A stretch of DNA of 64,000 bases from an uncultured Alphaproteobacteria bacterium (GTDB lineage: Bacteria > Pseudomonadota > Alphaproteobacteria > Acetobacterales > Acetobacteraceae): the NCBI GenBank assembly GCA_963850605.1, contig CAWKLX010000002.1, positions 396,966 through 460,965 on the forward strand. Direction: 5' to 3'. The notes beneath the pieces are model-generated. The model was given only the letters and a program-made list of their open reading frames with translations. It searched no databases and had not been told where the DNA came from. The first letter of the stretch is position 1. The number at the start of each line of letters is the position of its first letter. A program made the position numbers and the translations under genes. Shown here one piece after another: positions 1-64,000 of this stretch.

Positions 1-299
1 ACAGCCAGGATCTCCGCATACCCGGGCAACCCGCGCAGGTGCAGCCGCGCCACCGCCAAATGCGCCAGCACGCGCAAATCGTGCGTACGTTCGAGAAGGG
101 CGGCCGCCTGTGCAGAGACCAGCTTCCAATCCGGGTCCTCGGCCGCAACGATCGTATCGCCGTATTGCTGCTCGGGCTTGCCGCGCGCTTCACGCTCCAG
201 CGCGCCGAAATCGCCGTCGAACTCCAGGTTCTCGCCGCAGGGCGCATCAGCCGATACGTCCGCCAACAGCCCGGCTAGCTCGGATGACCCCTCAATCAC
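1..299 (-). CDS. ImpA-family N-terminal domain protein (TssA-like, type VI secretion associated); only the 5' end lies in the window
   Basis: Absent from the ORF track because it has no in-window stop. My reverse-complement translation from GTG at 299 gives VIEGSSELAGLLADVSADAPCGENLEFDGDFGALEREARGKPEQQYGDTIVAAEDPDWKLVSAQAAALLERTHDLRVLAHLAVARLHLRGLPGYAEILA. This fits the ImpA_N pattern (PCGE.L.fD..F..LE ... DW..V ... LL..T.DLRVL..L..A). The GTG overlaps the CHAT stop as GTGA (296-299). Confidence 0.6.
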   Translation of the reverse strand, partial: MIEGSSELAGLLADVSADAPCGENLEFDGDFGALEREARGKPEQQYGDTIVAAEDPDWKLVSAQAAALLERTHDLRVLAHLAVARLHLRGLPGYAEILA

Positions 300-3277
300 G
301 AGGGCCGTGCCGTCGCGGACACGGCACGGCCCTCGCCGATCAACGCCAGCGGCGCCCAGTAATACGGATGGGCCAGCTCCGGCAGATCGGTGCGCGCTTT
401 GTCGAGCAGTCGACGCTGAGCATCGGCCAGCGCCGTGGCCATGCCGGCCGCCGGATGTTGCCGTGCATAAGACAGGGTGGCGGCGACCAGGATGGAGGTG
501 ACGCGGTCGTTCACGTCCCAATGCGTCACCAGCAAAGATCGTGCGCCCGCGTGAAAAAAACTTCGCGCCAGGCCCGACAGGCTTTCGCCGGGCGCCGATC
601 CGCCGGGGCCACCGCTGTTGCACGCCGACAGCAGCACCACGTTTGCGTCCAGCTTCAGCCCCGCCACTTCGGACGCCGTCAGAAGCGCGCCTTGCGCATC
701 GGCGGCACTCGGCGGAGCCGACGTCACCAGTGCCGGCTCCGCCTGGCAGGCGAGATCGGTTTGCAGGATCGCGTGCGTGGCGAAATGCAGCACCTGGTAG
801 TCAGACAGTTGCGTGTCCTGCACCGCGCGCGACGTGAACGCCGCGCCCAGCAGCGCGTCATTCGCATCGCCGCCCAGCAGCCGACGCGCCAACGCCAGCT
901 CGGCCGCTGCCCCGGGCAGAAGCTGAAGGTTTGCGAACAACGCAGCGCTATCCTTGCAGGTCGCCGCCGGGAAGGTCGCCGCGGCCTGCGCAGGGGTGAC
1001 GGGCCGGAAATTGCCGAACCCGAACCACGGCTTTTGCGCCCGCGAGGTAGCGGCCACACGGCGCAATTGCACGAAGCTGGCCGCCGCCGGCACGTGCGAG
1101 ATCACCAACCGTCGTACCAGGAACGGGGCGTCCGTCAGGTGTCCGGGATCGGCTGGGCCGGTCAGCAGCAGGCCGAACGGGATCGACAGCAGCGTCCCGG
1201 TCGGCGCCACGGTCAGCGACTCCGCCCGCGCCAGCACAGCTTCCTCGTGGCCGAATAGCGCCGTGTACAGCGCCGACGCTGCGCCCGTGTCGAATGGCTT
1301 GAGCGCGCCGCCCGTTTCGTCCATCGCGGCGCGTATGCGCGCGACCAGCGCGTCCACGCGCTCCGCCCCGCCTTCGATCGGCGAGACGGCGATCTTCCCA
1401 TCGGCGAAGAGGAAGGTGTAGCCCGCGTCGGGCGCCAGAATGACAGTGGCGAACACCTCCCGCGGCCGCAAAGCGCCCAGGATGTCGTCGGCGGAGACGG
1501 ATTTCTGCACCAGCTGGCCGTAATTCGGGTCGCCCGATTGCAGCGCCTGTTCCAGGCTGTCGCGTCGGCGCCGCGCATCGTCGAGCAGGCGGGTCGCGGC
1601 CGGATCGCGCGCCGCGCCGCTCCCCGCATCGGCCGCCTCGTCCCGCTGCGCTTCCAGTTCGGCCACCAGCGCGTTGGCATCCTCGCCATCGCGGATCAGC
1701 TTGCCCAGGCGCGGGTCGCGCGCATTATCGGCCAGCCGCGCCGTCACCAGCGCGATCTGCTGGCTTGTGGTGCTACCCTGCGCGCGGCCGGCCAGCGCAT
1801 ACATGTCGCGCGCCACCGCCTGGTCGCCCGCCTCGGCGCGGACGGCCAGCAATGCCAGGCAGGGTTGCAGGCTGGTACTGTCGGCACCCGTGTCGGCCTG
1901 TTCCAGCGCCAGCCGGGCCTCGTGGCAGGTTTGCAGCGCCCGCTCGGTCTGCCCGTCCCCCGCCAGGCGGGCGGCCAGCAGCAGCTGCGTGCGGGCAAAG
2001 GCCGGTGTCCCCGGCAGGGCACGTGCGAACCGGAGCACGGCTTGCTGCATCTTGGCCGTCGATTGGCTCTGCTGGCCGGATGCGAGCAGAACCGTCGCCT
2101 CGGTGCGCGTGAGGCGGGCGCTGGCTTTGCGGTTAGACAGGCCATAGGCGGTCAGCACGCTTTCGGCGCTCGCCGCCTCCGTGCTGCTCTGGGCGTTCAG
2201 CCCAAGCATGCGGTCAGCTACCGCCTGCGCGCGCCGCGTCTCAACCACCCCGTAGGCGGCGGCACGCGTGGACAGGTCGGTCGGCACTAGTGCGCTGCCT
2301 GGCTCCGCGGTCGTGGCACTGTCCGGGGCAAAGGGCAGGTAGGCCCGCTCGGCGCGGCGCAGCAGCACCAGCGCGGCCGCCGGCCGGTCCTGGTTCAGCA
2401 GGTTCAATCCCTGATAATGCGTGACCTGAGCCAGCGTCAGGTCCTCGCCGCCGCTGCGCACGGCCAAGGTCTCGGCCTGCCCCAGCAACGCGTCGGCTTC
2501 CGGATAATGCGCCTGGTTGGAGGCCTGCAGTCCTTGCAGGGCGAGCGCGTGGGCCAGGGCGGGACTGTCGGCGTCGACCGTGCGCCGTTGCAGGTCCGCC
2601 ATCTTACGGTAGGTGTCCGCAGCAGCCGCGTACTCGCCGGCCAAATTGGCCTTCACCGCCGCGCGTTGCAGCCCTTGGTAACGCGCGATGTCGTTCGCCG
2701 ACACTACCAGGCCGGCCAAGCGCTGGGCAGCCAGGCCCGGGCTTTCGGCGACGGTGCCCAGGCTGGCGGGGCCGATGCGGCCCGAATCGAGCGCCAGCGC
2801 GCGTTCCATCACCAGGCCGGCCGCCGGCACACCGTCGGCGTACCAGGCGTGCCCATCCAGCAGCGCCACAAACGCGGTCTGCCCAAAACCTTCCTGGCGC
2901 CGAGTGCAAGCCATCAGCATGGCCGTCGCGCCCAGCACCGTGCTGGCCTTCGGCGCCGCACAGGCCAACGTGGCGTCCAGCTGCTCGCGCCACGGACCGG
3001 ATGTGGCCAGCGTTGGCAGCAGCGCCTCGGTGGCCGGCTCGCCCCGGCGCAGCGTGGCGCTGGGCTGCTTCCAGGTGCCGCAGAAAATAGCATACCGCCG
3101 CCCGGCCTCTACTTCGGACTGGCTACACGGCTCGCCGGCGGCGTTCTGCCCCAGCGCGGCCGTGGCGGCGGCGGGTGCCGCACCCCCGTCATAGGCGGTG
3201 GCAGGCGGGCGCGCGCAGGCGGCCAGAACGGCCAGGCCGGCCGCGCCGATTGCCGCCAGGACACGGGAACGGGCCAT
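296..3277 (-). CDS. TPR-repeat / CHAT-domain (caspase-like peptidase) lipoprotein
   Basis: 993-aa ORF. The N-terminus MARSRVLAAIGAAGLAVLAAC has a signal peptide and a lipobox Cys. The long Ala/Leu-rich middle is helical-repeat (TPR-like). The C-terminal CHAT dyad context is HFATHA ... VVLLSACNSGG ... SFFHAGARSLLVTHWDV. Confidence 0.85.
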   Translation of the reverse strand: MARSRVLAAIGAAGLAVLAACARPPATAYDGGAAPAAATAALGQNAAGEPCSQSEVEAGRRYAIFCGTWKQPSATLRRGEPATEALLPTLATSGPWREQLDATLACAAPKASTVLGATAMLMACTRRQEGFGQTAFVALLDGHAWYADGVPAAGLVMERALALDSGRIGPASLGTVAESPGLAAQRLAGLVVSANDIARYQGLQRAAVKANLAGEYAAAADTYRKMADLQRRTVDADSPALAHALALQGLQASNQAHYPEADALLGQAETLAVRSGGEDLTLAQVTHYQGLNLLNQDRPAAALVLLRRAERAYLPFAPDSATTAEPGSALVPTDLSTRAAAYGVVETRRAQAVADRMLGLNAQSSTEAASAESVLTAYGLSNRKASARLTRTEATVLLASGQQSQSTAKMQQAVLRFARALPGTPAFARTQLLLAARLAGDGQTERALQTCHEARLALEQADTGADSTSLQPCLALLAVRAEAGDQAVARDMYALAGRAQGSTTSQQIALVTARLADNARDPRLGKLIRDGEDANALVAELEAQRDEAADAGSGAARDPAATRLLDDARRRRDSLEQALQSGDPNYGQLVQKSVSADDILGALRPREVFATVILAPDAGYTFLFADGKIAVSPIEGGAERVDALVARIRAAMDETGGALKPFDTGAASALYTALFGHEEAVLARAESLTVAPTGTLLSIPFGLLLTGPADPGHLTDAPFLVRRLVISHVPAAASFVQLRRVAATSRAQKPWFGFGNFRPVTPAQAAATFPAATCKDSAALFANLQLLPGAAAELALARRLLGGDANDALLGAAFTSRAVQDTQLSDYQVLHFATHAILQTDLACQAEPALVTSAPPSAADAQGALLTASEVAGLKLDANVVLLSACNSGGPGGSAPGESLSGLARSFFHAGARSLLVTHWDVNDRVTSILVAATLSYARQHPAAGMATALADAQRRLLDKARTDLPELAHPYYWAPLALIGEGRAVSATARPS

Positions 3278-4854
3278 CAGTAATCCTGCTCGGCGACGTT
3301 GGGCAGGATCAGGTCGTCATCCTCGTCCTGGTCGTGCGCCACGGCCACCACCAGGTTCTGCACCGGGCTGCCCAGCGGCACTACGACCGGGGAGAGCAGC
3401 ACGCAGTTTAGCGACTGCACCGGGCAGCCATTATCGCGATAATTCGTATTGGCCATTTGATGCGCGAAGCCGGTCGCCGCGGCGGCCGAACCGCCGCGCC
3501 CATCGACCAATCCCGTCAGGCTGGCGTTGCCGGTCGGGGGCTGCCCGAAATAGAGGTTCAGCCCGGCCACGTCTATATTGCCGATCGCCCTGCCGCCCGC
3601 CTGCAGATCGAGCAGCAGCTGCGTGCCCGGTGCGAACAATCCGGCCGCCGTGCTGGGATCGAACGCGATCAGCCCGCCCTGCCCGACTAGGGTAAACTCC
3701 ACCGTCTCGGCGCTGGCGCCGGGCAGTGCGCCAATCTTCGTTTGTCCGGTCTGCGAAAAGCTCGCGGCGGTCGCGAACAGGCCGAGCGTGCCCGCCGTGG
3801 GGGAGATCGGGCTCTTAATATCGGGTTCGCCCGGCCCTACAGGTATGGCCGAGCCGGTCATTACGAAGCCACCACTCCACTCAATGCGCTGCGGTGTGGC
3901 AGTCGCATTGGCGAGCCGGGAAAGCTGCATGTCATCGACAAGCGCCGGTCCTCCCAGGACGATTCGAGGTGCGGACAAAGTTCCGGCGAAGCTTAGCGTG
4001 CCGGGACTGCCAATGACGATGGGGCCTGCCGTGCTGGCGATCACGCCAGTGGCAGCTTCGGTGAGATTGTCGGCCAACCCGATCCCCACGCCGGATGCGC
4101 CCAACACACTGCCTGCCAAACTGGCGCCGCCGCCGCCGGTGATCGTCACTGAACCAGCTTTGCTCATGACGGTGCCGGTGGCGGCCTCGGTCAGGTTGCC
4201 GGCAAACTCGATGCCCACGCCAGATGCGCCCGACACACTGCCTGCCAAGCTCGCCGCGTCCCGGCCGATGATCGTCACTGAACCAGCGTTGCTCATGACG
4301 GTGCCGGTAGCGGCTTCGGTCAGGCTGCCCGCAAACCCGATGCTCACGCCGAATCCGCCGGACACACTGCCCGCCAAGCTCGCCGCGCCGCCGCCGGTGA
4401 TCGTCACTGAGCCGGGGTTGCTTACGATGGTGCCGGTGGCGGCTTCTGTCAGATTGCCGGCCAATGACAATTGCACCGCGCCCGGTCCTGAAATACTCGC
4501 ATTCTGCAGCAGCAAGGCGGTGCTGTCGGCCAGTATGACTGAGCCGCTGGATGACACCATGCCGGCCTGCGTCAGACCGCCCGCAATACTAACCGGCCCG
4601 ACAGACGCGATCTGGTTCGCCGCACCGCTCAACACGATGTCACCCGCGGCCTGCGCGGCCAGGGTGCCCGCCTGGACAGTGCCGTTACCCTCGATCAGTC
4701 CCGCACCCGCCTGCAGCGCCACCTGGCCCGTGGGTGCGGTGATCGACCCGGCGAAATCCAAATTGCCGTTGTTGCTGGTGATGGAGATGTCGCCGGCACC
4801 ACTGTAAATCGTGCTTGCAAAATCTTGCATCAGATTTCCCGCCAGGCTGAGCAA
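3277..4854 (-). CDS. C-terminal segment (3 of 3) of giant TPS-domain exoprotein
   Basis: The sequence continues the G/S/T/A beta-helix-like repeats (AGNLTEAATGT..AGSVTITGGG) and ends in an acidic tail DQDEDDDLILPNVAEQDY. The listed start is a TTG just after an in-frame TGA, and the repeat pattern continues from the upstream ORF in another frame. Its stop overlaps the CHAT ATG (TGATG). Confidence 0.75.
   Translation of the reverse strand: MLSLAGNLMQDFASTIYSGAGDISITSNNGNLDFAGSITAPTGQVALQAGAGLIEGNGTVQAGTLAAQAAGDIVLSGAANQIASVGPVSIAGGLTQAGMVSSSGSVILADSTALLLQNASISGPGAVQLSLAGNLTEAATGTIVSNPGSVTITGGGAASLAGSVSGGFGVSIGFAGSLTEAATGTVMSNAGSVTIIGRDAASLAGSVSGASGVGIEFAGNLTEAATGTVMSKAGSVTITGGGGASLAGSVLGASGVGIGLADNLTEAATGVIASTAGPIVIGSPGTLSFAGTLSAPRIVLGGPALVDDMQLSRLANATATPQRIEWSGGFVMTGSAIPVGPGEPDIKSPISPTAGTLGLFATAASFSQTGQTKIGALPGASAETVEFTLVGQGGLIAFDPSTAAGLFAPGTQLLLDLQAGGRAIGNIDVAGLNLYFGQPPTGNASLTGLVDGRGGSAAAATGFAHQMANTNYRDNGCPVQSLNCVLLSPVVVPLGSPVQNLVVAVAHDQDEDDDLILPNVAEQDY
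4039..4465 (-). repeat. 129-bp (43-codon) in-frame tandem repeat, about 3.3 units, inside the exoprotein
   Basis: The motif gatcgtcactgaaccagc.ttgctcatgacggtgccggt.gcgg recurs at 4141, 4270 and 4399, with a degenerate unit from about 4039. The protein-level unit is about AGSVTI.G..AASLAGSVSGASGVGI.FAGNLTEAATGTVMS. Confidence 0.8.
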
Positions 4855-7204
4855 GAACTCCGCCCGCGCCGGTCAGCGATCCGCTCGACTGCGTGATCAG
4901 ACCGCCATTGATCGACAGCTCTCTACCGGACGAGATCGTGGAGGATACCTGGTCGAGGCTGCCACCCAGCAAAACATCGCTTTGTGCGCTGATCGACGCA
5001 CCGCGATCCTGGGTCAGCAAATTGGTTCTCACCTGAACTGCCCCGAATTCGCTGCCAATCGTGGAATCAGCTAATTGCGTCAGGTTAGGCGCCGTGATCG
5101 TCACCCCGCTCTGTCCTGTGATGCTGCCGTTCGCCAATTCCTGCAAAGCCTCGCTATCGATCAGCAGCAGCGTGCCCGTGGCGGAGGCCTGGGTGACGGT
5201 GCCGACCTGATTTACCCCCGCGCCGTCCAGAACGAGGTTGTGCGCGGCGCCGCCGGCGCTGCCAGCCTGGGCGGACAGGGTGCCGGCCAGAAGCGTGCCC
5301 GATGGGCTGCCGGCGACTGGCGCCGTCTGGGTGATATCGCCGCCGAGCGCCACCAGGCTGACCTCGTGCTGCGGCGCGACCGAAATCAAACCACCCAGCG
5401 CCATCTGGCCGCCGGTCGTGGTGAGCAGGATGTCGCCGGAGGGGCTCGCGAGCGTGCTGCCCGTATCCTGCGCCACATCGCCCGACATGGTGACGGTGAG
5501 ATCGCCTGATACGGCAGTGATGCTGCTGGCGATCTGGCTGAGCGTGCCGGCCAGGCCATTCTGGCCGATCGTGACACTGGCGCCGGACAGGAAAGACCCG
5601 GTTTGGCCAAGGCTGCCATAGATGACTACCTGGTCGATGGCGGATAGGCGCGAAACATCCTGGGTCGCCGCGCCGTATACGGTCACGCTCGTGCCAGCCG
5701 AGATCATGCTGGCAGCATGCTGGTCCAGCACCAGGGCCCCGGTTGCAGCCTGTGCAGGGCCGATTATCACTGCACCGCCCGACGTCAGGCTGCTCGACGT
5801 CTGGCTGAGTGAGCCGATCGTAGCATCACCCTGGGCAGTGATGGCGCTGAAGGTCTGCGTGGCGCTGCCTGTCACGGTCACATCGCCCTGCGTCGCGGTC
5901 ACCTGGTCCTGCCCGGTCTGCAGCAGGTTGCCCGCCACCATCACGCCAGTGCCGCCGGTCAGCGCGGCCCCGCCAAGCTGGGTCAGGGTTGCCGCCTGCA
6001 CGGTCACCGACCCGCCTGCCGTGATCAAGCTGGATGCGTCCTGCGTCAGCGTGGCCGGCTCGGTCAGGGTGATGGTGGCGTTTCCGCCCGCCAACAAGGC
6101 GGCGCCCGCGGCGAGCGCCAACGGCGCCTGGTCGGCCAGCAATACGGAGCCGGAAGCGCCGCTATAGGTGCCCCCGGCCGTGTCCACGAGCGTTCCAAAC
6201 CTGTTGTGACCGCCGCCGAGCAGGAGATTGTAAGCGGCCCCGGACGGCACCCCGGCCTGCACGGCGAGGCTGGCGGCATCGATCACGCCGGTGAAATCAG
6301 TCATTCCCGGTGCTGTCTGGGCGATGTCGCCGCCCAGTGAAATCAGCTGCACCAGGCCGGCAGTGGCACTGATGCTGCCACCCGCAGCCAGGCTGACGGG
6401 GCCGTCACCGGCCAGTGTGCCGATACTGCTGGCCACTATATTGCCGGCATCGGCGATAATACGCGACGCCGAGTCCTGCGCCAACCCGTTCGCAAGGGTG
6501 AGGGTGACATTGCCCGCGGTGCTTTCGATGCTCGCGCCCGTCTGCACCAACGTTGCCGCGCCGATCGCCAGGGAATTCGTGCTGGTGATGGCAGCCAAAC
6601 TGTCCTGCGTCAGTGTCTGTCCTGACAGTGTCAGCATCACCTCGGCCGCCGCGATGTGGCCCGAGGCCGCTTCCACTGCGCTGATCGCGTCAGTCAGCCA
6701 GAGCTGGCCGGTGGCCGTGGCGCGCGAGATGGTGCCGATCCGGTTGGCCGCACTGCCGTTAGCGATCGTCCCATTCAGCAGCAGGTCGAACGCCGGCCCG
6801 CCAGCCGTGCCGGACTGGGCGATCAAGGTGCCGGCCAGCAGCGTGCCGGTTGGCGAACTGCCGGATACGCTTTGCGCGATGCTTCCATCCGCCGCGAGCA
6901 GGCTCGCCACGCCGCCTTGTGCGGCTACTAGTCCGCCCAGCAGCAGCGACCCGCCCGAGCTGGCCAGGCTGATATCGCCGAACTGCACCGTAAGTCTGCT
7001 GTCGGCGCTTTGCGTCAGGTCGCCGGACAGGGTGGCCGAGAGCAGGCCGGTCGCCGCGATTGAGGAAGCGCTCGACTGCGACAGGGAACCGATGCCGCTG
7101 GTGGCGAGCATGACAGTATCGCCGGCGATGCTGGATCCGGTATCCTGGGCCACGCTGTTGGATACGGACACGAACGCCCCGGAGATGCTGGCGTCGTGCT
7201 GCAC
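4685..7204 (-). CDS. Middle segment (2 of 3) of giant TPS-domain exoprotein
   Basis: This 839-aa ORF carries the same ..G.LTQ.. / ..SGSV.. repeat texture. The last 55 or so residues (AQPGGKSDARFCKHDLQWCRRHLHHQQQ...) are Arg/His-rich nonsense, so the true frame leaves near 4855. The listed start is a GTG inside an upstream-open frame. Confidence 0.75.
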   Translation of the reverse strand: MQHDASISGAFVSVSNSVAQDTGSSIAGDTVMLATSGIGSLSQSSASSIAATGLLSATLSGDLTQSADSRLTVQFGDISLASSGGSLLLGGLVAAQGGVASLLAADGSIAQSVSGSSPTGTLLAGTLIAQSGTAGGPAFDLLLNGTIANGSAANRIGTISRATATGQLWLTDAISAVEAASGHIAAAEVMLTLSGQTLTQDSLAAITSTNSLAIGAATLVQTGASIESTAGNVTLTLANGLAQDSASRIIADAGNIVASSIGTLAGDGPVSLAAGGSISATAGLVQLISLGGDIAQTAPGMTDFTGVIDAASLAVQAGVPSGAAYNLLLGGGHNRFGTLVDTAGGTYSGASGSVLLADQAPLALAAGAALLAGGNATITLTEPATLTQDASSLITAGGSVTVQAATLTQLGGAALTGGTGVMVAGNLLQTGQDQVTATQGDVTVTGSATQTFSAITAQGDATIGSLSQTSSSLTSGGAVIIGPAQAATGALVLDQHAASMISAGTSVTVYGAATQDVSRLSAIDQVVIYGSLGQTGSFLSGASVTIGQNGLAGTLSQIASSITAVSGDLTVTMSGDVAQDTGSTLASPSGDILLTTTGGQMALGGLISVAPQHEVSLVALGGDITQTAPVAGSPSGTLLAGTLSAQAGSAGGAAHNLVLDGAGVNQVGTVTQASATGTLLLIDSEALQELANGSITGQSGVTITAPNLTQLADSTIGSEFGAVQVRTNLLTQDRGASISAQSDVLLGGSLDQVSSTISSGRELSINGGLITQSSGSLTGAGGVLAQPGGKSDARFCKHDLQWCRRHLHHQQQRQFGFRRVDHRTHGPGGAAGGCGTDRG

Positions 7205-10200
7205 CAGCAGGCGCGCTATCCAGCTCGACCATCCCGGAGGCGCTGTCGATCGCGCTGAGACTGTCTTGCGTCAGAGTGCCGCCCAGGGCCGAGAGAGTCA
7301 CCCCGTTGTTGCCGGCCACCCGCGCACCGTGCAGCAGTGTCAGCGTGCCGGCATCGGTCAACACCAGTGTGCCGCCTTGTGCGGTCAGTGTCGGGCCGAT
7401 CGCCTGGATCAGATTTTGCGAACTGGCGGCAAGGAAATCGCCGGCGGCAGCACCGTAGAGCGTCGCGACAGTGACGCCGTTCGACGGCGCGCCGACGTTG
7501 ACCTCGACCCCGCCATTGCTGAACAGCCCAAGCGTGCCGGCATTGGCCGCAGTTGAAAGATCGATTGCGCCCAGAACCGACAGCGTGCTGACGGCGCCCG
7601 TCGAGGCAGCATCCCAGGTCAGGTTTGCGCCCATGCCGTTGGCCAGGCTGCCGTTGGTCGAGCCGAGGGCGATCGTACCGACCGGACCGGTAAAAACGTG
7701 CTCCAGGCTCGTGGGGTCGATCGTGCCTCCGGCGACCACAGAGAACGTGCCCGGATGCAGCAGCCCGATGGCGACCAGACCAGCGGGCGCGCTGAGGGTC
7801 CCGACCAGTGAGATGCGGTCTGCGCCGATCGAGATGGCGCCAGCCCCGGCGGGCGGCTGTGCGTCGATCGCGGCGCCTGCCGACACCGTTAGGCTAGGGG
7901 CGCGCAATGCTACGCTGCTTGCCGAAAGCGTGCCGTTGAGCGTGACGGCCACCCCGTCCGCCAGTGCAAAGGTTGGTCCCGCGCTGATGCGGCCCAGGTC
8001 GACGATCGCATTGCCCACGCCAGGACCGCTGACCGTATCCAGCCTGATGCCGCCGGCCGCCTGCGCCACCAGCGTGCCCGCCTGCAACGAGCCGGTGGCG
8101 CTGCCGGCCCCGCTCGCCGTCTCGGTGATGAGCTGGGTCGCTGGCCCACCGAGCATCACGGTGCCCTGGCTGTCGGACACGAGGCCCGCGAGCAACAATG
8201 TATTGCCAGTCAGGGACAGTGTTCCGCCTGAAACAATGCTGGAGCCGGCGTCCTGCGTGAGGTTTCCGGTCAGCGCGATGGTGGTGCCACCGGCCCCAAC
8301 ATCGATGGCGCTGCTTGCACCTTGGCCGTCGTTGCTTTGCGAGAACGTGCCCGACTGTACGGATAGCATTGCGGCCGAGAGTGTGGATCCGTTCTGCAGG
8401 AAGCTGGCGCCGCGAATGACGGCGCTACCCCCGGCGCTGATCGTGCTTGCGTTTTGCGCGACCGACCCGTCGATCGTCAGCGCGCCCACTGCTCCGAGCG
8501 AACCCCCCGCGCTCTGCTGCACACCGCCAGCGATCGTGACCGTTCCGCCGGAGAGCGAACCGCCGATTTGACTGAGCGAACCATCGACACTGGCCTGGCC
8601 GGAAGCTGTGAGGCTGTCGCCGGTTTGCTGTGCGAGGTTGCCGGTCAGGGCGAAAGAGGATGCCGTAATCGAGCCGCCCCCCGACATGCTCAACAACGAC
8701 GTGCTGAGCGCGAGCGTGCCACCGACCGTAACGGTGGCCTTGGCCATGAGCGCGATCGGGTCGTTGTCGGCGAGCGTGAGGTTGCCGGAGACGCTGGCGT
8801 CGGACAGAACCTCGATGTGGTTAACTGCGACGTTATCCAGATGCACGTCGAACGCCGCGCCCCCGATCGTGCCCGCCTGGAGCGCCAGTGTGCCGGCCAA
8901 CAGCGTGCCGGTCAGGCCCATGGTGCCGCTCTGCGAAATACCACCGCCTTGAGCCAGCAGATCCACCGTGCCGGTCTGGTCCGAAACCAGCCCAGCCAAG
9001 GTCAGTCCGCCGTTGGCGATCAGCGACAGCGTCCCCCCCTGCGCCGTGATGTGCGACAAGACCCCCTGGTCCAGACTGCCCGACAGCTGGATCGTGCCGC
9101 CCCCCTCACCGAGGATAATCGCGCTGCCGCCGTCTTGGGTGAGCGAAACGGCCTGGCCCATGGCGCCTAGGCTCAGCGTGCCGGCCGTCAGCGTGCTGGA
9201 CGCAGTCTGCGCCAAGCTGCCGCCGATCGTGGCCAGGGAGCCGGCCGAAAGAATGCCGCCGGCCTGGATCACGTCGCCGCCGATCGTCAGCGTTCCCGCC
9301 GAGAATGTTCCGCCGGTCTGTGTCAGCGTGCCGGTAATCTGCGCCAGCGTGTTCGCGTGGATCGTGGCCTGTGCCCCCTCCGTCACGTTACCCACGGCGG
9401 TGAAGCTGCCGAGTGCCGACACGGAGGCATCACTCAAGAGGCTGAGCGATCCAGTGTCGAACGTTACGTTCACGCCTGAGACAGCCGAGGAAATGGTCAG
9501 TGCATGACTGGGACCGGTGACCGAGATCGCCACGTCGCCACCGGCCATGAGTGGCGCGGTGACCGAGAGGCCAGAAGCGTCGTCGAGCGTGAAGTTGCCG
9601 GCGGCAGTTACGCTGCCAAGCGTGGTGATCGAATTGGACGCAGTGTCGAGCACCACGTTACGGGCGCTCACGATCAACGCTTGTGCGTCGATGGTGCCGG
9701 ACGTGGCCGGCATCGGCGCCGGGTTATGCTCGTTGATATCGCCGCCGGCGGTCAGCGTGACGCTGGTGGCCGGTGTGCCGGCGAGGCCGGACAGCAATCC
9801 GTAGATGTCGATATTGCCGGCGGCATGCACCAGGAAGTCGGGTGCGAACAGGCTTGTGCCCGAATCGAAGATGATGTCGCCGCTCGCCGCCCCAGGTGCG
9901 CTGAGCACGGTCGTTAGCGAGATATTGGCCGCGCTGGTCAGCTTGCTTTGCGCAGCGTTCTTGCCGGCGACGAAAGTGATCGCGCCGTCGGTGTCCACGA
10001 TGGTGCTGAGGTCGTTGAGGAAGGACGCGAAATCGAGGCAGTTGGCGCCCATGGCGCAGGTCGCGAACTGCACCGTGAGGGAACCCTTGTCGGTGAACGC
10101 GGCGTGACCCGTCGGCTGGCCCGGCAGGTTTGCCGAGAGCAGCCCGTCCACGCTCAGCGTGCCGCCCGACACTGCGAGCGTTCCACCCGCGTCCCGCGTA

Positions 10201-11429
10201 GTGGCCCCGCTCGCATCCAGCGTGCCGTGCACGCCGGCCGTGCCGCCCGCCTGCACAGTAATCCGCCCGCCCCGGCCGCCGCGCAACGTGCCGCGGGCGC
10301 GCAACGCGGCGCCCGGCGCAACGGTAACGTTTCCGGTCGGCGCAAGCAGCTTTACCGCCCCACCCCCGTAAGCACCCGATGCGTCCAGCACGCCGCCCGA
10401 TGCTACCGTCACGTTGCGGTTGCCGGTCACCGTCACGCTGCCGCCGGCGCCGGACGCGCCCGTCGCCTGGATGGCGCCGTCCACCTCGATATCGCCGCCC
10501 ACGCCGGAGACCAGAACGCGGCCGGACTGACCCCCCAGCGTCGGGGCCGAAATGGTGCCGCTCGCCGAAATGAGTTTCGAGACGACGCCATCGGCCGCCT
10601 GGGCGGTCAGAACCACCGTGCCGCCTGGGGCCAGGATGGTGCCGGTGTTGGTCACAAGAGCCGTCACGGTACGGCCGCCGAGCTGAACTTGCGTGACCTG
10701 GCCGGTCACGTTCAGCGCCACCAGCCCGTCGCCGTACATGTCGAGCGTGTGGGTGGCCGCCCCGCCCAGCACCACGCGGCCCAATACGGCGGTGATGGTT
10801 CCGGAATTGGCCACTTGCGGCGCCACCAGTGCCGCCAGACCCGCCTGGCGTACCGTGATGTTGCCGGCGTTGCTGACCACGGCACCCGGTTGTGGCGGCT
10901 GCACGAAGACCAGGCGCCCGGCCATGAAATCCTGGTCGGTGATGCCGGCGGCGGAGACCACCAGCCCGGCCGTATCAACCGTCGATCCTTGCAGGAATAC
11001 CACGCCTGATTGGTTGACGATGGCGATGCGACCATTGGCGAGAATGTGGCCGGCGATCTGCGACGGGTTTGCGGAGATCACGCGATTCAGCGTGAAGCTG
11101 CTGGCGCCAGGCTGCGCATACTGTACAGTCTGTGCGCTGCCGATGTTGAAATTCTGCCAGTTGACAACAGCGTTCTGGCTCGATTGGCGGACGAGCGTCG
11201 TTGTGGCGTTCGAGGTGATCGCCGCACTTCCGGACGAGACTTGGCCGCCCGCCGGGCGGGCGTTCGCCGCGGGCTGGGCACGTGCGGGTAGGCCCGCAAC
11301 CAGCAATGCGGCCGCCTGCAACGCGGTGGTGGCGTAGAGCGCGGCCCGGGTGCGCCGCGCCGATCGCGGCACACCCGCCTTGGCCGCTTCCGGCGTGGCA
11401 CGCGCGATCGCCCGTAAACGCTGTCCCAT
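6759..11429 (-). CDS. N-terminal segment (1 of 3) of giant TPS-domain exoprotein (filamentous haemagglutinin N-terminal domain, TpsA-like)
   Basis: The signal peptide is ALYATTALQAAALLVAGLPARAQP. The TPS/haemagglutination-activity domain reads NWQNFNIGSAQTVQYAQPGASSFTLNRVISANPSQIAGHILANGRIAIVNQSGVVFLQG. ATG at 11429 follows a GGGGGAA RBS, and the ORF track gives a TTG at 11471. The last 145 or so residues (RRQHLRGVRVRIQQRG...) are out-of-frame nonsense, so the real frame leaves near 7200-7225. Confidence 0.85.
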   Translation of the reverse strand: MGQRLRAIARATPEAAKAGVPRSARRTRAALYATTALQAAALLVAGLPARAQPAANARPAGGQVSSGSAAITSNATTTLVRQSSQNAVVNWQNFNIGSAQTVQYAQPGASSFTLNRVISANPSQIAGHILANGRIAIVNQSGVVFLQGSTVDTAGLVVSAAGITDQDFMAGRLVFVQPPQPGAVVSNAGNITVRQAGLAALVAPQVANSGTITAVLGRVVLGGAATHTLDMYGDGLVALNVTGQVTQVQLGGRTVTALVTNTGTILAPGGTVVLTAQAADGVVSKLISASGTISAPTLGGQSGRVLVSGVGGDIEVDGAIQATGASGAGGSVTVTGNRNVTVASGGVLDASGAYGGGAVKLLAPTGNVTVAPGAALRARGTLRGGRGGRITVQAGGTAGVHGTLDASGATTRDAGGTLAVSGGTLSVDGLLSANLPGQPTGHAAFTDKGSLTVQFATCAMGANCLDFASFLNDLSTIVDTDGAITFVAGKNAAQSKLTSAANISLTTVLSAPGAASGDIIFDSGTSLFAPDFLVHAAGNIDIYGLLSGLAGTPATSVTLTAGGDINEHNPAPMPATSGTIDAQALIVSARNVVLDTASNSITTLGSVTAAGNFTLDDASGLSVTAPLMAGGDVAISVTGPSHALTISSAVSGVNVTFDTGSLSLLSDASVSALGSFTAVGNVTEGAQATIHANTLAQITGTLTQTGGTFSAGTLTIGGDVIQAGGILSAGSLATIGGSLAQTASSTLTAGTLSLGAMGQAVSLTQDGGSAIILGEGGGTIQLSGSLDQGVLSHITAQGGTLSLIANGGLTLAGLVSDQTGTVDLLAQGGGISQSGTMGLTGTLLAGTLALQAGTIGGAAFDVHLDNVAVNHIEVLSDASVSGNLTLADNDPIALMAKATVTVGGTLALSTSLLSMSGGGSITASSFALTGNLAQQTGDSLTASGQASVDGSLSQIGGSLSGGTVTIAGGVQQSAGGSLGAVGALTIDGSVAQNASTISAGGSAVIRGASFLQNGSTLSAAMLSVQSGTFSQSNDGQGASSAIDVGAGGTTIALTGNLTQDAGSSIVSGGTLSLTGNTLLLAGLVSDSQGTVMLGGPATQLITETASGAGSATGSLQAGTLVAQAAGGIRLDTVSGPGVGNAIVDLGRISAGPTFALADGVAVTLNGTLSASSVALRAPSLTVSAGAAIDAQPPAGAGAISIGADRISLVGTLSAPAGLVAIGLLHPGTFSVVAGGTIDPTSLEHVFTGPVGTIALGSTNGSLANGMGANLTWDAASTGAVSTLSVLGAIDLSTAANAGTLGLFSNGGVEVNVGAPSNGVTVATLYGAAAGDFLAASSQNLIQAIGPTLTAQGGTLVLTDAGTLTLLHGARVAGNNGVTLSALGGTLTQDSLSAIDSASGMVELDSAPAGAARRQHLRGVRVRIQQRGPGYRIQHRRRYCHARHQRHRFPVAVERFLNRGDRPALGHPVRRPDAKRRQQTYGAVRRYQPGQLGRVAAAGRTSSRTRRRGEPARGGWKHRAKRIRQFANRHAAGRHLDRPVRHGWRAGVRPAAEWDDR

Positions 11430-11613
11430 CGCCGTTCCCCCGCCGCTGAGCCAACTCGTGCCACGCGGCAATCTGCCTATACTATCGCATTTTCAACTTG
11501 CTTGAAAACGAAATCGCCCGACCGAGCCAAATCCGTTGCCGTAAACGCGTGCTTCGCCTTGTCGCGCCGCCATCTTTAGCCGCCTGCCGGCTTCGGTTCG
11601 ATCTCATGATGGT

Positions 11614-13386
11614 CTAGAAGTGAGCAATGATCTGCCAAAAGAACGCACTTGATTTGAGCCGCGGGTTTTGCGCGCCTTCCGGCGTGCGGGTCAGCCGGCT
11701 CACCCCCTCCAGATCGATCTCGGCATGATCGCCCAGCGTCAGCCGGACACCGCCGCCCAATGAGCGAAGGGTATGGCTGGCGTCGGTCCGCTGCTGCTGC
11801 CAGGTCTCGCCCCAGTCGAAAAATCCGTAGAAGACGGCTTGAGGATTAACCCGCCAGCCCGGTCCCCACCCAGGGATCGGCGGCAAAGGTGTCGTCAGTT
11901 GCGGTTCGATCTTCGTGGTCAGCGCCCGATCGCCGGTCACCTCGCCATAGTAGAACCCCCGGTTGAAAGAGGGGCCGCCCAAATAGAACTCTTCCTCGGG
12001 CGGAAGAGTGTTGTCGGTGAACTGCCCCTCTGCCGCCAACTCGACCTGTACCGTCGCGGGCTCATCGAACAGGCGATACGGGTGGAACAGTATTTGCGTG
12101 CGTTCCAGGCGGGCGTTGGCCTTGGTGAAATCGACCCGCTCATTCAGCCGCGGCAATTGCGGGTTTCCGTTGGTGGACGCGCCAAACGCCGGCAGTCCTT
12201 GGCTGAACGTGACCTCGCCCACATTGGTCGCCGGCATTCTTGGAGAGATCCAGAGATCGCTCAGCGTGTCGGTGGCATCCAGACTGAGCACGCGCAAACT
12301 GTCGAAGCTGGCGCGCGAGGCCGGTCCCAACACGGAATAGGCGATGTCGGATTCCACGCCGTCGAACTGCAACGCCAGCGACAGATCCTGCTGGCGCGAG
12401 CGGATGACGGGATAGGTGAGCGCCGCGCCGAACACGCGCGTCACCCCATCGTAACCGAGCGCGCGCAAGCTGCCCGAGGGTGCGGACTCGCCCGCGCCGC
12501 CATAGATGCGCAGCTTTAAGCCGGACGTGCCGATGAAGAATTCTTCCGCAGCCTGGCCGAACGTGTCGGTGTTGTTGAACGTATGATAGATCGACAACTC
12601 GGTCCGCTCGCCCCATGCAGAAAAACTGTTGGCGTCGGCCACGGCCAGCAACTCTTCCGGCCCGGTCTGGCGAAATGCCCGGTTATCGGCGCGGATGGAC
12701 CCGCTGAACGCCTGCCGTGTGACTTGCGCGCGCAGCGAAAGCGCGCCCGGGTCGGTGGCGGATGGGTCGAGAATGACGTGCACTGTCACGCCCGGCACAT
12801 CGTTGGCCAGCAGCACCCAGCGTTCGAGATCGCCGGCACGCAGCAGGCGGCCGTCTGCCAAGTGGTTGAGGAATCCTAGCACGAGCGTGCCGGCGGGCCC
12901 GATATCCTGGCTGAGCTTAACACTGATAATGTGCGGCTCGACGACCGTGATCCGCAACTGCCGTTCATGGATGCGGGCGCGCACGGCGGTGTAGGTGTAG
13001 CCATCCCGGCGATACAGATTGAGCAGCGCGGCTCGCGCTATCTCGACTTGCTCGAGCGGCACGGCCGGTCCGGTCAGGCCGGCCAGCAAGGGCGCCAGTT
13101 TTGCCTGGCTGTAGGCGGTGGAACCGTTGATTGCGACGCTGTCGATACTGAAAACCTGGCCGGGTATGACGGCTGCCGGTGCCACCGGCGCGGGTGGCGG
13201 CGCGGCCGGTGCGGTGTTGGGCGGCGGCGGCGATTGTATGCCCGGCAGCGGCGAGCCGAGCGGTGGCCGCGTTTGCGCCAGGGATGTGGGCGCGCCGGTC
13301 ATCCACAGAGTTCCCGCCAGCGCGGTTCGGCACAGACGGCGTTTAGATGCGAGAAGGCGGGCCGATGCTGGACGCGACGCGGGCAT
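11614..13386 (-). CDS. ShlB/FhaC/HecB-family two-partner-secretion outer-membrane transporter (TpsB)
   Basis: The signal peptide is ...LAGTLWMTGAPTSLAQ. A POTRA-like region follows (FSIDSVAINGSTAYSQAKLAPLL..., LLNLYRRDGYTYTAVRARI). The C-terminal half is a beta-barrel ending FFWQIIAHF (terminal aromatic residue). ATG at 13386 is preferred over the track start at 13449. Confidence 0.85.
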   Translation of the reverse strand: MPASRPASARLLASKRRLCRTALAGTLWMTGAPTSLAQTRPPLGSPLPGIQSPPPPNTAPAAPPPAPVAPAAVIPGQVFSIDSVAINGSTAYSQAKLAPLLAGLTGPAVPLEQVEIARAALLNLYRRDGYTYTAVRARIHERQLRITVVEPHIISVKLSQDIGPAGTLVLGFLNHLADGRLLRAGDLERWVLLANDVPGVTVHVILDPSATDPGALSLRAQVTRQAFSGSIRADNRAFRQTGPEELLAVADANSFSAWGERTELSIYHTFNNTDTFGQAAEEFFIGTSGLKLRIYGGAGESAPSGSLRALGYDGVTRVFGAALTYPVIRSRQQDLSLALQFDGVESDIAYSVLGPASRASFDSLRVLSLDATDTLSDLWISPRMPATNVGEVTFSQGLPAFGASTNGNPQLPRLNERVDFTKANARLERTQILFHPYRLFDEPATVQVELAAEGQFTDNTLPPEEEFYLGGPSFNRGFYYGEVTGDRALTTKIEPQLTTPLPPIPGWGPGWRVNPQAVFYGFFDWGETWQQQRTDASHTLRSLGGGVRLTLGDHAEIDLEGVSRLTRTPEGAQNPRLKSSAFFWQIIAHF

Positions 13387-13566
13387 GATGGCGATAGTCC
13401 ACACGGAGTGACCGAAATTATAGCCGCTAAGAGGCATTTTGACAAACACCGCGTAACAATTTGCGGACTGCTTGATGATATCTAGTCTTTTTAGTTGATC
13501 GGGTGTAAGGTGCGGTCATCTCAGGCACGCATGGCGTGGACGTGCCGCCACCCGAGGGTTTAACCA

Positions 13567-14143
13567 ATGTGTCGCAAAATTCTCATGCCCGTGTATGTAT
13601 TGGTTGCGGTGATGATTGGAACGGCTGGCGCGCGCGCCGCCGCGGACCCTTCATCCGATGACATGATTTCGGCGTTGAAGCGGGACGGCCTCCGCGGTCC
13701 CAGTCGCGGTATTCGCGCAGTCGGCCCCTCCAGCATGCCCGACCCTAAGTCGGCTGCGCCGCAACGCCATCGCGCCGAGAAGGTGTCTAGAGTCGGGCTC
13801 GCTCGATTTGTCGGTCCAGTTCGCCAGCGGATCGGCCGAGCTGACCCCGGCAGCGACACATTTGCTCGACCGGCTCGGCCATGCATTGTCCAGCCCGGCC
13901 TTGGCCGGCGATCGTTTTCGTATTGAAGGCCATACCGATACGGTCGGCACGGCCGAGGCCAACAAGGCGCTGTCGCAGCAGCGGGCGGAGCGAGTTGCAC
14001 GGTATCTGCAGGAGAAATTCAATGTGGACGCGTCGCGCCTCGCGGCCGAGGGCGTGGGGGAGGACGATCTGCTGGTGCGCACGGCCGATCAGGTGCCCGA
14101 ACCACGCAACCGCCGCGTGCACATCGTCAACCTGGGCGCGTAG
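13567..14143 (+). pseudogene. OmpA-family (peptidoglycan-binding OmpA_C-like) protein, apparent frame break near 13790
   Basis: ORF 13808-14143 carries the OmpA_C signature: VQFASGSAELT...RIEGHTDTVGTAEANKALSQQRAERVARYL...NRRVHIVNLG. ORF 13567-13926 in another frame supplies a signal peptide (MCRKILMPVYVLVAVMIGTAGARAAA) and DMISALKRDGLRGPSRGIR, then turns to nonsense. The two read as one gene if one base is added or removed near 13780-13800. Confidence 0.7.
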
Positions 14144-14316
14144 CGACCGGATGTCGCGCACCGGCTACTATGTGGCCGCGCGGCTGATCACTGTTTGAAG
14201 CAGATCTAGCTTCAGTCCCCAGCCCTTGGCCACACCTACCGGTCTGTGAGACATTCGGCATGCTGGCGCAATAATCGCGGCGCTCGCCAGCGCGCCTTCT
14301 GTGGAACACGGGCAGG

Positions 14317-16116
14317 ATGAACCTGGCGGCAGGCGACAGCCTGGGCAAATACCTGATCGCCGGCACGCTGGGCCGCGGGGCGATGGGCACGGTATACGAC
14401 GCACGCGACCCGGTGATCGACCGGCGGGTGGCGATCAAAACTATCCCATTGGTGCCCGCCGACGATGATGAGGGCGAGGCGCTGGCCCGCTTCAAGCGCG
14501 AGGCGCAGGCGGCCGGACGGCTGCACCACCCCAACATCGTTGGCGTCTACGATTACGGCGAAACCGCTTCGATTGCCTACATCATCATGGAATTTGTCGA
14601 GGGACGTTCGCTGAAAGCACCGCTGGATGCGCATGAGCGGTTCGCGCCGGCCGAAACCGTGCGCATCATGGAGAGCATTCTCGACGGGCTTCATTACAGC
14701 CACAGCCGCGGCGTAGTGCACCGCGACATCAAGCCCGCCAACATCATGCTGACGAAAGAGGGCGTTGTGAAAATCGCCGATTTTGGCATCGCGCGGATCG
14801 AGAGCAGCCAGATGACGCAGGCCGGCACCATTATGGGCACGCCGGCCTACATGTCGCCCGAGCAGTTCATGGGACAGACGGTCGATCTGCGCACCGATAT
14901 CTATTCGGCTGGCGTGCTGCTCTATCAGTTGCTCACCGGCGAGCGGCCGTTCGACGGCGGCATGTCCGCCATCATGCACAAGGCGCTGCACACCGAGCCG
15001 CCGGCCCCCTCGGCGATCTCTGTCGTCTCGCCCACCGAATTCGACGCGGTGGTGGCGCGCGCAATGGCCAAGCGTCCGGAACACCGTTTCCAGTCGGCCG
15101 ACGAGTTCGCCGCCGCCATCCGGGGCGCGCTGGTTGCACCCGCGGCTGCGCGCGCGTCCGACAGGCCGGCCGAGGCAGAGGCTACGATCGTGTATGCACC
15201 CCGCCCGGCCGGCCCGCCGGCAACTGCCATTGCCCCGCCGGTGGAGCGGCCTGCCTCGCGCATGCCAGTCTTTGCCGGCATCACGGCCGTTGTTCTCGTG
15301 CTGGCTGGTGCCGGTGCATTTTTCGCATGGCGTCAACCGGCGCCATCGGCGGTGTTGCCGCCGCCCCCGGCACCACCTGCGGCCAAGCCGGTGGCCGTCG
15401 CTCCGCCGTTCGTGCCGATGCCGGTTCGGCAGGCGCCGAAAGCGGCCGATTTCAGCCAGCTTCCGGCTGTCTTGGGGGGGCTCTCGCACGTTGCGTGCAG
15501 CCTAGCGGCGGTTGGCATCTCGGATGGGGCATTCGCGATTACCGGCATTGTGTCGCGCGCGGACGAAGCTGCGCTGCGGCAGGCGGCGAAGGATAACGTG
15601 TTCGGCGCGCCGGTCACTTGGGGCGTTTCCGCGTTCACCGGCCCCTACTGCGACGTGCTGGACGCCGTCCGCCCGCACGCCGCCGGTTCGTCCGGACTAG
15701 GTCACTTGTCGCTCGCGTTGCAGGGCGCGCCGCCCTCCCTGGTGAAAGATGCCCATATCGTGCCGGTGGTCGATCTGCCCGACTACAGCGCGTATCTCCG
15801 GGTGGACTACTTCAGCAACGATGGCATGGTGGCGCACATTACGCCGGGCCGCGGGCACGAAGCCACCTACCCGGCCGGGACATCTGTGGCGTTCGGCGCC
15901 GATCCCAAGCTCGGATTTTTCAAGGCCGGGCCGCCTTTCGGCACGGATATGATGGTCGCCATTGCATCTAGCATGCCGTTGTTCAGCAAGCCCCGCCTTG
16001 GCACCGATACCGTCGCCGCCTACCTCCCGGCGCTGCGTAGTGCGCTGGCCAATGCCGCCCAATCGGGCGCACACATCGAAGCGCGCGCCATCCTGGTGGA
16101 AACACGCGCACGTTGA
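14317..16116 (+). CDS. Hanks-type serine/threonine protein kinase with one TM segment and an extracytoplasmic C-terminal domain
   Basis: Kinase motifs are GRGAMGTVYDARD, VAIK, HRDIKPANIML, DFGIA and GTPAYMSPEQ. A Pro/Ala-rich linker follows, then a TM segment (VFAGITAVVLVLAGAGAFFAW) and a C-terminal domain of about 230 aa with unrecognised fold. Confidence 0.9.
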   Translation: MNLAAGDSLGKYLIAGTLGRGAMGTVYDARDPVIDRRVAIKTIPLVPADDDEGEALARFKREAQAAGRLHHPNIVGVYDYGETASIAYIIMEFVEGRSLKAPLDAHERFAPAETVRIMESILDGLHYSHSRGVVHRDIKPANIMLTKEGVVKIADFGIARIESSQMTQAGTIMGTPAYMSPEQFMGQTVDLRTDIYSAGVLLYQLLTGERPFDGGMSAIMHKALHTEPPAPSAISVVSPTEFDAVVARAMAKRPEHRFQSADEFAAAIRGALVAPAAARASDRPAEAEATIVYAPRPAGPPATAIAPPVERPASRMPVFAGITAVVLVLAGAGAFFAWRQPAPSAVLPPPPAPPAAKPVAVAPPFVPMPVRQAPKAADFSQLPAVLGGLSHVACSLAAVGISDGAFAITGIVSRADEAALRQAAKDNVFGAPVTWGVSAFTGPYCDVLDAVRPHAAGSSGLGHLSLALQGAPPSLVKDAHIVPVVDLPDYSAYLRVDYFSNDGMVAHITPGRGHEATYPAGTSVAFGADPKLGFFKAGPPFGTDMMVAIASSMPLFSKPRLGTDTVAAYLPALRSALANAAQSGAHIEARAILVETRAR

Positions 16117-16220
16117 TGAGGTTGCGGGTTAGCCGCGCCGTAAAGATGGCGCGCGATGGCGTTGGGTGGGGGGCGAACTCGGCGTTGACAGGTAGTACTT
16201 TCCTTCAAGAATGCACGCTT

Positions 16221-17111
16221 TCACTTCCTCATATCCGCGTCCCGCAGCCACCCCGCCGGCATGCCCGCAACAAACCGCGCGCGCAACTCCGCCCAAGCTT
16301 GATCCGGCAATCCCACGATCCGCGCCGAGGCCAGTCGCTTGTCGGGCGTGTGCACTAGATAAGCCTGCATTTCATTGACGAACAGGTCGGGCTGCGAGGT
16401 ATCGTATTCCTGCGAAGCCAGGAAACGCGTGAACGCGGCGCGGTCGTTGTCGTCCATCGTAACGCGCCAGAATACGCGCACGTACTCGGCATAGGCGGGC
16501 ACGGTAAAAAACTCCCCGTGTGACAGCTCGTGTCGCAACGTTGCGGTGCGAAACGCGGCATTGATCTGCGAGTCGGCACCCAGCCGCGGGAGGGTAATGA
16601 CCGCCTGATCCGCATTTCGCACGAGCAAGCCTTGCGAATGTGCCAATGCGCGCAACCGCCGCTCCTGCGCATTCAAGGCCACGCCGTCCCGGTCGGCGAT
16701 GGCGAAAAACCGGGCCAGCGTGGCGCTGCTGTAGTCGTGCCCATAATAGTAGGTGCCGGGCGTATCGCCGTGCTTGGCGATGGCCGAAGCGAGTTCGGCA
16801 TCCGACAGAAGACGGTCGTGCGGCACGCCGGATTTTTCCGCGAACGCGGCGACGCGGTTGAACATCAAACCCTGTTGGGTGAGGTCGGGGAAATCCAGCA
16901 CTAATATACGCGAGTTGGCGGCAAATCGATGCACCGTGAGCACCGCAGGCCGCTCCGCCGCGATCGTGGGTTCGTCGGCCAGGGTCAGGGCCGCGCTGGT
17001 GCCCGGCGCCATACCGCGACATATCAGTGCGAGAAGCAAGGCAGTCGTGCCAGCCCCACCCAGGCACGCCCACAAAATGCGCCGGCTGCCAGGCCGCGCC
17101 GGACGGCGCAT
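16221..17111 (-). CDS. Membrane-anchored hypothetical protein with an HExxH motif
   Basis: The ATG at 17111 gives MRRPARPGSRRILWACLGGAGTTALLLALICRG (N-terminal TM/signal anchor). An internal LRHELSHGEFF (HELSH = HExxH) is present. It lies 40 nt downstream of the PP2C gene on the same strand. I recognise no family. Confidence 0.55.
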   Translation of the reverse strand: MRRPARPGSRRILWACLGGAGTTALLLALICRGMAPGTSAALTLADEPTIAAERPAVLTVHRFAANSRILVLDFPDLTQQGLMFNRVAAFAEKSGVPHDRLLSDAELASAIAKHGDTPGTYYYGHDYSSATLARFFAIADRDGVALNAQERRLRALAHSQGLLVRNADQAVITLPRLGADSQINAAFRTATLRHELSHGEFFTVPAYAEYVRVFWRVTMDDNDRAAFTRFLASQEYDTSQPDLFVNEMQAYLVHTPDKRLASARIVGLPDQAWAELRARFVAGMPAGWLRDADMRK

Positions 17112-17151
17112 GACTATCGTATCCTGTTCGGTATGGGGAACCCGCTTTGGC

Positions 17152-17889
17152 CTAGCTTGCGTCAAGATCGTCGCCACCGGTTTCGGCCTCAACAATGACC
17201 GCCGTGATGTTGTCGCGCGCCCGCGCCTGCAGGGCCGCGTCAATCAGTTGCTCGGCGGGCGAGGCGCCCTGCACCAGGCGTGCCACGTGGGTCTCGTCCA
17301 ACGCCTTGAACACGCCGTCGCTGCACAGCAGGAAACGATCGCCCGGCACCATGCGATCTGTCACCTTGTCCAGCTCGAACGCCTCGCCATCCAAGCCGAC
17401 CGCCCGGGTAATGACGTTCGCATGCGGATGCGTGTCGGCATCTTCCGCGCGCAGCACACCCAATTCCACCAATTCCTGCACCAGGCTGTGGTCGCGTGTC
17501 AGTGCTTGCAGAACGCCACCGCGCATCAGGTAGATGCGCAAGTCACCCGCCCACAGGCATGCAAAATGCCCCGCATGCGTCAGCAAGACGGCCACTGTCG
17601 ACGCGATCCGCGTCTGCGGTCCACGGCGCGCCGCCTCGTCCAGCAGCGCCTCGTGCGCGCCCGCAACCGCCGCGCGCACCTGCACGATCATTTCGCTGCC
17701 CGGCAACCCGGATGGTATGTCCGACAGTGCCCGCGTGATCGTGTCGGACGCAAGCTCTCCCGACTGGTGGCCGCCCGCACCGTCGGCCACGGCCCACAAC
17801 CCGGCATCCGGCCGATCGACCAGCGAATCCTCATTATGGCCCCGCACGGCGCCGGGATGTGTTGCGGCCCAGGAACGCAAGCGGATCAT
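17152..17889 (-). CDS. PP2C-family serine/threonine protein phosphatase
   Basis: Motifs are THPGAVRGHNEDS, WAVADGAGGHQSGELAS, LLCSDGV and ARDNITAVIVE. ATG at 17889 or 17904 is more plausible than the track start at 17967. Confidence 0.85.
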   Translation of the reverse strand: MIRLRSWAATHPGAVRGHNEDSLVDRPDAGLWAVADGAGGHQSGELASDTITRALSDIPSGLPGSEMIVQVRAAVAGAHEALLDEAARRGPQTRIASTVAVLLTHAGHFACLWAGDLRIYLMRGGVLQALTRDHSLVQELVELGVLRAEDADTHPHANVITRAVGLDGEAFELDKVTDRMVPGDRFLLCSDGVFKALDETHVARLVQGASPAEQLIDAALQARARDNITAVIVEAETGGDDLDAS

Positions 17890-17989
17890 CCGGTCAGCTT
17901 CCATATCACGCGCCGCCCGGACCAGGCCGGGCACGCGCAATGCCGGCGCAAATTGTGTCGGCTGCAACCATACACGGCAGGTTTGGGCG

Positions 17990-18060
17990 CGGAAAGCGGA
18001 ACATTATCGACGCGGAGGCCGGCCTGGTGTAGTTTGAAGCGACGGAAATTCCGCTTTCCG
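17990..18060. promoter_or_regulatory. Perfect 12-bp inverted repeat (CGGAAAGCGGAA ... TTCCGCTTTCCG) with a 47-nt spacer
   Basis: Left arm 17990-18001, right arm 18049-18060. It sits in the divergent intergenic region between the PP2C gene and the DUF4337 gene, ending 36 nt before the ATG at 18096. Confidence 0.4.
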
Positions 18061-18095
18061 GGCCGAAGAGTTTTTCGCCGGGCAGGAGCGCCGAC

Positions 18096-18677
18096 ATGTC
18101 CACCGTCCATTCGTTGGAACACGCCGAACATGCCGAGCACGCGGCCGGGCACGGCTCCAAGAACGCCGCCCTGCTGGTGGCCATTCTGGCCGCGCTGCTC
18201 GCGCTGACCGAGGTGCAGGCCAAGCACGCCGAAATCCTGGTCGAGGAAAGCTCGATCGCGGCTGCCGATAGCTGGACGCAGTACCAGGCCAAATCCATCC
18301 GCCAGGCGATGGCGCGCGACCTGCAGCGCGTGGCCTCCACGCTCGAGACGCCAACCGACCCGGCGCTGGCCGCCAAACGCCAGGAGCTGCTGGCCGCCCT
18401 GCAGGCCGACCAGACGCGCTACGACAATGACCCCAAGGACGGCAAGAAGGCGATCGCCCGCCGTGCCCAGGCGCACGAGGAGGATCGCGACAACACGCTG
18501 GAACGCGCGCACGCCTTCGACAACGCCGCGGCCTCGCTGGAACTGGGCATCGTGCTGGCGACCGCGTCCGCGATCACGGCTTCGACGATGCTGATACGAA
18601 TCGCGTTGGGGCTCGGTGTGACAGGTGTTTTCTTGGCGGGGCTTGCTTTGGTGCATCCGTCTTGGGGGGCGTTCTAA
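18096..18677 (+). CDS. DUF4337-like membrane protein
   Basis: The sequence MSTVHSLEHAEHAEHAAGHGSKNAALLVAILAALLALTEVQAKHAEI...SWTQYQAKSIRQ and two C-terminal TM helices match my memory of the DUF4337 architecture. Confidence 0.6.
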   Translation: MSTVHSLEHAEHAEHAAGHGSKNAALLVAILAALLALTEVQAKHAEILVEESSIAAADSWTQYQAKSIRQAMARDLQRVASTLETPTDPALAAKRQELLAALQADQTRYDNDPKDGKKAIARRAQAHEEDRDNTLERAHAFDNAAASLELGIVLATASAITASTMLIRIALGLGVTGVFLAGLALVHPSWGAF

Positions 18678-18684
18678 GCAAGGC

Positions 18685-18706
18685 GTTCTTTCTTGAAAGA
18701 AAGAAC
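18685..18706. terminator. Bidirectional hairpin terminator (GTTCTTTCTT-GA-AAGAAAGAAC), member of a conserved hairpin family
   Basis: Perfect 10-bp stem between convergent genes (stops at 18677 and 18717), followed by CAAAGAACTTTTAC. Confidence 0.6.
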
Positions 18707-18716
18707 CAAAGAACTT

Positions 18717-19800
18717 TTACGAATGTCGGCGCACCGCAATCAGGTGCGCCGCGTAGTTGACGAAACTGCGGTCGTGCAGGCGGGTTTGCCACGGCCAGCG
18801 CGGCACGTCGCCGGCCACGCGCACGCCGGCTACCGACTGTGCATGCGCCCCCGGCGTCAACAGCGTGCGCAGGAAACCCTCCGCCGCGCCTGCATGATCC
18901 GCGCGCTGCGAGTGGCCGCCGATCCAATGCTGCGGCTGCGTCGCCCGCACCGACCAGTCGTACGGCGTGGCCAGCAGAATATGTCCGCCCGGCCGCGTTG
19001 CCCTGGCCAGCTCGGCCAGCAGCGCGTAGGGCGCTCCCACGCAGTCGAGCACATTCAACGCCGCCGTCAGGCCGGCCGTCCCATCGATGAACGGCAAAGC
19101 CGCCGCGTCGCACAGCCAGAAATCGACGCGCGACGACCCGGCCAGATCGACCGCGAAACAGCGCCGGTCATAGACCAGCCCGATACGCCGGCGCGGGTAC
19201 TCGACGCGCCCGCGCGCGGCCGCGCGCCCCAGCCTAAGCAGGCCGGGGTTCGTGTCGATGCCCAGCACCAACGCCTCCGGCGCGCGCGCCGCCAGCGCGA
19301 ACGTGCTGCCACCGGCTGCGCATCCCAAGTCCAAGATCAGACTTGTCTGCGCCAAGCCACATATATCCATGAGCCGGTCCACGCAGCGTGCGGCCGTCCC
19401 CGGAACCGGGCCGCCCTCCTCGGCATGCTCTGTCGGATCGGTACGCCGCATACGAATCCCAGCCATAGGTGGAGGCCGCCTGACGCGCGGCATCCAGCCA
19501 GCTCCCCTGCCCCAGCGCGTCGCCCAGCAGGCTCTCCAACGGTGCCGGCAGGTTCTGGCGCAGCAGGAACTCGGCCCCACGTTGGGCCAGCACCGCGGCC
19601 ACATCGGCCACGATCACCGGTACGCCGTCGATCACCGGATACTCCTGACGGCAGCCCTCCGTCGGGCAGTGCAGAACCGCCATCTCGATGTCGCCATCCT
19701 GCTCGGTGAATACATCGGCGATCACCAGGGCCGCCGTGTGCCCGGCCACCAAACAGCGCGGGCAGACCGGCCGGAACGCCTCGAAATGGCCGCGCCGCAC
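18717..19800 (-). pseudogene. Trm112-like zinc-ribbon + class I SAM-dependent methyltransferase, apparent frame break near 19440
   Basis: ORF 19234-19800 starts MRRGHFEAFRPVCPRCL...LHCPTEGCRQEYPVIDGVPVIV (Trm112-like) and becomes nonsense after ...STYGWDSYAAY. ORF 18717-19604 in another frame continues ...TDPTEHAEEGGP...LILDLGCAAGGSTFALAARAP..LGIDTNP (SAM motif I). Confidence 0.7.
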
Positions 19801-19809
19801 GCCCGCCGC

Positions 19810-20196
19810 TCAGCCTCCGATCGTGACGGTGGGGCACCCCGGCCCGGTGATCGAGCCGGTGGGGCTCGGAATGGGCGCCACGCAGCTCAGATGCGAGGTC
19901 ATGTCGCCCACCCGCGCGGCCGGCAGTTTGCAGATGGTGACCGTCGCCGACCCCTTGGCGATGATGCCCGGCCCGGCCGGTACGCAGCCCGGCAAGGTGC
20001 ATGTTTTGGTCAGGTCGCCGACCCGCGCGGCCGGCTGCCCGCCGATCGTCACTGTTGCCGCCCCGGGCGACATTATCGGCAGTGGCAATGCGGGGTGCGG
20101 CACCGGGGTCGGCACCAGCGCGGCTGGATGTATGGGGGCGTGGCAATGCGGCGCTTCCTGCAGCACCAGGTCCGTCAGGCGCGCGGCGAACGGCAT
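19810..20196 (-). CDS. PAAR-domain protein (T6SS spike-tip family), stand-alone
   Basis: The 128-aa product has two PAAR motifs, TIGGQPAARVGD and ICKLPAARVGD, and ends TVTIGG. No vgrG or hcp is visible nearby. Confidence 0.8.
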   Translation of the reverse strand: MPFAARLTDLVLQEAPHCHAPIHPAALVPTPVPHPALPLPIMSPGAATVTIGGQPAARVGDLTKTCTLPGCVPAGPGIIAKGSATVTICKLPAARVGDMTSHLSCVAPIPSPTGSITGPGCPTVTIGG

Positions 20197-20284
20197 GCAC
20201 GATACCTCCCGGGCCGGCAGGGTAATGGTCTATACCGGCCCTGACCAGTGGCGCGCGGCCGCGCCGGCCGGCGAAGGGGCCGCA

Positions 20285-21418
20285 ATGAGCTGTTACTGTT
20301 ACCAGACGATGCAGGCGGCGGCCCAGGACATGGCCGCGCTGGCCGAGTCGGAGCCGCAGCAGCCAATCTCGGGCGCCCCACTGCTGCGCGCTCTGTCCGA
20401 CTGGATGGGTGTGCGGGCCCTACCGGCCCCCGCCTGGCAACCCGACCCGGCCTGGCTCGACCGGCCTCTCCCTGTGATGCCGCTCTCCGCCGATGCAATG
20501 GCCACAATCTCGGCGCTCGGCCAGCTCCAGGCCGAGGCGCAGGACTGCCTGGGGCTGGACCTGACCGATCCCGCCCAGGAACGCGCCTTCGCGCGCGTGG
20601 TGGCGACCGCGCAGGCCAGGGCGCAAAGCCTGGTCGAAAGCGGGCTGGACCCGGGCACGCTGAGCCAGCTTGCGGCCACGCAATACGCGGCCGACCAGAC
20701 CGCGGCCGCCGTGGAGCAGAACGTGCTTCCGGTCCCGCCCGACCGCGTCCAGGCGGCGGCCGCCCTGCCGATGCAGACCTGGCAGCCCTGGCTCCGCACC
20801 CTCCGCACATTGGCGCCGCTGATCGCGGTCGCGCACCAGCTCGGCATCGACCTTTCGGGAGATTTCACCGCGCCGCTGTCGGCGAAGCTGCGCACCCTGC
20901 GCGCGATCGGCTTGCCACCACCGCCGCAAGCCGCCCAGGCCGCCACGGGCCGTGCCACCAGCGCCCTGGCCGCGCTCGCCCAGTTGCGCGATGCTCTGGG
21001 CGTGGATCCGCTGAAAGCCGGCATGCCCATGCTTCAGTCGCTCGTGGCAGCACGGGCGCGTTCGGCCCTGGAAAACCTGGCCGACGCCACGGGCAGCTCG
21101 CCCGAAAAGCTGGCGGCCCTGGTGCCGGCCCAAGTCGTCGCGCGGCTGCCGGCCTTGCCATATTGCCCGACAAGCTTTGCGACGCCGGCCGTGGTGCAGG
21201 CGGCGCACGCCATCAACCCGGACGCGTTGGCCCGGATGACATGGACGATCCCGCCCGCCTCCAGTCTGGCGGCGATCACGGCGGGGCTGCCGGTCATCGC
21301 CTTCGCGTGCCGATACCAGGCCGCAACTGGCCAGCGTCCGGCGCGTCCCACGCCCTGCGGCGGCCAATGCGACGCCGCCGGGCTGACGAAAGCCGCGGCA
21401 CAGGACGATCGAGCATGA
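20285..21418 (+). CDS. Ala/Leu/Pro-rich hypothetical protein
   Basis: ATG at 20285 follows GAAGGGG and gives MSCYCYQTMQAAAQDMAALAESEP... The upstream part of track ORF 19688-21418 is antisense to the PAAR gene and was discarded. The stop overlaps the next ATG (ATGA at 21415-21418). No family recognised. Confidence 0.55.
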   Translation: MSCYCYQTMQAAAQDMAALAESEPQQPISGAPLLRALSDWMGVRALPAPAWQPDPAWLDRPLPVMPLSADAMATISALGQLQAEAQDCLGLDLTDPAQERAFARVVATAQARAQSLVESGLDPGTLSQLAATQYAADQTAAAVEQNVLPVPPDRVQAAAALPMQTWQPWLRTLRTLAPLIAVAHQLGIDLSGDFTAPLSAKLRTLRAIGLPPPPQAAQAATGRATSALAALAQLRDALGVDPLKAGMPMLQSLVAARARSALENLADATGSSPEKLAALVPAQVVARLPALPYCPTSFATPAVVQAAHAINPDALARMTWTIPPASSLAAITAGLPVIAFACRYQAATGQRPARPTPCGGQCDAAGLTKAAAQDDRA

Positions 21419-22569
21419 CTGGCGCGCTCACCGGAATCCGCATCATCGAGATTGCCGGCATAGGACCGGGCCCGTTCGCGGCCATGATGCTGGCGGACCA
21501 TGGGGCGGAGGTCATCAGGATCGATCGCCCAGGCGGCGCCCTTGGCGGTACCCCGGCCGATCGTGCGGCCGACATACTTGCCCGGTCGCGCAACACCATC
21601 GTCATCGACCTGAAATCGCCTGCCGGCGCCGAAATCGTCGCGGATCTGGCCGCGGGCGCGGATGGATTGATCGAAGGTTTTCGGCCGGGGGTGATGGAGC
21701 GCCTAGGCCTGGGTCCCTCGGCGCTGCACGCCCGCAACCCCCGCCTGGTCTATGGACGGATGACCGGTTGGGGCCAGGACGGACCCCTCGCCCAAGTAGC
21801 GGGACACGACATCAACTACATCGCCCTGTCCGGCGCGCTGCACGGCTTCGGCCGCGCCGGCGGGAAGCCCACGCCGCCCAGCAACCTCGTCGGTGATTTC
21901 GGTGGCGGCGGCATGCTGCTGGCGTTCGGCATGCTGGCAGGCATCCTGTCCGCCCGTGCCACCGGCCAGGGCCAGGTGATCGACTGCGCCATGAACGAGG
22001 GCGCGGCGCTTCTGTCATCCATGATCTGGGGTTTTCACGCGCAGGGGGTCTGGCGGGACGAGCGCGGGGTCAACATGCTCGACACCGGCGCGCATTTCTA
22101 TGACACGTACGAAACCGCCGATGGCCTGTTCATCGCGCTCGGTGCAATTGAACCGCAATTCTACCATATGTTCCGCGCGCGCGCGGGTTTGCTCGACGAC
22201 CCGGACTTCGATGCCCAGTTTGACCAGGCCGGCTGGCCGGCGCTGAAAGACAAACTCGCCGCGACATTCCGCCAGCGCACGCGTGCCGAGTGGTGCGCGA
22301 TGCTGGAAGGCACCGATGCCTGCGTAGCGCCGGTGCTGTCCATGGCCGAGGCGCCGCACCACGTGCATAACGCGGCTCGTGGCGTGTTCGTGGATGTGGC
22401 TGACGTTACTCAGCCTGCGCCGGCGCCGCGTTTCTCGCACACGCCGCCCGCACGGCCGCGGCCGTCCAGCGCGCCTGGGGAGGATGCCCGCGCAATACTC
22501 AATCGCCTGGGCTACTCGGCGGCCCGTATTGAGAGCCTGGCGCGATCCGGTGCGGTGGGGCTGTCTTAA
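21415..22569 (+). CDS. Family III CoA-transferase (CaiB/BaiF; alpha-methylacyl-CoA racemase-like)
   Basis: The N-terminus MTGALTGIRIIEIAGIGPGPFAAMMLADHGAEVIRIDRPGG is typical of the family. GHDINYIALSGAL and SNLVGDFGGGG are also present. Confidence 0.85.
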   Translation: MTGALTGIRIIEIAGIGPGPFAAMMLADHGAEVIRIDRPGGALGGTPADRAADILARSRNTIVIDLKSPAGAEIVADLAAGADGLIEGFRPGVMERLGLGPSALHARNPRLVYGRMTGWGQDGPLAQVAGHDINYIALSGALHGFGRAGGKPTPPSNLVGDFGGGGMLLAFGMLAGILSARATGQGQVIDCAMNEGAALLSSMIWGFHAQGVWRDERGVNMLDTGAHFYDTYETADGLFIALGAIEPQFYHMFRARAGLLDDPDFDAQFDQAGWPALKDKLAATFRQRTRAEWCAMLEGTDACVAPVLSMAEAPHHVHNAARGVFVDVADVTQPAPAPRFSHTPPARPRPSSAPGEDARAILNRLGYSAARIESLARSGAVGLS

Positions 22570-22592
22570 TGGGCTGACGGCAGAAAGAAAGC

Positions 22593-22616
22593 GGTCCTTT
22601 TTTGCAAAAAAGGACC
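22593..22616. terminator. Hairpin GGTCCTTTTTTGC/GCAAAAAAGGACC
   Basis: Perfect 12-bp palindrome 24 nt after the CoA-transferase stop, flanked by A/T runs. Confidence 0.6.
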
Positions 22617-22665
22617 AAAAAATTTCTATCGGTTTGCTTCGCGACAGAACTGACAAAAGTTTTTT

Positions 22666-22689
22666 GCTTCTTTTCTTCAGAAAAGAAGC
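22666..22689. terminator. Hairpin GCTTCTTTTCT-TC-AGAAAAGAAGC (conserved family)
   Basis: 11-bp stem 23 nt downstream of the permease stop (minus strand), preceded by ACAAAAGTTTTTT. Confidence 0.6.
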
Positions 22690-22711
22690 CTTTTTCGAGT
22701 TCGGCTTGGAA

Positions 22712-24100
22712 TTACGCGTCCGGCGCCCGCAAAACCCAAACGCCCCGTCGCCGCAACACGAATTGATAATAGGCTGCCGAAAGCACGATGATCACGCCCG
22801 TGGCGACAAGCCCTGGCCGCCCCAGATCCGGGTCGAGCACGTCAGTATAGAGCACGAACAGCAGCACCAACAGCGCCACCACCGGCGCCCAAGGGAAAAG
22901 CGGCATGCGATAGGCGGCATGGTCCGTGGTGCCGGTGCGGCGCCCGGCGATCACCGCCACGCACAGCGCGCCATAGACGATCACGATCGCCGAGCCTGTC
23001 ATTACCAGAAGCTGGTGCAGGCTGACCGCGCAGAGCAGGCAGGCCAGCGCGCCGGTTACCAAAGTTGCAGCCCAGGGCGAGCCGAAACGCGGATGCACCA
23101 GCATCAGCGCGCGGTTCACCGGCGCCGCCCACACCGCATCGCGCCCGCTGCTGAACAACATGCGCGATACCAGCACCACCACCGCGATATCGGCGTTGAT
23201 GATCGATAGTGCCACGGACAGGTTCATCGCCACACCCAGCCCGGCGCCGCCGCGCGCGCGCACGAAGTCGCCGAACATCGTGTCGGCGCCGAACATGGCG
23301 GCCAGATCGGGTGCGCCATGCAAGGCGGCCGCCAGGGGCAGCACCTGGCTGACCACACTGATGACCAGCGCCCACAGCACTGCGCGCGCCACGTGGCGGG
23401 GCGCATTCTCGATTTCCTCGCCCAGGTAGACTGCATTGCCGTAACCGTAGAAGGCGAAAATCGCCACCGAGCTCGCCAGCGCGATGGCGCCCAGGCTCGC
23501 TGGAACTAGATGGCCGGCGCTGCCGAGCATGACGGGATGGGCCAGCAACGTAACCCACTGACGCGCGGGATAGACGAACCCGAGTATCGTCACCACCACA
23601 AGCGCCAGCAACTCCAACCCCAGAAAGGCGCCGGTGATCAATGCGTTAGTACGCACGTTGAGGATGGCGCACAGCGTGGTGAACACCAGGCAGATCAGCG
23701 CGTCCCCGATGACCGGCGTGCCGGGAAAGACGGCGTTGACGTAATTGCCCAGTCCCAGGGCCACGACGGTGATGTTGAGCAGCAACACCACCAGATTTAC
23801 ACCGAGCACAACAAAGCCGGCCAGCGGCCCCAGCGTGCGGCCGACGATGGCGTATTCGCCGCCGGTGAGCGGAAAGGCCGAGGCGAGCTCGGCATACACA
23901 AAGGCGACCAGCAGGCTGACAAAGGCGGCGATCCCGAAACTCCACAGCGCGCCGCTGCCCGCCTGTTCGATGACGCCGGGCACCACGATGAAGATCGAGG
24001 AGGCTGGGGTGACCGAGGAAAGGGTGATCAGCAAGCAGCCGATCATTTTCATGCGGCGGTCGAAGGAGGGGGTAACGAGGGCGGGCGCGGCGGTCGTCAT
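22712..24100 (-). CDS. APC-superfamily amino acid/polyamine permease
   Basis: ATG at 24100 gives MTTAAPALVTPSFDRRMKMIGCLLITLSSVTPASSIFIVVPGV, followed by about 12 hydrophobic segments. The 153 codons upstream in the track ORF are Arg-rich nonsense. Confidence 0.8.
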   Translation of the reverse strand: MTTAAPALVTPSFDRRMKMIGCLLITLSSVTPASSIFIVVPGVIEQAGSGALWSFGIAAFVSLLVAFVYAELASAFPLTGGEYAIVGRTLGPLAGFVVLGVNLVVLLLNITVVALGLGNYVNAVFPGTPVIGDALICLVFTTLCAILNVRTNALITGAFLGLELLALVVVTILGFVYPARQWVTLLAHPVMLGSAGHLVPASLGAIALASSVAIFAFYGYGNAVYLGEEIENAPRHVARAVLWALVISVVSQVLPLAAALHGAPDLAAMFGADTMFGDFVRARGGAGLGVAMNLSVALSIINADIAVVVLVSRMLFSSGRDAVWAAPVNRALMLVHPRFGSPWAATLVTGALACLLCAVSLHQLLVMTGSAIVIVYGALCVAVIAGRRTGTTDHAAYRMPLFPWAPVVALLVLLFVLYTDVLDPDLGRPGLVATGVIIVLSAAYYQFVLRRRGVWVLRAPDA

Positions 24101-24289
24101 ACCGGCCAAGCTAGCCCCCACCGCCCAAAGCCTTGTCAAGGCGCGGGGCAGGTATGGAACTTGCTTCGTCGGCCCTGGATGTGGCGCGGGGGTGACGCTC
24201 CGGGCCGTGTTGTCGGCAAAAGTCAACGGAAAGCTTGCGATTTGGATGGCTTTGCCCCGCAATCGACCATCACGATTTGGAGAAACATC

Positions 24290-26797
24290 TTGGGTTGTCC
24301 GGTGCCCCGCCTGCTCGCCATCGCCATCGCCATCGCCGCCGGGTTGGCCGGCCCTGCCGTGGCACAGCCGCAGGATCCGGCGCTGCAAACGGCTACGCCC
24401 CGCGGACAGGCCCGGCAGGACCGCCAATCCAGCACCGCGGGTGTGGCGAACGGCAAGGTCGAAGAGATCGTCGTCACATCGCAAAAACGCTCGGAGAACG
24501 TGCGGAAGGTGCCGCTGAGTGTCACGGTGCTGAGCGGCGCGCAGATACGGGCGGCACACATCCAGAACTTCGCCGACCTCACGCGGGCCGTGCCGAACCT
24601 GTCGTTCTCCAGTCAGGCCGGCGAGGGCCTTTCAACGCTGGAGTTGCGCGGCATCGCCAGCCAGGCGGGCACGGCGACGGTAGCGCTCTACCTGGACGAC
24701 GTGTCGCTGACCACGCGCAATCTCAGCACCGAAGGTACGGCCGAGCCGCGTTTTCTCGATATCTCTCGCGTCGAAGTGCTGCGCGGTCCGCAGAGCACAC
24801 TCTACGGCGCCAGCGCGCTGGGTGGTACGCTGCGCTACATCACCAACCAGCCCAAGCTGGACGTGTATGAGGGCAACGTATTCTCGGAGTTGTCAGGCAC
24901 ATACCACGGCACGGTCAACTGGGACGAGCAAGGCGTCGTGAACATTCCGCTCGTGCCCAACAAGCTGGCCCTGCGCCTCGCGGCCGAGACGGGCGGGGAT
25001 GGCGGTTACATCACCAACGTAAACCCCGCCAACGGCAGCGTGGTCAAGGACAACATCAACAGCCAGGGTTTCAACGTGGTGCGCGGCACGCTGCTGTGGA
25101 AACCGAACGACTGGCTGACAGTCACCCCCGGCGTTTTCTTCCAGAATTACGATACGCGCGACGTGGATGCGCAGTATCTTTCGCTGCCGCACTTCCAGAC
25201 GCCGAAAGTGGTGGCAGAGCCCGGGCGCGACAAGCTGATTGTGCCGTCGGTTACCATCAACGCCGATCTGGGTTTTGCGAATTTGATTGCCGTGACTGGA
25301 AATTTCGAACGCCAGTTCCATCGCACGTTGGATAGCACGATCTACGACAACTTGGCGCTGTATGTATGTGACCCGCTTGATACGGCCATCACCTGCACGG
25401 ATAACGCGGGCAACCCCGTGTATAATGCCCCGCCCGGGCTATACGGCGCGCTGAACAACCTTCCGAGTGAAACGTTGTACAGCAATACAATCAGGCAATG
25501 GTCGGAGGAAATACGGCTGGTTTCCAAACCCTACGTGCCCGGTGAGGGATTGCCGTTCACCTGGATCGCGGGACTCTACTACTCCGACGAGCATACGACA
25601 TCGACCGATACTGAGTTCGTAAACGGGGCTAGCGCACTATTCCGCCGCTTCAACGCCAATCCGGCCGACCCCACCGTCATCCTCGGCGGCTTTCCAGGCG
25701 CTATCGTCAACGACGGGGTTAACGCAAGCGAGCAGTCGTACGACACTGCGCAGTATGCCGTATTCGGCGAGGGCACCTACTACCCGCTGCCGAACGTCCG
25801 ACTGACCGCAGGCGCGCGTTACCAATTCTCCCGCGATGGCGAGAGTTCCTTCCAGAGCCAATTCTATTCGTATGGTGATACCGGGCTGCGCACATCCGTC
25901 GGGCATTTCTATGCATTCACACCAAAGTTCGCGGTCGGCTGGGACATCACCCCGGACAACACAATCTACGCCAACGCCTCAAAAGGTTTCAGGCTGGGCA
26001 GCGAGAACCGCGAGCTTCCCTTCATCCCGGCAGAGGCGGGTGCAAGCGGCACACCCAGCTACGACTTGGCGCAACTCGGCCTGCGCACCTCGCCCATCAG
26101 CTTCGGGCCCGACAAACTGTGGAACTACGAGATCGGCGACAAGGCGCGCCTACTCGGAGGAAGGCTGCTGGTCAACGCCGATTTTTTCTACATCATGTGG
26201 AGCGACATCCAGCAGCTCGTCCCACTCGTCACCTCCGGCCTGACATTCGAGACGAATGCCGGGGCGGCGACCAGCTATGGCGGGGAGTTCGAGATACGCG
26301 GCCGCGTTACCGGCAGCCTCACGCTCGGCTTGTCGGGCAGTGTGGTGAATGCGACGCTGGACGACGGCGTCAACATCAACGGCCACTTGGTCAACGGTAC
26401 CTTCGCCGGCGAGAAAGTGCCAGGTGTACCGGAGTACAATTTCGTATTTGATGCAAAACAGAACTTTCGCGTCAACGATGACGTGAATGGTTTCCTGACG
26501 CTGACACCGACCTGGGTCGGCGACAGCCATGGCGATGTGGTCACGACCAACCCGGACTATAAACGCCCAAGCTATATCACGCTGGACATGACGGCGGGCC
26601 TAGATTTCGGAGGGTGGGAGCTGACGGTTTTCGGCCGTAACCTGACCAACAACAACAAGATCATCCAGCGGCCGGATATTCAGGGATCGGCATCTTCAGC
26701 CTATGGCCTCGATTATCTGGGCACATTCGTGCGCAATACGCAGGGCTTCACCTTGCGTCCGTTGACCGTCGGGATGAATGCAAGCCTGCGATTCTAG
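24290..26797 (+). CDS. TonB-dependent outer-membrane receptor
   Basis: TTG at 24290 lies 6 nt after GGAGAA (alternative GTG at 24302). The signal peptide is LLAIAIAIAAGLAGPAVAQ. The plug region is EEIVVTSQKRSENVRKVPLSVTVLSG...RVEVLRGPQSTLYGASALGG, and the barrel ends MNASLRF. Confidence 0.9.
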   Translation: MGCPVPRLLAIAIAIAAGLAGPAVAQPQDPALQTATPRGQARQDRQSSTAGVANGKVEEIVVTSQKRSENVRKVPLSVTVLSGAQIRAAHIQNFADLTRAVPNLSFSSQAGEGLSTLELRGIASQAGTATVALYLDDVSLTTRNLSTEGTAEPRFLDISRVEVLRGPQSTLYGASALGGTLRYITNQPKLDVYEGNVFSELSGTYHGTVNWDEQGVVNIPLVPNKLALRLAAETGGDGGYITNVNPANGSVVKDNINSQGFNVVRGTLLWKPNDWLTVTPGVFFQNYDTRDVDAQYLSLPHFQTPKVVAEPGRDKLIVPSVTINADLGFANLIAVTGNFERQFHRTLDSTIYDNLALYVCDPLDTAITCTDNAGNPVYNAPPGLYGALNNLPSETLYSNTIRQWSEEIRLVSKPYVPGEGLPFTWIAGLYYSDEHTTSTDTEFVNGASALFRRFNANPADPTVILGGFPGAIVNDGVNASEQSYDTAQYAVFGEGTYYPLPNVRLTAGARYQFSRDGESSFQSQFYSYGDTGLRTSVGHFYAFTPKFAVGWDITPDNTIYANASKGFRLGSENRELPFIPAEAGASGTPSYDLAQLGLRTSPISFGPDKLWNYEIGDKARLLGGRLLVNADFFYIMWSDIQQLVPLVTSGLTFETNAGAATSYGGEFEIRGRVTGSLTLGLSGSVVNATLDDGVNINGHLVNGTFAGEKVPGVPEYNFVFDAKQNFRVNDDVNGFLTLTPTWVGDSHGDVVTTNPDYKRPSYITLDMTAGLDFGGWELTVFGRNLTNNNKIIQRPDIQGSASSAYGLDYLGTFVRNTQGFTLRPLTVGMNASLRF

Positions 26798-26992
26798 CAC
26801 AGCATCAACCAGGTGAGTCCAGGGCCGCCGGGTTGCACGACGCCGGACGTTGGCCATTTGAAGATTCCGCGGTGCCGTGCTTAGAGCGGGCGCCGCGGAG
26901 AAACCCTGGGCGGCGATGCGCAATCGGGCGTGCGGACGAGGGGTGAGGGGTATGACGCGTATGCGCGCGCCACGAGGGACAGACCGAGCCTG

Positions 26993-27271
26993 ATGAACGA
27001 TCAAGACCAAAATGATGTGAAAGCGGGTGAGCCGCCTGTGCCGGGGGGCGCCAGGCAGGGAAGGCGCCTGTCCGACAAAATCCTGGTGGCTTTCCATCAC
27101 GCCTGCGATGCCCAGGACCTCGCAGTGGCCGAACAGCTTCTGAAGACGCTTGAAACGATGCTGACCCGCCGGTCCATGCCGTCCGAGCAAAACCGTCGCA
27201 AATCGTTGGAGAGCCTGGTCGCGGCGCATGAGCGTTTGTGGCACCTTCGCCACCGCGAGAAATCGACCTGA
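26993..27271 (+). CDS. Small hypothetical protein (92 aa)
   Basis: ATG at 26993 gives MNDQDQNDVKAGEPP...ILVAFHHACDAQDLAVAEQLLKTLETMLTRR. The composition is helical and coding-like. No family recognised. Confidence 0.4.
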   Translation: MNDQDQNDVKAGEPPVPGGARQGRRLSDKILVAFHHACDAQDLAVAEQLLKTLETMLTRRSMPSEQNRRKSLESLVAAHERLWHLRHREKST

Positions 27272-27295
27272 GCGTGTCCGTGACGCTGGGGGCTT

Positions 27296-28024
27296 CTACA
27301 TAGGCAGCGCCGCGCCGTGGCGCAGAATAGCATCCGCGGCGTCGGTATAGCCCCCGCCATGCTCGTGCAGCACCAGCCCAGGCAGCACCCGTGCCGGACC
27401 CGCGCCGCCCCGCAAGCCGCGCAGAAGGACCAGCCGGGCGGGTTGCCCGGCGTGAGGCCATAGCGGCAGCAGCGTTGTCTCGGCGCAGCCGGCCGAGAGC
27501 AGCGCCGCCAATCCGCGCGCCGTGCTGCCTGCATCCAGGATCAGGGTGAGGGAGCCGCGGTGGCGCAGCGCGCCCGCCAGCGCCGCGCACCAGGCGTGCA
27601 GCAGGTCCGGTCCGGCCATCTTGGCAGCCGCCCGCCCGGGGCTAGGCGGATGCGTTCCGGTCCTGTCGTGCCAGGGGGGGTTGGCGAACGCGTGGTCGAT
27701 CTTGTCCACCGGCCGCCACAAGGCGACATCGGCTGCAAGGACCTCGGCGGCGTAGCCATTGGCGGCAAGATTGGTGCGCGCCACGCTCGCCAGGACGGGG
27801 TCGCGCTCGACACCGATCATGCTGAGGCCGGATACGCGCGCGGCCAATGCCAGCAGGCCGGCGCCGGCGCCGGTGCCTGCTTCCGCCACAAGCTGGCCCG
27901 GCCTCGCCGGCACACTGGCGGCCAGCAGCACAGGCTCGATTCCGGTGCGGTAGCCCTGTGCCGGCTGGCTGTAGTGCACGCGCCCCCCGAGCAGTGTCCC
28001 GCAGGTCAGGGCCGTCTCCGTCAA
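27296..28024 (-). CDS. SAM-dependent N6-adenine methyltransferase (tRNA1(Val) m6A37 / YfiC-like)
   Basis: SAM motif VAEAGTGAGAGLLALA and the catalytic NPPW motif (FANPPWHD). Confidence 0.75.
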   Translation of the reverse strand: MTETALTCGTLLGGRVHYSQPAQGYRTGIEPVLLAASVPARPGQLVAEAGTGAGAGLLALAARVSGLSMIGVERDPVLASVARTNLAANGYAAEVLAADVALWRPVDKIDHAFANPPWHDRTGTHPPSPGRAAAKMAGPDLLHAWCAALAGALRHRGSLTLILDAGSTARGLAALLSAGCAETTLLPLWPHAGQPARLVLLRGLRGGAGPARVLPGLVLHEHGGGYTDAADAILRHGAALPM

Positions 28025-28230
28025 GGATGTTCGCCCGCCTCGCGCAGCACCCGTATCGCATGCACGCGATCGGTTGCGGCCACCGCTAGCCGGCGCGGAA
28101 TGGCGCCGATGCTGCCCTCGACCGCGCTCACCGCCCCGTCCAGCACCACGGCCTCGATCCCGGCATCGCGTAGCAGGCTGGTCAGAAAGCTGAGCCGAAC
28201 AAGGTCGTTGGTGGCGAGCAGCACATGCAT
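28021..28230 (-). CDS. DUF2007-like small protein
   Basis: ATG at 28230 gives MHVLLATNDLVRLSFLTSLLRDAGIEAVVLDGAVSAVEGSIGAIPRRLAV. There is a 4-nt overlap with the downstream methyltransferase. Confidence 0.6.
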   Translation of the reverse strand: MHVLLATNDLVRLSFLTSLLRDAGIEAVVLDGAVSAVEGSIGAIPRRLAVAATDRVHAIRVLREAGEHP

Positions 28231-28501
28231 GCGGGGGTCCTGGTCGAGCGGCTTGCCGTTGCCATGGATGCGGCGCGCCGCCAAGCGCCGGTGGGCGGAG
28301 ACGGTGCGCTTCCTTGACCCCCCTTCTTGCGGGCCGATATGGTGGTATGCGGCCGGCGCCGTGCCGGGGGTGCCATGCGCCCAGGCCGACCCCGCTTCCG
28401 CCGTGGACCGGGCCTCTGGATCACCGGGAGAGTCGTTTTTGGTCCGAGCTGCCAGCGTGCCGATTGCCGAGCAGCGACCCTTGCCGGTGGTGGCGGATCA
28501 C

Positions 28502-29500
28502 ATGGCGGACGAGGACGCGCTGCACGTTCTGGCCGCCCTGGTGCGCACGGATTTGCTCGCCTGCAACCGGGTAATCGTGGCCCACATGCAAAGCCAGGTG
28601 GAGCTCATCCCGCAGCTCGCCGCCCATCTCGTGGCAGCCGGCGGCAAGCGGTTGCGGCCGATTCTTACCCTCGCCTGCGCGCGCCTGTGCGGCTATCCGG
28701 GCCCGGCTGGCGGCGACCGTCACGTGCACCTGGCCGCCTGCGTGGAGTTCATCCATACCGCCACCCTGCTGCACGACGACGTGGTCGATGAAAGCCGGCT
28801 GCGGCGCGGGCTGGCCACCGCCAACGCCATCTTCGGCAACAAAGCGAGCGTGTTGGTCGGCGATTTCCTGTTTTCCCGAAGTTTCCAGCTGATGACGGCG
28901 GATGGCAGCCTGCCGGTGCTTCGCATTCTTTCCAACGCAGCCGCGACCATTGCCGAGGGCGAGGTGCTGCAGTTGGTCACGCAGAACGACCTGTCGACCA
29001 AGGATGAGCGGTATCTCGACGTGATCCAGGGCAAGACGGCCGCGCTGTTTGCAGCGGCCTGCCAGATCGGCGCCGTGGTCGCCGACCGCGGCGAGGCGGA
29101 GGAGAGCGCCCTATCCGAATACGGCCTGGCTATCGGCACCGCTTTCCAGCTGGTCGATGACGCGCTGGATTATGCGGCCGACCAGGCCGAGCTGGGCAAG
29201 ACGGTGGGCGATGATTTCCGCGAAGGAAAGATTACCGGCCCGGTGCTCGCCGCCTACAAGGCCGGCACCGAGGAGGATCGCGCGTTCTGGCGCCGGACCA
29301 TCGAGGAGAGCGAGCAGACGGACGCCGATCTGGACCACGCGCTGCGCCTGATGGCGGCGACGGGGGCGATAGAGGCCACCTTGCAGCGCGCGGTTGGTTT
29401 CGCGCAGCGGGCGAAGGCGGCGCTGTCCGTGTTCCCGGACGGACCGGTTAAACAATGCTTGGCCGATGTGGCCGACTACACGGTGCGGCGCGGCCGTTGA
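28502..29500 (+). CDS. ispB: Polyprenyl (octaprenyl) diphosphate synthase
   Basis: GGKRLRPILTLA and both DDxxD motifs (LLHDDVVDES, QLVDDALDY) are present. The start is ATG 28502 or GTG 28457. The rest of track ORF 27560-29500 is antisense shadow. Confidence 0.85.
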   Translation: MADEDALHVLAALVRTDLLACNRVIVAHMQSQVELIPQLAAHLVAAGGKRLRPILTLACARLCGYPGPAGGDRHVHLAACVEFIHTATLLHDDVVDESRLRRGLATANAIFGNKASVLVGDFLFSRSFQLMTADGSLPVLRILSNAAATIAEGEVLQLVTQNDLSTKDERYLDVIQGKTAALFAAACQIGAVVADRGEAEESALSEYGLAIGTAFQLVDDALDYAADQAELGKTVGDDFREGKITGPVLAAYKAGTEEDRAFWRRTIEESEQTDADLDHALRLMAATGAIEATLQRAVGFAQRAKAALSVFPDGPVKQCLADVADYTVRRGR

Positions 29501-29544
29501 CGGAGCGGGCCAGCCGCCTGGCTGACCCGCTCCGTGGTGTCAGG

Positions 29545-30024
29545 TCAGGTTAGCCGGACGGCTGCGGCCGTTGCACATCCGCTGCCCGTCGGCGTGCCGC
29601 TCGGGTCGTAGAACTGAATTGTCGCGGTACTCGAGAAACTGTCGCCGGACAGTGTAATGTCCTGGTGTATCTGTTGCGATCCGGCCCCGATCGGGTGCGC
29701 GCCGGTTCCGGCGAACAAGATCAGCGCCGTCACGTCGAGATGGTATTTCGCGCCGCCCGTGTGCGTCCAGACACCGAAGCCCGGGCTGCGCTGGCCCGGC
29801 TGAAGCGCCGGATTATTGGTCGTTTCGGATTCGATGCCGTCTCCGGCAAAGGCAAGGAGTGAGGTGAAGGACGGCGCAAGCGGGGCGCCGGACGCGCAAT
29901 CGACCAGGGTAACGGCCACGTTCCACGCGCCGCCAAGCCCATGCGGTGCTGCGGCCGCAGGCGATGAAGCGGTCGATACCAGGCCGATGGTCGCCAATGT
30001 CATCATCAGAAGAACTCGTGTCAT
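29545..30024 (-). CDS. Secreted hypothetical protein
   Basis: ATG at 30024 gives MTRVLLMMTLATIGLVSTASSPAAAAP (signal peptide). Confidence 0.5.
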   Translation of the reverse strand: MTRVLLMMTLATIGLVSTASSPAAAAPHGLGGAWNVAVTLVDCASGAPLAPSFTSLLAFAGDGIESETTNNPALQPGQRSPGFGVWTHTGGAKYHLDVTALILFAGTGAHPIGAGSQQIHQDITLSGDSFSSTATIQFYDPSGTPTGSGCATAAAVRLT

Positions 30025-30138
30025 TGCAATCTCTCCGTGCGAGCGGCCGCCCGATGCGGCCCGGCTCTGCAGCGGTTTGTGCGGCGGCGTGACACGACGC
30101 TCCATGGAGGCGGACTGAAGACCGGCTGAAGACCTTCG

Positions 30139-31860
30139 TCAGTCCGGTCGGTGCGTCGCGGCGAAAAAGCCGCAGCGCGTCAGGACCGCACCGAAACGCG
30201 GGTCGGCGCGAAAATCCCGCCATTTCGGGTCCAGCGGCAGGAAGGCCAGGTTGACGTCGCGCGCATCCACCGCCTGATTCAGGGCGAGAAACGCCTGATC
30301 CGCTTCGTTCAAACCGGCATGGATGAGGGCGCGGCCGTAAGGCGGCACGAAGCGGCTGCACGCCGCTTGGTCCAGCATGCCCAACTCTGCCCTTGCCTCC
30401 TCCGTCCTGCCCATGCGTGCGAGCACGTAGCCGCGCAGCGCGGCAGGCTTGCTGCTGTCGCCGCAGGTGATCGAAGCCGCCGCCAGTGCGGCCAGGGCCT
30501 GCTCCGGGTCGCCGAGCTGTTCGGCCGCCTGGGCCAATTGCCAGTGGCCGATCCAGAACCGGCCATCCAGACCGATCGCCGCGCGGGCAAAGTCGGCAGC
30601 AGCCTCGAACCGCCCCGCCTGGAACGCCACCATCGACGAGAGCGCATGGTGCATCGGGAACAGCGGATCCAGCTCCACGCTCCGGCGCATCGCCGCCTCG
30701 GCCGGTGCGTGCAGGCCCAGATGCGAGGCGGCGATCCCGATCATGCGGTAGGCGAAAGCGTAGTTGGGATCGAGCGTGGCCGCCCGACGAAAATCGGCCA
30801 AGGCAGCCGGCCAGTCCCAATCGAGCCAGAATCGCACGAAACCCATCGACGCTACGGCCTCGGCCAGTTCCGGCCCGGCGGCCACCGCCCGCTCGGCGGC
30901 CATGCGCGCCTGCCGCCAGATCGAGGCGGCCGGCACGTCGCTGTTGATCGGGCTTGCGCTGTGCGTATCGGCCAGGCCCGACCAGGCTAGGGCATAGCCG
31001 GGGTCGAGCGTGGTGGCACGCTCGAAATAGCCGACGGCCTCCTGTGTGGCGCGCGACTGATTGGCGTTCCAGCAGTGCCGGCCGCGCAAATACAAATCGT
31101 AGGCGGCCTCGCTGCCGGTATGGCGTGGCGACCGGTGCCGGGGGGCGAGTTGGAAATGCTGCCTGACCTGCCCTGCCACCGCCTGGCTCACCTCCTGCTG
31201 GAAGGCGAGCAGGCGGCCTGCCTGACCGTCGAAGGCGGCCGACCAGATCTGCTGCTGGCCGGCGGCTTCGATCAGCCGTGTTGTCACCCGCAACCACGTG
31301 CCTTCCGCCCGCACCGCGCTTTCCAGCAGATGCGTGGCGCCAAGACGCCGCCCGACCTCCTCAGGGGCCGGCATGTCGCGGCCCAGCGCCACGACCGAGC
31401 GGCGGCCGATCACCCGCAGCCGGTCCGGCGCCACCTGGCCCAGCGCTGCCATTGTCTCTTCGGCGAACCCGTCCGCCACGTAATCGAGTGCGGGCGATCC
31501 GGTCAGGTTGTCGAACGGCAGCACCGCGATGGTTGCGGGGACGTCCGGCGTCCGCAGCTCGGCGATGAACCGGTAGCCGCGGCCCTGCACCGTTTCCACG
31601 TGGCGCGGGCTGGACGGGCTGTCGTCAAGCGCGCGGCGGATTTTGCCGATGGCCGTGTTGATGCCCATGTCGGCATCGATGCCGGCCGCCCCGCCCCAGA
31701 TGCGCTGCGCCAGCTCATGCCGCATTACCAGCTCGCCCGGCCGAGCCGCCAGCAGGCACAGCAGTTCGGTCGGCCGCCGCTCCAGCGCCACGGGCCGCCC
31801 GTCGCGCGTCAGTTCGCAGCCGTCTAGGTCGAGCTGGAAGGGACCGAACACGACGCGCAT
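30139..31860 (-). CDS. Winged-helix (OmpR/PhoB-type DNA-binding) transcriptional regulator with C-terminal TPR repeats
   Basis: The N-terminus is FGPFQLDLDGCELTRDGRPVALERRPTELLCLLAARPGELVMRHEL...VETVQGRGYRF. The C-terminal half has TPR-like AxxYLxxG repeats. Confidence 0.8.
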   Translation of the reverse strand: MRVVFGPFQLDLDGCELTRDGRPVALERRPTELLCLLAARPGELVMRHELAQRIWGGAAGIDADMGINTAIGKIRRALDDSPSSPRHVETVQGRGYRFIAELRTPDVPATIAVLPFDNLTGSPALDYVADGFAEETMAALGQVAPDRLRVIGRRSVVALGRDMPAPEEVGRRLGATHLLESAVRAEGTWLRVTTRLIEAAGQQQIWSAAFDGQAGRLLAFQQEVSQAVAGQVRQHFQLAPRHRSPRHTGSEAAYDLYLRGRHCWNANQSRATQEAVGYFERATTLDPGYALAWSGLADTHSASPINSDVPAASIWRQARMAAERAVAAGPELAEAVASMGFVRFWLDWDWPAALADFRRAATLDPNYAFAYRMIGIAASHLGLHAPAEAAMRRSVELDPLFPMHHALSSMVAFQAGRFEAAADFARAAIGLDGRFWIGHWQLAQAAEQLGDPEQALAALAAASITCGDSSKPAALRGYVLARMGRTEEARAELGMLDQAACSRFVPPYGRALIHAGLNEADQAFLALNQAVDARDVNLAFLPLDPKWRDFRADPRFGAVLTRCGFFAATHRPD

Positions 31861-31905
31861 GGCAGCGAGACTAGCCCGGGAAGGCTTGCACGTTACCGTC
31901 CGGGG

Positions 31906-32550
31906 TCACGGTTTCGGCGCGCGCGCCAGCACATTCAGAAAGCGCGCTGCCTTGCCGGCAGCGTCGCGCGCCTCGTCGGTGCCGGCCGTGACGAACTGGG
32001 TGGTGGGGCTGACGCGCTTCAGCTCGTTGAGGGGGACGCCCACCTCATCGTCGGCCAGCGACTGGGCGGTCAATTGAAAGAATTGCCAGCCATGACCTTC
32101 GGGTTGGGCGAGCAGCGTGACGCTGTCGGATTTTTCGTCATTCTTGTGGGTGACAAGCGCCACTTCCATCGCCGGTTCGGGAGCGCGCGCGCCGTCCGGC
32201 ATCAGCCCCACCTGCCTGGCCAACTGCTCGACTGCCTCGATGCGCTGCACGCGGTAATTTTCGACGGCGCCGACCGCCTTGTCGAAGGCGGCGCGCTGGG
32301 CGCGGCTGGCCGGCGTCGGGGCATAAAGGTCCTGGCTGGCGTGCAGGACGTAATGTACGTCGATGCGCCAGGCGCCTTCGCGTCCGCCCTCGGCCGGACG
32401 CATGCTGGTGACGCCGACCTGGCCGACATGGACGTAGGCGGGCTGGCTTTGCGCCAGGTAGGCGGCGATGTCCGCATCGCTCGGTTTAGGGCCGGATTTG
32501 CTGCAGGCCGTGGCCATCAGCAGCAGCGTAAACGTCGAAATAACCCGCAT
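31906..32550 (-). CDS. Lipoprotein, function unknown
   Basis: ATG at 32550 gives MRVISTFTLLLMATAC (lipobox). Confidence 0.55.
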   Translation of the reverse strand: MRVISTFTLLLMATACSKSGPKPSDADIAAYLAQSQPAYVHVGQVGVTSMRPAEGGREGAWRIDVHYVLHASQDLYAPTPASRAQRAAFDKAVGAVENYRVQRIEAVEQLARQVGLMPDGARAPEPAMEVALVTHKNDEKSDSVTLLAQPEGHGWQFFQLTAQSLADDEVGVPLNELKRVSPTTQFVTAGTDEARDAAGKAARFLNVLARAPKP

Positions 32551-32608
32551 CACTCGTCTGCAGCCTCGATCCAATGGTGTTCGCCGGCCGTCACCCGGAG
32601 GAACGGCG

Positions 32609-34105
32609 CTATGCACGACGGGCAGTAGCCCCGGTCAAGGGGGCGCGTGGCGTAGCGGCGATCTCGCGATAGAATGCCTGCTTGCGGTCCTCCTGCTCCG
32701 GCGTGCGGAAGCGTCGGACCAGGTGGTGGATATGCGGCCCCCCGCGTGGACCGCCGACCGCCGAGGCGTCCAGCGGCGGCAGGCCGGCCTGCACCCCGCG
32801 CAAAGTCTCGTGCACCGCCCCGCCATAGGCGATGCTGCCGTCGCGCGCGTTCCGGAACAGTCGGGTCTGGCGATCGGGATAGATCAGCATGGTGCCTTGC
32901 AGATCGGCGCCGGGAAAATTGTAGCGCGGCAGTGCGTAGGCGTCGTGCGTGCCGGACGCGATCAGCTCCAGTATCGGGCCGGCATCTTCGGGCGCCAGTG
33001 CCTCGTCGGCGTCCAGCATCAGCACCCAGTCCACACTGTCCGGCACCGATGCCAGCGCGGCGTTGCGCATGGCCGAGAAGTCGTCGCGGAACAGAGCGTG
33101 GTCGCGCTGGCCGAGCGCGAACGGCACGCCGCACGCGGACAGGAAGTTTTCGGCCAGCGCATAGGTGCCGTCGGTCGATCCCGTGTCGAGCACGGCGAAG
33201 AAGCTGGCCACGGGCAGGGCGCTTCGCAGCATGTGCTCGATGCATACCGCCTCGTTGCGCACGATCGCGGCCACCGCCAGGCTCGGGTACGCCGCGCGGT
33301 CCGGCGGCGCAGGCAGGACCGCTGGTGGATCGTACGTGACCGGCAGCAACCAGCCCCCGAAATGGTGCAGGTGCAGGCCGCGCCAGTGCTGCACCGGCTC
33401 GCCGGCATGCGCGGCCGCCAATGACCGGCTGACCGACACCGCGTCGAATGCTTCATCGGCCCGTCCCACCACGACAAGGCAGTGCGGGGCCAGTGTCCGG
33501 CGAAGCGCATCCACCCAGGCGGGCGTAGCGGGCGGCCCCAGCAGATACAGAGCGTCAATGGGACGTTCGAACTTCTCCAAGAATTCGGCGATCGCGTCCA
33601 GGTCGCCGTCCATGCGGAACACGGACGTGCGATCGTCCAACGCGCCGGCAAGCGGAACAGCGGGCGGGAAACCCGGGGCGATCTGCAGCACTGCGGCGTG
33701 CGGACTGCCGAGCGGCAGCAGATCGTCCAGCGCCAGTTCGGACGGCTGGCCCACCGCCATCGCAAAACTCGGGAGCCGGCGGGACGCGTCCCATGCTGAG
33801 AAGAACGTCTTGAAGCCGGCGCGCATAGCGGTGTCGAGATTTGGCGGTGTTGGCTGCTGCGGCATCGCGAGGGCGGCTCGGCCCAGCAGGGCGAGTGCCA
33901 GGCTGCCCGAGGCGGGGTCACGTCCGGGCGGCGCCCGCCCGGTGACGCTGGTGAAATATGCCTCGAACTCGTCGGAGTTGAAAATGGCGCGACGCCCGCG
34001 TTCCACACCCGGGTAATATCGCCTGAACAGCGCGATGGTGCCGGCATCTTCAGGATCGCGGCCCAGGAGCGCGCGATACAGCTCGATCACCTCCTGGTCG
34101 GTCAC
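32609..34105 (-). CDS. Glycosyltransferase family 2 domain protein with a long N-terminal extension
   Basis: The C-terminal GT2 core is AAIVRNEAVCIEHML...LDTGSTDGT...MLDADEAL (DxD). Confidence 0.7.
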   Translation of the reverse strand: MTDQEVIELYRALLGRDPEDAGTIALFRRYYPGVERGRRAIFNSDEFEAYFTSVTGRAPPGRDPASGSLALALLGRAALAMPQQPTPPNLDTAMRAGFKTFFSAWDASRRLPSFAMAVGQPSELALDDLLPLGSPHAAVLQIAPGFPPAVPLAGALDDRTSVFRMDGDLDAIAEFLEKFERPIDALYLLGPPATPAWVDALRRTLAPHCLVVVGRADEAFDAVSVSRSLAAAHAGEPVQHWRGLHLHHFGGWLLPVTYDPPAVLPAPPDRAAYPSLAVAAIVRNEAVCIEHMLRSALPVASFFAVLDTGSTDGTYALAENFLSACGVPFALGQRDHALFRDDFSAMRNAALASVPDSVDWVLMLDADEALAPEDAGPILELIASGTHDAYALPRYNFPGADLQGTMLIYPDRQTRLFRNARDGSIAYGGAVHETLRGVQAGLPPLDASAVGGPRGGPHIHHLVRRFRTPEQEDRKQAFYREIAATPRAPLTGATARRA

Positions 34106-34119
34106 AGGGCGCGCCTCCG

Positions 34120-34767
34120 CTACCGGCGGAGCGTAGGATCGGGCGGGGTTGCTGGCAAAATGCAGGCGGCCTGGGCCAGGGTGTGCGGCGTGAGAGGGGC
34201 TAGCCTGGGCAGCGTGCCCAGGATAGCGACTTGGCCGAGCCGCGCGATGGCCGCCGCGTTGTCCTCCGGCGCGGGACCGACCAGCACCACTCCCCAGACC
34301 GGGATGTTGCGGGCCCGCAGAGCTTCGAGCGAGAGCAGCGTGTGGTTGATGGTGCCCAGCGTGCTGCGGGCAACCAGCAGCACCGGCAAGCCGAGGCGCC
34401 GCATGAGGTCGGCCATCGACGCGCCGCCGCCGAGCGGCACCAGCACGCCGCCCGCACCCTCGACCACCAACGGTCCATTGCCAGCCGGTAGGCTGAAATC
34501 ATTGAGTGCGACAAGAATGCCTTCGCGCGCCCCAGCCGCCTCCGGCGATAGCGGGGCCGCAAAATTGTGCCGCGGTCGATGGAGGCGGCTCGGGGCCGCA
34601 CCCGACAGGCGCGCCGCCGTGTCCGTATCGGGTTCGTCCTGCGCAACACCCGTCTGAACCGGCTTCCAGTAGCGGGCGTCCCAGCGTTGCACGAGCGCGG
34701 CCGAGACGACCGTCTTGCCGATCCCGGTATCGGTGCCGGTTACGAATACGCCGCTTGGACGGGTCAC
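34120..34767 (-). CDS. bioD: Dethiobiotin synthase
   Basis: P-loop VFVTGTDTGIGKT and KPVQTG. The GTG at 34767 overlaps the bioF stop as GTGA. Confidence 0.85.
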   Translation of the reverse strand: MTRPSGVFVTGTDTGIGKTVVSAALVQRWDARYWKPVQTGVAQDEPDTDTAARLSGAAPSRLHRPRHNFAAPLSPEAAGAREGILVALNDFSLPAGNGPLVVEGAGGVLVPLGGGASMADLMRRLGLPVLLVARSTLGTINHTLLSLEALRARNIPVWGVVLVGPAPEDNAAAIARLGQVAILGTLPRLAPLTPHTLAQAACILPATPPDPTLRR

Positions 34768-35918
34768 GCTGCCCTGGCGCGAGCCGGCCACGCCGCCTGG
34801 AGCGCGTCGATCAGCCGGTCGATATCGGCGTCCGTATGGGCCGCCGACAGGGCCAGCCGCAGCCGGCTGGTGCCGGGTGGCACGGTAGGCGGCCGAATGG
34901 CCACCGCCAGGATACCGCGCGCGCGCAGCCGGGCGGACAGGTCGAGTGCCGCCAGCTCCGATCCGACGATGGCCGGCACGATCTGCGTCGTTGAAGGGCC
35001 GTGATCAATGCCCAGCGTGCATAGGGCGGCGCGCACCCGGCCGGCATGCGCGTGCAGACGGGCACGCTCCGCCTCCATCCCCGGCGCCAGCTCCAGCGCC
35101 GCATCCACCGCGCCCAGCACCGGCGGGGGCAGGGCGGTGGTGTGGATGAAGCCGGAGGCGCGGTTCACCAGCCAGTCGCAGAGTGCCCGGCTACCCGCCA
35201 CATAGGCGCCGAAGCCGCCCAGTGCCTTGCTAAAGGTTCCCATGGCGAGGTCCACGCCGCCCGGGACCGAGCTGGAAAGCCCCATGCCGCGCAGCCCCAG
35301 CACGCCGGTCGCATGCGCCTCGTCCAGATACAGAAACGCATCGTGCCGGTCGGCTAGTGCACGGAGTGCGAAAACGTCGGCCTGGTCGCCGTCCATCGAA
35401 AACACGCTTTCGGTGACGATGAACCGGCGCCCTGGACGTTTTGCATGTTCTTCCAGCAAATCGGCCAGATGCGCCATGTCGTTGTGCCGGAACTTGATCC
35501 GCGTCACTCCGGCCGCGTGGCAGCCATGGTTCAGGCTGGCATGGTTCAGCGCATCGCAGAACGCATACGAAGGCGGCCCCGGCAGGCGTAGTAGAGAGGC
35601 CAGTACGGAAGCATTGGCCTGCCAGCCCGACGCGAACAGCAGTGCCGCCTCCGTCCCCTTCAGCGCCGCAATTTTTTGTTCGACGCGTGTGTGCAGCTCC
35701 AGCGTGCCGGCCACCAAACGGGAGGCGCCCGCGCCGGTGCCGTGCGAAAAACCCCAGTCCGCAGCGCGATGCTTGAGGAGCGGATGGGTGGAGAGACCGA
35801 GGTAGTCGTTGCTGGACACGTTCAGCAGGCCGGCAGGCACGGACCGGGCCGTGCGTAATAGCCCCCGGCTGGACAGCTCGCCGAGCGCGTCGGCGAAAAC
35901 GGCGTCGAAGCGTGACAT
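34764..35918 (-). CDS. bioF: 8-amino-7-oxononanoate synthase
   Basis: SNDYLGL, DEAHATG and the PLP-lysine context FSKALGGFGAY. ATG at 35918. Confidence 0.85.
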   Translation of the reverse strand: MSRFDAVFADALGELSSRGLLRTARSVPAGLLNVSSNDYLGLSTHPLLKHRAADWGFSHGTGAGASRLVAGTLELHTRVEQKIAALKGTEAALLFASGWQANASVLASLLRLPGPPSYAFCDALNHASLNHGCHAAGVTRIKFRHNDMAHLADLLEEHAKRPGRRFIVTESVFSMDGDQADVFALRALADRHDAFLYLDEAHATGVLGLRGMGLSSSVPGGVDLAMGTFSKALGGFGAYVAGSRALCDWLVNRASGFIHTTALPPPVLGAVDAALELAPGMEAERARLHAHAGRVRAALCTLGIDHGPSTTQIVPAIVGSELAALDLSARLRARGILAVAIRPPTVPPGTSRLRLALSAAHTDADIDRLIDALQAAWPARARAA

Positions 35919-35965
35919 GCGCCCCCACTCGATCAGGGGTGCACACATGTCAAGGCAGCTCGGCG

Positions 35966-37417
35966 TCAGGCCAGCAGATGGTGCAGTCCTGCCTCGATCG
36001 CCCCCAACCAGCCCGGCTCGTGGTGCGCCAAGGTGGCCAGCCCGGCGGCTGGCGGGTCGCCCACGATGAAGCCGCCGTAGAAACCGGAGCCGGAGGACGC
36101 GCCGGTGACGCTCAGCGCGAAATCCAGCGTCAGCGTCCCCGACCCGGCGAGCGCGCCGAGGTCGAACGCCATGTCGCTGAACGCCGCCCTGGCCTGTGCC
36201 GCAGTGTCGCCGTTGAAGGAGAGCGCCGCCTGTGGTGTGCCATTGACGCTCACGGTCAGGCTGACCGAGGTCACACCGTTGCCGGCCACCGTGCCGTGCT
36301 CCAGCCCCACGATCAGGTCCCCGCCGGACGGCACCTTCGTCTGGTCGATGCTGAGCACAAAGCTGCTGGTGCTGGTCTGGGTATCGGCGCCGCCCGTCGC
36401 ATGGCCACCGCCGATTTCACCCACCGCGTAGAAGACGGGTTTCGCGCCGAAAGCCGCCTTGATTGCCGCGTTGGCGCCCAGCACGTCCTTGACCGCGCTT
36501 GAGCTCGAGGCGGGTGCCAGGTCCGCATTGGCCAACGCCTGCGCCGTGGTGATGAACGCGAACGCGGTATTGCCATACTGCAGGTCGGCGTCAGCGATCG
36601 CCGAATTCGAAACGGTGGCACTGCCGCTGGTGCTGGCCGCCGCGATCGCATTGCCCGGATGTCCGAGCGCCGAGGTGCTGGCTTGGGCAACAGCCGAGCC
36701 TGCCGGACCGTGACCTGTGGCCGTGGCCGAGGCGCTGCCGCCCTTGGCGATGCCGGCGCCGGCTTGCGCCACCGCGTATGGGTTGGCGCTGGCCCCGGTG
36801 GCATCGGCGGCGGCGCTGGCGTTAGACCCGGTCGCCCCCTGTGTGGCGCCGCCAATGGCCTGCACCTGGCTGGCCACCGTTCCCGCGCCGGTGATCGTGC
36901 CTGAGGCCGTGGCCGCCCCCGGCGCGCCGCTGCCGCCCGCGCTGCCAGGGCCGTTGCCGCCGGCGGCCGACACCGTTGCGGTAATGTTGGCGCTCTGCGT
37001 CGGGTTGGCGGTCAGGTCGTCGAAGGTCAGGCTGGATGTGGCCGACCCGCCATTGCCGCCCGCGCCCGTGTCGCTGGTGCCGCCGGTTCCGCCATCGGCG
37101 TTCTGCGCCAGAAAGAGACGGCCGTCATTCGTCAGGCCGCTGACGGCGTCGGTGATCGTGATCGAAGCGCCGTTGCCACCCTTTGCCCCGCCCTGGCCGG
37201 AGCCGCCGTTGCCGCCGGTGGCCACCACCCCTGCCTGGGCGAACACGTTGCCGGCCGCGCTCGCGTGGGCGGAGGCCGTCGTCCCGGCTCCGCCTGATTG
37301 CCCAGCACCTTGCGCCTGGCCGCCGCCGCCGCCGGTGGAACTGGCGAACGCGATGGCCTGGCCGTTGGCTGCCGTGTCGGTCGCCTGCGCCGTGGCACTC
37401 GACCCGCCCCCGGCCAC
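35966..37417 (-). CDS. C-terminal segment of glycine-rich (GGxGG / PGRS-like) repetitive protein
   Basis: Repeats such as GGGGGQAQGAGQSGGAGTTA and ATGGNGGSGQGGAKGGNGA are followed by a non-repetitive tail of about 200 aa. This frame is open up to a TGA near 37500. Confidence 0.65.
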   Translation of the reverse strand: MAGGGSSATAQATDTAANGQAIAFASSTGGGGGQAQGAGQSGGAGTTASAHASAAGNVFAQAGVVATGGNGGSGQGGAKGGNGASITITDAVSGLTNDGRLFLAQNADGGTGGTSDTGAGGNGGSATSSLTFDDLTANPTQSANITATVSAAGGNGPGSAGGSGAPGAATASGTITGAGTVASQVQAIGGATQGATGSNASAAADATGASANPYAVAQAGAGIAKGGSASATATGHGPAGSAVAQASTSALGHPGNAIAAASTSGSATVSNSAIADADLQYGNTAFAFITTAQALANADLAPASSSSAVKDVLGANAAIKAAFGAKPVFYAVGEIGGGHATGGADTQTSTSSFVLSIDQTKVPSGGDLIVGLEHGTVAGNGVTSVSLTVSVNGTPQAALSFNGDTAAQARAAFSDMAFDLGALAGSGTLTLDFALSVTGASSGSGFYGGFIVGDPPAAGLATLAHHEPGWLGAIEAGLHHLLA

Positions 37418-38540
37418 GCCGCTGGCGTTTGCGCCGTTGATCGTGCCGGCATTGCCGCCCCTTGCCTCCGCATTCGAGTTGACCTGTCCCGCCGGAAAAG
37501 CTGCTGGTCAGTGATGATGCCGCGTCCGCAGCGCCGCCCGCTCCGCTGAGCGCGCCGTAGCCCCCGTACCCCGCATAGGCCGTGGTGAACTGCGTCAGGG
37601 TGGCGCTGCTGGAATCGCTTGTGGTCAGCTTGGCCGTTGCATTGCCGCCGGCGCCCGATCGCGCGGTGTAGCTGTCGCCGCCGGTGCCGCCCTGCGCGAA
37701 TTCCTGGAGATTGAGTGCCCCGCCCTGCGTGGAGCCGGTCGCGGCGTTGATCAGCGTGCTGCTTCCGCCGGCCCCGCCGGTGCCCCACGCGCCGTTCTGA
37801 AGGCTGCCGCCTCCCTCACCGCCAATCTGCTCGACATAGGCCATGGCCGAGGCGACGCCGACCGCTTGCGCTCTGCTGCCGGACGCGACGCCGCCGGCGC
37901 CGCTGGCCTTGCCGCCCCCGCCCGCACCGCCCCCGCCGCCGAAACTGCGGGCGATGGCCGACGCGGTCTGGCCAGTGGCGGTGGCGGTCGATGTGGCGCT
38001 GGCACCTGCGACGCCGTCCGGTCCGCCCGATGTCACCTCGCCGAACCCCAAGCCGCCGACATCGCCTGCATGGCCGCCCTGGCTGATGGCCATGGCGGTG
38101 GCATTGGCCTGGTGATTGGTTGCCGTGGCCTTGGCCGAGGCGCGGCCGCCAGCGGCCCCGGCACCGCCGACATCGCCCCCGCCGCCCGCGCCACCATTGC
38201 CGCCCTGGCTGCTGGCGGTTGCGTACAGAAAGCCGGTGAAATCGACCGCGTTCTTGACGGTGGCCGATGCCGACCCGCCGGCCGCCCCGTTGCCGCCGGG
38301 CTGCTGGCCGATCTGCGGCTCCAGCGGATTGCCGTCCTTGTAGATGTTGCCGCCGATCCCGCCACCGCCCCCATTGCCGCCCTGGACCGTCAGCGTGTCG
38401 CCCGTCGAATCTGGCTTGGTCAGCGACGCTTTCTCGGACTGGCCTACGCTGCCGTTGCCGCCCGGAACCCCGTTGCCGTTCGGGTTGCCGCCGTTCGCCC
38501 CACCGGCACCCGCAGCCCCAGTAACGCTCAACACCGTCAT
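37125..38540 (-). CDS. N-terminal segment of glycine-rich (PGRS-like) repetitive protein
   Basis: ATG at 38540 (or 38561) gives MTVLSVTGAAGAGGANGGNPNGNGVPGGNG... The frame turns to nonsense after ...SSLTSSFSGGTGQ (about 37480), where the other frame continues VNSNAEARGGNAGTINGANASGVAGGGSS. Confidence 0.65.
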   Translation of the reverse strand: MTVLSVTGAAGAGGANGGNPNGNGVPGGNGSVGQSEKASLTKPDSTGDTLTVQGGNGGGGGIGGNIYKDGNPLEPQIGQQPGGNGAAGGSASATVKNAVDFTGFLYATASSQGGNGGAGGGGDVGGAGAAGGRASAKATATNHQANATAMAISQGGHAGDVGGLGFGEVTSGGPDGVAGASATSTATATGQTASAIARSFGGGGGAGGGGKASGAGGVASGSRAQAVGVASAMAYVEQIGGEGGGSLQNGAWGTGGAGGSSTLINAATGSTQGGALNLQEFAQGGTGGDSYTARSGAGGNATAKLTTSDSSSATLTQFTTAYAGYGGYGALSGAGGAADAASSLTSSFSGGTGQLECGGKGRQCRHDQRRKRQRRGRGRVECHGAGDRHGSQRPGHRVRQFHRRRRRPGARCWAIRRSRDDGLRPRERGRQRVRPGRGGGHRRQRRLRPGRGKGWQRRFDHDHRRRQRPDE

Positions 38541-38729
38541 TTGCGCTGGTCCCCCAACCATGTGCGAGACGCATAGTAACGATTTTACCGGCGAAAGTCT
38601 TGCACGGTATTGATGTGCTCGAAGCTGCAATAACACCTGACAATCGCGTGCTTATGGAACGCAACACTGCCGAGCTCGGTGGGCAGATTGCCGCACGCCG
38701 GAAAGCCTGTAGCTTTTTGCCGCGACTGC

Positions 38730-39539
38730 ATGGGACCGGATTTGGTGCGACTGGATGGCAAGGTGGCGCTTGTCACGGGTGCGGCGCAGGGGATAGGCGC
38801 GGCGATCGCCCGGACGTTCCTCGCCGAAGGTGCTGCGGTGTGGCTGACCGATCTGGCGGCGCCGAATCCGGCGGACTCCGCGGCCGAGGCAGAACGCCGC
38901 GCCAGTTTCGATGTGCTCGATGTGCGCGAGGAGGCGGATTGGGCGCGCGTAATGGCCGCGATCCTGACCCGGTACGGACGCCTGGATATCCTGGTCAACA
39001 ATGCCGGAATCACCGGGTTCGAGGACGGCCCTGTGCCGCACGACCCGGAACATGTGAGCCTGGAGGCGTGGCGCGCGGTGCACCGGACCAATCTGGACGG
39101 TGTGTTCCTGGGGTGCCGGGCCGCGATCCGCGCAATGCGGCCGGCCCGCACCGGGTCGATCATCAACATGTCGTCCCGCTCCGGACTCGTCGGCATTCCG
39201 GCCGCTGCAGCGTATGCTTCGTCGAAAGCGGCCGTGCGCAACCACACGAAGACGGTGGCGCTGTGGTGCGCGCAGCAGGGTCTGGCCATACGCTGCAACT
39301 CGATCCACCCCGCCGCCATCCTGACCTCGATCTGGGAGCCGATGCTGGGCACCGGGGACGATCGCCCGCAGCGCGCGGCGGCGCTGGTGCGCGATACCCC
39401 GCTGCGGCGGTTCGGCACCGCCGAGGAGGTCGCCTGGCTGGCCGTCTATCTGGCTTCCGACGAGTCGGCCTACGTGACAGGCTCGGAGTTCAACATCGAT
39501 GGCGGCCTGCTGGCAGGATCGGCTGCATCCCCGGCATAG
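38730..39539 (+). CDS. Short-chain dehydrogenase/reductase (SDR) family oxidoreductase
   Basis: [20 protein letters not shown] (TGxxxGxG), NNAGI and the catalytic YASSKAA (YxxxK). Confidence 0.85.
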
Positions 39540-39560
39540 TGCCCTGCCAGGCCCGCTGCC

Positions 39561-40192
39561 TCACGCCGCAATAATTGCCGCCTGCATCGCACGCACACCC
39601 GCCGCCGGTCCATCGGGATGGCTCCACACCGCCCCGCACACCGCAAGAAAATTCGCGCCGGCGCGCACCAGCGGCGCGCAATTCTCCGCCGAGATTCCGC
39701 CGATCGCCACCACCGGCGGTTCCATCAGCTCGGACCACCAGGCCAGCAGATCGGTATCGGCCTGGGTCCGCGCTAGTTTTGTCGTGCTAGGAAAAAGGCG
39801 CCGAACGCCACGTAATCCGCACCGGCCTCCCCCGCCAGCAACGCCAGGTCGCGGCTGTCGTAGCAGGACACGCCGAGCTGCATGCGTGGGCCCATCAGCT
39901 TACGGGCCTCGGCCGGCGGCATGTCGTCCGACCCTACATGCGCGCCGTCGCAGCCCGTCTGTACGGCAAGGTCCGGCCGGTCGTTCAGGATCAGCGCCAC
40001 GCCGCGCTCATGCGCGATCGGGCGTACCAGATCGACGGCACGGCGGACCACGTCGTCGTCGACGTCTTTCAGGCGCAATTGCAGCGCCGCCACTTCCGCG
40101 GCATCAAGTGCTGCAGCGAGCTGGTCGACAAAGTTTTCCGGCAGTGCGGGCGGAGTTAGCAAATAGAGCTGGCAGTCGTAGGAGGTGGGCAC
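39561..40192 (-). pseudogene. thiE: Thiamine-phosphate synthase with a 1-nt frame break near 39790
   Basis: ORF 39773-40192 reads ...LYLLTP...QLRLKD...[16 protein letters not shown]. Shifting one base after FF gives (P)[75 protein letters not shown], the expected ThiE C-terminus, with its stop at 39561. Confidence 0.8.
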
Positions 40193-40206
40193 CTGTCGTG
40201 AAGACC

Positions 40207-41136
40207 TTAGACGCTGGCTGGCTTGGCATAGATGTCGATGATCTTTTCCAGCATCGCGAGCGCCTCTTCCCGCGGTCTCTGGAACGTGTTGCGGCCGATG
40301 ATCGCGCCGTTGGCGCCGCCGTCGCGGATGCCCTGGATTGTGTGCAGCAGATCGTCCGTGTCTTTGTTGTTCTCGCCCCCTGAGAGGACCAGGATGCGGC
40401 GACCGGCAAAACAGGCTTGCACGATGTGCCGCACCCGCTCGGCCATGGTGGCGCGCGGGATTTTTTCTTCCTCATAGATTTTCACCGCGGCCGGCAGGCT
40501 CAAATGATCGGTCGGAGGTTTCACCTTGATGATATGCGCGCCCATCAGCGCGGCCATGTGCGCGGCGTAAGCACAGATATCGAGGGCGGTTTCGCCCGCC
40601 TTGTCGAGCATCGGGCCACGTGGGTAGCTCCACACGACGACGCCCAAGCCTGCGGATTTGGCCTCCTCCGCCAATCCCTGCAACTCATTCATCTGTTTGA
40701 AACAATACTCGCTGCCTGGGTAGATCGTGAATCCTATTGCGGCGCAGCCGAGCCGCAATGCGTCCGAAACCGATCCGGTGACCGCCTGGTCTTTTTCGGT
40801 GGCCAGCGAATTGGAAGAATTCAGTTTGAGTATGGTGGGGATCTGGCCGGCAAACGTGCTTGCCCCTGCCTCTAGCATGCCCAGCGGGGCAGCAAAGGCG
40901 TTCAGCCCGGCGTCGATGGCGAGCTGAAAATGATAGTGCGGGTCGTAGGCCGGCGGATTATGGGCAAAGCTCCGCGCCGGGCCGTGCTCGAACCCTTGGT
41001 CCACGGGAAGTATCACCAGTTTTCCCGTACCGGCCAGCTTGCCGGTGTTGAGCATACGGACGAGGTTGGCCTTGCTGCCCGGATTATCGCTTTCGTAGCA
41101 GTCGATGATTTTTTTGACTTCTGGGGTCAGGCTCAT
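40207..41136 (-). CDS. Class I fructose-bisphosphate aldolase (DhnA/FbaB-type, DeoC/LacD superfamily)
   Basis: [30 protein letters not shown] ... HIIKVKPP. Confidence 0.8.
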
Positions 41137-41400
41137 CGTGGCGATCTCCGGGCTTTGCGGCTGGGCGGGGGCTTAGCCGATGGTGGCTTGCCTGTCACGG
41201 ACCGGAGTTCATATCCGGTGCGCTCAGCAAGAAAAATGAAACACGAGACCGCCAGGGCCTTGAAGGCCACCAAGGTGCCCGTTCGTCATGCGAGCCGGTG
41301 GCCAAGTAATCTGGGATAGAGAGCTGTGTTGGGGTGATCGGGCTTGCTTCTGGTGGACCCGGCGTCTCGTTTCTCCGGTTCGGCACAGCCCTGCTCTGAG

Positions 41401-41790
41401 TTACCCGAGCCAGTCTGCAAGCAGCCTGGCGGCGCCCGGCACGCCAAGATCGAGCGACTGGGGTGCTTCGGCCAGCAGCATGCCGCCGCACGCGGCTGCC
41501 CGGCCGGCGATGTCGGCCCATATGCGGGGCTCGGCCCGCAACACCAGCAGGCGCTGGCCGACGCGCAACGCCTCAAGTGCCCGACCCGGAGCAGGGCCGC
41601 AATCCAGTATGTCCGCACATATCCGGTCGGGGTCGGCCGCTGCGACCAGGGCGCGCCACCAGCCGACGCCAGCGAAACAGGCCGCCGCCTCGGCCGAAAG
41701 AAGGGTCACCGGCCGCCTGGTCGCGTGAGCGGCCGAGACGGCCTGCAGAGCCATCTCCAGGCTGTGCACGATGACGACGGGCGCGAACAT
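41401..41790 (-). CDS. Hypothetical protein (129 aa)
   Basis: Clean ATG ORF with coding-like composition. No motif recognised. Confidence 0.4.
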   Translation of the reverse strand: MFAPVVIVHSLEMALQAVSAAHATRRPVTLLSAEAAACFAGVGWWRALVAAADPDRICADILDCGPAPGRALEALRVGQRLLVLRAEPRIWADIAGRAAACGGMLLAEAPQSLDLGVPGAARLLADWLG

Positions 41791-41869
41791 GGTTGACGTT
41801 CAAGCCCGGGCCGGCGTTTTCTTCAACGACGCACGCAGCCTATGCCGGGCGGAGAGGTCAGGATCGCAG

Positions 41870-42061
41870 ATGGCCGATGCCGGCAAGACCGCTGCCCAAG
41901 AGGCCGCCCGGCTGGAGGCGGCGCTGGACCGCATCGCCCGCACGCCCTCTCATGGCCCACCGGTCGGTTCGTCAAAGGCGACCACCGCCGACCTGGCCCG
42001 CCGGCTAGACGCGCTTATCGCGGAGCTGCGCCAGGTGCTCGGACGCGACTCGGCCGACTAG
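41870..42061 (+). CDS. Small coiled-coil protein preceding zapA (DUF4164-like)
   Basis: ATG at 41870 follows GGAGAGG and gives MADAGKTAAQEAARLEAALDRIA...DLARRLDALIAELRQVL. Its position upstream of zapA is typical in alphaproteobacteria. Confidence 0.5.
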   Translation: MADAGKTAAQEAARLEAALDRIARTPSHGPPVGSSKATTADLARRLDALIAELRQVLGRDSAD

Positions 42062-42105
42062 CCTATCCGACAACCGGCAACCAACGATCGACATGAGGAA
42101 CAACG

Positions 42106-42432
42106 ATGGCCCAGCTCACCATCAAAATAAACGGCTACGCCTACACGGTAGGCTGCGACGACGGGCAGGAGCAGCACCTGCAGCAGATGGCGGCCGAGGT
42201 GGAGCAGCGCATCGACAGCATTAAGGCGCTCGGCGGCCAGAGCGGGGAAAGCCGGCTGCTGGTGCTGGCCTCGCTGCTGATGGCCGACGAGCTGCACGAC
42301 ACGCGCACCACGCTGGCCAATCTGCAAAGCGAGCTGTCCCGCCTGCCGCAGGCCGAGGCCGAAGCTCGCAAACGCCTCGCGCGCCTGGCCGACCGCGCCG
42401 AGGAGATTGCGCAGGGGCTGGAGAGTGCCTAG
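42106..42432 (+). CDS. zapA: Cell division protein ZapA
   Basis: MAQLTIKINGYAYTVGCDDGQEQHLQQMAAEVEQRI...LLVLASLLMADEL. Confidence 0.85.
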   Translation: MAQLTIKINGYAYTVGCDDGQEQHLQQMAAEVEQRIDSIKALGGQSGESRLLVLASLLMADELHDTRTTLANLQSELSRLPQAEAEARKRLARLADRAEEIAQGLESA

Positions 42433-42437
42433 TTTCT

Positions 42438-42598
42438 ACGGGCGGAGCTGCTGGGTGCGTCAGGCAATTCATCCCCGGGGCCGATAAGCAACCCCTCGGG
42501 GGCTGGCGCTGTCGTGGCCCTGGTCACGGTAACTGGTTCCCACCTGCACACGCAGGCTCTGGGGGGTGAGACGTCAACGGCTTGGGCGGCTCCGCACT
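42438..42598 (+). ncRNA. ssrS: 6S RNA (ssrS), predicted
   Basis: It sits in the conserved slot between zapA and the 5-formyl-THF cyclo-ligase gene. A terminal closing stem pairs GCGGAGC (42442-42448) with GCTCCGC (42589-42595), spanning about 155 nt. The ends are approximate. Confidence 0.55.
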
Positions 42599-42629
42599 CT
42601 CTTCATCGATTGTTGACCGCAAGCGCGCA

Positions 42630-43193
42630 ATGCGGGCCGAGGCGCTGGCCCGCCGCGCCGCTTCAGCCGACGCTGACGCGCACCTCGCGCTAATCGCAAA
42701 TCTGTCTCGCAACATCGACGCCTCCCCCGGCACCGTTGTCGCGTGTGTCTGGCCGCTGCCGGGCGAACCCGACCTGCGTCCGTTATCGGCAACCCTGCAC
42801 GACCGAGGCTGCGTGGTGGTCCTGCCCGAGACGCCGCGAGCGGGGCAGGTTTTGACATTCCGGTGCTGGCATCCAGGCTGTGCGATGCTGCGGGGACGTT
42901 TTGGCACGCGCCACCCCGATGGAGGCGCGGCGATACCGAGCGTCGTGCTCGTGCCTTTACTCGCCTTCGACAGCGCCGGTTACCGGCTCGGTTATGGCGG
43001 CGGCTATTACGATCGGACCTTGGCCGCCTTGCCCGGCTGCGTGTCGGTCGGGTTTGGCCTGGCCTGGCAGGAGGTCGGCGAGGTGCCGCGAGAACGGCAC
43101 GACAGGCAGCTCGACATGATCATCACCGAACACGGGGTGCGATTCGGCAGCCAGCTTTCGCGTCGGACAGAAAAACGGCCGCCCATGTCCTGA
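42630..43193 (+). CDS. 5-formyltetrahydrofolate cyclo-ligase
   Basis: MRAEALARR..., EPDLRPL, VVLVPLLAFDSAGYRLGYGGGYYDRTL. ATG at 42630 is preferred so that the gene does not overlap the 6S RNA. The track start is 42582. Confidence 0.8.
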   Translation: MRAEALARRAASADADAHLALIANLSRNIDASPGTVVACVWPLPGEPDLRPLSATLHDRGCVVVLPETPRAGQVLTFRCWHPGCAMLRGRFGTRHPDGGAAIPSVVLVPLLAFDSAGYRLGYGGGYYDRTLAALPGCVSVGFGLAWQEVGEVPRERHDRQLDMIITEHGVRFGSQLSRRTEKRPPMS

Positions 43194-43224
43194 GCGGCCG
43201 TAGCACCGAATGCGTCGGACGCGA

Positions 43225-43635
43225 TCAGCCCGCCGGCTGGGAGCAGGCCGGGTCGCGCATCTCCGTCAGGTTACCAGCAGACAGGAAGTAGCCCTGCGGC
43301 GTGAAGATGTCGAAGGTGGCGCCGGCGATCACCGGGCCGGCGAAATGCCCGTCAATGGCGACGAAATTGCTGGGTCCATAGGTCCCGACGAGGTGGATCA
43401 CCTTCTTGTAGACGACATACGTGCCCGAGGTGTTCTGCTCGTTGGTGTCGATCCAGGTTCCGCTGGACGAGTAGCCAGGGTAGGTGTCGGTCTGGGTCAG
43501 CGTGAAGCACGCGTTAAAGGTGCCGCCCGGATAGGTGAAGTTGGCCAGGTAGTAGCCAGGCACAGCGGCCTGGGCCGGCGCAACATAAGTCGCGCCGAAT
43601 AGCGCGGCCGCAGCCGCAGCGATCTTGAACTTCAT
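43225..43635 (-). CDS. Small secreted hypothetical protein
   Basis: ATG at 43635 gives MKFKIAAAAAALFGATYVAPAQA (signal peptide). Confidence 0.55.
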   Translation of the reverse strand: MKFKIAAAAAALFGATYVAPAQAAVPGYYLANFTYPGGTFNACFTLTQTDTYPGYSSSGTWIDTNEQNTSGTYVVYKKVIHLVGTYGPSNFVAIDGHFAGPVIAGATFDIFTPQGYFLSAGNLTEMRDPACSQPAG

Positions 43636-43871
43636 GATATACTCTCCGAATCTGGTAAATTTTACCGCATCTAGGTGGTAAGCTGGCAATTAAAGCGTTA
43701 TACAACGACGCTATTAGCCAGCTAATCAACGCCGACGTAGAATAGACAAGCGCTAACGTGCGGTCAATCAGCTTTCGTGATGTTATTGTTACATGTTTCC
43801 TGACACGCTTCACAACTCCAGGCTTTAATCGTGTTATGAACTCGCCGCCGCTCATGCGCGGAGGGTGGTGC

Positions 43872-44065
43872 TCAGCGACGCCGCCTGGGCTTGTAGGAGC
43901 GGGGTATAAGCGCGCCGACATAGCCGGCGAGATGAATGGTCCGCCGAAAGACGACCCATGAACCGGTAGTGTCCGGGAAGTCGGTGCACGGTAGAGCTGC
44001 GCGGGCGGGGATGGCCGATGCCGCACTCAAAACAACAGCAATAATAGCCGCGATGGTAGGCTTCA
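43872..44065 (-). CDS. Short, possibly truncated paralog of the 43225-43635 protein
   Basis: MKPTIAAIIAVVLSAASAIPARA (signal peptide). TGSWVVFRRTIHLAGYVG resembles SGTYVVYKKVIHLVGTYG of the neighbouring protein, and it ends abruptly in KPRRRR. Confidence 0.35.
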
Positions 44066-44524
44066 TGCTGAGTTCTACTAGGCATATATGCAGGTTGCAG
44101 GACATATACAGTGCTGTCCGTACGTCTGAATACTCGAACTGCAACATGCAAATCGCCCAGCGCGCCAAATTGGATAGATTACATGAAATGAACACACCGA
44201 CATCGGATAGTTTCGAGTTCAATCTGAACTGGTGGTAATTCCGAGCAAGAGACACCCTTGATTTTAACTCGCCTTGTGAGGCGCACGTCCGACCAGTCGA
44301 TCGCGAGGCACCATCACATGCCAGGGTCTGTCAGGAATACTTTGAAAGAACGATTGTATCGGTCCTGGCGGCTGCAGCCATCCCGGCGCGAAGCGAAGCC
44401 ATTCCGGGGCGGGCAAACGCACGTCTGCGTGAACGGGTTGGCAAGGCGGGTCTTTTTTACCGAGTCAGCAACCCCGAACCCGAGATGATGCCTGGCACGA
44501 GGTTAATCGATACGGAGCGGATTC

Positions 44525-45064
44525 ATGACCACCGCCCGGCTGACACGCCGCACATGTCTAGCCGCCCTTGGATCGGCTGCGCTGCTGGCGGGTGCGACGC
44601 GCCGGTCGCACGCTTCGGCCGCCGATTGGACGGAGCTGGAGTTGCTGGACCAGGACGATCGCGTGATCCGCCTTGGCGATACCGCGTATTCGCATACGCT
44701 CATCCAACTCTGGGCAAGTTGGTGCCCGATCTGTCTGAGTGAATTGTCGGCGATGAGTGACGCGGCTGCCGCCCTGCGCCACGACGGGATTGATATACTG
44801 CTCGTCAGCAGCCCCGCGGGCTGGGCGGCAGACACACGTCTGGCCAGCACGCGCGTCCCCGGTCTACGGCGTGCGCGTCCTTCGGGACGGAACGCGTCAG
44901 CGGCGATGCGGCGCACGTTGTTCAGCTCCGAGGGTTGGTATTACGTCCCGCGTAGCCTGTTGTACGATCGGCGCGCGGGCGTGATCACGTGGCGGCATCT
45001 TGGCCCAGTGGACTGGCGCGCTGCGCCCTGGCGTGCGCATGAGGCAGGGCGAGCCGGCGTGTGA
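44525..45064 (+). CDS. TlpA/ResA-family periplasmic thiol:disulfide oxidoreductase
   Basis: Tat-like signal MTTARLTRRTCLAALGSAALLAGA and the thioredoxin active site WASWCPIC. Confidence 0.8.
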   Translation: MTTARLTRRTCLAALGSAALLAGATRRSHASAADWTELELLDQDDRVIRLGDTAYSHTLIQLWASWCPICLSELSAMSDAAAALRHDGIDILLVSSPAGWAADTRLASTRVPGLRRARPSGRNASAAMRRTLFSSEGWYYVPRSLLYDRRAGVITWRHLGPVDWRAAPWRAHEAGRAGV

Positions 45065-45105
45065 CGTTTCTGGCGCGAACGCTACGGCCACACGAGGGGT
45101 GCTGG

Positions 45106-45255
45106 ATGCGGCACATGCTGATGGGCGGAATGCACGGCGGGATGGCGGGCATGATGCTGGCCGGTATGGTCCGGCGCTTGGCTACGAAGCTGATCATAGG
45201 GGGATTACTGGTGGCGGTCGTGGTGCTGTGGGTGCGCCAGAGGCGCCGCCTATGA
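45106..45255 (+). CDS. Met/Gly-rich small membrane peptide (49 aa)
   Basis: ATG at 45106 lies 7 nt after GAGGGG and gives MRHMLMGGMHGGMAGMMLAGMVRRLATKLIIGGLLVAVVVLWVRQRRRL, with one TM helix. Its stop overlaps the next ATG (ATGA at 45252). Confidence 0.45.
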   Translation: MRHMLMGGMHGGMAGMMLAGMVRRLATKLIIGGLLVAVVVLWVRQRRRL

Positions 45256-45690
45256 ACCTGTTCGACAACAAAGGCACGCTGCAACTGATCGACGGCAACG
45301 TCAATTTTGTCGAGAACCTGACCCTGTTGTCCACCAACGCACCCTGCTCCTGCGCCGGCACAATGATCGCGACTGACGGCGGCGATGTGGCCGTCGAAGC
45401 GCTTGCAACCGGTGACACAGTGCTGACCGCGGGGGCATCTCTGCCCCTATCCGCTGGATTGGACGCCGCGTCGTCGCCAGCCGATCATGCGCTGATCCTG
45501 GCCAATGGCATGGCGGCCGAGACGTTTGTCGACAACGTCGACCGCATGGGCTTCGAAAACTGGGCGGAGCACGAGGCGCTGTTCGGCACCGATGCCGCAA
45601 TTGCCGAAAAGGCTCTTCCGCGCGCCAAGTCCGCCCGCCAGGTGCCTGCCGCCACCCGTGCCCGCCTGCTGGCGCGCCGGTCAGGATATA
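45252..45690 (+). pseudogene. Hint-domain protein remnant (internally shortened; 3' end uncertain)
   Basis: CSCAGTMIATDGGDVAVEALATGDTVLT matches the Hint N-terminal block. HALILANGMAAETFVDNVDRMGFENW matches the C-terminal block. The 80 or so residues normally between them are absent. The open frame runs to 46100, antisense into the next gene. Confidence 0.4.
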
Positions 45691-45758
45691 GCTGCCGCTG
45701 CATAACCCGCCATACGCGGACAGCACGACCGGCCAGCCTGGGCTATCAGGCTGACTGT

Positions 45759-46709
45759 TCATGCTGTTCGTACATTTTTGGGCAGCGACCTGACCAGGTG
45801 GGTCAATTCCTCCATTGGCCCGGCCCAGTCGCCCGGGGCATGCTGCCGAAAAATGGTCGATGTCGGATACCAGGCGCTCGGCTGACCGGGTTCGGGCCAG
45901 CGCCAATCGGCGTCGTGTCGGAGCAACAGCACGGTCGGGCGCCCAAGCGCGCCGGCCAGATGGGCCACCATCGTATCGACGGTGATGACGAGAGAGGCAG
46001 CGCAGGCGAGCGCCGCGCTACGGACCACGTCCGGATCGGAGTCGGCCGGGTTGAGGAAGGCCGGGTGGGTCGCCTCGGCGGCAGCCGGTCCGCGTTGTAG
46101 GCTTATCAACCGACGCCCAGCGACGTCGCACGCAGCCAGCAGGGCCCGCAAAGGGATCGAGCGCGCAGCATCCCAGTCGCCAGCCTGCCAGCAGAGAGCC
46201 AGCGCACCATCTTTCGGTTGCAAGGCGGGGCGCGCGGGACAGGAAAGGTAAGGCACACAGCGTGAGACATCGTCCGGCGTGGCACGCAGCATGTGCGCCA
46301 GCTCCATGATCTCGGCCGTGCACCGCCCGGGCGGAAGGGGCCCGGCAGTGTCGAACGCCACCAGCTGATCCACTCCGGGCAACTGGTGCAAGAGCGGGCA
46401 CAGCTCCGGCTGGGCCTCCAGCGTCACATGCGCCGCGCGCCGCCGCAGGGCGGGCAGGAAGCGGGCGAAATGCAGGGTATCGCCCAGGCCATGGTAACAG
46501 CGCACCAGCACGTGCTGTCCGTCCGGCTTGGTGCCGTCCCACACCCAGCGAAGATGATATGGCAAGCGCGGGTCGTCGCACGTGGCAGGGTCGCGGGCGG
46601 CCAGCACGCGGTCGGCTATGTGCCAGGCGGCGGCAAAATCCTGGGCGCGCATCGCCTGAGTCCAGTCACGCGACTGAATCTCGCCGCGCACGCGGCCAGC
46701 ATCGTCCAT
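45759..46709 (-). CDS. Glycosyltransferase family 9-like protein
   Basis: VLVRCYHGLGDTLHFARFLPAL ... LVITVDTMVAHLAGALGRPTVLLL. ATG at 46709. Confidence 0.6.
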   Translation of the reverse strand: MDDAGRVRGEIQSRDWTQAMRAQDFAAAWHIADRVLAARDPATCDDPRLPYHLRWVWDGTKPDGQHVLVRCYHGLGDTLHFARFLPALRRRAAHVTLEAQPELCPLLHQLPGVDQLVAFDTAGPLPPGRCTAEIMELAHMLRATPDDVSRCVPYLSCPARPALQPKDGALALCWQAGDWDAARSIPLRALLAACDVAGRRLISLQRGPAAAEATHPAFLNPADSDPDVVRSAALACAASLVITVDTMVAHLAGALGRPTVLLLRHDADWRWPEPGQPSAWYPTSTIFRQHAPGDWAGPMEELTHLVRSLPKNVRTA

Positions 46710-46785
46710 CAGGGTTCCCGATACTGTTGCTGGTGCGCGGCCACGGCGCAGGGTAACGCGGCACGGTCGAGCAGCAAGGGCAGGC

Positions 46786-48009
46786 ATGGGGCTGTTACCC
46801 GAGGTGAGGCGGACGGGGCTGGTCCGGCGAGTGGACGCCTTCCTGGTGTTTCTGCGCAGTGAATCGGCAGGTGGCGTGTTGCTGATCCTGGCCTCGTTGG
46901 CGGCGCTCGCCTGGTCGAACTCTGCCGCCGCATCCGGCTATGCGTGGCTACTCGCTATTCGTGTTGGCGTGGGCAGGGCGGCACTGCCCGTGCACGCGGT
47001 CGTCAATGACGGGCTGATGGCATTCTTTTTTTTGTTGGCCGGGCTCGAGATACGCCGTGAGCTAACCACCGGTAGGCTGGCGAGTCTCCGCGCAGCGGCT
47101 GCCCCGGGCGTGGCGGCCCTGGGCGGCATGGCGGTGCCCGCGTGCATCTACCTGGCGCTGAACCACGGCCGGCCAAGCGCGCATGGCTGGGCGGTACCTG
47201 TCGCGACCGACATCGCGTTTTCATTGGCCGTTTTGCGGGTTCTGGGCAGGCGGGCGAGCCTGTCGCTTCGCGTGTTCCTGACCGCACTCGCGATCCTGGA
47301 CGATCTCGGTGCGATCCTGGTGATTGCGCTATTCTATGCAGCCGGCCTGTCGACCCCGGCGCTCGCCGGAGCGGCGGTGGTCTGCTTGGGTCTGTGGATG
47401 CTCGGCCGCAGCGGCGTGCGTGTTCTGTGGCCTTATCTGCTGGGCGGGGCGTTGCTTTGGCTGCTGGTGTTGGAGAGCGGGGTCCACGCCACCCTTGCGG
47501 GTGTGGCGCTGGCCTTTCTAGTGCCTAGTCAGGCCCATGCTGGCCGGCCATCTGCGGCACAGGTGCTTGAAGAACACCTGTCGCCCTGGGTAGCTTACCT
47601 GATCCTGCCGGTGTTCGGCTTGGCCAATGCGGGGCTGCCATTTTCCGCGACCTCGGTCTCCGAACTGGTCTCGCCCGGGCCGCTTGGCGTGCTGCTTGGC
47701 TTGTTCCTGGGCAAGCAGGTGGGCGTGTTCTGCGCCACGATGATGGGGCGGCGCTTGGGCGTGCTGGCCCTTCCCGCGGGAATGGAGCTTCTGGACCTTT
47801 ACGGCGCCGCGCTGCTCTGCGGTATCGGGTTCACCATGAGCCTGTTTATCGGCGACCTGGCCTTCCGGGGAACGACGCTGTTTGGCGGCATCAAGCTGGC
47901 GGTATTTTGCGGCTCCCTGCTGTCGGCCTTAGCCGGGGTGACCATACTGGCCTGGGCCGCTCGGCGGCGTAGGACGGCTCAGGACAAAGACGACACCATC
48001 CCAGCTTGA
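46786..48009 (+). CDS. nhaA: Na+/H+ antiporter NhaA
   Basis: GGVLLILASLAALAWSNS, DGLMAFFFLLAGLEIRREL, ATDIAF, AILDDLGAI. Confidence 0.9.
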   Translation: MGLLPEVRRTGLVRRVDAFLVFLRSESAGGVLLILASLAALAWSNSAAASGYAWLLAIRVGVGRAALPVHAVVNDGLMAFFFLLAGLEIRRELTTGRLASLRAAAAPGVAALGGMAVPACIYLALNHGRPSAHGWAVPVATDIAFSLAVLRVLGRRASLSLRVFLTALAILDDLGAILVIALFYAAGLSTPALAGAAVVCLGLWMLGRSGVRVLWPYLLGGALLWLLVLESGVHATLAGVALAFLVPSQAHAGRPSAAQVLEEHLSPWVAYLILPVFGLANAGLPFSATSVSELVSPGPLGVLLGLFLGKQVGVFCATMMGRRLGVLALPAGMELLDLYGAALLCGIGFTMSLFIGDLAFRGTTLFGGIKLAVFCGSLLSALAGVTILAWAARRRRTAQDKDDTIPA

Positions 48010-48774
48010 AAACGGCCGGGCGCCTGCTGTCCCCATGCAAAGTCCGAGTGTTTCCGCCCAGCCCCGCGCATGCGCCAGACCCGCATCCGGCTCGCCGTAA
48101 GTGAGGTTCAGTATGGCCAGCGAGCCGCCCGGCCGCAGCGTTTTCGCGGCGGCCGCCACATGGGCGTCGGCCACCCCGGCCTGGACAAAATAGGGAAAGC
48201 TGTCCACCGCGAGCACCAGGTCCAGGCTGTCCGCCGGCAGGTTGGGCGGCCCGCCATCCGTCACCTCGAAGACTACGTTCGGCAGATGGCCGTGCCGCCG
48301 CCGCGCCTCGGCCACCATGGCCTTCGAGACGTCCAGCCCCAGGATATGCGTGCAATGCGGGGCCAGTGCGGCGGACAATCGCCCTATGCCACAGCCGAGG
48401 TCGAGCATCGCTGCATGGGGGCGCATGAACTCTCGCAGCCAGTCCACGATCTCGGCCGTGGCGTGGGCGAGCAAAGCGGGATCCCCCAGCGTGTAGGCGG
48501 CGACGCTGGCTTCCGGGGCGGCGCGCACCGCCCGATCGAACATGCGGGCGATGGCTTGCGGGTTGGACGCGGCTGCGTGGTCCACAGAGGCGTCCCGCAG
48601 CATGGCGGCAAGCCGGTCCAGGCGGTCGAGGTTGGCATGGAACGCGGCCGAGAGGGGGGTGCCGCCAACAGTGTCGGCGATCTGCGCGAGGGATTGGCCG
48701 GCCAGGGCAAGGCGGGCCAGGGCGCCCTCGGCGGAGATGCGGCCCGCCACGAACTCTGCGACGGCGTCGTTCAT
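47929..48774 (-). CDS. Class I SAM-dependent methyltransferase
   Basis: MLDLGCGIGRLSAALA (motif I) and LRPGGSLAI. Its 3' end overlaps nhaA convergently by 81 nt. Confidence 0.75.
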   Translation of the reverse strand: MNDAVAEFVAGRISAEGALARLALAGQSLAQIADTVGGTPLSAAFHANLDRLDRLAAMLRDASVDHAAASNPQAIARMFDRAVRAAPEASVAAYTLGDPALLAHATAEIVDWLREFMRPHAAMLDLGCGIGRLSAALAPHCTHILGLDVSKAMVAEARRRHGHLPNVVFEVTDGGPPNLPADSLDLVLAVDSFPYFVQAGVADAHVAAAAKTLRPGGSLAILNLTYGEPDAGLAHARGWAETLGLCMGTAGARPFSSWDGVVFVLSRPTPPSGPGQYGHPG

Positions 48775-49763
48775 GCGTCACGAAGAAAGCGGCGCGTGGC
48801 GTTGTGCCGGTCTGTGGCGCCCCAGGCATATTTGTAGGCTTCGGCACCGCGTAAAAAATGCAGCTCGCTTCGGCCCTCGGCGGCGGCCTGTTCGGCCAGT
48901 GCGGCCAGCAGAAGCGAGCCCGGGCTGCAATGGGCGTGGTCGGCGGCGAAGCCGCCCAGGTAAAGCATCAGCCGGTCCTGGGTGAGCAGGGCGACGCAGC
49001 CGGCCGCCGGTGTGCCCCCGATGCGCAGCACGGCCGCCCGCAGGGCGCCGTCGTCCAGCAGGCCAGGGGCGGCGGCGATCAGGGTCGCGCTTACCCGCGG
49101 GTCGGACAATACGCCGCCGGGTTCACCACGCGCCGTCCAGCGTGCCGTATGCATGTCCAGCACGCACCCCAGCACGCCGGCCAGGGTTTCGGGCACGGCC
49201 AGTTCCAGCGACCAGCCACCGGCCCGCTCCGCGCGATGCCGGTTCATGCGCAATTTTCGATGTGAACTGGCGGGGACGCAGGTGCGCAGGTCGGCACCGG
49301 GCCGGGGCAATCCCAGCACGGGGCAAGGGTCGGCCGCGTGCAGCCTTGCCCGCCAGCCTAGCGGGGGCGTGCAGACGCGCAGCGGAGAGCCGGGTGGCAG
49401 GTCGATCAGGTCGCAGACCGTCACCTCTCCCGCCTGGGCAAGCACGGTCCCCAGCAGGCGTTCCGCGGCATCGCCGGGCGCGTCGGGCGCGATCAGCGCG
49501 TCCAGACAGTCGCTCAACCCGGCGCCCAGGGGCAGCAGTTTCCCTTCGTCCAGCACGTAGGCGGGTAGCAGGCCCGCCAGCACGCCATTCCGACGCAGCA
49601 CGCCGATCGTCAGGCGCTGGCCGGCGAACTGCGACCACCAGGCGAGCTGCCATGCGGGATGCTGGAAGGGCGTAGTGCCAGGCACGCGGCGCCATAGGGC
49701 GCGCCACGCGGGCGCTAGCGCACGGAGATCGGCCTCGGTGGTAATGCAATCTAGGTCGAGCAC
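48771..49763 (-). CDS. GNAT-fold acyltransferase, CelD/BioF2-like (Acetyltransf_6)
   Basis: WRALWRRVPGTTPFQHPAWQLAWWSQF... and a C-terminal ELHFLRGAEAYKYAWGA. Confidence 0.65.
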   Translation of the reverse strand: MLDLDCITTEADLRALAPAWRALWRRVPGTTPFQHPAWQLAWWSQFAGQRLTIGVLRRNGVLAGLLPAYVLDEGKLLPLGAGLSDCLDALIAPDAPGDAAERLLGTVLAQAGEVTVCDLIDLPPGSPLRVCTPPLGWRARLHAADPCPVLGLPRPGADLRTCVPASSHRKLRMNRHRAERAGGWSLELAVPETLAGVLGCVLDMHTARWTARGEPGGVLSDPRVSATLIAAAPGLLDDGALRAAVLRIGGTPAAGCVALLTQDRLMLYLGGFAADHAHCSPGSLLLAALAEQAAAEGRSELHFLRGAEAYKYAWGATDRHNATRRFLRDA

Positions 49764-49765
49764 CG

Positions 49766-50821
49766 TCAGGCGGCTTGCGCGCGGCGTTCGGCGAGTCGGG
49801 CGTAGCGGTCGAGATAGGCGCCCACCATGCGCTCCAGTGAGAACCGCCTGCGGGCCACCTCGCGGCAGGTGTCGGGCGCGATCTCGCCGGTGCGGTGCAT
49901 CGCGCCTGCCATTTCAGGGACGTCCTGCACGAGGAAACCGGTTCGTCCTTGCTCCACGATGCCGGCGAGCGCGCCGGCGGGATATGCCAGCACCGGCGTG
50001 CCGCAAGCTGCTGCCTCCATGGCGACCAGCGAGCTGGTCTCGGGCGCCAGGCTGGGGATCAGCACGCAGCGTGCGGCGGTGAGCAGGCGGCGTTTGCGCA
50101 CGAACCCGGCCGGCCCGATGAAGCGCCGGGTCCTGTCCAGATACGGGGCGACCTCGCGGGCGAAATACGCCTGGTGCTCAGGGTAGGGGAACACGGCCCC
50201 GGCGATCAGCAGGGGCAATCCCGCGCGGTGCGCGGCTTGCAGGGCCAGATGCTGACCTTTTTCAGGGCAGATACGCCCCAGCATCAGCGCGAAGCCGCGC
50301 CGTGCATGCCGGGCGGTCAAGCGCGCCGTATCGACCCCATTCGGGATGGGGGGCAGCAGTTTCGGATGAACCGGACACGTTTGGCCCTGATCGTCTGAAA
50401 CGCAGGAAAGCCACAGATCTGGCCGGTTCGGCAGGGCCGGGTACCAGGCCGGCGGCAAGTGCAGGGTGGCCAATATCGGGGCGCCACCCGTGTCCGCCGG
50501 CAGGGTGTCCGGGAAATCCAGGCCGTGCATGTGGACCACATCGACGCGTTCGTGCCGCAATGCGTGGCGCACCGCCTCCTGCGTCGCCGATCGGGCAGCC
50601 GCACGGTGCGCCGGCGTGGCGCGGGAGTCCGGATCGATGCCGGTGTCGATCAGACGTCCGGCTGCCTCGCTGCCGCGGCAGGCCACCACGATCGACCGGT
50701 GGCCGGAAACGGTCAACGCGTGGTCGAGCGTGGAGAGCATCTGCTCGGCGCCGCCCACGGCATCGGGCCCGACGGGTGCCAGCGCGTAGGCGACGCTCAG
50801 GATTGTGAGCGCGGGGAGCAT
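49766..50821 (-). CDS. Glycosyltransferase family 4 (GT-B, Glycos_transf_1)
   Basis: GGAEQMLSTLDHAL..., FIGPAGFVRKRRLLTAARCVLIPS...ETSSLVAMEAAACGTPVLA. Confidence 0.8.
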   Translation of the reverse strand: MLPALTILSVAYALAPVGPDAVGGAEQMLSTLDHALTVSGHRSIVVACRGSEAAGRLIDTGIDPDSRATPAHRAAARSATQEAVRHALRHERVDVVHMHGLDFPDTLPADTGGAPILATLHLPPAWYPALPNRPDLWLSCVSDDQGQTCPVHPKLLPPIPNGVDTARLTARHARRGFALMLGRICPEKGQHLALQAAHRAGLPLLIAGAVFPYPEHQAYFAREVAPYLDRTRRFIGPAGFVRKRRLLTAARCVLIPSLAPETSSLVAMEAAACGTPVLAYPAGALAGIVEQGRTGFLVQDVPEMAGAMHRTGEIAPDTCREVARRRFSLERMVGAYLDRYARLAERRAQAA

Positions 50822-50833
50822 GCCGGCCGGGAG

Positions 50834-50941
50834 CTAGAGCACCATCCGATCGAACGGAGTCGTTCGGTCGGACAAAGATGCTCGTCAAAACAAGGAGTTA
50901 GAGCTTGGTCCCTGAGCCAATGCGAACGGACCATGCTCTAG
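50834..50941 (+). mobile_element. 108-bp MITE-like repeat, copy A
   Basis: CTAGAGCACCATCCGATCGAACGGAGTCGTTCGG...CCAATGCGAACGGACCATGCTCTAG. The termini are imperfect inverted repeats (CTAGAGCA..TCCG.TCG). An internal hairpin is CCGATCGAACG/CGTTCGGTCGG. About 89% identical to copy C by hand alignment. Confidence 0.6.
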
Positions 50942-51867
50942 CCCGCCTGGTGCAAGAGTTTTTCGAGCGCCGGTGCACGGCCGGGGGCAAAGCGGCGCAG
51001 CATGGTGGCGCAGAACTCCGCGAATTCCTCCGGGTGACTTGGCGGCGAGGTGTGGTGCGGCATCAACCCGCGACTTTCAGGTGTAAAGCAGAAGGTTACG
51101 GTTACGTTAAAATCTTCCAGCGCGCGCATTTGCCGGTCGAACCAGGCTTCGGCCCCGGGGCGCAGCCAGTCGGCCCAGCTCAGCCCCGTGCGCAGATAAG
51201 TGACGCCCATCTCGCGCATCTTTCGTACGGCGTCGTCCAGCCGGTGATCCTCGAAATGGAACCACTGGCAGATGCCGAGCTCTGGCGTATAGTTGGTGAA
51301 ATGCCGCGCCGCCAGCTTGGGGCGCCCATGCTCGTCGTAGAGCCCCATGTGGAAATGGCGGTAGTAGGACGATCCCTCCGCCTCGCGATGACGCGTGGTC
51401 GCGGGCCAGGCAGCTGGCAGGTCGTAGAGGCTGTACCAGTGGATGCGCGGGGCCGCACCCATCAGCAATTCGGCCGTGCGTTTAAGCCCCCATTCCTGGA
51501 CTTCCTCGGCGCCGAATGTGGAAATGCCGACTTCTGAGACCCAGACGGGAAGTTTGGTAGTCCGCTGGATGGTTGCTAGTTTTTCCGGCCATTCGCCGAT
51601 CGTCCAATGGTTCCAATCGAGCGGGAATCCGTGCACGGCCACTGCGTCGAGATGTTCGAGCACCCCCCGCGCTTCGAGTATGCGCAGGAAATCCGGATCG
51701 ATCGGCGACATGCCGCCCAGCACGCGCGGCAACCCCGGCAATTCGGCCGCGATCGCCTGGCCGGCGAGCTTGGTCATGCGCGCGAAGATTTCCCAGCCTG
51801 GGTCATTCTCGAAATCCCAGTGGGATTTGTTGTTGGGCTCGTTCCAGATCATCGCTGCTTCGATCAT
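50938..51867 (-). CDS. Clan GH-A-like glycoside hydrolase (TIM barrel) with apparently permuted motif order
   Basis: It starts MIEAAMIWNEPNN (NEP acid/base motif at residues 9-11). Later come AVAVHGFP, PVWVSEVG (nucleophile-type motif) and HWYSLYD. It ends with an N-terminal-type segment, GVTYLRTGLSWADWL...FNVTVTFCFTPES...EEFAEFCATMLRRF. The ATG lies 4 nt after the upstream gene's stop. Confidence 0.6.
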   Translation of the reverse strand: MIEAAMIWNEPNNKSHWDFENDPGWEIFARMTKLAGQAIAAELPGLPRVLGGMSPIDPDFLRILEARGVLEHLDAVAVHGFPLDWNHWTIGEWPEKLATIQRTTKLPVWVSEVGISTFGAEEVQEWGLKRTAELLMGAAPRIHWYSLYDLPAAWPATTRHREAEGSSYYRHFHMGLYDEHGRPKLAARHFTNYTPELGICQWFHFEDHRLDDAVRKMREMGVTYLRTGLSWADWLRPGAEAWFDRQMRALEDFNVTVTFCFTPESRGLMPHHTSPPSHPEEFAEFCATMLRRFAPGRAPALEKLLHQAG

Positions 51868-51871
51868 TTTT

Positions 51872-52639
51872 CTACGCGCCCCGTGCCGGATAGACCGCGC
51901 CGTATTCGCCTGGCTCGCGCCGCACATGGCGGCAGATGAACATTTCTTCCTCTGGATGGCTGACGATCTCGTAGCCGGCGCTGCGCAGCATGGCGGCCGA
52001 GCAGGCGCGGTTGGGCGCCCACCAATTGGTGCAGTCATGCGCGTAGTCGTGCTCGATAAAATGCAGTTTCGGGTAGCCGGGATCATCGAAATGGTCCTGC
52101 TCACGGAATTCATAATCGGGCTTGACCTCGGTGACCGCATTGCTGCCGCGCTGCATCGACTGGAATACCAGCAGATCGCGCGTGACGTGCTCGTGCACCA
52201 GGTCGAGCGCCAGCAGGGGATGGCGAAGATGATAGAGCACGCCGATGAAGAACACGATATCAAAACGTTCGGCCAGCGCGCCCACATCGTAGACCGACAT
52301 GCGGAGGAACTCGATGCTCAAGCCTTCGACCTCGGCGGCAAAACGCGCCTGGTTCAGATAGTCCTCGTCGAAATCGATGCCGAGCACGCGGTCCGCGCCG
52401 CGGCGTTTCATTTCCATGGCGTAGAAGCCGCCATTGCAGCCGATGTCCAGCACGGTCTTGCCTGTCAGGTCGGCCGGGATGTCGTTCGCAAAGGAGCGCC
52501 ACTTGACGGCCGGAAAATCACCCAGAAAATGGTCGGGTGCGGTATGCACCCCCCGCAGATTGAGATTGTGGAACCATGGCCCCAGCGATTCGGCACGCGC
52601 CCGGATCTTTTCCAGGGTCCATTCCGTCACGTCACTCAC
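51872..52639 (-). CDS. SAM-dependent methyltransferase (CmoB/DUF1698-like)
   Basis: WFHNLNLRGVHTAPDHFLGDFPAVKW...GKTVLDIGCNGGFYAMEM...VLGIDFD...FFIGVLYHLRHP. The GTG at 52639 overlaps the upstream stop (GTGAGTGA). Confidence 0.75.
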   Translation of the reverse strand: MSDVTEWTLEKIRARAESLGPWFHNLNLRGVHTAPDHFLGDFPAVKWRSFANDIPADLTGKTVLDIGCNGGFYAMEMKRRGADRVLGIDFDEDYLNQARFAAEVEGLSIEFLRMSVYDVGALAERFDIVFFIGVLYHLRHPLLALDLVHEHVTRDLLVFQSMQRGSNAVTEVKPDYEFREQDHFDDPGYPKLHFIEHDYAHDCTNWWAPNRACSAAMLRSAGYEIVSHPEEEMFICRHVRREPGEYGAVYPARGA

Positions 52640-53393
52640 GCCCTGCAGTCTCCTGTTCCTGTGCCATCCCGGTATCGCCCAGCAAATGCACGGCTTGGCG
52701 ATAACCGTGCAGCGTACCAACGTCCACATATCGCGTGCCGGCGCGCGATGCATGCGCTTCGCCGCCCTGCTCCAGCCAGGCATTGACCAATGTGCCGATA
52801 TACTCGTCGGCGCAGTCGCGTGCTCGCCACAGGCGTTCCAACTCATGCAGCGTGCGGCCGGGCAGCTTGAAGGCGCCCCAGATCCACATCGTGCCGCTGT
52901 CGGGGGATTTGACGACCACGCGCTGCACGCGCCCCTGCGCGTCGGTCAGCACCCTATCGAAAAACTCCGGGTGGTCCACAGGGAACAGCAGGAAGGTGAA
53001 GCGGTCATCCGGCAGGTTCGCCAACGCATCGGCTGGGAACCAGATCGTGTCGGGCAGCCCGACCACCACGGGCTCGTCGTGCGGGATCAGCGGCAGCGCA
53101 CGAAAGATCGCGTCGCACAGGCCGCGCGGCGCATCCTGGATGACATAGGCCAGCGCCACATCACCGATCAAGCCGCCGAAATACGTCAAAATATCCGATT
53201 TTTGCGGGGAGATGACGAAACACAGTTTTTGCACGCCGGCCCGGGCCATACGCTCGACGAGATACTCGCTGACGGCCCGCGGCCGTTCCACGCCATGCGC
53301 GTCCGTGCGGCTGCCGACCGGCAGAAGTTCCTTGGAAAACGCCAGTGGCTGGATTCGCGTGCCGTGGCCGGCCGCCGGAATGATGCCCCACAT
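52632..53393 (-). CDS. Sugar-phosphate nucleotidyltransferase
   Basis: MWGIIPAAGHGTRIQPLAFSKELLPV (G-x-G-T-R signature). Confidence 0.8.
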   Translation of the reverse strand: MWGIIPAAGHGTRIQPLAFSKELLPVGSRTDAHGVERPRAVSEYLVERMARAGVQKLCFVISPQKSDILTYFGGLIGDVALAYVIQDAPRGLCDAIFRALPLIPHDEPVVVGLPDTIWFPADALANLPDDRFTFLLFPVDHPEFFDRVLTDAQGRVQRVVVKSPDSGTMWIWGAFKLPGRTLHELERLWRARDCADEYIGTLVNAWLEQGGEAHASRAGTRYVDVGTLHGYRQAVHLLGDTGMAQEQETAGRE

Positions 53394-53399
53394 CGCCGC

Positions 53400-54479
53400 T
53401 CAGGCCGGCACGCGCGAGGTGGCCGATTGCAGCAGCTCGACAAAGGTGGTGGCGCGATGGTCGGCGGTGTGCTCACCCAGCACGCGGTCACGTGCGCGGG
53501 CGGCGATCGTGGCCAAGGCTTCCGGCGAACGATCCAGCGCCGCCAATGCGCCTTGCGTGTCGGAGGCCGTCAGTATCTCGCGCCCAGGCTCGAAAAAACT
53601 GTCCAGGCCCTCCCATCCGTCGCTCAGGATCGGGGTGCCGCAGGCTGCGGCCTCGAACAGCCGGCCGGACGGGCACCAGCCCATGCGTGCCATGGCCGCG
53701 CGCGTCACGTTCAATGTCAGGCGCGAGGAGGAGAAAAACGCCGTGTGCTCGGCCGGTGGCAGATGGCGCACGAACCAGATGTTCTTCGCCCACGGAAAAT
53801 CGGCCGGATATTGCGCACCGCCGATGACGAAACGCCAATCGGGCCGGGCGCGGGCCGGGGCCACGAACATCGCTTCGAGCGCTGCCTGACGGTCGGCGGC
53901 GTAGGTGCCCAGGTAGGACAGATCGGCTTTATACCGGGTCTGGGGCGGGACAGGGTGATAAGCGGCTGGATCGGCCCAGCCGTAGAACGGTTCGGCGCGC
54001 CTGGCGCCAAGCTGGGTGCGCAGGGCGGTCAGCGCGGCGCCACCCGTGTAGCTGAGCACCAGATCGTAGCCGGACAGCCTTTCCGGCCCGATATACGGCA
54101 CGTGCTCGCCCGCCGAGAGGCGGTCCAGCGTAACCGGCGTATCCAGGTCGTAGAAACACCGCACCCGCGCACGGCTGTCCTGAATCAGGTGCGCGGCATC
54201 CAGCGCGTCCGGGCAGAACGAGGTGACCAGTGCCGCATCGGCCTCGTCCGCGCAGCGCGCCGCCTCGCGCGCAACCGAATGCCAGTCTGCGTAGAGCACC
54301 AGCCTATGCGGGCCGAGATCGGTCAGGTCGCGGTTCTGCGCGTAGTAGGCCACGTCCCGCTCGAAGAAGGTGACATGGTGGCCGGCGCGGCCGAGCGCCG
54401 CGATCAGCCCGCGCCAAAGTGTGGCATGGCCGTTGCCCCAGGACGAGCTGACCGTCAGGCCGAAGATCACCAGCCTCAC
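53400..54479 (-). CDS. GT-B glycosyltransferase (CgeB-like)
   Basis: MRLVIFGLTVSSSWGNGHATLWRGL... and a C-terminal RLFEAAACGTPILSDGWEGLDSFFEPGREIL. Confidence 0.6.
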   Translation of the reverse strand: MRLVIFGLTVSSSWGNGHATLWRGLIAALGRAGHHVTFFERDVAYYAQNRDLTDLGPHRLVLYADWHSVAREAARCADEADAALVTSFCPDALDAAHLIQDSRARVRCFYDLDTPVTLDRLSAGEHVPYIGPERLSGYDLVLSYTGGAALTALRTQLGARRAEPFYGWADPAAYHPVPPQTRYKADLSYLGTYAADRQAALEAMFVAPARARPDWRFVIGGAQYPADFPWAKNIWFVRHLPPAEHTAFFSSSRLTLNVTRAAMARMGWCPSGRLFEAAACGTPILSDGWEGLDSFFEPGREILTASDTQGALAALDRSPEALATIAARARDRVLGEHTADHRATTFVELLQSATSRVPA

Positions 54480-55216
54480 AGGGCCGGTTCCGCGATGGCC
54501 AGCAGTGACGCCAGATCGTGCAGGCTGCTGAGGCGGGCGTCGCAGAGGTCGGCCAGCGCGGGTTCGCAGACGACCGTATCTTGTATCAGGGCCACCATCA
54601 TGCGGGCGTCATAGGCAGCCGCGATCCCGGCCGGTGAGTCCTCCACCGCCAGGCAGTCCTGCGCGGGCACACCGAGCTGGACGGCGGCGGCGGCGAAACT
54701 GTCGGGCGCCGGTTTGCCACGGGCGACATCGTCGCGTGTCACTACAGCCGCGAACCGGGGGAGCAGGCCGGCGCGGGCGAGGTGGGCATGGGCTGTGGCG
54801 GCGCTGGCCGACGTAGCCACACCGCAGGGCACGCCGTTCCGGTCCAACATGTCGAGCGCTTCGGCGGCACCGGCCTTGATCGGGATGCCCGCCACAAGGC
54901 CAGCCGCCCGATGCCGGTAATAGGCGGCGAGAAATGGCGAGACAGGGAACACGTCGCCCAGCAATTTCGGCAAAAGAACCCGCCTTTCCGTGCTGGGAAG
55001 GCCGACGAGCCGGTCGTAGCCAGCCGCATCAAGCTGATAGCCAAACTCCGCGAGGGCCGCATGGAAGGCGGCGCGATAAACCGGTTCGGTATCCAGAAGG
55101 GTCCCATCGAGATCGAAGACTACGGCGCGGACGGCGCGCGGCAGCCGCGCCGCCTCGGCCGCGCCTTGCGGGGCTAGTCGGCGGCGGCAGGCAGGGTAGG
55201 CTCCGTCTTGATCCAT
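54476..55216 (-). CDS. HAD-superfamily hydrolase (beta-phosphoglucomutase-like)
   Basis: VVFDLDGTLLDTEPVY (DxD motif I), VATSAS and AVEDSPAGIAAA. ATG at 55216. Confidence 0.8.
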   Translation of the reverse strand: MDQDGAYPACRRRLAPQGAAEAARLPRAVRAVVFDLDGTLLDTEPVYRAAFHAALAEFGYQLDAAGYDRLVGLPSTERRVLLPKLLGDVFPVSPFLAAYYRHRAAGLVAGIPIKAGAAEALDMLDRNGVPCGVATSASAATAHAHLARAGLLPRFAAVVTRDDVARGKPAPDSFAAAAVQLGVPAQDCLAVEDSPAGIAAAYDARMMVALIQDTVVCEPALADLCDARLSSLHDLASLLAIAEPAL

Positions 55217-55322
55217 CCGCGCTCGCGTTTGTCGAAAGTGTTTGTAGGCATCGACTGCGGAGGTCAACGGTTCCCTGGCCCGGCGATTGTCCGGCTGCCT
55301 TGCGGAGCCTGGGCGTGCCGGT

Positions 55323-55430
55323 TGTGAGCATCATCCGATCGAACGGAACCGTTCGGCCGGATAAAGATGTTCGTCACAACAATGAGATAGAGCTTGGTCG
55401 GTGCGCCAATGCGAACGGATCAAGCCTTAG
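55323..55430 (+). mobile_element. 108-bp MITE-like repeat, copy B (degenerate termini)
   Basis: TGTGAGCATCATCCGATCGAACGGAACCGTTCGGCCGGATAAAGATG...GCCAATGCGAACGGATCAAGCCTTAG, colinear with copy A over its full length. Confidence 0.55.
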
Positions 55431-55545
55431 CGGCTGGTCTCAAACAGGCCGGGGTTCGCACAGCCTGTGGGCCGCCGGTGCTGCCCCGGATCGCTCCGCG
55501 TGCAACGACGAAGTCGCACGCGGACTATCGGAGTCGGGCGTAGAA

Positions 55546-56049
55546 TTACGCCGCCAGCTTGTTGACGCGGCTCTCGGCGATACCCGACAGTTTCTTATCG
55601 GCCGCCTTCTCTTCGTCGAGAGTCTGCTGCAGCACGCTGGCGCAGTCGCGGCGGCCGAGTTGCGTCGCATACGCGATCAGCGAGCCGTAGCGCGTCATTT
55701 CGTAGTGCTCGATCGCCTGCGCGGCGGACAGCATGGCCGCATCGCGCACATGCTCGTCACCGCAATCGCCGATGATCTCCTTGGTCTCGGACAAGATGCC
55801 GTCCATCGCCGCGCATGTGACTGCTTTCACCGGTTGACCATGCATCGAAAAAACCTGTTCCAGACGAGTGACCTGGTTCTTGGTTTCGGCCAAGTGGCTT
55901 TCGAAAGCCCGCTTCAGCTCGGGATTCGAGGCTTTTTCGATCATAGTCGGCAGATTTTTAACAATCTGGTTTTCGGCATAGTAAATATCCTGCAAGGTGT
56001 GCACGAACAGGTCGTCCAGCGTTTTAATTGGTTTGCTTAACAATCCCAT
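55546..56049 (-). CDS. Ferritin-like DUF892 (YciE/YciF family) protein
   Basis: MGLLSKPIKTLDDLFVHTLQDIYYAENQIVKNLPTMIEKASNPELKRAFESHLAETKNQ. A GAGGAG RBS precedes the ATG at 56049. Confidence 0.75.
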   Translation of the reverse strand: MGLLSKPIKTLDDLFVHTLQDIYYAENQIVKNLPTMIEKASNPELKRAFESHLAETKNQVTRLEQVFSMHGQPVKAVTCAAMDGILSETKEIIGDCGDEHVRDAAMLSAAQAIEHYEMTRYGSLIAYATQLGRRDCASVLQQTLDEEKAADKKLSGIAESRVNKLAA

Positions 56050-56138
56050 GGGGAATTCTCCTCTGTGTTGTCCCACATGTCGCAACGCGGGCATGGCCAC
56101 AGGGTCACCAGCAGTCGAGGGTTGTTGATTGTGCCGAG

Positions 56139-56960
56139 CTATTTTCGCGTCTGCCGGAAGGTGTGCTCGGGGGCTGGGAAGCGCCGCGCGCGAACATCGG
56201 CGGCATAGGCGGATGCCGCCCGGCTAATCTCGTCGCCCAGTTCGGCATACCGCTTGACGAAGCGCGGCGTGAAATCGTTGAACGTGCCCAGCACGTCGTC
56301 GATGACCAGCACCTGGCCGTCGCACTCGGCCGAGGCGCCGATGCCGATGGTGGGAATTGGGAGCGCGCGTGTGATGGCGGCCGCAACCGGTTCCAGCGTT
56401 CCCTCCAGCACGATGGCGAACGCGCCCGCGTTCGACACGGCCTGCGCGTCGGTGGTCACGCGCGCGGCTTCGTCATCCGTGCGGCCGGTTGCCCGAAAAC
56501 CGCCCGCCACGTTCACCGATTGTGGCATCAGCCCAACATGGCCGCAAACCGGCACGCCGCGGCGGGTCAGAAAGCGAATGGTCTCGGCCATCTCAACCCC
56601 GCCCTCAAGTTTCACAGCCGAACACCCGGTTTCGGCCAGCACGCGGGCGGCGCTGTGAAAAGCTTGTTCGGGGGCTGCTTGGTAGGTGCCGAAGGGCAGA
56701 TCGACGACGACGCAGGCCCGCTTGGCGCCACGCACGACGGCCGCGCCGTGCGCGATCATGGTGTCGAGCGAGACAGCGAGCGTGCTGGGCAGACCGTAGA
56801 GCACCATCCCCACCAAATCGCCCACAAGCAGAACGTCGCAATGCGGGTCGAGGCGTTGCGCCATCGGCGTGGTGTAGGCGGTCAGCCAGACCTGCGGCGT
56901 GCCCTTCATGGCGCGCAAGGCGGGCACGGTGACCGGCTTGTCAGGCGTGTGCACGCTCAT
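56139..56960 (-). CDS. panB: 3-methyl-2-oxobutanoate hydroxymethyltransferase
   Basis: [13 protein letters not shown]...[11 protein letters not shown]..., [17 protein letters not shown]. Confidence 0.85.
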
Positions 56961-58225
56961 AGGCCGCCGGTCCCGCCGATGTCACGCCGGAAAAAACCAC
57001 CCGGCATGTGGATCGCGGACATACCCTGGTAGGCATTGTCGCGTGCGGTGGCCACATCCGGCCCGGTGCCGCAAACGGTCAACACGCGCCCGCCGGCCGA
57101 GACCACATGGCCGTCACGCAATTCGGTGGCGGCGTGGAACACGGCTAAGTGCGGCAATGCGGCCGCCTGATCCAACCCGGTGACCGGCGCCGGCTCGCTG
57201 TGCCCGACCGGGTAGCCGGCCGAAGCCAGCACCACCGCTACGCACGCCATCTCTCGCCACCGCAGATCGAAGCGCGCCAGTTCCCCATCGCAGGCCGCGA
57301 CCAGGGCTGGCAGCAGGTCGGAATGCAGGCGGGGGAGCAGCGCCTGCGCCTCCGGGTCGCCGAGCCGCACGTTATACTCGATCAGTTTTGGGCCGTCGGC
57401 GGTCAGCATCAGCCCGGCAAACAGGATTCCTACAAAAGGATTGCCGCGGGCCCGCATCTCTCGCAGCACGGGGCGCACAAAGCTGTCCATGGCCGCAAGC
57501 TGCGCCTCCAGCGGAAAGTGCGGCGGAGGAGAGACCGCGCCCATGCCGCCCGTATTAGGCCCGAGGTCGCCATCCCCCACCCGTTTGAAATCCTGGGCGG
57601 CGCCCAGCAGCACCGCATTCGTGCCGTCGCACAGCGCGAACAGGCTCGCTTCCTGGCCGACCAAGCATTCTTCGATCAGGATCGTAGACCCAGCATCGCC
57701 CAAGGCGCGGTCACCCAGGAAGGAGTCGATGGCGGCCTCCGCCTCGGCCAGCGTGTGCGCCACCACCACACCTTTGCCGGCGGCCAATCCGTCCGCCTTG
57801 ACCACAATGGGTGTCCCCCGGCGCTCGCAAAAATCACGGGCGGCGGGGGCGTCCTCGAACCGTTCCCAGCGGGCGGTCGGTATGCCGGCCGCATCGCATA
57901 TGTCTTTTGCAAATGCCTTGCTGCCCTCCAGCGCGGCGGCCCCGGCGCCCGGGCCGCAGCAGCGAATCCCGGCGGCCGCCATGGCATCGGCCAGGCCGGC
58001 CACCAGCGGCGCCTCCGGACCCGGCACCACCAAGTCGATTTTTTTTGAGCGCGCGAAATCGACCAGGGCGGCCAAATTGGTGGCCGCGATCGGCACGTTT
58101 TCGGCCAATGTCGCCGTCCCCGGATTACCCGGCGCCACATAGAGTTGTGTGAGCAAGGAACTGTTCGAGATGGCCCAGGCCAGCGCATGCTCCCGTCCGC
58201 CCGCGCCCACGATCAGCACCTTCAT
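56957..58225 (-). CDS. purD: Phosphoribosylamine--glycine ligase
   Basis: [39 protein letters not shown]. Its stop overlaps the panB ATG (ATGA). Confidence 0.9.
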
Positions 58226-58273
58226 CCTGCCCACATCCTTTGCCGGGCCGCCCCCCTAGCATAGGGTCACGCC

Positions 58274-59707
58274 ATGGACGAAGCCGCGCCCACGAAGACC
58301 AACGTCCCCGAATACAGCGTGGGCGAGCTGTCCGGCGCCATCAAACGCACGCTGGAAGGCGCTTTCGGCCGAATCCGCGTTCGTGGCGAGATCACCGAGT
58401 GCAAGCAGTACAGCGCCGGCCACACGTATCTGAGCCTGAAGGATGAAGGCGGCAAAATCCGCGCGGTCATCTGGAAAACGACCCTGGCCCGCCTGAGCCT
58501 GCGCCCCGAGAACGGCGTGGAAGTCATCGCCACTGGAAAAATCTCGGCCTATGGCGACCGCTCGGAATACCAGCTGATCATCGACCGCCTGGAATACGCC
58601 GGAGCCGGCGCCTTGCTGGCCCGCATCGAGGCGCTACGCCTGCGCCTGGCCGCCGAGGGACTGTTTGCCGCCGAACGGAAAAGCGCCCTGCCGCGGCTGC
58701 CCGCCACGATCGGTGTCATCACCTCGGCCAGCGGGGCGGTGCTGCACGATATCATGACGACTGTGGCCCGCCGTTTTCCGCGCCCGATCCTGCTGTGGCC
58801 GGTGGCGGTGCAGGGGGCGGGGGCGGCAGAGCAGATTGCCGCCGCCATCGCCGGCATGGACCGGCTGCCGGCGCACGGGATCGCGCGGCCGGAGGTGCTG
58901 ATCGTGGCGCGGGGCGGCGGCTCGCTGGAGGATCTGATGGTCTTCAACGATGAGGTGTTGGTCCGCGCCGCCGCCGCCTGCCGCATCCCCCTGATCAGCG
59001 CCGTGGGCCACGAGACCGACACCACGCTGATCGACCACGTCAGCGACCGCCGCGCGCCCACCCCCACGGCCGCAGCCGAGCTGGCCGTGCCGTCGCGCAC
59101 CGAACTGGTCGCCGACCTGGCGCAAACCTCGGCCCGGCTGGCGGCCGGACTCGACCGCGCGCTTCAGGCTGGCGGCACACGGCTGCGCGCGGCCGGCGCC
59201 AGCCTGCCGGACCTGCCCGGCATCGTGGCCGGCGCCCGCATGCGGCTGGACGATCGCGCACACCGCCTGTCGCTTTCCGTGCCCAACTTGCTGGCCGCGC
59301 GCGCCGCCGCCCTGCACCGGACGGAACGCCACATCCCGGATCCGGGCACGCTGATCGCCGCCCGCCGGGCCGCGCTCGGGCTGGCGGGACTGGGCCTGCT
59401 CTCCGGCCTGCGCCACGGCGTGCAACGCCATCGCGAGGCGGCCGCCCGCGTGCTGCCCCGCCTGTCGCTGGCCGGCACCGTGGCGCGTCTGCGCGAGCAG
59501 CGGGGGCGGCTGGACGTTGTCAGCGCGCGGCTGGAGAGCGCGTCGTACGAGCGCGTGCTGGCACGCGGGTTCGCCCTGGTGCGCGATGCGGCGGGGCGGC
59601 CGGTGACGTCTATTACCCAAGTATCGGCGGCTTCGCGACTGAGAGTGCGTTTTGCGGATGGGGAGATCGGGGTGGTGGCGCAGGCTAAACAAGGCCTTCT
59701 TTTCTGA
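58274..59707 (+). CDS. xseA: Exodeoxyribonuclease VII large subunit
   Basis: YSVGELSGAIKRTLEGAFGRIRVRGEI...YLSLKDE..., ARGGGSLEDL. It is divergent from purD. Confidence 0.9.
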   Translation: MDEAAPTKTNVPEYSVGELSGAIKRTLEGAFGRIRVRGEITECKQYSAGHTYLSLKDEGGKIRAVIWKTTLARLSLRPENGVEVIATGKISAYGDRSEYQLIIDRLEYAGAGALLARIEALRLRLAAEGLFAAERKSALPRLPATIGVITSASGAVLHDIMTTVARRFPRPILLWPVAVQGAGAAEQIAAAIAGMDRLPAHGIARPEVLIVARGGGSLEDLMVFNDEVLVRAAAACRIPLISAVGHETDTTLIDHVSDRRAPTPTAAAELAVPSRTELVADLAQTSARLAAGLDRALQAGGTRLRAAGASLPDLPGIVAGARMRLDDRAHRLSLSVPNLLAARAAALHRTERHIPDPGTLIAARRAALGLAGLGLLSGLRHGVQRHREAAARVLPRLSLAGTVARLREQRGRLDVVSARLESASYERVLARGFALVRDAAGRPVTSITQVSAASRLRVRFADGEIGVVAQAKQGLLF

Positions 59708-59717
59708 AGAAAAGAAG
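59696..59717. terminator. Hairpin CTTCTTTTCT-GA-AGAAAAGAAG (conserved family) overlapping the xseA stop codon
   Basis: 10-bp stem. The xseA TGA (59705-59707) sits in the loop and 3' arm. CAAAAGACTTTTG follows. Confidence 0.6.
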
Positions 59718-59884
59718 CAAAAGACTTTTGTTGATTAGGCACGCTAATAGTCATCAAAGATCAAACGGATAGTTCCTAGTCAACCAGCGAATTGCAAGCG
59801 CGATGGGAAGTCCCAAGACAACCATCCCTACACAGGAGCCAATGATCCCAGGACGAATTATCTGAGCTAAACGGGATGAGGCAA

Positions 59885-59992
59885 CTAGAGCATGATCCGT
59901 TCGCATTGGCTCACGGACCAAGCTCTAGCTTATTGTTTTGGCGAGCATCTTTATCAGACCGAGCGATTCCGTTCGATCGGATGATGCTCTAA
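59885..59992 (-). mobile_element. 108-bp MITE-like repeat, copy C (inverted relative to A and B)
   Basis: The reverse complement reads TTAGAGCATCATCCGATCGAACGGAATCGCTCGG...GCCAATGCGAACGGATCATGCTCTAG. It has 12 mismatches to copy A over 108 nt by hand. Confidence 0.6.
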
Positions 59993-60069
59993 CACCACAA
60001 TAGTTACTACATCGTTTCGAAGGCTAAGTTGTTTGCGAGGTCGATGCTTCTTTTCAGGAAAGAACATTC

Positions 60070-62268
60070 CTAAAACGTCCCCGACTTCGGAAACCCGTTC
60101 GGCGGCAGCCGCCCCGCCTGCCCGCGCTCACCCAGCCAATCCCGCAACCCCAGCTCCGTCCGCGTGCGCTCCCCGCTGCGCCACGACAAACCCTCCGCAA
60201 GCCGGAACACTTTCGCGTCCGCCAACCCGCCCTCCTTGAAGCGCTGCAAGGTGACGCCCAGGCCGCGCGCCATCTGCGGTACCTGTGCCAGCGGAAACAC
60301 CAGCAGCTTTCGGTTTTCACCCACTACGGCCACATGGTCGCCATCTGCCTCGAGGCATATTTTTGCAGTCTCGCCGGGCCGCAAGTTCAGCACCTGCTTG
60401 CCGGTGCGCCGGTCGGCCAGCAGATCCTCCGCCGCGACCAAAAATCCGCGGCCACCGCTGCTGGCGAGCAGATACGAAAACGCATCCCGCCACACAAAGA
60501 TGTGGGCGATATCGGCGCCCTCCATATCGATCAGCGCGCGGATCGCCTGTCCGTCGCCGCGCCCGCGCGGCAGGTCGCCGGCGCGCAGCGTGTAGGCGCG
60601 GCCCTGCGTGTCCATGACCAGGATCTTGTCGGTGGTCTGGCACGGCAGCATGACACGCAGACGGTCGCCCTCCTTGAACTTTTGCGCCTCCGCATCGATC
60701 GCATGACCGGGCCGCGCGCGTATCCAACCCTTCTCCGATAAAATGACCGTCACCGGTTCGCGCTCAATGGTAACGATGTTGGACACGTCCACCGGCGCCG
60801 GCACCGCGCCCAGCTCGGTGCGGCGCGGTCCCAGCGGCGGCGTGGAGAACGCGCGCCGTGTCTCCTCGATTTCAGTCGTGATGCGCGCCCAGCGCAGCTT
60901 TTCGTCGGCCAGCAGCGCGTGCAGGTCGCGGCCCTCGCGGCTCAGCTTCTTGTGCTCGGCACGCAACTCCATCTCCTCCAGGCGCCGCAAGCTGCGCAGG
61001 CGCATGTTCAGCACCGCCTCGGCCTGCGCGTCGCTCAGCGAAAAGGCCCGCATCAGGCCGGCTTTCGCGTCGTCCTCCTCGCGAATGATTTTTATCACTC
61101 GGTCCAGATCGAGAAAGATTTTCAGGAACCCGTCGAGAATCTCCAGACGCTGCTCGATCGCGCGCAGCCTGTGCCGCGACCGGCGTTGCAGCACGACATG
61201 CCGGTGGTCCAGCCAGGCGCGCAACACACCGCGCAGGCCCAGCACTGTCGGCACGTGCTCGGCCGTCAGCACGTTCATGTTGAGCGGAAACCGCGTCTCC
61301 AGCGCGGTGGCGCGGAACATCGTCTCCATCAATACTTCCGGCTCGATGCCGCGCGATTTCGGCTCCAGCACCAGGCGTATCTGTTCGGCCAACTCGTCAC
61401 GTATGTCGCCCAGCAGCGGCAGCTTTTTCTCCTCCATCAGGGCGGCTACCTGCTCGATCAGCCGCGACTTCTGCACCTGATACGGAATTTCGCTCACCAC
61501 GATCGTCCACGTGCCGAACCGGCCCGGCTCGACCGCCCAGCGCGCGCGCAACCGAAACCCGCCGCGGCCAGTCTCGTAAGCCTGGTGCAGCGCCTCGGGC
61601 GTTTCGGTCAGCACGCCGCCGGTCGGAAAATCCGGCCCCGGCACATGCGCCAGCAATTCGGCGGTGGTCGCTTGCGGGTCGGCAATGAGATGGATCGCCG
61701 CCGCGCAGACTTCCGCCGCGTTGTGCGGTGGGATGGAGCAGGCCATGCCCACGGCAATGCCCGCCGCCCCATTGGCAAGCAGGTTCGGGAACGCCGCCGG
61801 CAGCACCACCGGCTCGGTATCCTCGTTGTCGTAGGTCGGCCGGAAATCGACCGTGTCGTCGCCGATACCGGCGAGCAATGCGGCCGCCACCGACGTCATC
61901 CGCGCTTCGGTGTAGCGCATGGCGGCCGGGTTATCGCCGTCCACATTGCCGAAATTGCCCTGGCCTTCGATCAGCGGGTAACGCACCGCAAAATCCTGGG
62001 CGAGGCGCACCAGCGCATCGTAGATGCTCGCGTCGCCATGCGGGTGGAACTTGCCCATCACGTCGCCCACCACGCGCGCGCATTTCTTGAATCCCGATGA
62101 CGGGTCCAGCCGCAATTGCTGCATTGCGTAGATCAGCCGCCGGTGCACAGGCTTCAGCCCGTCGCGCACGTCGGGCAGGCTGCGGGACGTGATGGTTGAC
62201 AGGGCGTAGGCCAGGTAGCGCTCGGACAGGGCAGTGGAAAAACGCGTGTCTTCGATGGTGTCGGTCAC
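60070..62268 (-). CDS. parC: DNA topoisomerase IV subunit A
   Basis: ERYLAYALSTITSRSLPDVRDGLKPVHRRLIYAM, HPHGD, AAMRYTE. Confidence 0.9.
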   Translation of the reverse strand: MTDTIEDTRFSTALSERYLAYALSTITSRSLPDVRDGLKPVHRRLIYAMQQLRLDPSSGFKKCARVVGDVMGKFHPHGDASIYDALVRLAQDFAVRYPLIEGQGNFGNVDGDNPAAMRYTEARMTSVAAALLAGIGDDTVDFRPTYDNEDTEPVVLPAAFPNLLANGAAGIAVGMACSIPPHNAAEVCAAAIHLIADPQATTAELLAHVPGPDFPTGGVLTETPEALHQAYETGRGGFRLRARWAVEPGRFGTWTIVVSEIPYQVQKSRLIEQVAALMEEKKLPLLGDIRDELAEQIRLVLEPKSRGIEPEVLMETMFRATALETRFPLNMNVLTAEHVPTVLGLRGVLRAWLDHRHVVLQRRSRHRLRAIEQRLEILDGFLKIFLDLDRVIKIIREEDDAKAGLMRAFSLSDAQAEAVLNMRLRSLRRLEEMELRAEHKKLSREGRDLHALLADEKLRWARITTEIEETRRAFSTPPLGPRRTELGAVPAPVDVSNIVTIEREPVTVILSEKGWIRARPGHAIDAEAQKFKEGDRLRVMLPCQTTDKILVMDTQGRAYTLRAGDLPRGRGDGQAIRALIDMEGADIAHIFVWRDAFSYLLASSGGRGFLVAAEDLLADRRTGKQVLNLRPGETAKICLEADGDHVAVVGENRKLLVFPLAQVPQMARGLGVTLQRFKEGGLADAKVFRLAEGLSWRSGERTRTELGLRDWLGERGQAGRLPPNGFPKSGTF

Positions 62269-62373
62269 GGGCAGGCCTTCGATGTCGCGGTGGGGCCGCT
62301 ATACCAGCGATGACGCCGAAATTTGACATCCCAAAAGCATAGCGGTCTATATAGCAGGCTATGGAGGGGGTTA

Positions 62374-63336
62374 ATGACCAGCGACGTCTTGAACGAGCGC
62401 GGCCACCTGTTTCTCGGAAGCCGCCTGAAGCGCTTGGCGGAACGCATGCAGGGCGACGTCGTAGTGGTGGCGGAACGAGCGGGGCTGGCCATACAGCCGG
62501 GCCAGTATCCGCTTTTGGCCACGCTGGACCGCTACGGGCCGCACACGGTGGGAGAACTGACCCAGGCATTGGCGCTGAGCCAGCCAAGTGTGACGCGCAG
62601 CGTGGCGGGACTGGCCGAAATGGGCCTTGTTGCCGTCAGCCGGGTGCATCGCGACCAACGCCAAAAAACCGTGTCGCTGACCGAGGCGGGAATGGCGGCG
62701 GTCGAAAAATCCAAGCTGATGGTATGGCCGCGAATCGAGGCGGCGGTAGCCAGGATGACGGACGGCTTGTCCGGGTCACTGCTGGACCAGATCGCGGCGC
62801 TTGAAGGGAAGCTGGCCGAGAAGCCGTTGCACGAGCGGGCGTTGGCAGCCGCCGGCGCCGGCCTGTCGATACGCGAGTTCTCCGACGACCTGGCCCACGC
62901 CTTTCGCGACATCAACGCGGAATGGATCGGCGCCATGTATCGCATCGAACCCACCGACCAGGACGTGCTGGACAACCCGCGGGCGCGCATCGTGGACCCC
63001 GGCGGGGCGATCCTGTTCGTGGAGGCCGAAGGCGTGGGTATCGTGGGCACCTGCGCGTTGCAGAAAACCGGCGAGCGGTCGTTCGAGCTGACCAAGATGG
63101 GTGTGCGCGCCTCCGCCCGCGGCTGCAAGGCGGGCGAGTTCCTGCTGCACGCGGTGATCGCGCGCGCGATGCACATGGATGCCGATCCGCTGTATCTGCT
63201 CAGCAACCGCAAATCGGCCGCCGCGATCCATCTGTATGAAAAGCTGGGTTTCATGCACGACGACGATATCATGAACGCGTATGGCGCGCGTTATGCGCGT
63301 TGCGATGTGGCGATGCGCTACCGTCCGCAGCGCTGA
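62374..63336 (+). CDS. MarR-type HTH + GNAT N-acetyltransferase fusion protein
   Basis: ATG at 62374 follows GGAGGGGG. The MarR part is PLLATLDRYGPHTVGELTQALALSQPSVTRSVAGLAEMGLV. The GNAT part is IVGTCALQKTG...ELTKMGVRASARGCKAGEFLL...HLYEKLGF. Confidence 0.75.
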   Translation: MTSDVLNERGHLFLGSRLKRLAERMQGDVVVVAERAGLAIQPGQYPLLATLDRYGPHTVGELTQALALSQPSVTRSVAGLAEMGLVAVSRVHRDQRQKTVSLTEAGMAAVEKSKLMVWPRIEAAVARMTDGLSGSLLDQIAALEGKLAEKPLHERALAAAGAGLSIREFSDDLAHAFRDINAEWIGAMYRIEPTDQDVLDNPRARIVDPGGAILFVEAEGVGIVGTCALQKTGERSFELTKMGVRASARGCKAGEFLLHAVIARAMHMDADPLYLLSNRKSAAAIHLYEKLGFMHDDDIMNAYGARYARCDVAMRYRPQR

Positions 63337-63360
63337 GCGGACACCGTCGGGAGGTTTGCA

Positions 63361-64000
63361 ATGCCGGCGAACGCCGCGCTGTATCGCCAAAAGCTGACCA
63401 CGCCGGCGCAGGCGGTTTCGCTGATCCCGTCCGGCGCCAGGATCGCCATGGGATTGGGCGTCTCGCAACCGCCACGACTGCTCGGGGCGCTGGCCGATCG
63501 TGCCGCCACGGGAGAGGTCGATGGCGTAACAATGTATTACCTGCTGTCCACGGCGGTTGCTGGTCAAACGGTGCTGCGCCCCGAACTCCGCGCCCGCATC
63601 ACGCCCATCAGCCTGTTTCACGGCCCAAACGAACGCGCGCTGGACAGGCAGGGCGCCGCGCTCGGCCTGCCGCCGATCGATCTGCTGCCGACCGCCTTCA
63701 GCCAGGCGCCGCGCGTGCTGACGCGGCATGTGGGCGTGGACACGTTGTTGACCACGGTAGCGCCGATGGAGAGCGGACGCTTCAGCCTTGGCACCAACAC
63801 CGATTACGCGCTCGCCGCCTCCAGAACCGCGCAGCGTGTTATCCTGGAGGTCAACCCGAACATGCCGCGCGTGGCCGGCGATTGCACGATCCCCATCGAA
63901 GCGGTGAGCGCGCTTGTCGAGAGTGATACCCCGCTGATCGAGGTTCCAGCCTCTGCCCCGCGCGCTCAGGACGAGGCCATCGGAAAGATAATCGCGGGCC
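63361..64000 (+). CDS. Acetyl-CoA hydrolase/transferase family protein (4-hydroxybutyrate CoA-transferase-like), 5' part; runs off the right edge
   Basis: Absent from the ORF track (no in-window stop). My translation from ATG 63361 (after GGGAGG) gives MPANAALYRQKLTTPAQAVSLIPSGARIAMGLGVSQPPRLLGALADRAATGEVDGVTMYYLLS...VNPNMPRV. Confidence 0.7.
   Translation, partial: MPANAALYRQKLTTPAQAVSLIPSGARIAMGLGVSQPPRLLGALADRAATGEVDGVTMYYLLSTAVAGQTVLRPELRARITPISLFHGPNERALDRQGAALGLPPIDLLPTAFSQAPRVLTRHVGVDTLLTTVAPMESGRFSLGTNTDYALAASRTAQRVILEVNPNMPRVAGDCTIPIEAVSALVESDTPLIEVPASAPRAQDEAIGKIIAG

Follow-up and report, generated by a model that had tools for sequence, protein, structure and literature searches.

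A two-partner-secretion exoprotein and a TPR-CHAT lipoprotein embedded in a type VI secretion locus: a possible envelope sensor

Why would a giant secreted exoprotein, its transporter and a caspase-like protease be encoded in a single run of genes that leads into a type VI secretion system (T6SS)? We analysed this question in a 64,000-nucleotide stretch of DNA (the window) from an uncultured member of the Acetobacteraceae, in which an earlier prediction made from sequence had described a chain of tpsB, tpsA, a TPR-CHAT gene and a tssA-like gene. The left part of the window carries the following features.

1–299, minus strand: tssA (T6SS TssA, ImpA_N type; E = 1.7e-21), its 5′ 99 codons lying in the window
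296–3277, minus strand: TPR-CHAT lipoprotein, 993 aa (PF12770, E = 3.6e-45)
332–1282, minus strand: CHAT domain, with His835 at 773–775 and Cys886 at 620–622
1478–2740, minus strand: TPR-like helical array of the CHAT protein
2783–3160, minus strand: Cys-rich β N-domain of the CHAT protein
3215–3217, minus strand: lipobox Cys21 following the CHAT signal peptide
3277–11429, minus strand: tpsA exoprotein, 2,716 aa once two single-base insertions are removed
3280–3579, minus strand: conserved TpsA C-terminal region with a Cys pair (N.C.i.sv.C) and an acidic tail (...LP.V...DY-COOH), from a 69-locus alignment
4045–4461, minus strand: tandem repeat in tpsA, 129 nt (43 aa), 3.2 copies (TRF score 582, 84% matches)
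4857, minus strand: tpsA frameshift site 2, a surplus T absent from the 99.9%-identical contig L004
7200–7221, minus strand: tpsA frameshift site 1 (+1), one surplus base within the interval
10467–11258, minus strand: TPS secretion domain of TpsA (PF05860, E = 8.8e-26; residues 72–335 of the ORF at 6759–11471)
11614–13386, minus strand: tpsB, Omp85-type TPS transporter (ShlB E = 1.1e-11, POTRA_2 E = 2e-6, Omp85 E = 1e-6)
13417–13445, minus strand: sigma-70-like promoter match just 5′ of the tpsB ATG (TTGTCA-17-TATAAT, 11/12; a consensus match only)

The four domain calls on which the original prediction was built (CHAT, PF05860, ShlB/POTRA_2 and ImpA_N) all hold in HMM searches, and its gene limits for tpsB and the CHAT gene agree with ours. 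The tpsB frame is open as far as a GTG at 13449, with a good signal peptide from the ATG at 13386. Both overlapping junctions were recovered: TGATG between tpsA and the CHAT gene reads at 3279–3275, and in the GTGA junction the tssA start codon (GTG, 299–297) overlaps the CHAT stop. The accompanying premise that TpsA/TpsB pairs normally need no third partner was too strong, as FhaB requires SphB1 and CtpA, and HMW1 requires HMW1C.

The exoprotein of about 2,700 aa was correctly placed between 11429 and 3277 and does carry an N-terminal TPS domain, also matched by NCBIfam TIGR01901 (E = 6.7e-17), but it is not one open frame. As sequenced, tpsA comprises three ORFs in three frames (6759–11471, 4685–7204 and 3277–4854), and removing one base at each of two +1 frameshift sites rebuilds the 2,716-aa protein from the ATG at 11429. 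Site 1 is known from the window sequence alone, as a frame switch near 7205–7215 in the three-frame translation that is repaired by dropping any base of 7200–7221. Site 2 was compared with L004, whose blastn alignment to the window contains a single gap, at 4857, and which reads through the site in an unbroken 939-aa ORF. Because of these two frameshifts the TPS-CHAT module may be inactive in this genome, unless they are assembly errors. The extreme C terminus of TpsA is its best-conserved stretch (59–81% identity, compared with 35–45% mid-protein, in the comparison with L002), and searches of the C-terminal 525 aa against Pfam and NCBIfam found no toxin domain. The region is a candidate for a plug in the periplasm and for a ligand of the TPR array.

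The CHAT protein contains both HFATHA and LSACNSGG, and His835 and Cys886 are invariant among the 33 orthologues compared, as expected from the intact His/Cys context noted previously. Eight cysteines are invariant in the same set, four of them in the N-domain. The lipobox reads LAAC, and a lipobox survey found the Cys following the signal peptide in at least 90% of orthologues. Together, the conserved signal peptide, lipobox and cysteines support the prediction that this caspase-like protease is extracytoplasmic. An AlphaFold 2 model (pLDDT 82, pTM 0.75) has the Craspase TPR-CHAT protein, separase and DdvA as its top Foldseek matches, and none of the PADLOC defence models matches the protein.

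To the left, the assignment of tssA is strengthened by the 288-aa TssA of L004, which passes NCBIfam TIGR03363 (169.5 bits against a cut-off of 160.85). The proposal that a T6SS lies beyond the window is borne out by relatives (L001/L005, at 83% identity, L002, L006 and L037) that keep the order tpsB-tpsA-CHAT-tssA and continue into tssB-tssC-hcp-(tagJ)-tssE-tssF-tssG-clpV. The four-gene order is thus found in relatives, but the 4-nt CHAT/tssA overlap is confined to L001/L005 and L004, the two closest, and the gene after CHAT is tssA in 3 of 68 loci, a minority arrangement.

Divergent from tpsB, and upstream of it, lies a second set of T6SS-linked genes, among which the OmpA-like, kinase, HExxH, PP2C and PAAR genes had been missed in the original prediction.

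13679–14143, plus strand: OmpA-like peptidoglycan-binding protein (PF00691, E = 1.4e-22; start uncertain)
14317–16116, plus strand: bitopic Hanks-type Ser/Thr kinase (Pkinase, E = 5.7e-54), with the kinase domain at 14359–15090 and, by hydropathy, a transmembrane segment at about 15250–15333 and a periplasmic part of about 260 aa at 15334–16113
16221–17111, minus strand: exported HExxH protein in which the motifs HELSH and NEMQAY are invariant, a possible zinc peptidase
17152–17904, minus strand: PP2C Ser/Thr phosphatase, PppA-like (PP2C_2, E = 1.2e-12)
18033–18677, plus strand: DUF4337 protein (PF14235, E = 4.6e-30)
18717–19613, minus strand: SAM-methyltransferase (Methyltransf_11/25 matches)
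19810–20196, minus strand: PAAR protein, T6SS spike tip (PF05488, E = 1.7e-17)
20285–21418, plus strand: conserved protein with no Pfam match

The kinase matches DUF4384 at 25.4 bits, under Pfam's 27-bit cut-off, and the phosphatase matches NCBIfam Stp1_PP2C (E = 5e-48), again under the model cut-off. The HExxH protein has at least 593 homologues and a confident model (AlphaFold 2, pLDDT 91.6); it has no sequence match in Pfam, NCBIfam or the PDB, and Foldseek returned no PDB match better than E = 0.9. Several of these genes recur in other loci. The order PP2C-HExxH-kinase, with the kinase in opposite orientation, is the same in L170, L171 has a related block, and DUF4337 genes recur in the same neighbourhoods (including L029, L170 and L171). 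Orthologues of the methyltransferase, recurrent beside T6SS genes in relatives, lie upstream of tssA in L030 and L071. L170 has a methyltransferase gene between PAAR and TagF, its PAAR protein is 82% identical to that of the window, and between its hcp and PAAR genes it encodes an orthologue of the 20285–21418 protein (E = 2e-75, with 43% identity across 368 aa). Neither an FHA-domain protein nor TagF was found within the window. TpsB, TpsA, the CHAT protein, the C-terminal half of the kinase and the HExxH protein all bear export or membrane signals. The window contains a T6SS locus with an embedded TPS/CHAT module, flanked by T6SS genes on both sides, in which minus-strand tpsB-tpsA-CHAT leads straight into tssA.

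We surveyed synteny at 79 loci from Acetobacteraceae/Rhodospirillales, 71 of them with upstream sequence and 68 scored for the next gene; because these loci are phylogenetically related and all belong to one order, the counts are not independent events. By tblastn, tpsA lies directly 5′ of CHAT in 66 of the 71 loci, and the other five have giant upstream ORFs. Since tpsA thus immediately precedes CHAT in effectively every case, the two genes are functionally tied. The gene after CHAT encodes the receptor Ser/Thr kinase in 42 of 68 loci, and in about 30 loci the HExxH and OmpA genes come after the kinase. tpsB-tpsA-CHAT stands alone, adjoined by neither kinase nor T6SS genes, in 23 of 68, which makes TpsA, not the kinase, the obligate partner of CHAT. 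Of 51 loci, 17 have T6SS core genes no more than 10 kb away, and three gene orders occur: CHAT then tssA; CHAT then the kinase, facing HExxH, OmpA and tssGFE on the opposite strand; and CHAT, kinase and, further along, tssABC. L170 places a kinase/HExxH/PP2C/TagF block inside a vgrG-hcp-PAAR cluster, TagF and PP2C lie near the TPS-CHAT module in L003, and the kinase remains with TPS-CHAT even where the downstream flank consists of housekeeping genes. In the L002/L170 relative, the TPS-CHAT-tssA block and the kinase block are on different contigs in two samples, and neither adjoins the other. tpsB, tpsA, TPR-CHAT, the kinase, HExxH and the OmpA-like gene, often with PP2C and DUF4337, recur across Acetobacteraceae/Rhodospirillales through several rearrangements. 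Literature searches found no study of the TPS-CHAT pairing or of its conserved gene set.

A sister CHAT family (28–33% identity) pairs its TPS genes with a CHASE2 nucleotide cyclase in place of the kinase. At least 18 such loci encode the TPS genes (upstream or downstream of CHAT), CHAT, an exported 230-aa protein, the cyclase and often a cNMP-gated MscS channel. Like the family in the window, these proteins have the N-domain/TPR/CHAT architecture and a conserved N-terminal Cys, always occur with tpsA and tpsB, and are followed by a gene for a transmembrane signalling enzyme. They differ in having a cyclase rather than a kinase as output, a soluble periplasmic CHAT protein rather than a lipoprotein, and no T6SS genes nearby, and each family's TpsA has its own conserved C-terminal motif. 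The sister system therefore presents the same front end with a different transmembrane output; our literature searches found no characterisation of it.

On these observations, the most likely role of the conserved set of filament, exporter, protease and kinase is sensing or mediating contact at the surface, by which it would control the T6SS. Specifically, we propose, at a probability of roughly 0.45, that the TpsA filament and the periplasmic CHAT protein form an envelope sensor feeding the transmembrane kinase that controls the T6SS. TpsB would export a β-helical TpsA filament to the cell surface, while the Cys-pair/acidic C terminus would stay periplasmic, as the C termini of HMW1, FhaB and CdiA do, where the CHAT protease, anchored in the outer membrane, would grip it through its TPR array. 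At the surface, an event such as contact, pulling or filament damage might then trigger CHAT to cut either TpsA or a partner in the periplasm; the periplasmic domain of the kinase would read this event, and the kinase and PP2C (with TagF in relatives) would switch T6SS assembly by phosphorylation. In weighing this proposal we counted in its favour the domain calls, the extracytoplasmic CHAT protein with its invariant dyad, the TPR-CHAT fold neighbour DdvA, tpsA-CHAT-kinase synteny, T6SS proximity, the L170 and L003 blocks, the CHASE2 sister family and the conservation of the TpsA C terminus. Against it we counted the trio-only loci, the separate blocks of L002/L170, the relatedness of the loci, the two tpsA frameshifts, the FHA protein and TagF not found in the window, and the sub-cut-off DUF4384 match.

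Its main rival, which we consider rather unlikely, holds that CHAT is a dedicated periplasmic protease for processing, releasing or tethering the TpsA adhesin, an analogue of SphB1/CtpA for FhaB, and that kinase, PP2C and HExxH protein are incidental T6SS regulators; TpsA would aid the T6SS by keeping target cells close, with no signal passing from TpsA/CHAT to the kinase. The trio-only loci and the universal adjacency of tpsA and CHAT, compared with 62% for the kinase, fit such a role, and the conserved TpsA C terminus would suit a protease or TPR recognition site. Caspase-like domains are, moreover, known releasing peptidases for secreted toxins (PMC3482391). Maturation or anchoring leaves unexplained, however, why the kinase goes with CHAT rather than with the T6SS genes when those separate, and why a CHASE2 cyclase is the fixed companion of the sister family.

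Two further explanations would detach the module from T6SS control altogether or from function in this organism. That TPS-CHAT has nothing to do with the T6SS, being an adhesin or cytolysin unit whose adjacency is one lineage's inherited accident, is quite improbable: synteny within a single order could indeed be inherited, and where at least 9 kb is available downstream, about two-thirds of loci lack any T6SS core gene within 10 kb, yet the linkage persists through at least three gene orders, T6SS genes lie on either side of the module in the window, and the 83%-identical relative keeps the 4-nt overlap with tssA. It is improbable, too, that the module is a decaying remnant in which tpsA is a true pseudogene, with polarity on CHAT and possibly on tssA expression. 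The two +1 frameshifts are independent and outside long homopolymers, frameshifts are not visible in any other gene of the window, and of the six substitutions that separate it from L004, five are in tpsA. Set against this, L004 is intact at site 2, the surplus T clusters tightly with two further differences from L004, a pattern typical of local errors made in assembling or polishing repetitive sequence, and the ORFs of CHAT and tssA are unbroken and match those of L004 exactly or almost exactly.

How does the proposed envelope sensor compare with known systems? In structure, the whole TPR-CHAT protein is matched best by Csx29 of Craspase (7y84_C, E = 2e-11) and separase (E ~3e-9), which are cytoplasmic, share 10–13% sequence identity with it and are under the control of an RNA-guided complex or of securin. 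Closer in location is DdvA of Myxococcus xanthus, a transmembrane anti-sigma factor whose periplasmic TPR-CHAT (PDB 8rot/8rw5) has been put forward as a site-1 protease that a signal would trigger (PMC11506125). DdvA shares the intact His-Cys dyad and is a Foldseek neighbour of our model (E ~5e-9), but is one polypeptide with a transmembrane helix and a cytoplasmic anti-sigma domain, controlling an ECF sigma factor and CBASS/CRISPR genes, whereas the CHAT protein of the window is a separate lipoprotein whose β N-domain is rich in cysteine, and its gene accompanies those for a TPS pair, a kinase and a T6SS.

Among TPS systems, CdiA/CdiB and polymorphic TPS toxins likewise combine TpsB with a giant β-helical TpsA, and the C-terminal half of CdiA is periplasmic until receptor contact; here, by contrast, the C terminus is the most conserved part rather than polymorphic, toxin domain and immunity gene are absent, and CHAT is always next. 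Bordetella FhaB is a TPS exoprotein with a periplasmic C-terminal region processed by dedicated envelope proteases, one of them a lipoprotein, and our proposal would resemble it in these respects. The FhaB proteases, the subtilisin autotransporter SphB1 and the tail-specific CtpA, lack a caspase fold; to our knowledge their genes are not next after fhaB and have no T6SS or kinase link. In Haemophilus HMW1, a C-terminal Cys pair tethers the adhesin by remaining on the periplasmic side, and the conserved Cys pair of TpsA may by analogy do the same, although HMW1 lacks sequence homology with TpsA and has no known protease partner.

The T6SS arm is best compared, from general knowledge of that system rather than by a sequence test, with the threonine phosphorylation pathway of the Pseudomonas aeruginosa H1-T6SS (TagQRST, PpkA, PppA, Fha1 and TagF). 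Both loci carry genes for a PP2C phosphatase and for a bitopic Hanks kinase that has a periplasmic domain, TagF occurs in relatives of the window, and an outer-membrane lipoprotein and envelope proteins beside the kinase are candidate sensors. The differences are that no TagQ, TagR, TagS or TagT homologues were seen here, nor an FHA protein in the window, that the periplasmic part of the kinase is not a vWA domain, and that the envelope partners are instead the TPS pair, CHAT, the HExxH protein and the OmpA-like protein. If the envelope-sensor proposal is correct, TPS-CHAT would functionally replace TagQRST upstream of PpkA.

Both the ORF listing and Pfam recovered the four minus-strand genes of the original prediction, tpsB, a TPS exoprotein (tpsA), a TPR-CHAT protein and an ImpA_N gene, and HMM searches matched every domain named for them (TPS, ShlB/POTRA_2, CHAT and ImpA_N). 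The overlapping codons it described are also present, TGATG at 3279-3275 between tpsA and the CHAT gene and GTGA at 299-296 between the CHAT gene and tssA. We noted further genes to the right of tpsB that had not been part of that account, encoding an OmpA-like protein, a kinase, an exported protein with an HExxH motif, a PP2C phosphatase and a PAAR protein.

Features of the TPS-CHAT locus and its flank (window positions)
Left window edge, minus: 5′ end of tssA, first 99 codons (ImpA_N PF06812, 77 bits, E=1.7e-21)
296..3277, minus: CHAT protein, 993 aa (PF12770, 155 bits against a 24-bit cut-off, E=3.6e-45)
N-terminus of the exoprotein, minus: TPS domain of tpsA (PF05860, 91.8 bits, E=9e-26; TIGR01901, 61.2 bits)
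11614..13386/13449, minus: tpsB (PF03865 (ShlB), PF08479 (POTRA_2) and PF01103 (Omp85), each above cut-off)
13679-14143, divergent from tpsB: OmpA-like gene
14317-16116, divergent from tpsB: Hanks Ser/Thr kinase with one transmembrane segment and a periplasmic C-terminal part of ~260 aa, residues ~355-613
16221-17111, minus: exported HExxH protein with invariant HELSH, NEMQAY and YYGHDY motifs
17152-17904, minus: PP2C phosphatase
18033-18677, plus: DUF4337 protein
Right of tpsB, listed after the DUF4337 gene: methyltransferase gene
19810-20196, minus: PAAR gene, T6SS spike (PF05488, E=1.7e-17; 82% identical to the PAAR protein of the related locus L170)
20285-21418, plus: conserved unknown gene, 377 aa (orthologue between hcp and PAAR in L170)

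By profile and dyad, the CHAT protein is a predicted caspase-fold peptidase of clan CD. The dyad H835/C886 is invariant in 33 of 33 aligned orthologues (40-100% identity), as are eight further cysteines, four of them in the N-terminal domain. Signal peptide and lipobox (LAAC at residues 18-21) make it a predicted lipoprotein: C21 is conserved in at least 90% of orthologues, 25 of the 33 have the strict lipobox pattern and the rest, bar one that is truncated at its N-terminus, have Cys then x-P-P, a signal peptide ending in Cys and x-P-P being common to all but that one. Because residue +2 of the lipobox Cys is Ala in the window, the E. coli sorting rule would predict anchoring in the outer membrane. 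An AlphaFold 2 model (pLDDT 82, pTM 0.75) lays the protein out as a β-rich N-domain (40-165), a TPR-like helical array (180-600) and the CHAT domain (605-985), and a Foldseek search of the PDB matched it to the Craspase TPR-CHAT protein Csx29 (E=2e-11), separase and the Myxococcus xanthus anti-sigma factor DdvA. Searched alone against 1.84 billion representatives, the N-domain and TPR half returned 333 clusters at 50% identity (E<=1e-3), most full-length matches being ~1,000 aa long, and on this sequence evidence the family is specific and of moderate size. A CHAT protein of anti-phage defence was considered and rejected, PADLOC giving no match for the CHAT or HExxH protein; its matches to the kinase are generic kinase-domain matches.

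The exoprotein has a variable middle (35-45% identity to the relative L002), and a collection of 5.8 billion proteins gave just one distant match; a 129-nt (43-aa) tandem repeat lies at 4045-4461 (3.2 copies, 84% identity). The final ~170 residues, 59-81% identical to L002, are the best-conserved region, and 69 loci agree in having a Cys pair plus an acidic tail that ends ...LP.V...DY. The C-termini of HMW1, FhaB and CdiA provide analogues for periplasmic retention, and by this analogy the TpsA end probably stays in the periplasm, which would make it a natural candidate ligand for the TPR array. A CDI or polymorphic toxin has a variable C-terminal toxin and an immunity gene, whereas here the C-terminus is the most conserved region, Pfam and NCBIfam searches detect no toxin domain in TpsA, no immunity gene is present and the next gene is always CHAT; we therefore exclude this identity.

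tpsB and tpsA lie 184 nt apart, in the adjacency typical of type Vb secretion, and the intact TpsA frame typical of it is interrupted in the window by two +1 frameshifts. Of the single exoprotein ORF of ~2,700 aa in the original prediction, the length survives only after one base is removed at each site, giving a 2,716-aa TpsA from the ATG at 11429; the single ORF does not, since the gene consists of three ORFs, each in a different frame (6759..11471, 4685..7204 and 3277..4854, minus strand). The protein-like reading changes frame at ~7205-7215 and ~4855, neither in a long homopolymer. tpsA is intact in L002 (2,979 aa) and, at the second site, in L004, a Logan-assembled contig (run ERR11523670) that is 99.9% identical over window positions 1-6098. 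L004 and the window differ by six substitutions, five within tpsA, and by one gap, the window's extra T at 4857; lacking that T, L004 reads through the second site. The extra T and two nonsynonymous C-to-T changes cluster within 51 nt (4806-4857), as would be expected of an assembly artefact confined to this spot and equally of a small cluster of mutations. For the first site, at 7200-7221, the 5.8-billion-protein collection contains no near-identical protein and L004 ends short of it. Widespread sequencing error was rejected as the cause: four further pairs of overlapping ORFs on one strand proved to be distinct genes, so errors are not widespread there. A local error in the repetitive tpsA and a real pseudogene both accommodate these observations. 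That the TPS-CHAT module is dead in this strain, a matter independent of the other readings, we consider improbable.

Relatives, in which the order is tssA-tssBC-hcp-tssEFG-clpV, support the prediction of a T6SS locus beyond the left edge of the window. The window ends inside tssA; L004 reaches 566 nt past the edge, and its 288-aa product passes the NCBIfam TssA model TIGR03363 (169.5 against 160.85 bits). The core genes tssB, tssC, hcp, tssE, tssF, tssG and clpV were read in relatives only, and are contiguous with tssA at 83%, 65%, 48% and 47% CHAT identity. An uncultured Acetobacteraceae MAG (83%; L001, the same as L005) reads CHAT-tssA-tssB-tssC-hcp-tagJ-tssE-tssF-tssG-clpV and keeps a 4-nt CHAT/tssA overlap; L002 (65%) reads tpsB, tpsA, CHAT, a 64-aa ORF and tssA-tssBC-hcp-tssEFG-clpV; L006 and L037 (47-48%) have this order too, with genes that do not overlap. 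ORFs of 64 aa are called between CHAT and tssA in L002 (13190-13384) and between tpsA and CHAT in L085 (9804-9998); at both junctions the window has overlapping genes and no such predicted ORF.

With tssA on the left and the PAAR gene and its 377-aa neighbour on the right, T6SS-related genes lie on both sides of TPS-CHAT in the window. The locus also contains a membrane Hanks kinase and a PP2C phosphatase, features of the T6SS threonine phosphorylation pathway (PpkA/PppA). Neither an FHA-domain protein nor TagF is among the genes scanned between 13.5 and 21.4 kb; either could be encoded beyond the window's left edge, and TagF was found in the relatives L003, L029 and L170. The HExxH protein, of which at least 593 homologues exist, every one annotated 'hypothetical', returned no Pfam, NCBIfam, PDB-sequence or Foldseek match (AlphaFold 2 pLDDT 91.6; best PDB Foldseek hit E=0.9); it may be a zinc peptidase whose fold is new. 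By tblastn mapping its gene and the OmpA-like gene follow the kinase in ~30 loci, the HExxH gene always standing between the other two there. The DUF4337 protein recurs near the PP2C/kinase block in L029, L170 and L171 and could belong to the module as well.

Elsewhere in the window, the sole Rfam match is a 6S (SsrS) RNA at 42442-42596, plus strand (RF00013, 68.2 against a gathering score of 46.4 bits), with none inside the TPS-CHAT locus, and a terminator scan found sites no commoner than in shuffled sequence and none at gene junctions. A promoter-like site lies upstream of the tpsB ATG, at 13417-13445. Glycosyltransferase, GNAT-type acetyltransferase, methyltransferase, nucleotidyltransferase and HAD hydrolase genes at 48.7-55.3 kb, minus strand, are probably a surface-polysaccharide cluster; purD (56957-58255) and parC (60070-62298) are intact.

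With each GTDB species represented by a single genome, scanning gave at least 576 related loci, of which the best 80 were essentially all from Acetobacteraceae/Rhodospirillales, and tblastn was used to place query proteins on 79 non-redundant loci. Cultured relatives with an intact module include Acidocella aquatica NBRC 112502 (L059), Acidocella facilis ATCC 35904 (L072) and Humitalea rosea DSM 24525 (L080). In 66 of 71 loci CHAT has the C-terminal end of TpsA immediately upstream; apparent loss of TPS in L030, L045, L080, L081 and L084 was rejected, their giant upstream ORFs being too divergent for the tblastn filter. Where 1.5 kb or more of downstream sequence is available (68 loci), CHAT is followed by the kinase in 42, by tssA in 3 and by neither in 23, where sampled downstream genes are mostly unrelated housekeeping genes (L044 has an OmpA-like gene and vgrG). 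Of the 51 loci whose downstream sequence extends 9 kb or more, 17 have T6SS core genes, arranged in three different ways. TPS-CHAT keeps the kinase, HExxH and OmpA genes even when its downstream flank consists of housekeeping genes (in L171 also PP2C and DUF4337). L170 reads vgrG-tssC-hcp-hcp-...-PAAR-methyltransferase-TagF-<DUF4337-PP2C-HExxH-<kinase with no adjacent TPS genes, and in L003 TagF-PP2C lies a few kb away from TPS-CHAT. These placements indicate that the kinase/PP2C block is a T6SS-type phosphorylation module, and that the links of TPS-CHAT to this block and to the structural genes vary. As the genomes are related, these counts do not represent independent events; the stronger argument is a gene set that persists through rearrangements. 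Some genomes have two TPS-CHAT copies (CBDAQB010000001.1, L037 and L054; DATJJM01, L031 and L035), one linked to T6SS or kinase and the other alone amid housekeeping genes.

A sister family of CHAT proteins (28-33% identity, equal length, N-terminal Cys conserved) keeps the equivalent His and Cys in 13 of 13 members, and has ordinary signal peptides where the window protein has a lipobox. Its TpsA C-terminus keeps a different motif, PPAD.DYSSWGNEALWQW. Alongside tpsA and tpsB, its gene set encodes a 230-aa exported protein and a CHASE2-guanylate/adenylate cyclase, frequently joined by a cNMP-binding MscS channel; all 3 look-ups and at least 18 metagenomic loci showed this set, the TPS genes standing either up- or downstream (L087-L110 and L133, metagenome and genome). 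We found no description of this set, and no homology of the 230-aa protein to the kinase periplasmic domain or the HExxH protein. That a like front end is paired with another transmembrane signalling enzyme is our main reason for favouring a signalling role.

We propose, with a probability of about 0.45, that the TpsA filament and the periplasmic CHAT protease would act jointly as an envelope sensor, and that a CHAT proteolysis event would be read by the kinase, which would gate the T6SS. More tentatively, TPS filament and TPR-CHAT could constitute an unrecognized, portable class of contact or damage sensor in which regulated proteolysis feeds swappable outputs: Hanks kinase/PP2C gating T6SS firing in Acetobacteraceae, and, in the sister system, a cNMP-gated channel together with a CHASE2 nucleotide cyclase. 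The main rival, that CHAT merely matures or anchors an adhesin that aids T6SS contact, is favoured by the fact that tpsA and CHAT are always adjacent and that 23 trios stand alone; set against the pairing of the sister front end with its own signalling enzyme, it appears to us somewhat unlikely. Co-location of TPS-CHAT with T6SS genes could also be accidental, but T6SS genes flank the module, CHAT overlaps tssA and the association takes multiple gene arrangements, and we give chance little credence.

Each part comes from a known family; what appears to be undescribed is their combination, in which a TPS pair has a periplasmic caspase-fold protease as its obligate third gene and is linked to a receptor kinase and to a T6SS. 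A full-text literature search that covered few subscription-journal papers returned nothing relevant on a CHAT domain with TPS, hemagglutinin, T6SS or CHASE2, which is absence of evidence only. How T6SS bacteria sense a touching or attacking neighbour is understood only in part. To our knowledge, TagQRST of Pseudomonas is the one well-studied sensory input to the kinase pathway and is absent from most T6SS lineages; a conserved envelope module of surface filament, extracytoplasmic caspase-like protease and receptor kinase is a concrete candidate for such an input, testable by genetics, across a whole bacterial family. Were the proposed sensor real, TPS exoproteins would gain a signalling role, and the sensor and the sister system would together open a way to identifying the ligands of CHASE2 receptors. 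We know of no earlier dedicated caspase-fold partner of a TPS system, and CHAT would be the first even if it only matures the adhesin. As a sensor, it would also be the second periplasmic TPR-CHAT protein after DdvA, with an obvious candidate substrate. DdvA is a proposed signal-triggered site-1 protease, and its structure is the only such one reported, according to its authors (PMC11506125). In DdvA an N-terminal zinc-binding anti-sigma domain and a transmembrane helix are fused to TPR-CHAT; the CHAT protein has neither and begins instead with a lipoprotein signal peptide and a β N-domain, so the likeness between the two is one of fold.
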